DNA of 60,359 nucleotides, filler included, from Hausera hauseri (Eukaryota), in the NCBI GenBank assembly GCA_046269625.1. It is 12 parts of 12 records of this genome, joined end to end, with 100 filler letters (N's around TTAATTAATTAA, not from the genome) between each part and the next. Parts side by side here need not be neighbours in the genome. Positions count along the whole stretch, not along the records: positions 26,424 to 31,538 come from JBJURY010331049.1; 11 more parts are not named here. One strand, 5' to 3'. The translations under genes and the position numbers were made by a program. Numbering within the stretch: the stretch's first letter is position 1; each line of letters opens with the position of its first letter. The notes under the pieces are model-generated. The model saw nothing but the letters and a program-made list of their open reading frames with translations. It searched no databases and was not told the origin of the DNA. This document shows positions 1-60,359 of this stretch, piece by piece.

Positions 1-1150
1 ATGGCGATATCCCATCATTAAGGCAATATGTTCTGGGAATTCTCTGGCTAATATCAGGTCATACTGGTTTAATTTTTGAATGATTTTACGGTCTCTCAAC
101 ACCATCATGTTATACAACTCAGCTAAATCCATTTTTGCGGTGTGATAAATATAATCTATCTTGTTATTTGTATATGGATACCACTTTATATCTTCAGTTG
201 ATAACTTCCCTGTATTTGAAAGAGTTACGTTTGTTACGAATAAATCTTCATAGGATGTGGAGTAAACTGCATTCGATCCTCAAGTGGATACTGCTCCTTT
301 ACGTGTTAGTACGATTCCGTATTTGTTACTAGATGACATTAAAACTTTTAAGGAAGTGGTCTGTTTCAAGGTTCGTGGAGTAGGTAGACTTATATTATGG
401 TTACGCACAGGTTCTTGATATTTCTCGTCGTATTATAAATCACCTTGTATTTCATACATAGATGCTTGTTTAAGGAAAGCTAGTGGACATAGTACGATCG
501 TCTTTTTCCAGACTAGTGTAGATTTTCCTAAGGTACACACTCTATCGGAATATGTACAGGATGGTGCGGTTAACATTTTTCATGTAATTGCATCGAAATT
601 TGCTTTATATTCTTTTATGGTGACGGTATAATCTTCTATTTGTACTACAGCAGATTCTTTTTCTCAATTTATCATCATACTCTCTCCTTTACAAGTTCCA
701 CCGTATCCAGGCCATATATTTCAGCTGTAACTATGCGTGAATAAACTCGTTTTCCTATGCCTACTTGTACTGGCTGTTGAAGGCCTACATGGATTGAATC
801 CGTAGCTTTTATAAAATTTTCGACTGTTATTGTCAGAGGTTTAGGTAATCCTGGTAGAATAATTACTGAATTCCATGAATTATGGCCTTAGTTTAAGGTG
901 AATACTATTTTATTGACTAGACATTCATTTACTGAACTTGTTGGTAACTAATTCGTTGATATAAGTTATAGTTGTAAGGACCTTCTTTCTTTAGTGATAT
1001 TGAGTTAGCGTTTTGACATTTGCCTATAACCACCAGTGAAAGTCTGGCTATTATTTCCGGTTTGGAACAATCATAGGCTTCTCACGCTTTCGTGGTTTTT
1101 AGGCTGCTAACAGCGATTAAATATAGTATCAGGTGAATAATTTGTACTAC
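1..1150 (-). pseudogene. Class III (chuvirus/herpes gB-like) envelope glycoprotein, N-terminal half, with upstream hydrophobic signal
   Basis: WVVQIIHLILYLIAVSSLKTTKA*EAYDCS (AYDCS at 1064-1078) resembles the N-terminus of chuvirus-type G proteins. Cys-containing ectodomain; homologous to ORF 26655-27458. Confidence 0.75.
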
Positions 1151-1194
1151 CCAATCTGAGACACTGGTATCTCTAGGATACATTAGAGTTGTAG

Positions 1195-1590
1195 GGTTAA
1201 ATTTCTTGAGGATTTCATCCCAACCTCCTTGTTTGGTTACCAATCTTTCATTAATTTATCCATGTGATGGGCTAAGTCCCTTAATATATTGTGTAACTTG
1301 GCATCAACCTCTGTTTGGTCTTTGAAGCTGACCACTATGCATCCCAATGTCATTAGTAGTCGGTTTTGATCACATTCCTTTAAAGATATTGTTAGTGCTT
1401 TATTTAAACCTCCTTTTAGTTTGTATTTCTGTAGCAATTTTGTTAGTTGCGATGAGAAATTTCTAGCGGTTCCTGTTATGGACTTTAATGGAATCGTTGT
1501 AATTGTTGGTATCTTCTTGTGTTGATTTGGATTAGCTTTCTTGATTAATTGTTCTAGAAGTTCATGAGTTGTTAATGTTACCTGTTTTAT
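1195..1590 (-). pseudogene. Bcl-2-family-like domain (one -1 frameshift at about 1239)
   Basis: Manual translation: TTHELLEQLIKK (BH4-like) ... ITGTARNFSSQL (BH3-like) ... CDQNRLLMTLGCIVV (BH1-like) ... KLHNILRDLAHHMDKLMKDW[V/I]TKQGGWDEILKKF (BH2; GGW at 1220-1228). NI-to-W spacing is the same as in Bcl-2 [24 protein letters not shown]. Confidence 0.65.
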
Positions 1591-3981
1591 CTATTTCACT
1601 TTGATCCGATGTTTTTGTAGCCGGATTTTTTGTTCATTCTCATCATCACTAAAGGTAAATCGTTGGAAGTTATTGTATAATATATCCTCTAGTGCTTCTC
1701 GTTGTTCCTTACGCTTTTTAGACAAAGATCTTTTCTTCCTTTGTGTTTCTGGCCTTTCTTCTTCAGGATTTTCTTCAACATCACTTATGGGGTTAAAATC
1801 GAATTTTCGTGATCTTCCTCCCTTTTTCTTAGTACCAAATTCCATGGTAATCTGATGAGTTTTCCCGGTAATGAGTCCATAATCCACCATATAATCATTG
1901 TCAGCGGCTAATCTACCGTAAACATGGTTTTCGCTATTATATTAGTTTCCAGATCTAATTCACCTACTTCGGAGATCTGCTGTTACTTCAATAACTTGTT
2001 CCCGCTTGTTGGTTTTAATTTCTATACTTATAGTATATGGTTGTTTTCGTCTATATTTTTATCTTAGGTCCCTACCAAGAGTTTCAAGTAGCTTTTTTGC
2101 CACTGAAAAGCAGAATATATCGTCCTTTGTTAGAGGCAAGAGTAATGGTGCGCACTATATTCGGCTGGCTAATGATAGTGGCTCATATTGTAGTAAGGCA
2201 TTCCATACCTTGTTAGGTGCTGAATCAATCATTTGTAGTTTGGTTTTAATAATTTCAGTCATTAATTCTGGGGTTCACCATGCACTACTGAACCTGAGGG
2301 AATATTCATTTCCGGGATATTTCTTGGGTTTTCAATTGGTAATCATGTAGTTTCGGAATATTGGATCATATCTTGTGTAGGAATGAATTCATCGTCCTCT
2401 AGAATCTTAAATACTTCATCTTTGTCTATGTCTTTTGTTACATTTGTTATCGGTGGTCCCGATTTAGATGTACCTGGTTGTATTGAATCAAAAATGGTTT
2501 CAAGTAATGTCGGTCATTCGGGTGGTACCTTAGATTGGGATAATGGTGCGACTAGTTTGTCGTTATTAGGTTCTATCCATTATCCAGTTAGTCTTGTTCT
2601 GACGAGCTCATGTGAGTATTTGTCGGAATCCATATCCGGGTGCCTTTGAGCGATTGGTTTGATTACTGGGATTGCTTTTGCTTCAGTTGTCTTTTCGAGT
2701 TTCCGAATTGCTGTGAAGGCTATTTGTAGCGTCTTTTGTCTTTCTATTATCCACGGTATAGTGTATTCCTCTCGCGCAGTTTTCAAGTATTCGTCTCTAT
2801 ACCTTTGTGCCCTAATTACTGAGTTATGACCATAATATAGGTCCAAACATTTGTAAGTTATGTTGGTTTGTTCCAGATCGTAGAAGGCTGTTAGATTTGT
2901 TGAATTTATTTTCAACGTATTCAGTAGTTTTGGCAATTGGCGTCGAATAATTACTTTTCCCGGTCAATATTTATTTATGAATTCACTTACTAATTCTTGT
3001 CGTTGAGGGTTGGACCGTCCACTATATTCGGTATACTTTGTAGTGTCTGGTATATTCGGATACACATGAATATTGAGAATTGTTTTTCCTTCTAAGTTTT
3101 AGCAGTGACTTGAATAAGTCCCTTTTGATCTCCTTTGGTTATGCATCTACCTGTTAGTATTATTTCTCTATACTGAGTTACAGGTTCATCTACAGGTAAT
3201 ATAGATGTTTCCTTAAGCAACTGTATTAAGTATAAAGAGCAGTTATCTAGGGGTTGAATTTGACAATCTCCTTCGTAGGGATAATTAGGAAGTATCATAG
3301 TTTCCTTGGAAATGATTACTATTTTACTGATTTGTAGCCGGACTTGTCCTTGATTAGTAATTATAGCACATGCCGAGTCATTCCTTTTAATCTGGATATC
3401 AACATTCTTTAAGTATGCTTTATCAATACCTTCCATACAAATCAGTCCTTGTTTAGAAATATCTTCCAACTTTCTTCGGATAGACCTCTTGTTAGCGAAT
3501 ATTTTATCCCAGTTTTGAACTGTATCTATGTCCAGACGTTGTAATTTTACTTCCGGAATCAGGATGGTGGTATATGTTATTTCTCGTTGGAGATGTCTGT
3601 CATCTTTATACAAGGGTCGACTTGGAAAAATATAATATGGTGATACTTGACAATTAAGTTCAATTTTGTATTCTTGTCGTAGATGGGTTAATCGTTGAGG
3701 TAATGTATCTTCTCTTTCCCACTGATCATTTCGCAAATTAAAATTCTGATTTACATTAAACGTACCAAAGATATCTGTTTTATTTAGCTGTATTTGCTTA
3801 AATAGTCATGGTGAATTGATTCCAACAATGAGTTTTCTACAGAGTAACTGTCTGAGGCTGTCAGCGCATTTTTCCTTTTTGAGATGTACATTTTTTAATT
3901 CAACTATCAAATCACCTTCTACGTTCTCCATTCTTATTCGATTGATTTTTGATTACTGTTCGTCTTCGATAGTTTTTTCTA

Positions 3982-4081
3982 NNNNNNNNNNNNNNNNNNN
4001 NNNNNNNNNNNNNNNNNNNNNNNNNTTAATTAATTAANNNNNNNNNNNNNNNNNNNNNNNNNNNNNNNNNNNNNNNNNNNN
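3982..4081. other. Artificial contig-joining spacer; identical copies at 10876-10975, 16793-16892, 21531-21630, 26324-26423, 31539-31638, 37322-37421, 41390-41489, 45473-45572, 50275-50374, 54977-55076
   Basis: Exactly 44 N + TTAATTAATTAA (stops in all six frames) + 44 N, seen 11 times. Confidence 0.98.
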
Positions 4082-5189
4082 GACATGGTTATATTTTTCA
4101 TTATTTCAAAATTCCTTTCGGCGAATAATGAGTTTATATTTTATGAAATTTTAACAAAACATTAACGAAACGTTGTTAGTTGAGTAGTGGTTGAAAATTG
4201 GTGGAAGAGATTCGGAAAATATTTTCAGTTGTCAAAATTTTTATAATTACTCTGTGGGTTGGAAAATGAACAAGTGCAGAAATGATGTCAAATTTACGTT
4301 ATTTTGGGTTGTCGACGTTGTCGTCCTGTAAATAATTCTTTGATTATGCAAACAGACGGATACTTCCGATAGTAATGAAACGGCGCTTTTATTGAGTCCT
4401 CGAAATCGGGACCACCGCTTGAGTAGGCGTAACCCGTGATTCATTCTACACACTCAAAAGGTCTCTCGACAAATGTGATTTTTGTAAATTAAAGTAATCA
4501 AACTTGGAACAGACAGAGAACTAGACGAACTTTGCACCATCATCCAATGAGTTTTTCATTTGTGTTCCACTGATCGAATAGAAAGGGAAAAGTAGTGACG
4601 TATTCGACTGCCATCGAGTAAAATTCTCAGGAGAAATTTTCGTTTAAAAAATGCACCATTTGAGACTTACGCGCAGCAATGCATATGACTGACAATTTTC
4701 TTGCCAGATACTTCTCATTGTCGCTGGCTCGGATCTCAAAATTTTCCATTTTCTACCTTTCTTTTTCCCCCATTGCCCAGTATGTGCATTTTGAATCTGC
4801 TTCTTTCGGTCCATCGCGTGCCTTGTTCGATCCAAACAGCTCCCAACATTTAAGAATTCAATCAGTAGTTACTGCTACTTGCCAGCAGAACATTTTTAAG
4901 CACACAAAAGCCCAATACAATCGATCGACATATAAGACCGAAGTAGGTCAACAGCAGAGATGATTGGAGACACCTGGAATCGCAGCACGGCACCTGATAA
5001 TGATGAGACCATTGATATATCAGTAGTCAGTAGTTTACGTGTTAATTGCATATTGTTGATTCTGGTTTCCCACAATTTTTTAATATTAACCAACTCGTTG
5101 TTTTTGTATCTTCCCAGAAGTGTATTCAATTGGCCACAGTTGTTATTCTCATTAGTAATACCCTAAATTAAACAATTTGATATTTTCAG

Positions 5190-8100
5190 AGGTTCCAGGA
5201 AAAACTTCTTGGAATTTTCCATTAGATGACTGCTCTACTGGCGACATGGACATCCTTGGCCTGTACAGCCAGGTTGATTATACTGGTTCAGTACATTCTG
5301 GAGATTTGGAAGCAGAATATAATTTTCAGGAAGCTGCGTTTAGAACTTTTGTTCGTTATCTTACTAATTTTACCGAGAACAAAAATAAGTTACGTGTAAG
5401 AAGCGCTGAAGTGTATGATACATATACTGTCTCTAAAACATATGTCAATGTAAGCTCTTGGCAGTTTCGTACCTCGACGGAGCCATACAGTTACTACAAT
5501 GATTATAAACCCTATTTTTCGATATCACAAGAAAGCATACAAACTATTCTAGAAATGAAGATTACATTTGTTCGACGTTTGTTTTCTGAAATGGAAGGAG
5601 TCAGAGAAAACGCTACCAAGATTGCAATAATTTTTTACAGAGAAAATGAGTTTTCATACGACGAACTGAGAAAACTACCCAAATTCATGCAACAACAACA
5701 ACAAGAACATCAGCGTAGCGGTATTAAGTTGTTTGTTGTCATTATCGATCGTGAAAAGACGTTGGATACTACCAGTTTAGGCGATGTACTCCTGGTCCAC
5801 GAATATAAGAAAATTGTTGAAAATCAACTATTGGTTATGGCGTTATGTAATCAATGCTTTGTATTCGAAACTAAAATTTACATTAACCGCTTAAGTTCTG
5901 GCACTCTAATTGATAACCTTGATACCGTCAGTGGAGTTTCACTGAAACTGAATCACTGGAACACAGACCTCTCCTGCTATACTTTCTGGGATAACTCTAA
6001 AATGATGCTTCCTAGTTATACTTCAATGAAAGCAAAATGCCACTACCGAAATGAACATTTAGCAACTGTAGAAAGTCTACAAGAGTTGGAGACCCTACAG
6101 ATTAATCTATATTTAAACATTCTCAACAAACAAAGAAGTATATTTCCTGACAGCGATTCACCTTCTATGGCAGTGCAAAACGTTTTCATTGGCCTTTTTA
6201 AAGGCAATGATGAATTTGCAGAAAGATTTCACTGGAAACTATCATCTGATCCAGATCGTTATAGATTTCGGTGGATTCATCATTGGATGAACGATAAGCC
6301 ATCAGGGCTAGACCAAAGGGTGGTTGTGTGGCAATTTTCGAGTAACTGGACAGATAACGGAGACGTTTACAAAGGATTAGATGAACCCTGGATTAAGCAG
6401 AATCATTTTATAGATGGCTGGGTGGATTTTTCAGAAAATTGGGATACAGCTTCTTATTCTCTGTGCGAGTCGACTCTTCAACGGAAATTAGAAGAAAACA
6501 GAATGATTAGAATAGAACCAGCCACAGAAAAAAGTTTTAACAAGATATTAACAAGCAGTGATTTTATTGTATACAATAGAAACATTGTGTCTGTTGCAAG
6601 TCATGTAGCAAACGCGAGTTTTCTTAAATATGTAAAAGATATAATGAAAGAATTTCCAGTCTTTAATTGTGGAGAAGATGCAGAAGAACCACGATACATT
6701 TCATACACTCACGTTTGTGACACCGTCGACCATTGTAGCAACAGGCGCGATGAAATCAGCTGCATCAAATTTGATGACGAACATCGTTACTGCTCGTCTG
6801 GTCCAGATTTGAAAAACTCGTATTTTGTGTGTGATTTTATCACTGATTGTTCCTATGGCAACGATGAACAAAATTGTTATGATAAGTGCACAGGTAAGTA
6901 TTGCACTAGCAGTAAATGTATTCTTTTACAGTGGCTGAACGACAACGAAAACGACTGCAGTTTTCAAATCGATGAAAATGTAGTAGTGAATAGGTTTTTA
7001 AAGGAAAACCTGACATGCGCCTTTATTTGTAATCGGGACCAGTGTGTGCTTTTCTCTCAGCTTGACGACGGTATCACAGACTGCATTGGTCAAGAAGGAC
7101 CATTAGATGAAACCATTGGGAAACTTGAACCAGCAAATTCTTGCTTTAATTTACTGGGTCATGTGATTTGGGCCCCGAAGTGTGTATATATCAAAGACAA
7201 CTACGGAGCTATCATTGGGTGTAGAGATATGTCTCATTTTAAAAACTGCACATCGTTCCACTGTCCAGAAGGATACGCTAAATGCCCGAACAATTATTGC
7301 ATCCCTCAACATTATGTCCTCGATGGAAAAGAGGACTGTCCCTATGGAGAAGATGAGAACAAATTTAGCACTATGCCTTGCTCTGGAAACTTCGAGTGTT
7401 GGAACAGCCTTATCTGTATACATCCTAACTTGGTCTGTAATGGTCACTCTGATTGTCCTTATAAAGACGATGAAATAAACTGTGACATGCCTTGTGCTGT
7501 TGGTTTTCACTGTGTGGCAGGAACAGTTACAAAGATAGATTACAACACATCGCTTCCTCTGTTAAATGTCGATTTTATTGACAAAAGAACAAAATACCTG
7601 GACTTGTCTGGTATTGATTTATCTGGAGACAATTTTAAAGGTCAGAAGGTCATTAATATTATAATGAATAATCTTTCACACTCCACTGAGATCTATTTGT
7701 CCAAATGTAAGCTTCATACATTTGTTTTTCTCGAAAAATTCCATATTTTTAACACTCAAAAGTTGGATATTAGCTATAATTTGATTCAGATCTTTGATGG
7801 AAACGAAGGGATAAATTATTATTTTCAAAATCTTCGCCACTTAAACATTTCCTTCAACAAAAACCTCACCGCGGTCAAAAATCTGGCTTTTAGTTTTCTT
7901 CAGCTGCTTGACCATTCAAACACAGGTCTGTCGTATTTTAATGAATCTGTATTCAACAAACTGCAACGTTTACAGCATGTCAATCTAAGTTTTACAAATA
8001 TTGCTAATTTCTACAAACAAGTGTTTCCACCAAAGTTCACACTTCAATCTGTAGATTTACGTGGGATTCCTATATTTGATTTTCATGAAGATTTGTTTCG

Positions 8101-9127
8101 TGGCATGACTGTTAATCAAGCTCTGCAGGCTGACAGTTTTGAAATTTGCTGCCCTCAGATCCGAGGTGCAAATATCGAGTACTATAGTTGCCAAGCACCA
8201 GAGGATGCCATATCGTCGTGTGTTAGTTTGATAGGAGACACAATTCAGCGTGTGCTTCTCTGGATGATGGCAGTTGTTTCTGTTCTGGGGAACTTGTTAA
8301 TAATTTGCCATCGCGTAATCTGGGACAGGCCAGTACTTAAAACGGCGTATGGTCTGTTTGTGACAAACCTTGGTGTATCTGATTTTATAATGGGAATCTA
8401 TCTATTTATAATTGCGGGAGCAGATAATTACTACAGAGGCAACTATGTCCTATTTGACAAAACTTGGAGAGAAAGTTTTGCTTGCAAAGTTGCAGGCTTC
8501 CTGGCAACTCTGTCTTGTGAAACATCGACACTATTTATAGCCCTTACCACCATTGACAGACTAATTGTAATAAAATTTCCTGTCCATGAAAAACAGTTGT
8601 CTCCATTAAGAAAATTAGTGCTGACTGTCTTGTCTTGGGTGCTTGGTTTCATACTATCAACAATTCCATTCTTTTTCAACTATGACACGTATTCTTCTGG
8701 AGCTGTATGTCTGGGCTTACCTTTGACACATAAGCTACACAATGGCTGGAAATTCTCTTTTGCTGTGTTCATTGTTTTTAATTTCTTAATGTATCTCATC
8801 GTTGCTTGCTGTCTGATCACCGTGAGACGTACTATGTCAGAGCACAAAGTTGTCGATTCTGTAGCAAATAATAATTCTTCAGGAAAAGCAGGTGACAAAA
8901 CATTAGCCACCCAGCTGTTTCTTTTAACCACGTCCAACGTCTTGTGTTGGTTTATCATCGGTGTTATGGGCTTCGTGTCATTAAGCAGTATAGGAATCAA
9001 CAACGGTGTTTATGCTTGGGCAACAGTGCTGATTCTACCCATTAACTCTGCTATAAATCCTATTCTGTATACTGTCCCAGTGGTAATGGTCAAATGGGAA
9101 CAGTTTAAATACGGACGCTCCAAATAA
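5190..9127 (+). CDS. GRL101-like LDLa/LRR class A GPCR with N-terminal VWA-like and C-type lectin-like domains; giant terminal exon, 5' exon(s) not identified
   Basis: 1316-aa ORF. C-type lectin motifs (CY...AKC...HLATVES...VFIGL...LCE), multiple LDLa repeats (CD...HC...DE..C), LRRs (LDLSGIDL, LDISYNLI), 7TM with TIDRL and SAINPILY. Acceptor-like ttttcag at 5183-5189. Confidence 0.9.
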
Positions 9128-10565
9128 AACGGGCTTTTGATATTTAATGTCTTCATTTGTGCATTAAGTGAAGCCGTTAGTCTTCGCGTACCAGCTCAGA
9201 TGAGATAGTTTGACCACATTGGTTAGGTAATTAGCATATAATGTGTCATCACCACCACATTCTGAACACCTCCTTATGTGCTATGATTTCCGACCCAGCA
9301 GAAACCCCTGTGTTACTATACTAACCACTAAGGTCCTGTGCTGGTTCACCTTGTATTAGATCCACAATCATTGAACGTCCGCTCTTCCTGGTGCTGGATA
9401 ACCACCCTCTTCACAAATCATGGTTTGGCCTAGTATGTAGAATGAGTGCAGAATGCCTGTCAAGAAAAGCATGAAAACAACCTCCACAACGAACTAGGAA
9501 AAGAACAATACGCTAAACCCAAAAAAACAGAACATACTCTTATACACCTTCAGACATGAACTGAATAATTGTACTTTATATTTTATTGGTGTATTATATT
9601 GATTCTTGATGAATGTAATGTTCTTTTGCTTAATCGTAAAAAACTACTGTTCTTCTATTTGGAGGAGTTTTCTTTATGGAGTTTTTTGTCGAACGATTGA
9701 TTTATGTTTTATTACGAGTGTGTGTGTTGTCTTTTTCATTATCTGAAACTTACAGAATAAAATTGGTTCACTATACTGGAGTTATTACTCTGTTGCTGCG
9801 GAGTTATATATTTTAAAGGACTGCGTTTCCCACTAACATGTCTTAAAATCATTCATCCCTACAGCAAAGACCAAAACGCAGTCCAAATTAATAATATTAC
9901 GTTTTCATGATTCACTCAAGGTTTCCCATTTAATTTGCAATAACCGTGCATCATTTAAAGATAAAAATAAATATATTAACCCAGTATGTTGAGTTTATAT
10001 TTTATAAAAATGTATTATCTTAAGCAGAGAGACGATAAAAGATACCTGGTAATCATTGAGCATTCGATAACATTACATAGAACAGAAATGTATTATTTCT
10101 CCAGTTTACCGCGTAACATTTAAGACACGTTACTTCTTATAAGAGAGCAGATATCTCTGCAGGCTGTGGTGGATATTAAACAGTGTCTTAGCGGAGAGAC
10201 GCAGGCAACTTAAGACATAAGAATAAGCAGACGATGTGAGACATAACACTTAAGACACTGCGTCCTGTGATCCAGTGAGCCCATGTTGATTGTAGATACA
10301 CGTTTATAAACAATATCTCAGACAATGAAACTTAAAGTAGACAATTTATTGTCAGATTTCGTTATCCATACGCTTTGTTTTAATAGCAGCCTGATAAAAT
10401 AACGGTAGCAGTGACAATCAATGATACTGATCTGTGTTATAGCAATTATCCATTACAGTCTATAAAATATTGCAAGGTCAGTTCAGGAAAAGATAACTGA
10501 TGTTAGTGATAATTAGTCCTCGAAATTGCATATAATACATACGCGATTATTAATTTACGCATACC

Positions 10566-10875
10566 CTCATCATCATTATCATTATCATCAAGTGCCACGC
10601 TCTGAAGCTTAGATCGTCATGGATCTCCATCTCTTGCAATTCTTGGTGTATCCAATCATCTCTGCTGTTGACTTACGTCCAAGAATTGCAAGAGATGGTT
10701 CACGCAAACCATCCAAACTCGTCATTCTGTGTCGTCCACTACTTCTATTTCCTGGTATTTAGCCTGTGGTGACCAAATTCTCCAGACCTTCTATTCTTAA
10801 AATATGGCCAATCGTAGATGTTTGTCTCTTACTGATCTTATTGATAAGCATTCTTTCTACGTCTGCTTCGTGTAA
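10566..10875 (-). mobile_element. RTE-clade LINE 3' fragment with (TGA)n-type tail
   Basis: Minus translation INKISKRQTSTIGHILRIEGLENLVTTG..GR is typical of the RTE C-terminus; microsatellite tail at about 10566-10590. Confidence 0.7.
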
Positions 10876-11176
10876 NNNNNNNNNNNNNNNNNNNNNNNNN
10901 NNNNNNNNNNNNNNNNNNNTTAATTAATTAANNNNNNNNNNNNNNNNNNNNNNNNNNNNNNNNNNNNNNNNNNNNTAGGTGATGTTGTAGAACACAGTCT
11001 GTTATTATATGCCTACTCTGAGTTGAGTCTGTTATTCTCTGTGAACCCCAATAAAGTTTTTTTTTATTAAAGTTTCTTATTGTCTGTTCAATTCCTTTAG
11101 AGTTTAGACTGGAGTCTAATATTCTCTTCTTTGGACAAAGCCAATATTTGTTGTTAATTTCTCATAGAGTTAATGA

Positions 11177-11462
11177 AAGTAAGTAAAGTCCATTGTACAC
11201 GCCTAAGCAGGTGTAAAGGCAAATGTGGAGTTAGTGTCCACATATTTTCCTAGACATCGGCACGTAATTGGGCTACGTTGTCAGCATAACGCCTGGCCGC
11301 CTTTACTTTCCCAGAGAATTTCTCCGTTACCCATTTTTGAGGCTGGGTGTGCCCCTGAAGCCGTTTTGATTTAATAAAAATTCAATACCCACAGATGGTA
11401 TTGAACCCGTAACCACACGATCGGCAGATGAGCGCACTAACCGCAACGCCACCGCGGCTCCC
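11177..11462 (-). mobile_element. tRNA-derived SINE with 14-bp target-site duplication
   Basis: Head GGGAGCCGCGGTGGCGTTGCGGTTAG...GGGTTCAATACC (A and B boxes); short TTAC-repeat tail; TSD CA(T/C)AGAGTTAATGA at 11163-11176 and 11463-11476. Confidence 0.85.
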
Positions 11463-11809
11463 CACAGAGTTAATGAGCCGATTACTATTTTTAGATGGAT
11501 TATTTTCTGTTCACTTCTTTTGTTTACTACGATTAGAGTAGGTGAGTTTCTTATTCTTTATTCGCCGGTTTTAATGTCTATTATTCTTTTTTTTTCTTTA
11601 GACACACACAGTGAGGATACAATAGATAAAACAGTCGATTTATTGTCTGCTTTCTTTTGAAATTCATTGTAAGGAATCCTAGATATCAATGCCTTTATTA
11701 TTACTACTCACAATGAATGGCAGTTTATGTTATGACATTTGATCTCCTCATCGCTTCATAACCAGCAACTCAATCAAATTAAACCTTCCGAGAACATGTA
11801 TTTTTCATG

Positions 11810-12225
11810 CGGCGACCTATGGAAGTGAATCATGGGCTATCACACAAGCAATAAAGAAAAAGATAAACTCATTCGAATTAAAGTGCTACAGAAAAGTCCT
11901 AAGAATAGCATGGACTAAACGGAGAACAAACAAAGATATTCTCCAAGAACTGAACATTACCAGCGACTGGCTCATCAACAGTATCATGTCTCGAAAACTG
12001 AAATATTTTCGCCACGTTAAACGTCATGATGGCCTGGAGAAAATAGTTTTGGAAGGTATTATTCCTGGCGCAAGAGGCAAGCAAAGAGTAAGACGACGTT
12101 GGACACAAGACATCAAGGAAACTTTGAAGATGAATTTGAGAGAGGCGGGCGAGCTGACAAGAAACAGAGAATCTTTCAGACGGGTTGTGATGAGGGCAAA
12201 GTTCCGCAAAGGACATGATCGCTTC
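11810..12225 (+). mobile_element. RTE-clade LINE 3' fragment
   Basis: TYGSESW...SFELKCYRKVLRIAW...RKLKYFRHVKRHDGLEKIVLEG.IPG.RG...RRRW. Confidence 0.85.
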
Positions 12226-13512
12226 ATATACTAATATAACATTAATTATACCTGTAGATCTGTGTGGATTTTGGAGAAGGGGGGGGGGGGCTCATATTTT
12301 CTCAGTCAGTCCGTCAAATTATGTTCGTAACATGCAAATCTTTTCCTTTCGTGTCTCACACAGTTATCTCCCCTTATTTGCATTTCCAAATATATTTCTG
12401 TTAACGAAACAGATTCATGCCGCATTTGTAATCCCTGCTTCTGTTTTTAGTAAATGTTTCTTTGTTAGCTTTAGATGCTAGATACTATCGTCCATGATGT
12501 TGTTTCTCAAAGGAGTATGTAAAGTTTGCAGAGCGCCCAGGGGTAAGACTAGTTTAGATTCTACAGCCCTCTAATTGCACCCAGAGACATTATGCATCAG
12601 CCCTAGCAGCTCAGGATTTTGAACCAAATTGAATCGAAAATCATAAAGCGTGACTAACGAATTGCCGTTTAGTAGGATAGAATATAATCAGTCATTCTTC
12701 TTCCCGAGTGCAAGAAAGCTGCTGGCTCTGTAGTTCTTAACGGTGATCAGCAAAATCTACTGGACTGTGGTGAAAGATTGTCTTGGCTAACATAGCTAAA
12801 AGACTGGTTGCAGAATAAGAGACGTGGATTTATTGTTTTTACGGTATCCACCAAAGTACTCTTGATAATGATGATGCTAATTCTAAACAGTAAATGTATA
12901 ATCTAACACATGATTTGCACATTGATCGGCTTACATACCAGCGTGTATACGAACATACGCAGTCACACTCACCTTATTTTCCTTCAAGTGCAACGACGAT
13001 TGGGACCACCACGTGGGCAACTTCCACAAGCTTATCTACCCAGTTCTCTTGTAGCTGAGGAAATTAAGAGTTAAGAAAAGTTAGCAATGTGCTTATGTAT
13101 TTATGCAGCCAAGGTCAAAGCAATCCGGTCATTCCATTTCTTCTCCGTTTGTTTTGTTTCAATAACCAAAGGTTTGTTTTCCGAATATGTCCGCAAACCC
13201 GCCATTTAACAACAATAACACATTTCTTTCCATCAGCTTCCTTACGTAAAAATTCGCCATGTTCGTCCTGCTGTTGTTTCCCGTAAGGAGCCTTCAAAAT
13301 CAATATACAAACCAGTGTATCTTCCACACAGATATTTCCAGCAAACCCTACTGCCAACTCATTTCCTCTCACACAGGGTGCCTCATGTAGCACATGATTA
13401 CAGTCGTATCAGATGCCAGGAGATAATGCTCGAAATCCCAGGAAGTCAACCATCAACAAGACTTTCACTGGATGGCAATAAAATATTAAATGAAAATAAT
13501 ATTTCTGTGCAT

Positions 13513-13689
13513 CAGTGGTTCCCAAAACAGTATATGTGCCAGTACCTTCAGGAATACTGGTCTTTAAAAGAAAGCTACGGTGGTACATAACAATAAAACA
13601 GCATCAATATTTAAAAAGTATGTTTATTATCTAAGATTACAAATGCGTCGCTTAGGGGTCCTCGGGTGATAATATGTTTGGAACCGTTG
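13513..13689. mobile_element. Possible hAT (Charlie-type) MITE
   Basis: CAGTGGTTCCCAAA at the left end and an imperfect inverted copy TTTGGAACCGTTG at the right end. Confidence 0.4.
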
Positions 13690-14639
13690 ACCTAAGTAAT
13701 TATTAAAATAAATTATTAAAATACTTGATAATTATTATGATGATTAATTAATTGATTATTACTTAGATTCAAAAACTGGGGAGACACGTCCTCTGGAGTT
13801 AAGGGGAGTACGGAAATCTTAAGGAGAGGTTGAGCAATTTGGGAATTTAGTTAATTCAACGGGGATATTTTTATTTTAAACTAGAAATAAGCGACCTTTG
13901 TGGATAACAAATTTTTTCTTATCAAAATATTAGTAAAAGATAAGTAATTTATGATGCGGTCACTTACGAAAGATTCATTATAATCAGAAGACGATACGCG
14001 CTTACATACTATACTCCACAAATGCTCGCTTGTGTTTCCCGGAAGTACTGTGCTCAAGGCGTGGCAGTCGTTGATTTTATTTTGCAAATTGAGGTAATAT
14101 TGTCAGAACTGTAGGTTAAATTTTGGTTTTTTATTACAGTGTTTTGACTGAAGACAAATTTATTCAGAGCTCATCACTCAAGAATGGTTTTACGGTAACT
14201 GAAAATAACTTGAGACAAGAGCCCTAGTGTGCTATTTGGTATTATATTGTCAGCAGCAGGGCAATGAAAGCTATGGGTTTGGAACAAAATTTTACACAAA
14301 TCATCCATGTTTAAAGGACAAACTATAAAAGAAATTGTTGCTGGTAAAATCGGCTTCCCGAAGCGCATGAAATTAGAATCATTGGACGCTTTTGTTTAAA
14401 AAAACCAAAGTGAAGTGCAACATCAAAGTAACTGAATTTTCCTATTGCTAACAACAAGAAAGCTAGAGGAAAACCTTGCCTATCGCATTTAATTCCACCT
14501 GTTGCATGTTTATTTTTTTCCCATTAAAACGGCTCAAGGGAGCCACCTAGCCTCAGAAACTGGGTACCCGAACAATTTTCTGGGAGAGTAAATGCGACTT
14601 ATTATAAAGGATATTTTTCATTTCGTGAAATGTTGCTTT

Positions 14640-15140
14640 AGTTTGGACTAGTCTGCTTTTTACCTCAGTAATGCATCTTCCATCTGCTGTTATTATTGTT
14701 CCCAAATATTTAAACCTATTGACTTGCTTAAGTTTTTTTTCGTTTTACATTTATTGTACAATTGATTTGCTGTTTATTCTTTGAAATGACTATTATTTCT
14801 GTTTTCTTTGGATTAAGACTGAGGCCTTTGCTGTCTCTCACTTCTACTACTTTGTCTACAAGTGTTTGTAGATCTTTTTCACTTGTAGCAATCAATACAG
14901 TGTCACCGGTATATCTTAGGTTATTTATATTGTGTCCTTCAATAAGAGCTGACGCTCGATGACTGTGGATTAATGACAAGATATTGTGTCCTCCTACTAA
15001 TATTCCTGGTTTGTCTTCTATAGCTCTTGTTATTATTTCACTATATATGGATAAAGGTCAGGTGATAAGACACATCCTTGACACACCCCTCTTTTAATTT
15101 GCTGGTATTTTCCTAGCTCATTTTCCATGTTTACCGCAGT
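14640..15140 (-). mobile_element. RTE-clade LINE reverse transcriptase fragment (decayed)
   Basis: GVCQGCVLSP...NNLRYTGDTVLIA.SEKDLQ.LV (YADD mutated)...GLSLNPKKT...FKYLG. Confidence 0.85.
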
Positions 15141-15221
15141 TATTTATGATCACACATGATCTAATAGAAGATATTAAAACATAAGTTGTAGAAACGGTGC
15201 TGTACATGTATCATCATAGTC

Positions 15222-15712
15222 AGTGTGTTCCAACGACAACCATACGTTACAGAATGTGGCCCAACGACAACCGTAGGTTACTGAATGTGGTCCAACGACA
15301 ATCATAGGTTACAGGAGTGAACACGATAGTAATAACGATGGTGATCCAAATTGAAATCCACTCACCCAGTCATAACGCAAACATACATTTACACGCACGC
15401 ACATACACTTTCTCTCATTCTCTCCTGCTCTTATGTCAGCTATATACTACACAAGTCTACTCATATATAGTCAACATCGTTACGTTATAATTACAAATAA
15501 GAAGACTATGATGATAACGGTAATGGTAAAGAAATAACCATAGAAAAATGGTTTAAAGAAGAATTTTGTCACAAATGAATGAAGTAAAAGAAGACGATGA
15601 TGATGATTTTTATGGCGGTGATGACAATCATGATGCTGATGATGGTCACGGTATAATGTATGGTTGTCGTTGGAACACATTCAGTAATCTGCTGTTGTCG
15701 TTGGGCTACATT
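15222..15712. repeat. 31-bp tandem units (about 3, 15222-15312) and an inverted set (about 15655-15712)
   Basis: CCAACGACAA at 15230, 15261 and 15292; the reverse complement TTGTCGTTGG occurs twice near 15664-15704. Confidence 0.75.
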
Positions 15713-17060
15713 AAGTGACCCTTTGATAATTTTCTTCATTCATTTAAGCACTCTGCTGCATTCTATGATGAGCTGAACTCGTGGTTATTCAGATTATTTG
15801 TTTTCATCTTTCCATTTCCGTATAACTTTAAAATTAAATAAATCATATCTCCCTTCCACCCCCCTCTCTTTCTCTCTCTCTCTCTCTTTGTACCATTAGT
15901 ACTGATGACACATCCGACTGCTACTGAGAAATGTCTTTTCCCCAAGTCAGAGCCCTAGCTAACAGCATTTTTGTTGCAGTGCTCCTCCATGTCTTCTTAT
16001 GCTGATCTCGTCCTCTATTATCCTATGAGGCCCATTGTAATGCTTTCCGTGGCAGTAGGTCTTCTGTCTTTCTCATCAAATGTCCTAGCCAACGTCGTCT
16101 TCTAAGCTCAGTATCAGTTGATAATTCCTGCATTTATCTTTTATTTAACAAGCGCCCCTTTTATATTTTGAAGAAAATATTCGTTTGATCCTTCTTAGGC
16201 ATTATGATAATCATTTAAATTATCTTCACTTTTTTCGCGTCCATACAGCAACACACTCAAAACCTACTTGTGCACCCTGCGGCAAACATGAATATGATGT
16301 TATGACCACATTGTGCTGCAACTAAATAGTACATCATTGTTTGATGTGGTAAGCACCACACCTGATAAACTTACTGTTCCCAGAGGAAATTTCTCCCGCT
16401 GACCGCTGAGTGAACTGGGGCGAGCCGGTCCAAGTTTAGAACTTGTAGTTTGCACATTGCATTGACACGCTGAAAGCCCAATCACTGGGCTAATTCCCCC
16501 TCCCCCCACCCCCGACTTCATTTTATTTAATATTTCATTTTATTTTTGTCTCAGAGAAGAAAGTAAAAACAATGATGCATATGTCTTTACCCTGGTTAAA
16601 TAAACGTTTTGTTCCCTGATTAGTTCGTTCATTCTCTTTCCTTAAATAGGAAAAATATCTGCGTATTCTTTAATAAACATTGGAGCAGGAATTAAAAAAA
16701 CATGTTCCTGTTGCTCCGTCACAAAATCAAAATGTTAAAAAGTTATTACTGTATAATTACCTCCCGTGTTCCAGCGTTTGCTGCACTTCCCANNNNNNNN
16801 NNNNNNNNNNNNNNNNNNNNNNNNNNNNNNNNNNNNTTAATTAATTAANNNNNNNNNNNNNNNNNNNNNNNNNNNNNNNNNNNNNNNNNNNNCTCATTTA
16901 TTAAGGCTAAATAAATTGTAGAATCTCCGAAGAACATATCAAATACTGATAAATAATTTACTACATGGAAATCAAATACCGAAAGTAAAATTAAATTGGG
17001 GATTAACGAGTTGTAATTTATTACCATATTGACAAAATGAATGATGATTTTTTACTTCAG

Positions 17061-20000
17061 AATGTAATTCAAACCCAAAAAAGTCTGAAGATTTTTTCAA
17101 TCAAATTAAACATCAATTTCGATTTGGCGGACCTTTAGACCCGAAACGAAATCCGAATCTCATTAATTTTATTATAATTGGTTTGATGTCGGGTGGGATT
17201 ATTTACAGTGTTTACAGTAACATTTATCGACAAGTTCCATGGAAGGAGTTTGTGGAGAATTTCTTAAAAAGGTAATGAGTGTTTATTATTACTTTCCATT
17301 TTGGGAATTTGTTTAAAGGAACGTAAATGGTTTACTGTGGCTAACATGAACTGTCCTAATAACAACGGTCAAGGTTAGAAAGAAAAAATTGTACGTGTAT
17401 GTGATAAGTAACATAATAAATAAAAAGAACTTCATATTTGCAATTATTGTTTACTAAAATTGTTTTTATTACTTAAACAAATATTTTATCATTTCTACCA
17501 CCAAATAAATGATAATACTATCACAGGCACATTTTATTTTTTCGTACCTTGTTCGGTGCTATTAGGGCAGATATGTTTGAATTTCATTATGTTGTAATCG
17601 TTGTATATTTAGGGGCATCGTATCAGAATTGGAAGTTGTCAATCGGGAATGGGTCAGAATTCGGTTGTATGACAGACCGATTTATACCATTAAAGAAAGC
17701 GATGATGAGTTTTTTCAAAAATCGTCCATCATTGACAATTCGAAAATATACTGGTTTAACGTTGGTAACGTCGATACATTCGAAAGGAACTTACGGAAAA
17801 TTGAAGAAGAATTGGGCATCGAACCGAGTCAACAAATGGCCATTATTTATACCAAACGATTTTCATTGTATTCGATTTTCGATTGAAATATTTGACTGAT
17901 TAGCTTTAGGTTTAAATTTTTGGAAGGTGTTAGCGGATGGGTCATTCCTGCAATTGCTGCGTACTTTTTATTTCGTTACATGGCTCGTGGAATGCCGGGA
18001 CAAGTAATGGAGTTGGTTACGAACATATTCGATATTTTATTAATTTAGGGTGGTGCTCCAGGTCGATCGGGTGGTTTATTTGGATTCAGTCGATCAACGG
18101 TGAAAATTGTTGAAAAGGGTGACATCAAGACTCGGTTTTTCGACGTTGCCGGATGCGAAGAAGCCAAAACGGAAATTATTGAATTCGTAAATTTCTTGAA
18201 AAATCCCGAGAAATACCGGGCATTGGGAGCAAAAATCCCGCGTGGTGCTATTCTGAAGGTATGGTTATTTCACCGTTCGTCGATCATTGATTGTCAGGGA
18301 CCTCCGGGTACCGGAAAAACGCTTTTAGCCAAAGCAACTGCCGGTGAAGCCAATGTTCCATTCCTCTCAGTGTCGGGTAGTGAGTTTCTGGAAATGTTCG
18401 TCGGCGTCGGACCGGGTCGAGTTCGTGACATGTTTGCTCGAGCCAGATCGACGTCACCGTGTATTCTGTTCATTGATGAAATCGACGCCATTGGACGAAA
18501 GAGAAGTGGCCGCTCGTTTGGCGGAAATTCTGAGCAAGAAAATACGCTGAATCAATTATTGGTGGAAATGGATGGTAAGTTATTATCATTGATTTATTTG
18601 TTGGAATGGATGATGAGTTGATGATGAATTGATTTGTTCTTGATGGTGGTATCGCTTGCGATGACTGCCCATGATTGTTTCTAATCTTCTCTCTGATTCC
18701 ATTTCATGGTTTTGATCTTGTAATTATCTTCGATACATTTTCATTTCATGAATTTAGGATTTAAGACATCGGAAAACGTCGTTGTTTTGGCTGCAACCAA
18801 TCGGATTGATATTTTGGATCCGGCATTGCTGCGTCCCGGTCGATTCGATCGGCAAATATATGTTGCATTGCCGGATATAAAAGGACGGGCATCGATATTC
18901 AAGGTAATTATTGCTGATTGCCCGTCGCGGTCTGCGAGAGGTTTTTGTCTCGCCTGTTGGGGACTATCTTGGCGAACTATCGAATTTTTCGAATATGTTC
19001 GATTTCTATTCGAATTCGAACAACCCTAACTCGAATTTATCGTTTTCTCTTTCTTTCATCGTCATAGTTAAAGTAAAACCTCAATTTACAATCACGCAGG
19101 TTCATCTGAAACCCATCAAAACCAGCATAGACAAAAACGACGTATCCAGAAAACTGGCTGCAAGAACGCCCGGTTTTTCTGGTGCTGATGTTGCAAATGT
19201 GTGCAATGAAGCTGCTCTTATCGCAGCTCGAGAAAACGCTAGTGGTGTTGAATTTAAACATTTCGAATCGGCAATCGAACGTGTCATCGCCGGATTGGAA
19301 AAAAAGACGCAGGTATGATGAAATGTGCAACTGCTGCCATTGTGTGCCATTCAATTGATTTTAGGTTCTTCAACCGGAAGAGAAAAAAACTGTTGCCTAT
19401 CACGAAGCGGGACATGCAGTTGCCAGTTGGTTCCTCGAGCACTGTGATCCTCTGCTGAAGGTGTCCATCATTCCGCGCGGCAAAGCACTGGGTTACGCAC
19501 AGTACATGCCACGCGACGCATATTTGTTCACAGAAGATCAACTGTTGGATCGCATGTGCATGACGTTGGCTGGTCGTGCCAGTGAATTGATATTCTTCAA
19601 TAAATTCGGATCCGGTGCACAGGACGACCTGCAGAAAGTCACACAGAATGCATATGCACAAATTGTACAGCTCGGCTTTAACAAGAAAGTCGGTCATTTA
19701 AGTTTCGATCTTCCTCAACAGGGCGACATGAACCTTTCCAAACCGTATTCGGAACACACTGCTCAGCTAATCGATGAGGAAGTTCGAATTATGGTTCAGA
19801 AATCGTTTGATCGTGCCGTAACATTGTTGACCTCGAAACGTGATTTTGTGGAGAGAGTTGCGCTCAAACTGTTGGAGAAAGAACAGATTGACAAATCAGA
19901 TATGGTAGAGATATTAGGTAAACGACCGTTCGCTGAGAAGACGACGTATGAGGAATTCGTTGAAGGAACCGGTTAGTTTTTGTTTTGTTATATGTAAATT

Positions 20001-20117
20001 TGAAAATAATTTTATTCAGGCTCGTTGGATGAAGACACGACTTTACCAGAAGGATTACGTGATTGGAATAAAGACAAATCGAATGATTCAGATGTTTCGC
20101 CTGATAGTCACAAATGA
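17061..20117 (+). CDS. AFG3L2: Mitochondrial m-AAA protease AFG3L2 (spliced, 5' partial)
   Basis: [15 protein letters not shown], Walker A GPPGTGKT, Walker [26 protein letters not shown]-terminal [26 protein letters not shown] introns include 18259-18297, 18575-18757, 18904-19099, 19313-19364 and 19972-20019; stop at 20115-20117. Confidence 0.93.
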
Positions 20118-20297
20118 TGTTTTTTTCAATAAATGTTTCATTAGTTCATTTTTACATTCTGATGATCGATATGAGATAGAGAAATTTGTTGTTCCCTTTA
20201 CTCGATTTTGATTGGTTGAAATTTTGAGGTTATTTTATTATCATCTGTCTACTTAAAGTATTCGTCTCGTTGATATTCGGTACAACTGTATATTTTC

Positions 20298-20749
20298 ATG
20301 ATGAAATGCAGTCGTTGTGACGAAATTGTCGAGCCGAGTGTAAAGGTATTCGATTTTATGTATTAATAGTTATTTGTCATTTTTTCCGATTTTAAACATA
20401 GTATGCAGCATTCCGAGGATTGACATGGCATGTTGATTGTTTCAAATGTGATGAATGCGACAACGGTATGGTGAACGTACCATTTTCAATTGATTTTGGT
20501 TTGCATTGTACGTCGTGTTTTGACAAGAAATTCGGCAAAAATTGCGTTGGATGTGGAAATTTAATTCGGATCGGTGATGAAAATTATCGTTTCGGTGAAA
20601 TCAGTTGGCATAGAGATTGTTTTCGATGTAAGCAATGTTGGGAACATTTGGATCCAAATTCTTATTGGACTCGTGATGAAGGCGACGATGCGTATTGTCG
20701 AAAATGTTATGGGGAATTATTTACGTCGGTTTGTACAAAATGTCAGACG
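20298..20749 (+). CDS. Multi-LIM-domain protein (FHL/Limpet-like), 3' partial
   Basis: MMKCSRCDE exon, intron 20346-20401, then WHVDCFKCDEC...HCTSCFDKKFGKNCVGC...WHRDCFRCKQC...YCRKCY; donor site at about 20750. Confidence 0.85.
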
Positions 20750-21630
20750 GTTAGTGGGAAAAATAATTATTTTTATTCTTTCGATTAGCTAGCATGATTA
20801 AGTTTTGTTTAAATATTACGTATTTCCATTTGACCTTGGCAATTGATTTGTGTTTAGTGTGTTTGTGGAATTTGTCTGATTTTATTCGTAATGGATTTTT
20901 GAAATTTGCTAATTAGTTCATCATTTTGTTACAGTCTATAATTATTTAAGCTTTCCTAAAAGCAATGTATGAAAATACTTATGTGAGTTGTAAGCACTAA
21001 TAAAAAATATGAATTATCATTTAGCCGAAGAAGATTAACAACTTTACATGATTTTTTAATTGAAAATAAAATGTTTGTTACTATAGAGTCGAATAAAGTA
21101 AAACCATTTTATGTTTTGTTCCACAACATTAATTCTCTGAAAATTGTCAGCGCGGTTCAGTAATTAACGCTGGGTTATTGTTTCGTATTCATATTCAGTT
21201 GTATTGAGTATAGAAAATGTAAAATTGTTGTATGCTGTTAAAAAGATGTCCAATAAAGGAGGTTAGCAGTTGATAAGAAAAGATTCGCTTTTGTCCTAAC
21301 TGCATACTAGAATAGAAAGTAGTTCAGTGTATATTATTGGAGAAATTTTTATGATTATAGTAAGAGAAGTAGAAGATTCCATATCAATTTATATTTATAT
21401 TTCGAATATAATTGACATTGTTCAAACAAATTATCCCATATTTTCTAACTTCCCTCTCCCGCCGTTTTGTTGTTTGACGTCACTCTTTTCAACCACTCGA
21501 TTCGCCTGGGTTTCAGTCTATTCGGAAATTNNNNNNNNNNNNNNNNNNNNNNNNNNNNNNNNNNNNNNNNNNNNTTAATTAATTAANNNNNNNNNNNNNN
21601 NNNNNNNNNNNNNNNNNNNNNNNNNNNNNN

Positions 21631-22940
21631 CCTCCTTTTTATTACCACTAGTGGGGATGCTATTGATGATTGTGATGGTCTGCATTTGTTTGCATTTATC
21701 ATTTTTTCGAACCATCCTTTGGCTGTTTTTAACTTCTCATCGAACAGTCTTCTGAGGGGTTGACTTCGTGGTAGTCCCGATAAGTATATTCCGTGACAAA
21801 CTTTGTCTCTGAAGGCGCTTTGTGTACTTGTTTTGTACTTCTGCCTATGCGCTTGAATTGTGTTGATACGAATTTTCCTTTGCTCATAGTCCAGGACGAA
21901 CCCGGAATGTGTCAAAAAATCGCCTCCCAGTATTGGTTGATTAACTTCGCAGACGTGAAAGTTCCAAACGAATTCTCTGTCGTTGATGATCACCGTTAGT
22001 TGCAGGTTCCCCTGGCATTTGATTATTGAATTGTTGGCGGCGTGAAATATGAAGTCGCAGTGTTGCTTCGGCCGGAATTTGGATGCTGGTAGACACGATA
22101 TGGCTGCCCCCCTGTCCAACTAGAAAGTTAATATCCCTGCTCGAGACGGTTAATGAATTAATGCATCGTTCCGAAGGAACCTCCACGATGTCTATTTTCG
22201 GGTTACCATGTCGTTTCCCTGCGTGTTGAAAGTGCAAGGTGAGCCGTCGTCTAATGCTTTGCACTTGATTGCTTTGTTTCCAAATTTAGCCTTTTAACAA
22301 CTTAGTGAGCTTTGTTTTCCGTTGATTTGTTTCTTAATCTGCAATATGTCATTGCGGAGCTCGTTCAGATGGCTCTATAGGTCTTTAGCCGCTGATGTTT
22401 GGGATGTCACGATAGAGATTTCTGAAGTGTTCTGGTCGTACAATAAGTCGGCGAGGTCCATCAGTTCCTCGATATCGTTGTTCATGTGCTCTATGATGCT
22501 GCTTCGGAGATGGGCCGGCAATGCTTCGAAGACTTTAAATTTTTCGATCTCTTCGCTGTCTATGTTGGTTTCGTGTAGAGCCTGTGGAACATCAGTGAGG
22601 CTTTGTCTGTTCCGTGATGGCGATTGATTATTGAAGCTTCCATGCATGCATATTTAGATTTCTGTCGTTGTTTCAGTATAGTCAGTTTGAGTTCTTCGTA
22701 TTTCTGGTTGGAGACAGTTTTTCGCGGTATCCCCGTGTCTATATCATCTGGTAGTACTGACTAGGCATGGTGAATCTGGTAGTACTGCTCGAGATTGCTA
22801 CCAGCGCGAATTGTGATTCGAGCTGTTCGAACTTGATTTTACAGTTGGAGTAATAAGATGGTGGCAGTTTGATGCTGTTTCGACTGACTTCGGCGTGGTC
22901 GCCAATGTTATGGTTTTGGTCGGTTGTCATTCGTGCCGTT
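21631..22940 (-). mobile_element. Decayed Ty3/gypsy element: gag, protease, start of RT
   Basis: Gag N-terminus KLPP..Y...F.QLESQF; protease FL.DRGAAIS...PILGGDFL; RT start RPSQSSIASPLVV. Confidence 0.85.
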
Positions 22941-23948
22941 AGGCAATGAAAACAATAGATTGCGAATTCAACAACTTTCTTTTTCAAAACAAACTCTTAT
23001 TTAAACAAATTATTGTTTTAATTCCTTTTATGAATTTTCACGAATTCATGTTACTACAGTTAGCATGCTTAATGATAATGATTTCCAAAAACATGCTTTA
23101 TATAATTTACGGTGTATGATGTAATCCTTTCTGATTGGCTGCATATATGTAAGGAAAGGACAAAACAATTTACAGAACAAAATTAAATAATTAACTGATT
23201 AGAACATATATTTAATAACAACTATCATATTTTCACTTTCGCACTTCTGTATCCAACTGCTTCAACTTACATTTCTCTGCCGGTAACATCGAGCAATTTA
23301 ACATCTTGTGATCAAAAATAACATTCACAATTGTTCTAATTAGGATTCAGTTATAACCTTAACCTTTTAAAACTAATTACCTAGCATACGCGAATTCTGA
23401 TCGCTGATACCTTCTATATGATAACTGTGTCGACGTTTCCTCACTTTTATATCGTCAGGTAGCTCAATAATTATTGGAACGTTTAGCAAGTTTATTGTGT
23501 ATTCGCGGAAACAGTCTGATGGTTTAAAAGTATTACATTAAAATGTTTAAAACAAATGACCCTTTTTAACTTTCATCTCTTGCTTGGCGATAACTCCAGC
23601 TGGAAATTTCCAACGTGTGGCATCATTACCTTTGGCCTCATCGTCATGGACCACTTGAGAAATTTACTTCTTCAAATGTTATTGAATTCCAAAGTCCTGC
23701 TTTATTGTTTGCAATATCTAAATATTTCTTCAAAACTCACAAACTTTATTAATTGATTAGCTTTCTCTGATGTATCATTGTAACTAAGACATTATAGAAG
23801 TTTCATTTAAAACTTATGACAAGGTCGTCCTTATATACTTTTTCATTTGTTTATATATCCTTCCCTGTGTGTGCATAGACTACTCTACCCTACCCGCTGT
23901 AACTGTGGAACATGCCTTGTACACCAAAACTTTTCCCACGGATTTGTA

Positions 23949-24094
23949 GACATTCTTAGACTGTTGCTATGGAATTCTTAGACATTTTTAGATTGTTGCA
24001 ATGGGACTCATAGACATTCTTCAACCGTTGCTATGGAATTTTTGAACATTCGTACACTTTTAGATATTCTTAGACCATTGGTATGGAACTCTGA
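23949..24094. repeat. Degenerate 32-bp tandem repeat (about 4 units)
   Basis: GACATTCTTAGACTGTTGCTATGGAATTCTTA-like units at 23949, 23981, 24013 and about 24063. Confidence 0.75.
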
Positions 24095-24223
24095 GATATC
24101 CAAATAGTCTTAGATAAATCCTCCACTTTTGGGCCAGATGATTCATTAAGGCATGACTCATCGTGTATGATGCATTACGAGTTGCTAACTACCTGTCAAG
24201 AATATGTAAATTTACATTTACAC

Positions 24224-26323
24224 CAGGGGTGTCCAAAGTGCGGCCCGCAGAATAATTTTTAGTGGCCCGCTATTACCTAAACAAAAATAAATAAATATTC
24301 ACTAGATGTGTCCCGCTTGCCCCTCAAGAACTATTGGAGTCAGCTGCTATATGCTATACTGGCTATAGGACTATCTGACATTGAATCATTTGAATACTTA
24401 ATCTGAATATTGAATCATTTGTCGTTAATTCACATTGCGGTAATCTCAAGAACAGGTAAATTATAGATGATTATACATCCTGCTACTGTTTGTAGGTAAT
24501 TCATTTTCATGAACCTGTTTTGCAGGTATGGAAACCGAATGCAGATCGCTTCAGTCTCAGTGAAAATATTATTATTTCTTTATTCCTAGCAAAGAAAAAG
24601 CCGTGTGCCTCGTCAGCAGAGAAACAGTTGCCGCTTCGAATGAATGCAATCGTCCTCGTCATTATGAAACAAAACACGAGGGCTGCTATGGACAGGTGAC
24701 GGATGAAATCAGAAAAGCGGAAGCGGGGACTTCTAGCGCAGCAGTTGGTGTTCAAGAAGGCCTCAGAACAGTCAGAAAATATTATTCGTGCCAGCACGGC
24801 TGTTGTATATCGTATTGCAAAGCGTAGAAAGCCTTTCTCAGATGGTAAGCTAATCAAGGAATGCATGGTTGATATGTTGTCAATATTATGTCAAGAGGTG
24901 TGTGGTGTGTCGCAGAATGTTTGCTTGTCTATAAACACTGTTGCCAGAAGCATACAAGATATGGGTGACAATCTGCTGGAAAAAGCCATGTTAACAAAAC
25001 CATGGCAAGGAGTTTGTATTTTACTCACTTGCTGTAGATGAAAGTGCGGACTTGAATAACACGGTCCATCTCCTAATATTTCTTTGTGGTGTTGAGCAGA
25101 ACTTCACCATTACCGAGGAGATAATGTGCATGTCAAGTTTAAAGGCTCGATCTTGAGGAAGTGATTTGTTCGATGCAGTGGCAGGTGCCATAGATCTAAT
25201 AAAGTTGCCATAGCACAAATTTGTGGGACTAACGACAGATGGGGGACCAGCCATGTTGGGCGAGTCAGTTGGTCTCGTGGCTTTTGTGAAAAAGAAACTC
25301 ATCGAAGAAAATTGTCATCAGCCATTCTTATCAAGAGGCACTGGGAAGCAAAGTTGAAGATGAAAAATGTCATATCTGTTGTTGTAAAGACGGTGAATTT
25401 TATTAAAACTCATGAGCTCACTCACTGACAATTCCGACCTATTCTTGACGAAGTCCATACTTACCCAGATCCGATGGCTAAGCTGTGGAGGAACCCTTAA
25501 GCGCTTTTTTGAATTGAGGCATGAGATCGATCCGTTCATGTGTCAGAAGAATAGAGAAATTCTTCAATTCAGTAATCCCGAATGGCTAGTGGACCCGTGA
25601 TTTCTGATGGATATCACAGAGCATCTCAATTAATTGATCAAGTTACTTCAAGGCAGGGAATAGCTTATCTCCATTTTAACCAAATAAGAGCATTTGAAAG
25701 AAAACTGCCTCTTCCAAATGCTCTCTCATTTTGCACCTTGCAAGATGATGAAGGAAATTGGAACTGTAAGTGGTGCCGAGCGTCCCTTCCATTTCTCTCG
25801 TTATGACACCATAATTCGGAGCCTGATTGACGAATTTGATCAACGCTTTCAACATTACAGAGCATGCCAAAACACGTTTGATTTGTTTACTATTCCTTTC
25901 ATGGTCCACATTGAAATAGCTCACCAAGATGTGCAGCTTTCTCTGATCGATCTGCAAAGATTCCACTTTCCGTGCCCATTTCAAAGACCGTCCATTGCTC
26001 GAATTCTATGTTCTGTTACCGAAAGATCGATTGCCTGTGGTGATCAAAAATGCCCTCCACGTTGCTTTGTTATTCGGAAGTACTTACATATGTGATCGAA
26101 TATTTTCTATCTTGGCTGGCAACAAGAGCAAACTTCGAGCAAATCTGACGAATGGGCATCTGCAGTCGATAATTCGGCCGTCTAGTTCAAAACGCACATC
26201 GGATTATAGTGCCATTATTCATCAAATGGATCAGTGTCTCATCTTACATTCACGCTTTTACTGGCATCGACTCACCTGTGACTGTTCATTCTTTTCTGTG
26301 AAATGGTTTGGTGTAATACTGCT
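24224..26323 (+). mobile_element. hAT transposon (Charlie/SPIN, GTF2IRD2-like), decayed transposase
   Basis: TIR CAGGGGTGTCCAAAGTGCGGCCCGC; CLV...RHYETKH zinc finger; KPFSDG..IKECM; DES.D; TTDGGPAM.G; RWLS.G..LKRF; FGSTYIC...FS. Confidence 0.88.
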
Positions 26324-26423
26324 NNNNNNNNNNNNNNNNNNNNNNNNNNNNNNNNNNNNNNNNNNNNTTAATTAATTAANNNNNNNNNNNNNNNNNNNNN
26401 NNNNNNNNNNNNNNNNNNNNNNN

Positions 26424-27960
26424 AACTACCGACTGAATTCACGTAGGCTTACAACAGCCAGTACAGGCAGACATAGGAAAACGAGTCTACTCACGTATAG
26501 TTACAGCCTTAAAATATGGCCCGAATATTGTGGAACTTGTAAAGAAGAAAGTATGATGATAAATAAACAAAAAGAATCTGCTGTAGTACAAATAGAAGAC
26601 TTTGCCGTCACCATATAGAAATATAAAATAAATTTCGATGCAATCACAGGAAAAATGTTAATTGCACCGTCTTGTATATACTCTGATGAAGTGTGTACAT
26701 TAGGAGAATCCACACAAGTCTGGGAAAAAACAGTCGTCATATGCCCATTAACTTTCCTTAAACAGGTACCAATGTATGAATTACAAGGCGATTTATATTA
26801 CGATAACGAATATCAAGAACCTGTACATAACCATAGTATAAGTTTACCTACCCTACGAACGTTAAAACAGACAATTTCTTTGAAAGTCTTAATGTCATCC
26901 AGTGACAAAGATGGAATCGTATTGGCACGCAAAGGAGCAGTATCGACTTCTAAATCGAATGCAGTTTACTCTACGTCTTATGAGGACCTATTTGTAATAA
27001 AAGTAACCTTTGCAAATACAGGAAAGTTACCAACTAAAGACATAAAGTGGTACCTATACACAAATAACAAGATAGATTATATTTATCACAACACAAAAAT
27101 GTATTTAGTCGAGTTGTATAATATGATGGTGTTGAGAGACTGTAAAATTACTCAAAAATTAAATCAGCATGACTTAATATTAGCTAGGGAATTCCCGGAA
27201 CATATAGCCTTGATTATGGAATATCGTCCTGGAACATTTGGTAGAGTACAAGGTGAAATACTCCATGTATACCAATGCTCGCTGATAGAGGTAACTTTAG
27301 TAACATCGCCAAAAGCAAATTGCACAAACGAATTAATGGTACAATACAATGATAAAAACATAATAAAAATTGGATATGTGGACCCTATCACCCGAAAGTT
27401 ACTGTTACCTACTGAAATTAGCTTCGCACCATGTTATAAAGACTTCTATTCAAACTAAATGATGGAAGATGGACTAAAACATGCTTACCAACTATGATGA
27501 ACATAACACAAACGATTGGATTATTACCACTGGATAAAGGGTATAAAGTTTAAAGTAAATAGTAAACTACACACCAGTGGATGGAATTCATTAACAGACC
27601 TGGAAGCAGTAAGAAAACAGGTATTATTTCAGAATATCCGAAAAAAGGTTATTACAGAATTTGTATATATACTGCTACGAAAGGATCAGATGGTACACCT
27701 AATTATGGAATGCTACTGCCAATTGATCATTTAGAAAGAACAGCTTCCTTTATGACTTCTGGAATAAATTCCTTAATTTTGGTCAGGTAATATCTGGAGT
27801 TTTTTGGTATATGTTATAATTACCACCATAATGATTATATTAAGACAAATAGGAGCTGCCAGAAATGTAAAGAAAGTACGTGGTAGTACATGGTAAATTA
27901 TGCTGGGATGTTTCCCCTCAATGGCGCAATTAGTATTAATGTATTGGCACGCAAAGGAAC
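26424..27960 (+). pseudogene. Class III (chuvirus/gB-like) envelope glycoprotein, C-terminal two thirds
   Basis: G...GEILHVYQC..IEV...CTNELMV.Y...YVDP.TR.L...C pattern of chuvirus-type G; TM segment IWSFLVYVIITTIMIIL at about 27790-27840; frameshifts after 27450. Confidence 0.8.
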
Positions 27961-30900
27961 TTGACAAATTAAGAAAATCACTTCGTCTAGCCCCAGAATT
28001 AAAGCAACAATTACAAGCCTTTATCAAGTTAAGAGTGGAAGAATACCTGGTTAAATATAAGCTATTAAGAAAGAAAGCTTGACAACACTTTGAACAGGAA
28101 GCATCAAAATACTATAAACCCGAACCTATTGATAAATTTACGGAATACCCTGATTATAGAGAAAAGATGGTCACATCCATACATGATCTTCCTATGACAA
28201 CAGATTTGGATGAATATACCTGCTTACCAAGTACTGCTTACCCACCAAATGTACTCCGACAATATAATACCATGGATACTCGACGTAATAACACAAAATT
28301 CATTTCTATGACCCAAACTACTATAACAACATGAAATAACCCGTATGATCGAGTACGATTTAACGGATTAAATATTATGGCACTACTAGATACCGGTGCA
28401 TCCGTGTCAATGATTCGACATTCATACTTAACTGAAGATCAAAAAGGAGTAATCATGCAAGCGATATAGTAATAGCAGCAGCCAATTCCACCAATGTGCA
28501 ATTCCTAGGAAAAATAAACATTAAAATAAGAATTGACGGTAACCTGAATACTATCACCTTGTTTGTTGTGGATGACAAAATATTACCAGTGCCTCTAGTG
28601 ATAGAAATGGATGTATAGCCTCAAATTTCAGGACTCTTGATGGACCTATCAACTAAGATACTTAGATATACGCTGACTAACCTACCAATTGAAGACATCA
28701 GTATGACTCTAACTCATGATGTTATTTTAGGATCACAATTGCAAGTAGTAGTAATACCACAAGCAACCTTGTATGTTTGAACCGAATTTATATAATAATG
28801 AAAAATATAGTATTCTACAATATCCCTTATTTGTACCAAAAGGGGTACAATGTTTAAAATTGCCAATAGACAGTAACAATAAAAAGGCAACCAGATTACA
28901 GCAAAACCTCAATTTAGGACAATTACAACCACTTAAAGTATGCGCAGCAACGTTCTTAGTAGAAGAGGAAAATATGAAATTTAAAGACGGCGATTTAACA
29001 CTATATCAATGGAAAAAATTACTGCAATTATTCCACAAATATCGAGATATTATAGCTATGAATGATAATTACATTGGCAGAACTAACGTTATTCAACATC
29101 ACATAATCACAGCGAACACCTCCCCTTTTAAACAAAATCCGTATAGAATGGCTAAAGTTAAGAAGGAATACAAATAGAACAAACGGTAGAACACGGTATT
29201 ATCAGACCAAGTTTCTCGCCATAGACATTCCCAGTGGTTAGTGCAGAAAAAAGACGGAACACAACGATTTTTCGCCGATTTTAGAGTAGTAAATAATGTT
29301 ACAAAGAAGGATAATTATCCATTACCAAAGACAGATGAGATGCTCACAGCCTTAAGAAATGCTGCAATATTTACCACCTTGGATTTACAATGTGGATTTT
29401 GACAAGTTGAAGTTGCCGAAGAAGATAAACAAAAAACAGCCTTTTCTACCGCAACCGGACTGTGGGAATTTAACGTTATGCCTTTTGGTTTGACAGGAGG
29501 ACCCGCCACATTTCAAAGATGTATGAATTTTGTATTGCAAGGACTAACCTGTTGTATGGTGTACATAGACGATGTAATAATATTCTCTGAAAACCTCGAA
29601 CACGTAAAAGATATTTCTCAAGTATTTGACAGACTGAAACAAGATCATTTAGAAATCGAACTGAAAAAATGAATTTGCTAAAAATACCGTTACTTTTCTC
29701 GGACACAATGTCGAGCAAAGGAATTCAACCCGATCCTAAAAATGCAGAAAAACTTAAGAAATTAAAACCACCCAAATGTATTAAGGAGTTACAAAGACTG
29801 TTAGGAATGACCAATTATTGCAGGAAATTTGTATATAATTTTGCAAGTATAGTTATACCACTAGTAACATTAACCAAGAAAGGAACAACATGGAGTTGGG
29901 AGGAATCACGCCAGCGAGCATTCGTAGTTCTAAAGCAAGTCCTAACTTCACCACCAATACTGTAATTTCCTGACCCAAAATATTTCTATATAATAATGTC
30001 AGATGCCAGCGGTTACGCTATAGGAGCAGTCTGAGGGCAATGCGTCCTCGACAGACCGCGTGAAGGAATAATAGCATGCCTCAGCAAAACGCTAAGCGAA
30101 ACACAACATAGATGGTCAACAATCGAGGGCGAGTGCTATGCAATAGTATATGCATTACGATACTTCAGATATTACATAACTGGATGAGAAATAATCCTAT
30201 ACACTGATCAAAAACCATTCCAGTGTTTAATGAAACGAGACACCAGTCGATAATTAATGAAATGGGCTGCAGAAATCGAAGACCTAGAGATCTCAATAAA
30301 AGCAAAAAAACACCACTAAAACCAGTATCATTTTTAGCATCACCATTTGGTTGTATAGGTGTCGATATAGTGGGACCATTACCAACCACTGCCAGAGGAA
30401 ATACATGTGTACATACAGCAAAAGATTACCACTCAAAATTTCCAATAACGATGTCAATGGTAAATTAAACCACGGATGTTATGGCCAGAAGATTAGTCGA
30501 TGACGTAATATTCGAATATGGAGTACCAATGACAATGATATCCGATAGAGGAAGCAATTTTTGCAGCGAGCTTATGGTAAAAGTACTTGCAATATTAGTA
30601 GTTAACCACAAATTTACCTCACCTTATCATCCTCAAGCCAATGGCGCAATCGAAACCTTTAATAAACAATTTTCAGTCATGATATCTAGCTACGCATATG
30701 ACCCTCCAGCTGATTGGTATCTGTATATAAAACCTTGTGTATATACCTATCAACAGAGTCCCCATACGACAACTGGAGAGTCACCATTTTTTTTACTGTA
30801 TGGTAGACGAGATATTATTCCAATTGATCTGGAATATAGACCGCCACAATCACAACTGATGGAAGAATCGGATTATGCAACAATTCTACAAGAAAGATTA

Positions 30901-31220
30901 CAAGTGGCATGGATCAGAGCCGGATTAAAAATTAAATACCACCAAGAAAATTTCAAGGACCAATATGATAAGAAGGCAAAGACTCATCGAATTGGAGACT
31001 TACTCAACATATTAGATGAGACCTTTAACCAGGTGAAAGCCCCAAACTAAAATTACCCTATAAAGGACCATACAAAATATTACAAAGAACTGAATCAAGC
31101 CTAGAACTACAAAACCTAGCCAACCCTAATAAAACCTCTTGGATGAGTGTGCAGCGATTCAGACCAGTTGCTAAAGATCGCACATTGGAACAGGCACCAC
31201 CTTGTAAATACCCATGAAGA
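26424..31220 (+). mobile_element. Decayed enveloped Ty3/gypsy element with order env-PR-RT-RH-IN
   Basis: Glycoprotein 26424-about 27960; PR ALLDTGASVS at 28380; RT YPLP, LDL, MPFGL, YIDD (29561); RH DASGYAIGAV (about 30002); IN VDIVGPLP, SDRGSNF, YHPQANG; GPY at about 31065. Confidence 0.92.
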
Positions 31221-31638
31221 AGTAGAATGCAATTAGATGAGAAGAATATGACAGTTGCAAAACTATGACGGAAACCTTAAAATTGAAAATAATCGAAAGA
31301 AGTGCAATATATCACAAGCTAATAAACGGGAACCAGTTAAAAGTAATTGGCGTGGTCACAGCCTTAAGTAAATTGAAAGGTAAGCGTTCAAAAAGCCTGT
31401 ATCACATTAGATAATACCACCATTCCTTGTATCATAGGTCGAGATACGCTAATAGATTATAATATAGTGATAGATGTAGCTACGAATTCACTAGAAAAAA
31501 CGAAAGATTTCGAGAAGTACCGAAAACATGTAAACGAANNNNNNNNNNNNNNNNNNNNNNNNNNNNNNNNNNNNNNNNNNNNTTAATTAATTAANNNNNN
31601 NNNNNNNNNNNNNNNNNNNNNNNNNNNNNNNNNNNNNN

Positions 31639-34600
31639 TCACGTTGCAAAATTGTGATGTTTGCCACTAATTATAAAGCATTTTTGTCGCAGAAACGGAA
31701 ATAAGTGCAAAGACTTACGACCCTGAGACGCAAGACATTCGTATTGAAGATTACCTGAAAAATCGAGACGATTATTTTTACTACAAAGGGCAAATTGGAA
31801 TTGCCAAACTATATCAGAAAATGATAACGAATGACTGTAAATTGGATATGGAGATCATGAGGACAGAATTAGGTCTTATCTATGCTAACCCTGAGTTATC
31901 ATCACCAATAATTCCTATAAAAGGAATTTCCGGTCGAGTTACCGGTGAAGTCTTATTGACTTATGAATGTGAGAAACGAGACGTACCAATTAATGTCGAA
32001 GAAAAACGATGAATACAGGAACTCCCCGTTATTTATCAGAATACTCCACGGTTAGCCATGCCGCTTGCTACAGTATTATTAAATAATGCAACCGAACCAA
32101 CGATCCTTAAGGAATGTAAGGCAAGTTTAGGAAAACCCATGTATAGACGTAGCGAAACGGATTGGGTAAGCCTGCCAAATGGAGGTATTACTGCCGACCC
32201 AATTAAGTTAATAGGAACTAACCTCGTAAAAGAAATAGCGGACGACAAATTCCAAGACATCTCATCAAAGGGTATATACAGACAAAAGGAAATCGAAGCG
32301 TTCAGACAATCTCTTACTTTTCCGCGACAACGGACACACAAGTTAAATCGTGCCATGGCCTCAGTAGTAGATATTACTCGAGATCAGGCTACATGGAGAT
32401 CTTTGTTCGGAGTAAACCATTACCAACAAATAACCACGGAAATACTCTACAAAATTTGGGAAAGATTTTTAATTTTTGAACAAGCTACATCTGGATTTTT
32501 AGCAATATTTCTTAATCCAACTAATTAAGGCAGTCATCCAAGCAGAAATAAACGGATTTGAAATATTTACATTGACTGGATTTTCATGCAATATTTTGAC
32601 TGTAATCATTACCCTTCGGTAAGTTTTAAAGGCATGAAGAAAGCAGATGGAAATCGGACGTAAAGCGTCATGTCGGCTACCATAATCGCAAACGAAAAGG
32701 GAGACCTGTTTTTGTACAACCGGAAGCTCTCTAAACCTGAGACACGAAGAAATAATTCGGATGATGACGAGCCTAAAAGAGAAGCCTCCTTTAAAACAGA
32801 TAGACAAGATATATTCAATCGCTAAGGCACCATTGCCCATGTTATCCCCTTCCTTTCCAGTCTATGAAGACTGATAAGCGATCAATGAGTTCATATCAGA
32901 CAAATCTATAAGAGGACAATCAGCTTGGAATATCCTTATGAAGAGACAAAACGCTATGGAATTTTACGGAAAATGTGCTATCGACAACATATAGACGAAC
33001 CTAGAATTTGGCACTCCCCAAGAGAACTTCGAAATATAAAGACCAGGCCACCTGCTTGGGGAAATCAAAGATTACAGACCTTCCGGAACATATAATCGCA
33101 CACTAATAATCGAGAACCACTAATTAGTACTCATGAGTCAGAAAAGTGCAGCCTCCAAAACAATGAATTATACCCAAATTGAGAATTAACACAGGTAACA
33201 GAAAACAGTATCCTCCCCAGAAATCAGAATAAACGGTCATAAAATATCAGCAGTGAAACGCCCAAAAGTTGCATCAAATTGTTTTGGAACCGAGTAATCG
33301 AAGGACGACCTTTCGCAAAATCATTATTGGAGACTGGGAAGCTTATGCGCTAATTGACACAGACTCCGACATGTCTTACATCAAAAACGACTCAATTCCT
33401 CAGGAGTTAAGCGGACGGTTATATCCACCGTCTACAAAGGACCCAGGAAGTGCAGGAGCTTTTGGCCAAATGTCGAAACCGATGTTCAAATAGAACCCAG
33501 AAGTTCATATAGCTGGACAATTTTTCCGTCACGAATTTGCAGCTATAGAATAATTAACTGACGATGTACTTTTAGGCTGCGACTTACTGAAAAAACTATC
33601 AAATGTAGCAATCGATTTGAAAACAGGAAAACTAATAGATTAGGCAAAATAAAGGCGTAAAAACCGCCAAAGAAAGGACATTTGCAGAAGTGTGGATCCC
33701 AGTAGACAAAAGCATTCCACCGAGAAAAGAGGTGATAATCTACGCTCAAATCCAACAAGATGATGACCAACCAGTACATTTTGAATCAAAGAAGCGTTAA
33801 ATCAGAATATAATACTCAGTAATATATTGACAAAAGTTCATTCAGGGTGTATGCCAATCAGGATAAATAATGCACCGACACCTGTTAAGTTACACGCTTA
33901 TACTACCTTAGGGAATACGTATAGTGTCGTCCATAACTATTGAAGAAAAACCTTACAAATATGCTGAATTTCCACCCCATGTTGAAACTAAGTTTTCACC
34001 TGAATCTTATTGTCGATTCTACGAATTATTATACCGCTATAAATCAATTATTGATAAAGACGACGATGACATTGGTAGGGCAAAAGCTTTAAAATTGACT
34101 TCTACTTAAGAAAAAGCCAGGTTCAAGTAAGGAGAGATTTTGAAGATCAAAAGATGCCGAAATGGTACCCTTCGCGACATTCATTAATACCCGTGATAAC
34201 AAAAGAAGTCGAACGGATGCTTAAAGCCGATATAATTCGGCCCAGCTATAGACCTTGGTACTCGCCAATTTTTATGGTTAAAAAGAAAGGTACTAAAAAC
34301 ATCAATTTTGTATTTACTACATGGCACTGAATAACCTCATGATGAGAGATTCCTTCCGATTACCATCAGTAAAAGAAGCTTTGGATAGGCTTTCAGGAGC
34401 AAAATGGTTTAATACTCTGGACTTACAATCCGGATATTGGCAAGTGGAAATCGAGGTTGAAGACCGCTATAAAACCGCGTTTAAAACGCATGATGGTGTT
34501 TATGAATTTAATGCCATGCCGTTTGGTATTACCACTGGACCAGCTATTTTACAAGAATGATTAATAAAATGTTAGTGGGGCAAGACCACGCTTTGCATAC

Positions 34601-36625
34601 TAAGATGATGTAATGATAGCGTCGAATACAGAATAGGAACATTTAAAATATTCGGAGCATACATTGATGAGATTAGAACAATCAGGATTAAAATTGAACC
34701 CAAAGAAATGTAAATGGACTCAGAATGCAGTATCCTACCTTGGACAACCAGCCAAATCATTATTGAACAAGATATCAGATTGCATGGAGCATTAAAATCA
34801 GAAAGAGTTAATACACTGGCTAGGTTTATGTGGATATTGCCCCACCTATGTGCCAGATAAATCGAAAATAAATGCACTTTTACATCGTCTACTTAAGAAA
34901 AGAATTAAATGGAAATGGACACATCGAACAAAAGGCTTTCGATAAAATAAAAATTTTAACAAGCGAACCAGTTTTACGATACCCAAAGTTCAATTTACCA
35001 TTTATAATTAAGACGCCAGTAAAGANNNNNNNNNNTACGAATTAGCTCATAAACGAGAGGATAACGATTTGGAGAACCAAATTGCGTATGGAGGCGTTCC
35101 TTGAAAAAGGCCGCAAAAAACTATTCCGTTACTGAATTTAAAACCTTAGCCATTAAAGAAGCACTTCGACATTTTAACGTTTACGTATACGGACAGAAAA
35201 TTATAATTGTTACTGATCATAAAGCCGTCACAACCTTGAAGGGACGAGCAAATAATCCTATCTGCAGGTTTAACAGTGGACTGAGGAAATTTCTAAACAT
35301 AATATCGAATTTAAGTATAAGTCTGGAAACAAACACGTAGATGCTGATGCACTATCGAGACTAAAAACTAAGGCAAGTGCAATTACGATAATGAAGAAAG
35401 CTCAACTTGACGAATTAATAGACCGTCAACGCACTTTGACGATGGGCAAAGCAATGAAAATCTCAACCGAACAAAAGAGGGATAAAGTTATCCAGCAGAT
35501 TATAGAATTTGCTAAAAAGGATACAGTACCGAAAGGACGATAGCTTAAGACACATTTAAACAGGCATGGATACATTGTGTCTTGAACGATAAAGGCCACG
35601 AAGACACTTTGCATTATGAACGAAGAAAATTAATAGTCATCCCAAAAGGCTTACGCACCGAAGTCTTAATGGCAAAGCATAATTCATATTTAGCAGGACA
35701 CGTCATAGAAAAAGACGCTGAAAAGAATATTGAATAAATACTTTTGGCCCAGTATCTATATTGATGTAAAGAATTGAGTAAATGCTTTCGAAGTATGCGC
35801 AACTAAACACAAAAAGACGGAAAACTACATGACAGAGCTGAAATCAATTGCCGTACCAGACAGACCTATGCAAGCCATGTCAATGGACATTGTATGACCG
35901 CTACTCACGACCCACAAAAATAATAAATATACCTTGACTTGTATTGATCGACTAACTCACTTTGTCGAATTGGTAGCGTTAACCGATAAAAGGACAGAAA
36001 CTTTGGAAGAAGCTGTGGTAAGAATATTAATTTATCGATATGGGCCCCCAGATCAAATACTGACAGATCGAGGAAGAAATTTTACTAGCGAACTATTTCA
36101 GAAAATTAAAATCTTTAAAATTGAGCAGTTAACTACCACTCCATGCCATCCTCAATGTAATGGAATGGTTGAGCAAATGAAGGCAGCTGTCATACGCATA
36201 TTATCCACAGTACTAGCTAAGGACCAAAAATATTGGGACGAATTTTTAGAAGAAACTCAATTTGCCAATACAACACCACATCCAGCCACAGGATTTACAC
36301 CATTCTTCGTGATGTATGGACGTGAAGCTGTGTTACCCAGACTTAGGAATGACGCCATCTACGCTTAATCCCGAAGATTTAAAACAGAATTTTGAAGTAC
36401 TACAGATGCGACTACAAAAATGCTGGAAAATCGCCAAAGAATACTCTCGAAAATATCAAGAGCAGTTTAAAAGGCAATATGATAAAAAAGTAAAGCCACG
36501 CGATTTAGAACAAGGAAATTTGGTTTATGTACATTACCCAGTAGATAAGAAAGGTACGTCGTTAAAACTGACTCGTACAGGCATAGGACCATACGAAGTT
36601 ACTAAAATTAAAAGGTCCAACTTGA
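31639..36625 (+). mobile_element. Second, divergent enveloped Ty3/gypsy element (env-PR-RT-RH-IN), heavily decayed
   Basis: Glycoprotein GISGRVTGEVLLTYECEKRDV...QELPVIY...C...MY (31639-about 32650); PR ALIDTDS (33347); RT LDLQSGYWQV, MPFG; RH TDHK; IN HHCC remnants, TDRGRNF, HPQCNG, GPY (about 36586). Confidence 0.88.
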
Positions 36626-37321
36626 GACTGTTTAATAATACTAAGAAGCTTATTACATATACCAGTAAGGCGCAGTTTAAGGAAAGCATTATCGCAGATG
36701 ACCTAGTTGCCGTTCTCCTTGATGAAGATGAGGTTACTTTAGATAGGCCCTCATACATCGGTCAGGCTGTTCTTGAACTTTCTAAGTTGCGGATGTATGA
36801 GTTGAATTACATCGAGTTGGAAATTTATAGGTGAAATTAATAATAATTAACTGTGAAATTAATATCATTGCCAGTGACACAGACAGCTTTTTTCTTGAGT
36901 GCCCTGGTGTTGACTTACGAACCCAACAGGACACTTCCAACTATGATGTGAGTGATCCACTGTACTCCACTCGCTTCTCGTCTGTGATAGAGAAATTTTA
37001 GAATGAAGGTAAGGGTTGTGTCGAGTACAAAAAGGAATTTTCTTGCGACCAAAATCTTATGCCTTGAAAACTCAAAACAGATCCATCCTTAAATGCAAAG
37101 GCATAAATCTGCAGCAGACAGATTTGCAGTTTAGCAACTTCCTATAGGCGTATGAAAATGAATGTGAAACAACAGTCGACCAGGAGAGAATTGGGACCAA
37201 AAACCACCAATTAATGATCATTGATTCGAAAAAGAAGGTACTAGACCCGTTTGACGATAAACACCTATGGTTACAAAAGAATAAAAGTGTAGCGTATGGA
37301 CACCTGTATAGATTTGTAAAT
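36625..37321 (+). mobile_element. Protein-primed family B DNA polymerase C-terminal fragment (Polinton/adintovirus type)
   Basis: V.LDRPSYIGQAVLELSKLRMY, SDTDSF, DTSNY, LRPKSYA, KCKGI, K..L.PFDDK, AYGH. Confidence 0.85.
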
Positions 37322-37421
37322 NNNNNNNNNNNNNNNNNNNNNNNNNNNNNNNNNNNNNNNNNNNNTTAATTAATTAANNNNNNNNNNNNNNNNNNNNNNN
37401 NNNNNNNNNNNNNNNNNNNNN

Positions 37422-39170
37422 CTTAATTCTTTTTTCCCATTGTGTTTTATCTGAAATGAAATGTGCAGCTCTTGACGAGGCCATGGGTTTTCATACTCAT
37501 TATAAAGATGAATGGCTTGTGATCCATGCGGATTGTGAACACATGTCCTTCGAGGAGGTGTATGAAATGTTGGATGCTGAGAATTATAGTTAGTAATTCT
37601 CAGTTAAAAGTTGAGTAGCGTTGCTCTGCGGAATTGAATGTGCGGAAGAAAATTCAATTGGATCATTTTTGCCATCAAATGATTGGATAAGCATAGCGCC
37701 TGCAGCGATTGTGGATGCATCTGTTGTTAAAATAAATGGTGCATCTCGTTTCGGATAGTGTAATGTGGGAATGTGGAGTTATGCCTGTTCAGCCCTGTCT
37801 GTCCAGTTTATTTAAGATTTCTTATGTCCTTGACTTAGACAAGATAGTTGTGACAAGATTTGCAAGTATTGAGGAATGTAGCGATGACAGGTTTTGATCG
37901 TGCCAAGGAAACTACGAAACCCAGTCACGGTGGACAGCTTCGGTATTTATTAGATGGTTCGCATGTAGGTTGTTTTTATTCATTCGGCGAAACACGTGTT
38001 TAAAGTGTGTTTTATAAATCGCTTCATAATGTGATGCAATCAATATTCCGTCTATATATGGAATGGCATAAAGTACGTCTAAGATGACTTGGTCGATGTG
38101 CCTTTGGGATTTTTGACTTGCGTTCCGTAGACCGAATGGCATGCGTAAGTATTCAAATAATCCAAAAGGCGTTATGACGGCTGTTCTTGGAATGCCGTCG
38201 GTGGTGACGGGGATCTGTTGGTATGCTTTTTCCAGATCGATTGTGGTCGAATATGCTGCACCATGTAGGTGATGCAATATGTCAGTTACCAACGGCGTTA
38301 AGTATGAGTCGTGGACGGTGACGTTATTGAGCATTCTTTAGTCACTGCAAGGCCTGTATGAACCGTCTTTTTTGAGTACCATGTGCAGTGATGATGCCCA
38401 TGGCGACGTAGAGCGACGAATGACGGTGTGTTCGTTATTTTTAGCAAATTTTTGAAATTTTGACTTTCTCAAAATTGGTGAATTGACGTCGGGATGATGG
38501 TTCATCTCTAGTTGACGAATTCTTGTTTGTTACAAGTGCCTGTAGGGCAGCGAATATTGTATCAAGCTGATTTTTCTGGGTTACGGTGACGGAGTTGAAG
38601 TTTCCCGTATGTTCGGATTCTGCAGTGTCTTTAATATACTCGCGTATGCGACCAACTTTCGATTCCATATAGCACAAGTACCGCCTGGATTTGACTGGGC
38701 AAACTACTAAGGAAGTAGCGCCGTAGTATGTGTTTGTTATTTGTGCAGTCAAACTCAGTATTACCTAAGTCGGTACGTAGGTTCTGTAGCAGAGCAGGTT
38801 TCATATTTCCTGTCTGTCGCTTGGTGAAGATCAGGTTGAATTAGTTTTGTTGTGATGGCAGATATGCTTTGCATATGGCTGCTTTGATTTTGTCAATCGG
38901 CTTTTTATTTCACAGTAATGCGTCGAGATCCGTTATAACTGCGAGCGTTGTTGGCTGTAGGTACTGAATCAATGTTAGGGCCTTGTTTAACAGACCATTG
39001 ATGATGCATTGAGTAGCCAACGTCTCGAATACGTGGAACCATTTCAATGGCGTTCCCTATGAACCTATGAAAAAGGTTGGACACGGATGTTTGGGGGTTT
39101 GGCTGGAGCTGCTGAAGTGCATTTGTGTCAGCACCTCCTTTTCGTTTAGGAGTCGCAAGTATAGTTTTAT
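37422..39170 (-). mobile_element. Decayed Ty3/gypsy element (gag directly followed by RT-RH; protease region apparently deleted)
   Basis: RT IDLEKAYQQIP, TPFGLFEYLRMPFGLRNA, YIDG; RH TTDAS, DHKP; gag remnants (KWFHVFE, KPALLQNL). Confidence 0.82.
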
Positions 39171-40116
39171 TTTCTTGAAAAATTGTTGATATTACATAAT
39201 CTTTTTATGCAATATTTTTCTATTGTAGGAAAATGTGTTCTGGATATTGTTGGTTCAGTGTTTCTAACATTCCCATAACGGTTGTTGTGGTTAGAAAGCG
39301 ATGAGTTTAATGATGTGCACATTTTATACAAAAGTTACAGTTCATACGACTTGTTGTCGGCCGGTGTTTTATTGCAATCGTGAACTTTGTCAGAATGACA
39401 GTTGTGTGCACCGGTAACTGGCAGAATCGAACAGCCTGTGCTCGTCTCCATTCCTGTAGTGATCGTCGAGACGAGCTCTTGCCAGATGATGTTGAATTTC
39501 AACCGGGAGATTGGTGAGATCCAGTGTAAAACGGTTTCGCACGAGTAGCTCCCGTACCGTGCAGAAATCCAAGTAAGAACAGTACGGTTTGGGCCGTCGG
39601 TCTGCTCGGCGTTGTCGTCTCCGCGGCTCGACGCCTCGCGGATTCGCAGGTCGGCTGTTTTTTGTAGCAGGTTCACCAGGTGAACTAGTGCCATCAGTCA
39701 GTATGACTGCTACAGCGGGCGCTGGTCGGGGAATTTTTGGTATTCGGTACTTAGTTGTAAGATGCATATTTTTCTGGCGATCGGCTCATCAGATCTGGTC
39801 GTTGTCTGTGTTCGGCTCGCTGCAGGCCTTTCGTTGCTGAGCATTTCACCTTGTCTCTTATTTACATTTTGTGTGAGCAGAATTCTCTGTTTTTTTCCCG
39901 CTGGTGGTTTCGCAGGTAGCTTCTTCTTCGAGTATTTTCGGAGATTTTTCGTATTATTGTATTAATGATTTTGACAATGAATGATTTTTTTTAAAACCTT
40001 AACTGATTTTTTGATCTGTGGATTTAAACAAACGGGTTTTCATAAATTTTGTAATGTCGTCAGTTTGGGCGACAACAGATGTAAAACAGTTTTTTTAATG
40101 CATCAGGAATATTTAA

Positions 40117-40620
40117 ATGTACTTTCCATGTAATGTTAGGCAGTCTGTTGAAAAAAGAAGTCAGATGATGATCCTCAAGGAAGAGGGATATACATTACGT
40201 GAAATTGCAGACAGACGGTATTGCATTAATGCGTCTGTGTATTACCATTTGAAAAAATGTAGTGAGAAAGGGACATTTTTGACTACAACCCGCAGTGGAA
40301 GACCAAGAAAAACAAGTTTACGTGATAATAATATGATCAAAAGGTTATGCGTAAATAATCCATTTTACTCTTCCGCTGGAATTAAATCCGAATTACCTTC
40401 AATTAATGTTAGCTCGAGGACTATTCGACGAAGATTAAAAGAAAAATTTTACCTTCGAGTCTAAAGACCCTCAACGAAGCCAATGCTTTGAAATAAGAAT
40501 GTTGTTAACAGTATAGCATTTTGCCATAAATATTCTCACTATACTCATGAAAAGTGGAGTTCAGTGTTATTTTCTGATGAATCAACCTTTTATTTGTTTC
40601 AATCAAAATTAATCAATTTT
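40117..40620 (+). mobile_element. Tc1-type transposase N-terminal fragment
   Basis: GYTLREIA, RSGRPRKTS.RD, VSSRTIRRRL, W.SVLFSDES.F. Confidence 0.88.
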
Positions 40621-42944
40621 CGAGAGAAGCGCAATTTTTGTAATCGAAGAAATTTAAATATTCCCAAACTCATTTATGTACCGACTGTCGTTCAACTGAA
40701 AATTGATAGTTTCATGGCCAAGCTCGAACAGTGTAATATTTTATTTATGTCCGAGTTAAAGGGAGTAGTTCAAAACACTTAAATGCCTTCGAAATGCTCG
40801 AGAATGAATTTTATTATAAATTTCAGATTTCAAATCAGGGATTTTAAAGATCATTAAGAAATCATCATCATCACAACCATAGGACGTCTTGGTTCAATAT
40901 TCAGAAGGCATCGAATGCCAGCCCGTACAGTTGTCGGATCATAATAAGTAGTTATCGAATATCTGGATAACTGTATTAATTCAATGAGTTTAACTTTACT
41001 TCTACGAAAATATTTATTATCTCGAGATATTTTTAGAGGACCTAACAACGTATTTTTCCCAAAATATTTTTATTTCAATCTTTCGATTAACATCGAATAA
41101 TTCAAAAATATTCTTTTATCATATTTAGTAACAACGTTTTTGTTAAATTCCATGTTTTTATTGGACAAAAAAAAAAGGCCTTAACTTGGTTTAATTGTCT
41201 TGTGTCTTTATGATTTTGTGTCCCTGCCTTTGGTATCGTAACTTAAGTGGTTTTTCTCTATAGTTGTCTATCTGTAGTTCTCTGAGCGGTTTTTTTTTAA
41301 TATATCTTTCTTTGTTGTCTGTTCAGCGCAATGTACGTTTACCTCTGTTTTAATTTTTTTCAGTTTTTTCTTTGAATCTTCCCTTCAGANNNNNNNNNNN
41401 NNNNNNNNNNNNNNNNNNNNNNNNNNNNNNNNNTTAATTAATTAANNNNNNNNNNNNNNNNNNNNNNNNNNNNNNNNNNNNNNNNNNNNTCAGAGATGGC
41501 ACTAGCAGTCTTCCAACTTCCTTCTCTTCAACTGGGGTGGAAGAGAAGCATTGTGAGTTCCTTAAATGGTGGGATGCATCATAGCCAAATACAAGCCAAA
41601 TTCATTTCAGGAAGGTGACAGCTTCATCTGCATGCATACAAAAAGATTATTTTCAAACCAAGAGTTAATACTTGCAGTAAAGGAAATGTTAAAGCAAGCA
41701 AGCAGACAGTAGTTTATGTTACATATCGACACCACCAAAAGTGTGCATTAAAGTTATTGCTTGCCGTACGAGGAAAAAGCCCATCTATATCCTGTGTAAG
41801 TATCCCAGGATTTCATCCCGCAGAAGTGAAACCAGTAGTTGAGGTAAGTAGATTTAGAATTATTTGAACGAGTAGCTTCACTTAATTTACAGTTAATGGT
41901 GCCATCTAATATCGACTGCATAACTGATCATCATTATCGATTTGTTATAAAATGAAATTAGCTCTTAATGTACTTAGAATAAAGCTGGCTATTAGATAGT
42001 TTAATATGGATAATCCCAGGGTTCCAAATTCGTACATATGACGATTCTATTAGGATGCGCAATTGTCGATGCAAAAGGTCAATGTGGTCGAATTCCTATT
42101 CAAGTGGAGATTTGATCCATTTCTATTAATAATTGCGCATCCAAATATTAGCGCGATCTGCGTGAATTTAGTATCACTAGATTTTCCTCGTTGCAGATTA
42201 TCAAATTACCTGATGGTCGATACAACCACGACGACATGTCATCTCGATGCGTAAAATTAGTTTACAACAGATCTACATCACAATAAAACTTTGACAAACA
42301 TTCCCTCCAGATAAGATCATTTCATTCTACCTTGGATTAATTACCCTTAATCAAATATTGAAATGCTCCAAAAATCCCGCAATACACCTTTATACCAACT
42401 GCAAGGATACCCAACAGTTGTATCAGGACTAACCTCATGCTCAAAGTTCTGAATATCTGAATTATAACTCTCCCTAACTGATATGTTAACTTGCTGTCGT
42501 ATTTACTCTTTATGAAATGTTTTGCTAACTTTTACTCCATTAAATTCTATATCGTGGGAAATTTTTTTAACTTTTGAAATTTGCTTCAAGGTTATCCGCG
42601 TGATGTTTTTAATAATTTTATAAATACCATCACGCTTTTGCAAGATATTAATCACAATTGGATGCATATTATTTTTCTGCATAGGATGCTTTACTCAAAT
42701 TCGCCTTAGTCCACAATTTAACAGACGTTTCGCGAAAATCTCTCCCGGGAGAATTTTTTCGAAACTTACATACGGAAGCTACAGTATCTTTCTACGACGC
42801 CGTCACTCTGATTTTATGGTTTCGCCAAATTTCAACTACATCAAGAGTTACTTTTATCTTACCACAAATAGATAGTGGTGATTGATTGGACAGTCGGGCT
42901 CAAATTGTACTGTTGCATATGTGACTAACTGTATAGATAACTCT

Positions 42945-45343
42945 AGGTGTAGAGGAATGCGGGGTAAGTTGGTGGGTATAACAAAATGACCAAAGTACTC
43001 AAAATGACCAGTAAAATGCCCAAATGATAAGTTATAGCCTAGCCTATTAAAACAAAAACAACTGCTTAGAGTTGTACTGACGGAGGTATATTTTATTTTA
43101 AAGCATTTAAAAATTCCAATTGGGGAAAGTTGGTAGATTCATGACGATAAAAAAGAAACAAACAATAACAGAGTTTACTAATCTAATCAAGCAGAATTTA
43201 TCAAACTGTCAAACTATTTACAATTGTCACACGTAAAACATTTCTTATTTTCCATTTTAGCAAAATCTGCGCAAGCCTAACCACTGTAGCTCCGTCATTC
43301 GAACCATGTCACACCCGATTCGTAGTAAGGAAATTTACAATAAAGACACGGTTTGCGATCATCGCTGGCCTTGTCAATTGATAGACGTAGAAAGGCCCTC
43401 TTCTGTACAGATTGGGCAATTTTCTTCGCTGGTCCGGACGATATGTCACATTTCTTGCTCGCAATTCCTTTTTTTATCTGCTTATTCAGCATTTTTGAAT
43501 GGCGAAGCTGTCAATATCTGCGAACGAATACCTTGACGTTTCATAACTGCCGATCTTCTCGATGACTTTGCTTCCGATGGGTTCGGATGCACCTGAACAG
43601 GTGTCACAACTGTTGTAGACTGTTCGCCTACAACTGATTGTGTACACGGTGTTTGAACTATCGGTCACCGACACCGTCAATGGAATCATCAGTTTTAATG
43701 GACGAGGAAGTAGCAACAGTCAACGTGGTATTGGAATCAGTTTCTATACTTGGTGACAATAGTGGATCGACAACAGCACCTGAAGTCAAAGTATGATCGG
43801 AATCTTCGACCCCAGCGGATGAAGAATCATTAGAAGCATATCTGTTAGCGGAATCCTCATTGGCTGAGGCGGATGTTTCAGATGTCGATTGTTTACGATC
43901 ACTGGTCGCTGCATCACTGAAATCAGCATCAGAAAAGACATTTCTGTCAAATGGATAAATTCCTGATGACCGAAAACCTGCTACCGCAAATACCATGGTA
44001 TCAGACATTTAATAGGCACCGTTGGCGATGCAGGCCACATGATGCACTGTAATTGATTGACCTCTATGGCTGACAATCCAGATATCAGATGTAGTATGTT
44101 TTCAGTGGGCCAAAGTAGCTGATGTGCAGTGATTGGAGTCGATGAGTGCAGTGAGGTGGAATGCTGACCATGACAATGTCCTTCTCTCGACAAAACTCAA
44201 TCACAGGCAGGTTAATGTGCGATGAGTAGTTGTCTAAGATGAGCACAATTCGATCCTCTTTTCTGGGTCTTGTGTAGTCGGCTACATGATTGACATATTG
44301 TAGAATGGTATCTGCCGTCATCCAGCCTATGTCTGTTGCAATGTTAATGGACTCAACAGGTGCTCCAATCATAAGCTCCTTCTTATCGTCTTCCTGGAAT
44401 AGAGGAGTGCAGGTGTGATGAACGAACCTCCTGCGTTCAACAACAAATAAATGTTTTTTTTACCTGGATCTGCACTGGTAACGTTCAGCACTCTCTTGGC
44501 GCCCTCTGTTGCAACAATTTTCGGAAGTTTTGTAGGAACTGTTCAAAGTCCCGATTCATCACAGTTGTAGATACGGTTAGGACTAAATTTATACTTATCA
44601 TAAACTTCTAATAGGACATCATAGGACTTCTGAATCTGTAGTCTGTTGAAGCCAATAACTCTACCCATACGTGTTGGTTCTGCAGCTCTTACACTCAAAT
44701 TTGGATGACGAAAAATAAATCCATGAAACCAATAATTACCAGCTTTCTTCAATTTTCTACAAACATGTGATCAAGTTTGTTTCGCTGGGCCAGCTCAAAC
44801 GCAAAAAAGAACAAACTTGCTATTTCGTCATACCAAAACCATGAACTGATATCTCCACTAAATATTCGCATAGTTTTCCTTCTAATTCATTTGAAAATAC
44901 ATGCACCACCATGCACAGACAATTTTTCGCAAGGAATCTTCATATAACGCCGGAGTGTGGTTTCTGGCACGTAGTTCTCGTCATCTCATCCGCTGTTTCG
45001 GTCGTGGTCTTAATATTGTATAGATTTTCTAGAAGATTGTTGTCATTTTTGGCAAACAGGAGCATTTTAATTTTTTGTTTACTCGTTCTTTTCAACTTTA
45101 CCGCCATTCCTCACCTTGGTTTTGGAATCGGGACTTCGTCCAGTTGTACCGGAATTGGCTGTTGTGTTAATATTGTGCAAGGAATCTTCATATAACGCCG
45201 GAGTGTGGTTTCTGGCACGTTGTATGTTCGACTGGCTTGACTCGTATCCATGTTCCCCTTCTTTAGATCGTCAATAACAGCAACTAATGCTTCTCGATTA
45301 CTCTCTCATTCATGATTTGTTTTTTAATATAATTCCGCACCAT
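42945..45343 (-). mobile_element. pogo/Tigger-like DNA transposon (psq/CENP-B HTH, DDE_1, C-terminal PHD-like), decayed
   Basis: ASRTYNVPETTLRR; W..GF..RHP.LSVR; IYNCDESG; LILDN.SSH; IPPHCTHRLQ.L...FGPLK; SGIYPF; C..C near 43330; TIR-like GGGGTAAGTTGG at about 42961. Confidence 0.85.
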
Positions 45344-45572
45344 GATTCTGTTATAAACAGCTATTAGATTCTAATACAACACTGCAATAAAATAAAATAC
45401 AAGTTAATAAATGATAAAAGTTAATAATTAGGTTAAATTAATAATAATAATGCAAGTCAATATAAGTTATTANNNNNNNNNNNNNNNNNNNNNNNNNNNN
45501 NNNNNNNNNNNNNNNNTTAATTAATTAANNNNNNNNNNNNNNNNNNNNNNNNNNNNNNNNNNNNNNNNNNNN

Positions 45573-47555
45573 ACTTCAACATTGTTTATAGATGTAGATG
45601 CCACAGGTAGGTACATTGGATTATCGAGCTTGACAGTGACATTGTCACCTGCAGTATACTTGATACTTTGCGGATAAATTGCATGGAGTAGCGGTACAGG
45701 TACTCCACCGACCAAAATCGGTTCGGCGACGTCCACGTAAATGTACATTTGACGTAGACCAGTTTTCAGTTTGAGTTTAAATGTTGCAACATGTGCTGCC
45801 ACCGCCGTCGACGCCTCAAATCGCTGTTTTTCAAAATCCAATACCATGGTCAAAGTTTTGTTCAATGAAATATCGACAATATGCTTAGCCAGTTCAAATT
45901 TAATGTACCCATTTGCATCTGACTCGAAAACTTTAAACATCGCCTTGTACTTTCGATTTAAAGAAAAGTGTTGACAGAGATGTGCTACAGATTGGACCAA
46001 CTACATATTCACTTTTAATATGTTTATCTTTGTACTCTGAATTTTTGAATTCAAATTTCTGCGCCATATCAGAGGTCTCAAAGGCAAAAGTAAATTCAAA
46101 ATCTGTCATAAAATGTAAGTTTTGATATACAATAAAAACACCGATTTTACCGTGTGAACCGTAATTTGCTTCGGTCGTGAAAATGGCCGATTCTCCAACT
46201 GCTATTTCATTGTTATTAAGAGTCAGAGGACAAGAATGTGTTTTAGTTTCAGTAACAGTCTTGTTGTACGTTATTTTTATATTACCTTTCAATATCACCA
46301 GTGCTTAGGGAAAGTTAAATTCCGTCAGTGCAACCTCCCGTTTTCCAGATAAATCCAAAGGATTGCTCCAATCTACAACGTATTCACTGGCGGAATTGTT
46401 CAAACAAACCGTCGGACAACTGTTGCTCGGCAACATCATGTAAATACTCATTTACAATGATGTCAATAATCATTATGCAGTTTGTTTATTATCGGCGACG
46501 ACGAAAATGTAGCATCAAATGTGTCTTGGCTCCGAACAGAAATTTAATGGGTTCCCAAAATTCATCAAGCATATACACGGGAATACTGTGCACAATATTA
46601 TGAGATAATGATAAGTACATGGGCCTGAGAATATTAACGTAAACAGTTTTATCCGATGTTTTGTACGTGTCAGAATCCAGTTCGACAGAAGCCAGTAATT
46701 GTTTACGTTCTCCACCAACTAGTACGGATTCGGTTATGTCCGTTAGAATGTTGATTCTATGAAATGCTCCATGGAGTTGCGATTTGTATTTGGCAACAAT
46801 AGATCGTCCGACAACGTTTTAATAGAATTCGCGTTTTGAAAAACACAAATTCCAAGCCAATAATTGATCAAAGGCTAAATATGCAACATTGTCATGTAGT
46901 ATAACCGAAATATGACCACCTGCGTTTATTTCACATGTCTTTACGGCGGTAAAAGCCATTTCTTGACGTACTCAAACAATTCCAGTTCCGTTTCCATTAA
47001 TAAATCGTTTGATATAATATATGAGAGGAAGACTGATTATGACTTAGTCCACTTTACTATAATATCGGATTCCGCATCGGATGAAAGGTTCAATTTTTCA
47101 CCAATTATAACATGTCCACCTAGCCGTAGACGTTTTGAGTGTACATTGACTGATTGAAAACCCCATGTCTGAGCATTAGCTATAGAATTAAACTGTATTT
47201 CCATGGGATTTCAATGCATTAGATTCATACGGTAGTTTGAAAAGTAAGCATAAACCGAAAAATTTTCTCGAGAATAATTGCGAAGAGTATATCGGTTATT
47301 GTGTCGGATTGTCTACAAACGACTTGAAATAGGGTACGTTTCTTCTCGGGTAAAGTAAATACTACTGTTCTGACGTATTGTCATTGATGAAAATGTAAAT
47401 GTGAATTCCGTCAAAGCCACTTCTCAGGATTCATGGCGTAAATCGACCGGTTGGTCCAAGTGTATGGTAAACTGTTTAGCGGTATTGTCATTATCGTCAT
47501 GTTGTGATAATGATCTTTTATTGTCAAGTACCAAGTAAATTCGGCTGCTGCTCAT
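45573..47555 (-). pseudogene. Polinton penton (minor capsid) with long central region, frameshifted
   Basis: N-terminus MSSSRIYLVL...NTAKQFTIHLDQPVDL....EVALTEF; C-terminus MYIYVDVAEPILVGGV.VPLL...YLPV. Confidence 0.7.
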
Positions 47556-47559
47556 TGAA

Positions 47560-48600
47560 TTTGTAATGCAGAACTCCAATTTGGTGCAGTGTATCCGTGC
47601 CACTTACGAGATATTGTTTATTCTAAACTTTGCCATATGAACGTAGAATTTCTTTAATACGATATACATCCGGTTTCTCGGGCAGTACTTGCAGTTCCCC
47701 TTTGTAGAATTAACCGCGTATTTCTTTACCGTTTTCATCCTCTAAAACGCACATGAATGGTGTTTGTTTTGTGTTTATTGCCGAAATGCGGAAAATCTTC
47801 TCTCCATTTCTGATTGAAATTTTAATGAATGGCGTCGTACTTATTTTCGAAATACTTACGTAACCACCGATTTTATATTTTTGGTGTTTAATTGCCTGTC
47901 TTTGTCGTTGTGGTGTTTGGTTTTGATAAAGCCATATGTCCAAATCATCGATTACGTCAACCGGTCGTAATCCATTGATTCCAGGGTGTGTCTAATGATT
48001 GTATGCATAAATAATATCCGGCAGTACATCCATCCTGCGCTTGTTGCCCTGCTTCGTAAAGAATTTGTATAGGCGACCGCGCAATGTTCGATTAAATCGT
48101 TCAACGAGTGCAACCTTGTATTGCAAAACACCGAGTAATGGTTTAAGGCGAACCGTTTCAAGACCACTGCAACGTTGGCGTTGTAGAATTCCTTACCTAA
48201 GTCCGTTTGTAAATGCTTTGGCTGTTGTTGTTGTTGTATCAGTGTCTGAACAGCGTCGGCAATCTCTTTATCGGATTTAGGTTTCACGGCAACTGCACGT
48301 GCAAAACGACTAAACACATCAACGCATGCAAGCACGTACCGGTACCCATAGTTGATGCTGGCGTACGGAATCATTTCCATCAGATCCATTTGCCATATAT
48401 TATTTACATCTTCAGCACGGTATGCATCAGTTGGAAACCGCTTTCTTATCAGTTTGTTTAGGCTGTATGCTAACTGTTTCCCGAGCCAACGTTGGGTCTG
48501 TTGCCAAGTCGCTTTGACAGTCTTTGCCACTTTGTCGATGCCAGTATACCCGAGGGGATGACGCGGGTTAAACGACACGTCGCTCATCGTTGTCATCAAT
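47560..48600 (-). pseudogene. Polinton retroviral-like (rve) integrase with chromodomain remnant
   Basis: WQMDLMEM, YVLACVDVFSRFA, LQTDLGKEFYN, G.FYKGELQ, KWHGY. Confidence 0.9.
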
Positions 48601-48718
48601 AGTGTCGGTTTTACTTGCATTACAATAATTAGAACAAAACGTAAATGAAAGATTCGGTAAACTGGGACAGAAAGATGAAAACCATGCACCCATATCGCAA
48701 ATCACCATATACTTACCG

Positions 48719-49018
48719 TCATTGTTTATACAATGCTGTAGAATTAATGAGTCCACACAGTAATGACGTTACAATCGATAGAATTGCAACAAGAAATCCT
48801 CCGTCTTGCTGGTACATGACCTCTCGTTTCAGTCGTTTACTACGGGCGATGGCAAGGCCAATGAGTCGTTTTCTATACTTTAGTAAATTCCGCTTTCCAC
48901 TATCAATGTCAATGTGATCTACAACGATATTGTAAAAAATTTCCAAGAAATCGTCTACTAAAAATTGTGGGAATGATTGCATTGTGTTTCGCTTATGTCT
49001 AGTAGGTGCCTTAAGCAA
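48719..49018 (-). CDS. Small Polinton protein with C-terminal GGFL motif (putative core protein)
   Basis: EIFYNIV...KR..MYQQDGGFLVAILSIV, located between ATPase and integrase. Confidence 0.6.
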   Translation of the reverse strand: MLKAPTRHKRNTMQSFPQFLVDDFLEIFYNIVVDHIDIDSGKRNLLKYRKRLIGLAIARSKRLKREVMYQQDGGFLVAILSIVTSLLCGLINSTALYKQ

Positions 49019-49289
49019 AGCAATAAAGTACGGATGACTACTTTTGAATTACATTTTTGGACGTATTGATGTTGATGAGACGTAGTTGTTTATAACCGTT
49101 GCCACTGTGACAGTAATTTGCGTCTAGCTGCTGCTGTTTTTGTTCGACGAAACATAGAATTGATTAATCGCTTGACTGTAGCGGTGGTTCGTTTTGATAC
49201 ACGTTTCTTGCCACCGGACAACCGCTTGGTAGGTTTACGTTTAACAACTGTTTTTCGGAAATTCTTTATTTTATCACAATTATGTCGTC

Positions 49290-49960
49290 GATTTGGAATT
49301 TGTTTATAGACATATACACCACCTTTCTGATTGAAAATGTCTGTTCGTACACGCATGTCATCGGGACACTGTTGTGTAAATTCAATAAACAGATAACCAT
49401 GCGGTTTGTTTGTAGCATCATGATATGCATCTATCAAGTAGGCTGGATTGGGAGGAAATGCTTGTCGTGCAACTTAATCAATGATAGTCTGGTCACGGGG
49501 ATTTTTGAACAATACCAAATAGTGTACGTTTAGATGCTGTCCGCCCTGATGGAACAAGTTTTGCGTAATGAAAATAACCGTTACACCACGGTACTATGCA
49601 ATTTTCTTGAGCAGGTTGCTGAAGTCGGTTTGTTTCGTTACCTCTTGAAATAAATCGTCAATGACAATAACGCCACCGTTGCGTAATTGTTCAGATCAGT
49701 TCTCATCAAACCCATCAAATAGCGTTATTGATTTCAGTTTACAAAATTCCCTATGAGCCAAATCGTACTCTCAATCATCACCAACACCCTGATGCCAGTA
49801 CATATGATTATACCGCGGTAAATGGAATGTGTCACGGTAGTTCTGCAATAGTTTACACACAAAGTACGTTGTTCCACTTCCACCGGGGCCTACAATCTGG
49901 AAAATGGCATCATTCTGCAGCTTTATCTAATAATAGTAATACAACCTTTCCTTTCCATAT
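49290..49960 (-). pseudogene. A32/FtsK-type packaging ATPase
   Basis: Walker A VGPGGSGTT (K to T), Walker B VIVIDDL, ITQNLF, Y.VLFKNPRD, AY.DAT.KPHGYLF...R.RTDIF. Confidence 0.88.
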
Positions 49961-50021
49961 GATTTGTATATAATCGTGTTACACGCATATAAATAGCTAT
50001 AGTATAAACACTGTCTCCATA

Positions 50022-50274
50022 ATGTTAGCTAATATCAACTATCTCGGACATGTTACCGAATGTGACATTAACACACTATCTTTTAATCAATGGAAGCCGA
50101 ATCAGTATGTCCTCAAGTGTCCAACGGATTTTACATGTATCGTATTTCAATCGGGAAAGTGTCGTATTATGGGTTGTCGCAAACAAATCACAACTGATAA
50201 ACTACTACCATTCGGAATTGTCATTGACCAAATTCAATCAATAACGGTAACGACTCAGTTAGACTACCAAACAA
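50022..50274 (+). CDS. Divergent TATA-binding-protein-like ORF (3' truncated by contig end)
   Basis: TCIVFQSGKCRIMGCR matches the TBP repeat TALIFSSGKMVCTGAK; ANIN and IQSITVT resemble the first strands of the two TBP repeats. Confidence 0.65.
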
Positions 50275-50374
50275 NNNNNNNNNNNNNNNNNNNNNNNNNN
50301 NNNNNNNNNNNNNNNNNNTTAATTAATTAANNNNNNNNNNNNNNNNNNNNNNNNNNNNNNNNNNNNNNNNNNNN

Positions 50375-53300
50375 AGTTTTTCTTGACAGTCGATTTAGAG
50401 GCGGAAGACCGGGCCAGACTATGGGCCCGACGCGGCGACAACGGACGCCCGACCAAATAGGCCAAAGGGCACCGGCCGCCGTGGGCACCACATCACCCTC
50501 CGTGGCCAAGTGAAAACTATAAAGATCAAAAATAGACGGAAAGAAAAAATCGCTAAACGAAAAGTGGCTGTCAGTTGGTCTTAGTGTAAACAAGACGTTG
50601 GGTGCCTTCTACTGATTTTTCTCTGCTATACTTGCTAAATGTGACTCTGCTTGTGTTGTCTTTATTCGATGTGTTTGCTTGCAGAGGTTGAAGTTGGAGA
50701 AAAAATTGTCAGATTTTGTTGTGAGTGTTGTGTCGTGCAAAGACGAGTCAGAATGAAGAGAACATGGTGAAGGAGGAAGAGAGATTGTTGAAGATGGACG
50801 GTTAAAGGTATTCAAGAGTGTTAGAAGATGAAGGAGGAGAGAAGAAAATTGAAGTAGAAATTGGAATTATGTTAGGCGGAAGAGCAGAAGTAGAAGATGA
50901 GACAGAGGAAGTGGTAGAGAAAGGGAAAGAGATAGAAATAGAAGTAAAAGGTGTGGAGAATGATGAAGTAGGATGAGGTGAAACTGGTGTTGCAACAGAT
51001 AAAGGAACAGCAGGAAGTGTAGAAGTGAGGAAAGAGACTAATTTGTCGATTGTTGAAATGTCGTCGACAAAGAAGGCGGGCTTTAAGTTGGTAATATGCA
51101 CCGTAAGTTCATTGCCGTCTTTAGAAATAATGGCGTTATGTGAATGCAGCTGTATCAGTTTATAGGGGCCCAGATACCGTGGCTGAAAACCGCACAGTGT
51201 TTGATTTTTTAGCCATACGAGTTTTACCCGAATACAAATCTTCAGGTAAATATGTTTTGTCATTATGAAGTAACCTGCAGAACAAATTTTTGCTGAACGT
51301 GACGAAGTGATTTTGTGCCGCCAGTATCATTTCATCTGTAATAGTGTCGTTTAGTGCAGTCAGTTATAATAATGATCATTCAGGAGCTCCGAATAAAACT
51401 TCAGTAGGTGCGCATCCTGTAAAAGTAGACGGAGTGTTTCGCCAGCCAAGCAGAACAAACGGAAGAAGATTCGTCCAACTAGTGTTGGACTCTGCAAGGA
51501 TTCTTAGTGATGTTTTCAATGTTCAATGGAAACGTTCTAAAAGGCCATTCGATTGGGGATGGTAAGGTATAGTATGTATGTGATGGATCCCCAATCGGTT
51601 ACCAATGGATTTGAAAAGGTTGGATTCAAACTGTGGACCCTTGTCCGTGATGATGAAGCGAGGTGATCCAAACCTTCTAATCCATGTACAAATGAAAACG
51701 TCAGCTATGGTGTCGGTATTTGTGCTGCACAGCGGGATGGCTTCTGGCCATGGCAAGGAACGATCCATCATGGTGAGAATGAATTGCTGACCGTTGTCTG
51801 GAGGTAGAGGGCCAACGATGTCGATATGCACCGACTCAAAACGCGATGTGCAGGGAAAGTGGAACAGTGGTGGCTTTAAATGCTTAATTGTTTTGTATTT
51901 TTGGCGAGCCGCACACTCCTTAACCCATGCCTGTATATAAGAACACACTGATTGCCATATTACTTGTCGATGGAGTAAAAAAGTGGCTTTAGCACAAGGG
52001 TTGTGTGGCGAATGTACGCTATTAAATGCTTGCCTTCGCAATGATAATGCGAGAATTATTACGGAATGACCTGGTTTAGAAGTGTCTAAAGCTACGCCGT
52101 CAACAATTGTGAAAGACTTGAAAGAATTAAGCATGTCTTGAGGTGGCTGATTCTGTTGAAGTTGAGCTTGCGTAAAAATCTGTGAAAAATTAATCAAACT
52201 AACCGACCTACATAAAAAACCGGCAACCAAATTATTAGCCCCATTGATATTTTTTATATCGAAGTTAAATGTCGAAAAGTACGATATCTGTCGTTCTTGA
52301 CGTGAGGAAGGATGATTTATAGCCATGATATCAAGTACGGGCTTATGATCGCATTGGATAGTAAAATGGCGGACGGCAAACAAGTGGGAGAAATGATTTA
52401 AATTGAGAACGATGGCCAATAACTCTCGATAAAACGTTCAATATCTAGTTTCAGGGGATGTTAGCTTACGAGAGAAAAATTTTAGCGGTTGATTTTCTCC
52501 TTTGTGGACCTGGTGAAGCACAGCACCTATTTCAGTGGTTGAAGCGCCTGTGTGATAAGGACGATTTCTGCATAAGGCTTTGGGAAAGCGAAAATGTCGA
52601 CGGTCTTAATTCCTTCGCGTAATTATCAAATTTATCAACCAACTCAGATGTCCACTGGATTGGCTGATGTTTATTGCCACCGCTTAAATGTGCAAATGGT
52701 GCTGTCAATTCAGAGCAATGTGGTACATATTTATGTACAACTTGTAGCGTACCAAGGAAGCTGCTTATTTCGGTGATCGTACGTGGTAACTGAATATTCT
52801 TAAGGGCCTCAACTCGGCTTGGTTGGGGAGAGTCTTAATCTGGTGAAATAACATGGCCCAAAAAGTTGATGCGCTTTTTGAAGAAATGGCATTTATCAAA
52901 ATTGACTTGGAGATTATGGTGGTGAAGGCGTTGGAATATTGCTCGAAGGTGTTCCTCGTGTTGTTTGGCCAAAGACGAAACGATCAGAATATCATCGATG
53001 TAAGGGTGCACAAACGGGAAAATTGAGAGAATCGAATCAATATGTCCCTGAATAATCTGCGCGGCTTTTGCAAACCGAAAGGCATAAACAGGTATTCGTA
53101 ATGGCCAAAAGGAGTAGTGAAAGCAGTTTTTTCTATGTCTTCGGCTACCACCGGTATTTGGTGGTATGCTTTGGCAAAATCGATGGTGGAATAAATAATA
53201 GTTGAATTAAGGCTATGCAAGATATCCTTGATGAGTGGTAAGGGGTACATATCCATGATGGTCACATTTTTCAACTGGCGGTAGTCACCGCATTGTCTAA

Positions 53301-54976
53301 AAGTGCCGTCCTTTTTTGTACGACGTATAAAGGTGACAACCAAGGAGATTCGGAACGGCGTACAATGCTGGGCGTTCTAGTTCAAGAAATTCGACTTCTA
53401 TGGCTTGCCTACGATGAGGTGACAGTGATCGTACCTTTTGGCGTATTGGTCGTTGATGCTGTGTAATTGTGTGATGTACAGTGCTGTTTTCAGCAGTAAA
53501 CGTACGATCCTTTTTGACTAATAGTGGAAATGATGTGTTGATAAATTTCTGTAAAGTTGTACGCAGCTGTGAGAGATTCGGTGATGATGGTGAAACAGCT
53601 TGAGTAGTGGCGGATGCAATTTGTGAATTGTTTGGTGATGTTTAGCCAAGTGGTATTTGGTGTAAGATGGTCGAATTGAAAATGGTATTTGATGAAGTGA
53701 TTTCGTCGAGGGAATTAAGGTTGGTGGCAGTACCACAATTATCGACATCGAACCTCGACTGAATATCAATATTATTATTTAAAAATTTACGGAATGAAAT
53801 ATTACGGAACTTCAAAGTAGTGTTTGGCTTTTTCAAAATTTATCTCCGTGTCTCGATCGACTGCACGGTAGTCGAAATGCTATTGTCATGCTCAGCAATG
53901 CTTTCAGTGATGCTGCTCCTCAGACATCGTTGACTGCAGTCAACCAATAAATTATAATGTGATAGAAAGTCAAACCCTAGAATTGCCTTCTGGACGTTAG
54001 CAACTGTGAATGTTCAGTGGAAAGGTGAAGGAAATTTTGGTAAAATAAAAGATAGCCATGCCAGAAATGTGCAGCGGTTGACCTGAAGCGGTGAATAAGG
54101 GTTTAATTCTGAATGGTGAATTTTGTACAGGAAAAGTTTGTCGTAATAAAGAAATCGCTAAACCTGTATCTATGAGAAAGTCAACGGATTGCGTTGTAGG
54201 AGCGGTGATTGCAGCATTTATAGTAAAGACAGCAAAAGAGGCGTGTTGGAATTCAGAAAGTGATGTAGTGCCTTTGCCATAGTTTGTTGTGACTTCTGGC
54301 AGCAAATTTAGCTTTTTTGAAAAGGGGAACTAAGACGACTATTAAAAAGAAAGGTAGTACGTCCGTCGTTCGTATCTGGTTTGAAAGTGCAGCATGGAAT
54401 GCATTTACTAGCTTGGATTTTAAACCTTGCATGGTAGATGCAAACAACAATGTCTGAAAAATACTGTTATTCTAAAATTTACACCATAGGCAGCATTTCT
54501 TGACATTATTATTGAATCTGCTGTGGTAGTAGCAGATTGATGACCGCATAGGCGATGATCACGGTTTCTAGATGCAGAATGGGCGCGGTCAGCAACAAAA
54601 TCCCTTCGGCGGGACAGGGAAAGTTTGTTTAATTTGTCGTTTATATTGTTAATTGTCGCTTGTAGTGCTGTTGCTAGTAGTTGCTGCTCTATTGATGTGT
54701 TGTTGTTTTGGATACCGGTAATGGCAACTGCCACCGAAACGACTGGTGGGGAATTTAAGTGTAGAAAGTCGTATGTTTTATCGGATAATTCGGCCAATTT
54801 CTAAAGAGTCGTGGAGTCCTGCACCACGGTAATAGCAGCCCAAATTTGGATGGGTAACGCGTTGAGGAAGTAGTTGCGCAGTAGTTCTGGATTGTGTTCT
54901 TTAGTGACACCAAGGGTTTTTAGATGTGCTAAAGAGGTGCGTAAAAAGTCTGATGGTCGTTGTGTGCCTATAGCAT
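50375..54976 (-). mobile_element. Decayed Ty3/gypsy element (gag-PR-RT-RH-IN, probable 3' LTR)
   Basis: PR FLIDTG; RT GDYRQL, YPLP, MPFGL; RH DHKP; IN HIDIVGPLP, TDKGPQFES, YHPQSNG, YLGPY; GC-rich TG-starting segment after a purine run at about 50490. Confidence 0.9.
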
Positions 54977-55109
54977 NNNNNNNNNNNNNNNNNNNNNNNN
55001 NNNNNNNNNNNNNNNNNNNNTTAATTAATTAANNNNNNNNNNNNNNNNNNNNNNNNNNNNNNNNNNNNNNNNNNNNATCATTGATTTAAAATTTATAGCG
55101 GAAAGGCCT

Positions 55110-55550
55110 ATGTGCTTTCGGTCCCACTTGCGAATTATTCGAAAACCAATCAAACGATTTAAATTCTAACTGCACATTCATATACAACATCAAGTGCACT
55201 TGCGATTGAACCCGGTCTCAAGCCCAAAAGATCGATTTTTGGAAACTCGAAAATCCAATATTATTGATTTTTGCACACTTGCACATATGCTGCACACTTG
55301 TACTGTGCATCAATCGATGCGCCTTGATGTGCTCTATCGATCAGCACTTTTCCCGATCGATTCGATCACTTGTGCACTGTGCAGCGATCAATAAATGATA
55401 GTGCAAAAGTGTCCTTAGCAACGGTGCCCGGCGGCACCGTTGCTAGGCACTTTATGGATCGATAGTGCGCAGTGTGCACTATCGATCGACACATGTGCAA
55501 AATCGATTTATCGATTACCGCCCCCCCGGGAGGTGGGACCGAAAGCACAT
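55110..55550. mobile_element. MITE/foldback element with 18-bp terminal inverted repeats
   Basis: ATGTGCTTTCGGTCCCAC (55110-55127) and GTGGGACCGAAAGCACAT (55533-55550); internal 13-bp hairpin at 55416-55445. Confidence 0.75.
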
Positions 55551-57703
55551 TTTCTCACTACTACTATATGGTGTAAAATACTGTTTGCGGGAGTTAAAGT
55601 ACGGTCTTTTTTAAGTACGCGTGGATATGAGGTATTAGCGAATTTTTGTAAAGTTGTAGATAGCTGTGAAAGATTCGGTGAATGTGGTGAAACTGTTTGA
55701 GTAGTAGCGGATGCAATGTGTGAGTTGTTTGGTGACGTGAAGATAAATGGTATTTGATGTAAGATGTTTGAATTGAAAATGGTGTTGGCTGACGTATTTT
55801 TGCCGAATGAGTTACCGTTGGTGGCAGTACCTTAATTATCGACATTGAACTTCGATAGAATGTCAGTATTTTTATTTAAAAATTTACAAATGGAATTATT
55901 GTTATAAAAAATCGAATCATTCGTTGACTTTTTTAAGATTGACTTCTGCATTCCGGTCGACTGCGCGGTAATCGAAACGCTATTTACATGTCCAGAAACA
56001 TCCCCAACGGTGCCTTTTCTCAAACACCGCTGACTGCAGTCAACCAGTAAGTTGTAGTGTGAGAGAAAATCAGATCCTAGAATTGCCGACTGGACGTTAG
56101 CAACGTGAACGTCCAGTGGAAGAATGAAAGAAAATTTGGCAGAGTGAAAGATAATGTAGTCGTGCCAGAAATGTGCAACGGTTGACCTGAAGCAGTGTAT
56201 AAGGGTTTGATCTTAAATGGAGTATTTTGTGCGGGAAAAGTTGATAGTAGTAAAGAAATTGCTGCTCCTTTATCGATGAGAAAGTCAATAGATTGTGTTG
56301 AAGGGGCAGTGATTGCAGCCTTTAGAGTAAAGACTGCAAAAGAGACGTGTCGGCGTGCAGAAAGTGAATTGGTGCCATCGCCAGAGTTTGCCGTGACTGC
56401 TGGCGTGCGTATTGGATTTGAAGGTACAGCCAGGGATACATTTACGAGCTTGACTTTTGAACCTTGAAATGTAAATGCAAACAACGCTGCTCGAGGAAAA
56501 TTTCTTGTTATAAAACTGACACCCTAGGCAGAATTTCTGAGCATTAGTGTTGAATCTGCTGTAGTAATAGCAGACTGACGAACACGCATGCGATGTTGAG
56601 CGGTTTCGTGACGCAGAACGGATACGATCAGCGGCAAAACCCCTTCGGCGAAACAGAGACAATTCGTTCAATTTATTATTGATGTTGTTTATTGTTGCAT
56701 GTAATGCCATGTTTTCAGCACGTAGCTGATTAAGTTGTTGTTCTATAGATGCATTATCGTTAGCGGCAACTGCTGCTGAAACGACTGGTGCAGAATTTAC
56801 TTGTAGGACATCATGTGTCCTATCGGCCAGTTCGGCCAATGATTCAAGCGACGTGGAGTCTCCCACCATGGTAAGTAGGGCCCGGATTTGGATAGGTAGC
56901 GCATTAAGAAAATATTGGCGTAGATCTGGGTTGTGCTCCTTAGTGACGCCAAGAGTACGTAAGTGTGCCAACGAGGTGCGTAGGAAGTTACTGGGTTTTT
57001 GTGTCCCCATTGCGTTTTTATTAAAGAAACGTTGCATCATTGAATCAATTGATAGTTCTGTCTGTTTTAATACAGAGTCGAATAATTTGGTATAAGGGTC
57101 AGAGTGTTGAAATTTGTCCAGTAAGTTATGGATTGAGGCTTTTATTGAGTGTGGGAGAAGATAAAGTAGTCTATGTGCTTTGGATAAGGAGTCTGTGATA
57201 CCGTTAGACTCTAACCAGAGTTGATGGAAGTGGAGCCACGTTTTGCTGGACTTTTCATTATCTATAAAGTATTCAGTGCAATGTGGAGAAGTATAGATTA
57301 GATTTTTGTTTGAAGAATTTGCGTCGGTTGAAGTAGGTGGACGATTTGGTCTGGTGTAGTAAAGAATGGGTATTGCCTTTTTTGTGGTGGTTGTATCCGT
57401 GGTGTCAGTCGTTGGCGAAGTGTTCATGCCACCACGGATACGATGTATGTTGAAGCAAGCGTGATTTAAAAAAGGAGATAAATTTTCGTTGAGCTGTACG
57501 ATAGCGCCATTTTAAGTGAGGTAAAAGTCGGGAGAACCAAACAAGGAAGAAATGCAGGTCTGAAGGGTGCGCCTGAGGGCGTGGTAGGGCCGACGCCAAT
57601 AGCGCCGTCTAACCGACCGGCGCAGGGTTGGCGGTCAGGACCTCCGCCTCTACGGGGCGGGCACCAAAATGCAGGGTGCCCGAGTTTCCGCTCAAACCGC
57701 GCA
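55551..57703 (-). mobile_element. Ty3/gypsy element 5' part (putative LTR about 57521-57703, gag 56285-57427, protease), same family as 50375-54976
   Basis: 380-aa gag (QKPSNFLR, FLNALP, LAELADR, CYY.SRF...C); PR FLIDKGAAIS; colinear with about 53460-54976. Confidence 0.88.
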
Positions 57704-58214
57704 ATATATTCGGTAAATACGTCCGCTTTTTAAATTGGTATTGCAAGTTTTGTAGCGGTAATATTCGATTGTGTGCGTATGGACCGTCTAGGATTAAACG
57801 CTTTGAACGTTTCTCGATGTTCGACTGTTTTTTACAGATATTACAAGGAAACGGTTTCACACTTGTATTGATCCGCCTATGATGTTCCATTATTCCGCCA
57901 TTATGCGTCATATAATTACAATCGGGATAATGAAATTTGAAATTTCCGGTGTTCTTTTTCGGTTTTTTGGGATCGACATGACTCCGTCGGGCATGTAAAA
58001 ATAATTGACTCCGTGTTTCATAGACTGGCTCGCACTGAAGACAAGTGTAGACTTTGACGAAATGCTTCTCACGCGTATGTTTCGTGTACGCATTAGCGTT
58101 TTGATGCGGCTGCGGACAAGATGGACAACGATATGTTATTCCATTGCTGTCAAGGTTTTGAGAAACGGCAATACTCGATGGAACGTTTGTCTGACTAACT
58201 GGAGTCAAATACAT
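57704..58214 (-). pseudogene. C2H2 zinc-finger coding remnant, interrupted at its 3' end by the gypsy element
   Basis: CPSC...H....H, CLQC...H....H, and a TSVKPFPCNICKK linker. Confidence 0.7.
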
Positions 58215-59329
58215 TTGGACACTATCATCGGTAATAACCTGTCAACTTTCCTCATCCAGCCGCACAATTATGTCACTAACTAAATTTGCGTCACTAAATT
58301 GAATACCCAACAAGCACCTAACCCTTCCAAGAGATCTCAATAGTTGTGTTACGTCATCTTTTAATTGAATTTCGGCCAAGGTATTATCTGGCCGAAATAA
58401 CAAACCATGTATTCCTTTGATCAATTTGATGACTTCTATGAATATTTCTTTGACCCATGAAATCAGACTAGTTTTGGTTACTTCAGACAAGATTTTTGGT
58501 ATTTCTGTAATAACGTTTTCGATATAGAAATTTGAAATATCCAATGTTTGACGTCGATTGAATAAATTCAAGGTATCCTGCAAAATTTTCGGCATTGACT
58601 CTCCTTCTTCAAGATGACCAATATCCAGTGGAAGCAAGTGAAGTGATCGGAATCTTTTAGTTCGTAGACTAAATAAATCGAGAATCTGTGATGCTGCTAA
58701 AATAGGAGAACAATTTGGATTGTCAAATTCGTTCTCTTCTAAACCAGGGAATGCCGCTGAGCAGGATGACTGACTCATTTCTGATGTTGATAATGCCTTT
58801 TTGCTTTCCTGGCTTGTTTTTGAGTCTTTACTGGAAACTGAATCCAGAGTGCCAGTATGTTGGCCTGCGGTAATGTGATGTTGCCATGCCTGATACCTTT
58901 CACTCTCTTGTTTGGCTTGCCTACTGAGTCAAAGGTTCTTTTCCAACGCCATCCCCAGCTCATCAAATTCAGAATGCATAGTGACGTTTGGATTCGCGCT
59001 TTGTGTCTGATTAATGACTGTACCAGATGTAATCGTATTGTCAAATAGTTGCGTCGAAAGTTGAGACTCCTTTATAGTTAAACTTGAAGCTCTTTTGTCA
59101 TCCTCAACATTTGAATCTTGTTTATATTTTTGAAATATTTTGCCTAATGGTTGCCTTTCATTTTTCGTTGGTGTTGATGAACCGAATATATTAATAGTTT
59201 GCGAATCAACTGTTAACTGCTTTGGAATTATTTCAGATTCGTTAGAGGATTCTTCGACTAGAGATTCAGCTTTGAATGAGCCGGAATTAAAACTATATTC
59301 TGCACTACTCTATGGCAAAACGAGTGGAA

Positions 59330-59697
59330 ATTCTTGTGGAGCCATTGGTGCAGGTAATTCCACATCTACACTCTCTTCTGAGACGTTATCTAACATGTTT
59401 TCAGCTGCTGATTGTACTGGCTAAGTAGAACATTGATTTGCAATAATCGTTATCATCGGATCGGAATTGGTGATTGATTTTCAGCCTTAGAGCTTCGACG
59501 AACAGGACCATTACATCTGTCGCGCAGCCATTTCTTCATATTATTGCCACTTATTATCTTTTCGGTAACCAAGTGTCGTCGTGTTGATACATTGATCAAA
59601 AGTGACGCTGGAACTAAACCTTGGTTTTTATAATTATCTTCTTCAGTACCCTCAGTGCTATTCGTATTAATTTTCCTAACAGACGCCCATTCTAATT
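59330..59697 (-). pseudogene. Trio/Kalirin-like fragment (SH3 C-terminal half and following linker)
   Basis: EWASVR...GLVPASLL, GNNMKKWL...PVRRSSKAE and ELPAPMAPQ recall Trio WCLVR...GLVPCGSL, GNTLRKWLTSPVRRLS and LPPPMAIQ. Confidence 0.6.
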
Positions 59698-60359
59698 TGT
59701 GTTCTATATTATCCCGATCAGAAACAAACCTCACTGAACGAAATAAAATAAGAACTGGTATTTCTCTTTTTAACAATAAAACGATCACTCCAACTTCCGG
59801 ACCACGTGCTCGTTTTCCAGCCCCAGCTTTTCCCAATAAATTTACATGCAAATTACTAGAAGGTCTAAAACTATACTCGACCATTGACTTTATGCCACAT
59901 TTATAAGAATATTTATCTTTAGGGAGGAAAACAAAAACCGTATTGTTGGCCATTCTTTCTTGGGCGATAATAATTGTCTCGGATCCGTTAATAATAAAAT
60001 ACGCACCAGTATCCAACGGACATTCATTTAATTGGGTCGAATCAACATGAGATATTTTCGATAACAAACAATATGTTGAACGAAGCATAAATGAACTCTT
60101 ACATATGTTAACTCGATCATTTATCTCAACGAGCTTGTCATCTGTTCCGTAATTCCTCAAAGCCAGATCAAGAAAAAGAGATGCATTGTAAGTTAAGTTT
60201 CTGAGCCGTGCATCATTTAGCATGATTGGATTATCAGACCAATCATTCTCGTAATGGGTGGGTTTACTGAGGTAAATTTGTCTAAAAGTAAAATCGCATT
60301 TATTTGGAGCATAATAACCTGAGCCGTATTGCGTTTCTTCTTCAACAAATAACTTTGGC
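59698..60359 (-). pseudogene. POLR2B: RNA polymerase II second-largest subunit N-terminal fragment, intronless and degenerate
   Basis: QIYLSKPTH, ARLRNLTY, MLRSTYCLL, LNECPLD.G.YFIINGSE, AQE.MA.NTV, FVSDRD. Homology stops at about 59698. Confidence 0.85.

Follow-up and report, generated by a model that had tools for sequence, protein, structure and literature searches.

The contig at 26424-31538 of the window (the whole stretch of DNA analysed here, 60,359 nucleotides from Hausera hauseri, in which 12 short contigs are joined by artificial N-TTAATTAATTAA-N linkers) very probably carries a decayed Burro-like Ty3/gypsy element, in which a chuvirus-like env runs in frame into the retroviral protease (PR) and whose intact relatives encode env, PR, reverse transcriptase (RT), RNase H (RH), and integrase (IN) as a single chain, likely with Gag first. 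We are confident that the env-to-protease frame is real and that the fusion is the rule of the family.

Domain order and reading frame of the window copy

The contig begins within env and ends ∼400 bases past IN, and no LTR is visible on it. All features of the element lie on the plus strand. The env ectodomain (26427..27768), whose 5′ part is lost at the contig edge, is chuvirus-like and of the class III/gB type (PF24664, a Monjiviricetes/chuvirus-like fusion glycoprotein family, E 2.7e-18), with 54% identity to the intact relative P0002 across 488-493 aligned residues. It is followed by the main transmembrane segment of env (TM1, 27769..27842), which aligns with residues 1911-1929 of P0002 and is frameshifted near 27805-27807, by a basic loop that is likely cytosolic (27843..27890; five K/R and no D/E), and by a second hydrophobic segment containing Pro and Cys (segment 2, 27891..27947), which lies within the PF24664 match and has the stop at 27894 inside it. 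The env tail or linker (27948..28346) extends for ∼133 codons to PR in a stop-poor frame, with stops at 28080 and 28332. The retropepsin protease (ALLDTGAS; 28347..28654), frameshifted near 28457, was detected by a profile of the relatives' proteases in two frames (iE 1.1e-8 and 0.0012); its Pfam RVP match (E 0.004) is below the cut-off. The spacer between PR and RT, where Burro has a dUTPase-like module, is ∼190 codons long; alignment to relatives resumes within it at 28755, and it gave no Pfam match. Then come three decayed domains: RT of Ty3/gypsy type (29241..29712; RVT_1 E 2.3e-25), RNase H (29897..30280; PF17919 E 1.1e-24, PF17917 E 8.8e-24), and the integrase core with its C-terminal part (30310..31124; rve E 1.3e-9, and tblastn to P0003, P0009, and P0152). 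A suspected protease remnant after the integrase (∼31400-31500) was matched neither by the protease profile nor by Pfam.

The best PDB matches of the RT are to Ty3 RT (E 6e-36 and 3e-35), with retroviral RTs at E values of at least 1e-8 (foamy virus at least 1e-8, HIV at least 3e-5). Judged by its sequence, pol is of the Ty3/gypsy type, with the order PR-RT-RH-IN and an RT closest to Ty3 among solved structures. The C-terminal part of the integrase carries a GPY motif near 31060, which we take to be the motif labelled GPY/F. The name GPY/F is used in the excerpted text of PMC12440569.

Within the frame set by 26427, whose codons start at positions divisible by 3, only three of the 207 codons between 27789 and 28409 are stops (27894, 28080, and 28332), against 18 in each of the remaining two plus-strand frames and 15.1 ± 3.6 in 10,000 base shuffles (P(≤3) = 0.0003). 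One frame of the reverse strand likewise has just three stops, so the stop count by itself is no proof, and it is homology that settles the strand: read with X at the stops, the frame yields a PF24664 match that extends as far as the second hydrophobic stretch, followed by the protease. Point stops aside, the frame is open from ∼27807 to ∼28457, where PR itself is frameshifted. An earlier note on this DNA had proposed one frame from the TM segment to the protease, broken by these three point stops, and both the stop counts and the homology bear this out; its positions for the stretch IMLGCFPSMAQLVLMYW and for the motif ALLDTGAS are also correct, and there is indeed no gag between env and PR.

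That note also put the main G (env glycoprotein) ORF, at 26655, in the common frame. The net frame is equal, but the ORF is not continuous with what follows: against P0002, G shows at least five frame changes between ∼27455 and ∼27810, one of them within the TM segment near 27805-27807, so that the large G ORF and the TM segment come to share a frame merely as the net of these shifts. Compared with sibling copies, the ectodomain and TM region carries indels at 27539-41, 27745, and 27805-07, and PR carries an indel at 28457; the ectodomain is broken by stops as well. The ATG codons at 26655 and 28377 are both internal: the former is not the start of G, since homology to P0002 extends to the contig edge at 26428, and the latter falls within PR, whose domain match already begins at 28347. 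This copy of the element is dead.

Intact relatives, sibling copies, and upstream modules

Word-based protein searches returned P0002 as the sole match. This intact relative (1963 residues, PF24664 E 1.9e-63) is open across the position of the window stop at 27894. A profile built from the G part found 692 representatives, and the best 150 of the 692 were examined; 99 of these extend to the G end, and in 14 a protease motif follows. When the proteins that extend this far are ranked by score, 11 of the first 14 continue into the protease in one chain, so the env-pol fusion suggested in the earlier note holds across the family. The fused relatives have Pfam protease matches, some below the curated cut-off, and five of the 19 scanned also contain RT and RNase H in the same chain (P0003, P0009, P0010, P0012, and P0013). 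P0152 (4844 aa) combines RT and RNase H in its chain with an ankyrin match and seven protease-like stretches, and tandem extra proteases are present in six fused relatives. The linker from G to the catalytic Asp measures 71-332 residues in the relatives and 148 in the window copy, whose linker has no sequence match to theirs. No relatives turned up in the viral contigs or metagenome contigs searched.

In several relatives Gag lies ahead of env on one and the same chain, recognized as zf-CCHC in P0006, P0013, and P0018 and as Retrotrans_gag in P0016. The order in these relatives, and probably in the window family, is therefore gag-env-pro-pol, and the description of the layout as the reverse of gag-pol-env does not stand. 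P0002 has no Gag match within its 1340 residues before G. In the window copy, gag is most likely missing because the contig starts inside G.

We placed the window G in a quick version of a tree, built with 45 of the 98 stand-alone G rows and with a window row that fills 45% of the columns; P0027, P0092, and P0114 were left out as too short. A single clade (SH-aLRT 95) unites the window G with P0002, the full set of 11 fused rows, P0007, and P0017, and leaves out 43 of the 45 stand-alone G rows.

Sibling copies were examined in one public run, X1, which is perhaps the window's own source and in which the family is present in high copy: 18,412 contigs aligned on the 5.1 kb contig and 1,394 on 27885-28345. 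The earlier note had raised the point of whether the stops are private to this copy. The stop at 27894 is absent from P0002, and that at 28080 is absent from 98.9% of sibling depth (another letter in 41448 of 41904, 63 contigs); that at 28332 is at the edge of the aligned stretch, and the X1 depth speaks to the stop at 28080 alone. No indel between 27885 and 28345 reaches half of the depth. By eye, the best 40 of the 43 majority differences in this stretch create no new in-frame stop; the remaining three are low-ranked, one of them G>A. At sibling-variable sites (share <0.9), which span 27926-28286, 13 of 18 differences are at third codon positions (p = 0.0009); at near-fixed sites, mostly the window copy's own decay, the count is 5 of 22.

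Overlapping X1 contigs (27886-28122 and 28037-28342) cover the linker in full, and intact relatives hold G and PR in one chain; G and PR thus belong to one element, and G does not come from an adjacent upstream element. An origin of G and pol from two adjacent or nested elements, or from misassembly, could draw on the patchwork of short contigs in the window, on the fact that no LTR is visible, and on a one-in-three chance that frames match. This reading, to which we give next to no credence, is refuted by the linker-spanning contigs and the single-chain relatives, of which there are at least 14 among database proteins, each with G and PR joined; the window's second element also has a like order. 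That element (31677..36648, plus strand) is distant from the first and comprises G (PF24664 E 8.3e-25), a linker, PR (33317-33631; RVP), RT (RVT_1), RNase H, and IN (rve); it is heavily frameshifted, with 10, 12, and 24 stops per frame between the TM segment and PR.

The position at which env ends in some relatives bears on a further reading. The chain of P0002 ends at the residue matching 27942-27944, exactly past segment 2, where either a stop or a contig end is possible; P0007 and P0017 end 24 and 47 residues past G, yet belong to the fused clade; and 58 stand-alone G proteins have a median tail of 62 residues. Such ends would suit an env that terminates just past segment 2, with Pol, in the shared frame, made by stop-codon readthrough or translated from a separate transcript, spliced or internal, and the fused chain as a minor product. 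We consider this very unlikely, given that there is no majority difference at 27945-27947 among the best 40 of 43 (depth ∼32,000), that the third-position bias of the linker runs throughout 27926-28286, and that in 11 of the 14 best-scoring relatives the chain continues uninterrupted through PR. We retain the fused chain as the rule.

Upstream of env, the family can be followed on another contig of the window (1-3981), which holds a decayed sibling copy on the minus strand (4..3979) with 83% nt identity to 26426-27226. It is collinear with P0002 residues 384-1725 at 52-66% and comprises ∼570 codons, a ubiquitin-like lead (∼1830-2060), a Bcl-2-like module (∼1200-1500), an internal segment resembling a signal, and G in its 5′ portion. 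The BH2-like motif W-x4-GGW is present in four of the 21 relatives examined (P0002, P0004, P0007, and P0018) and in the sibling contig. With Pfam, three of four members match the Bcl-2-like module (best E 2.3e-5; P0007 scores 20.1 bits vs. a cut-off of 31.4). Comparison with Bcl-xL gave E 0.008, with designed repeats ranking higher, and a structural model with pLDDT 58 had Mcl-1 as top matches (Z 7.5, rmsd 3.8, 108 aligned). Foldseek with a single-sequence model of the stretch returned nothing at E ≤ 0.001, with Bcl-2 family chains at the top of the list; the Atlas had no useful match for it (0.77); and no Bcl-2 match was obtained for the window sibling alone or by whole-protein alignment. Support for a Bcl-2-like module before env is consistent, not firm, all matches being below firm thresholds. 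The ubiquitin-like module ahead of it is a lead only: an Atlas feature match to the PF11976 cluster (ubiquitin/SUMO-like) ranked fifth with a score of 0.85, and there is no Pfam match to such a module in the window sibling or P0002.

Host genes on other contigs of the window are animal. The AFG3L2 exon at 19365-19973 has its best matches in vertebrates, coral, and gastropods (56-76%).

The env tail and a possible route for Pol

Topology was assessed by the GES sum in 15 sequences, with a transmembrane threshold of at least 20. TM1 reaches this value in all 15 (median 37.5) and segment 2 in six (median 17.6; window copy 33.6, P0002 22.5). Segment 2 contains Pro in 15 of 15 and Cys in 14 of 15, and, since stand-alone G proteins have it as well as fused relatives, it is no hallmark of the fused layout. 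In all 12 chains examined, a hydrophobic, signal-like segment lies ahead of the G start.

The motif YPx(1-3)L/I is present in 8 of 13 linkers (1.6 expected) and in 24 of 58 stand-alone G tails (3.5 expected), the pattern having been chosen post hoc in both cases, and P[ST]AP is present in 13 of the 58 stand-alone tails (0.5 expected). The Tyr-Pro motif of the env tail may be an ALIX-type late-domain or sorting motif. The cytosol is where motifs of the Tyr-Pro and P[ST]AP kinds function, and RT and integrase must get to the cytosol or the particle interior. The Tyr-Pro motifs in the linker would thus favour a cytosolic protease, and a tether of Pol to the membrane through env would be plausible.

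If segment 2 were a true second TM helix, the fusion would still be real, with Pol made otherwise or freed before translocation. The six sequences at or above the threshold, the window copy and P0002 among them, and the 0-4 N-x-S/T sequons per linker could be read in this way. We regard it as unlikely: nine of the 15 sequences are below the threshold, an internal Pro is present in all, most have basic residues on both sides of the segment, in stand-alone G proteins the tails that follow it are enriched in Tyr-Pro and P[ST]AP motifs, and RT and integrase need the cytosol or the particle interior. We prefer a segment 2 that does not cross the membrane.

On that preferred topology, the internal signal before G would direct G into the ER, and host signal peptidase would release the upstream Gag or accessory part. 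TM1 would halt translocation, segment 2 would lie on or dip into the inner leaflet, and the tail with PR-RT-RH-IN would remain cytosolic and tied to the membrane. Clustering of env would then unite the proteases, and Pol would be cut free inside the particle. Gag, Env, and Pol would be made at 1:1:1 without a frameshift or splice. We put forward as a tentative possibility that throughout the clade Pol is packaged by Env and not by Gag, on the cytosolic tail, with Env driving budding through the Tyr-Pro motifs of that tail and trimer clustering activating PR; the tandem extra proteases of the six fused relatives could then serve as tethered partners. A Pol that rides on the Env tail would be a different way of building a retrovirus-like particle. 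At the level of literature listings, we found no paper on the threading or cutting of a Gag-Env-Pol chain.

Comparison with known env-bearing retroelements

Nematode endogenous retroviruses (NERV), described by Sacco et al. in 2022, reportedly have a continuous gag-env-pro-pol ORF. In the excerpted text of PMC13524379, Chary and Hayashi describe GAG-ENV-POL Ty3/gypsy 'errantiviruses' with an HSV/gB-type env from Platyhelminthes, Bryozoa, and Nematoda, the nematode elements having env before pol. These elements resemble that of the window in their Ty3/gypsy pol and in a gB-type env placed before pol; the main text, so far as excerpted, makes no statement of env and pol sharing an ORF. In the supplement to the same paper, six Schmidtea env sequences (Platyhelminthes_C1a) are by eye like P0003 and P0002 in domains I-II, whereas the bryozoan and nematode env rows inspected are by eye unlike the window env, the nematode ones looking like another subtype.

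Chuvirus glycoproteins are also known from BEL/Pao elements and arthropod genomes (excerpts of PMC7642597 and PMC10084718). The mosquito element Anakin shares with the window element a captured chuvirus-like glycoprotein, but its pol is of the BEL/Pao type, and an env-protease fusion is not mentioned in the excerpted text of PMC7642597. A pol of the Anakin type was rejected for the window element, whose RT, RNase H, and GPY-bearing integrase are Ty3/gypsy-like. Troyka, considered as a relative, is unrelated and without env according to the excerpt of PMC12440569.

The closest likeness is to Burro/GYPSM1, giant planarian LTR retroelements of the gypsy-like kind (Jurka 2007 and Grohme 2018, cited in PMC6431247). 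In the excerpted text of PMC6431247, the layout of Burro as a single polyprotein with env in frame between gag and pol was described in 2019, and the order is given as ubiquitin/SUMO-like, BCL2-like, env, PR, RT, RH, and IN. According to the same source, the Burro env shows a relationship to mononegavirus-type fusion glycoproteins, some copies are decayed, with stops and frameshifts, and further features include a size of >30 kb, BIR/RING, MATH, and ankyrin cargo, a dUTPase-like module between PR and RT, and an N-terminal CCHC Gag. A functional study of Burro1 is cited in the excerpted text of PMC13465017.

As in Burro, the window family has a mononegavirus/chuvirus-like env in frame ahead of PR in one polyprotein, and if the ubiquitin-like lead and the Bcl-2-like module hold, both being below firm thresholds, the order of these two, env, and PR would be that of Burro as well. 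It differs in that no BIR, RING, MATH, or ankyrin module was seen on the window's 4-6 kb contigs. The likeness is one of layout and module order as described. The element works like Burro and, known here from short contigs without LTRs or Gag, is best filed as Burro-like; the window copy adds a member and not a concept, because the layout is already known. What it contributes is a clade of at least 14 database proteins, with differing cargo, in which fusion is the normal layout; a family present in high copy number in one animal or more; and an env tail with testable features, namely a borderline second hydrophobic segment and Tyr-Pro motifs. If packaging of Pol by Env were true, the assembly route would be unlike that of retroviral Gag-Pol, and the family that uses it would be a broader one than the giant planarian Burro, with more compact elements.

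Composition of the window

The window is made up of 12 short contigs, and 100-base N-TTAATTAATTAA-N linkers occur at 11 places between 3982 and 55076; sequences on either side of a linker are therefore not true neighbours. An uninterrupted ORF of 1322 codons (5159-9127, plus strand) combines repeats of the LDL-receptor A type with a 7TM domain of the rhodopsin family. Pieces of a host gene for an AFG3L2-like m-AAA protease, with AAA and M41 domains, lie at 18049-19976 (plus strand), and a 32-base tandem repeat is found at 23940-24111 (four copies listed). More retroelement remnants carrying RT, RNase H and integrase are located on the minus strand at 37912-38469, 47952-48701 and 50802-59309; the segments 53472-54974 and 55569-57013, on two contigs, are copies 72-77% alike.

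A second, distant element at 31639-37321 (plus strand) contains G, PR, RT, RH and IN in the same order as the main element. In a quick tree its G was placed, on a long branch, in the clade that holds the main-element G, P0002 and all 11 tree rows with G and PR in one chain. The integrase end of this element passes into unrelated sequence at ~36650-37300.

Extra protease-like domains and the region after integrase

Seven relatives (P0003, P0004, P0005, P0006, P0011, P0016, and P0152) carry 2-7 protease-like domains per chain, part of which sit downstream of integrase. By eye, the post-integrase sequence …PCIIGRDTL… in the window (~31400-31500, plus strand) resembles the C-terminal half of an additional protease; profile search did not confirm this resemblance. 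A second pair of hydrophobic segments, enclosing 230-400 residues, was detected downstream of integrase in P0003 (2486-2740), P0009 (2257-2557), P0012 (2780-3195) and P0152 (4361-4730). The pair and the enclosed residues look like a second signal-ectodomain-TM protein; none of the four regions matched in Pfam. P0009, a G-PR-RT-RH-IN polyprotein, is assigned in its NCBI entry to a Flavobacteriaceae MAG, a label most likely due to wrongly binned animal DNA.

Tails of stand-alone G proteins and candidate modules upstream of env

Stand-alone chuvirus-like G proteins were taken from the matches of a profile search with the main element's G (best 150 of 692 representatives). Among their 58 tails, 24 contain a YPx(1-3)L/I motif and 13 a P[ST]AP motif, both far more than in shuffled sequences.

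Upstream of env, ~570 residues without assigned function (window 2268-3979, minus strand, equivalent to P0002 384-950) gave no match in Pfam. This stretch is followed, ahead of the env signal, by a ubiquitin-like lead and a candidate Bcl-2-like module (window ~1200-2060, minus strand; P0002 1022-1335), with probable counterparts in P0004, P0007 and P0018. Ubiquitin-like and Bcl-2-like parts before env have been described in Burro, and the window sibling copy and P0002 may have a like arrangement.
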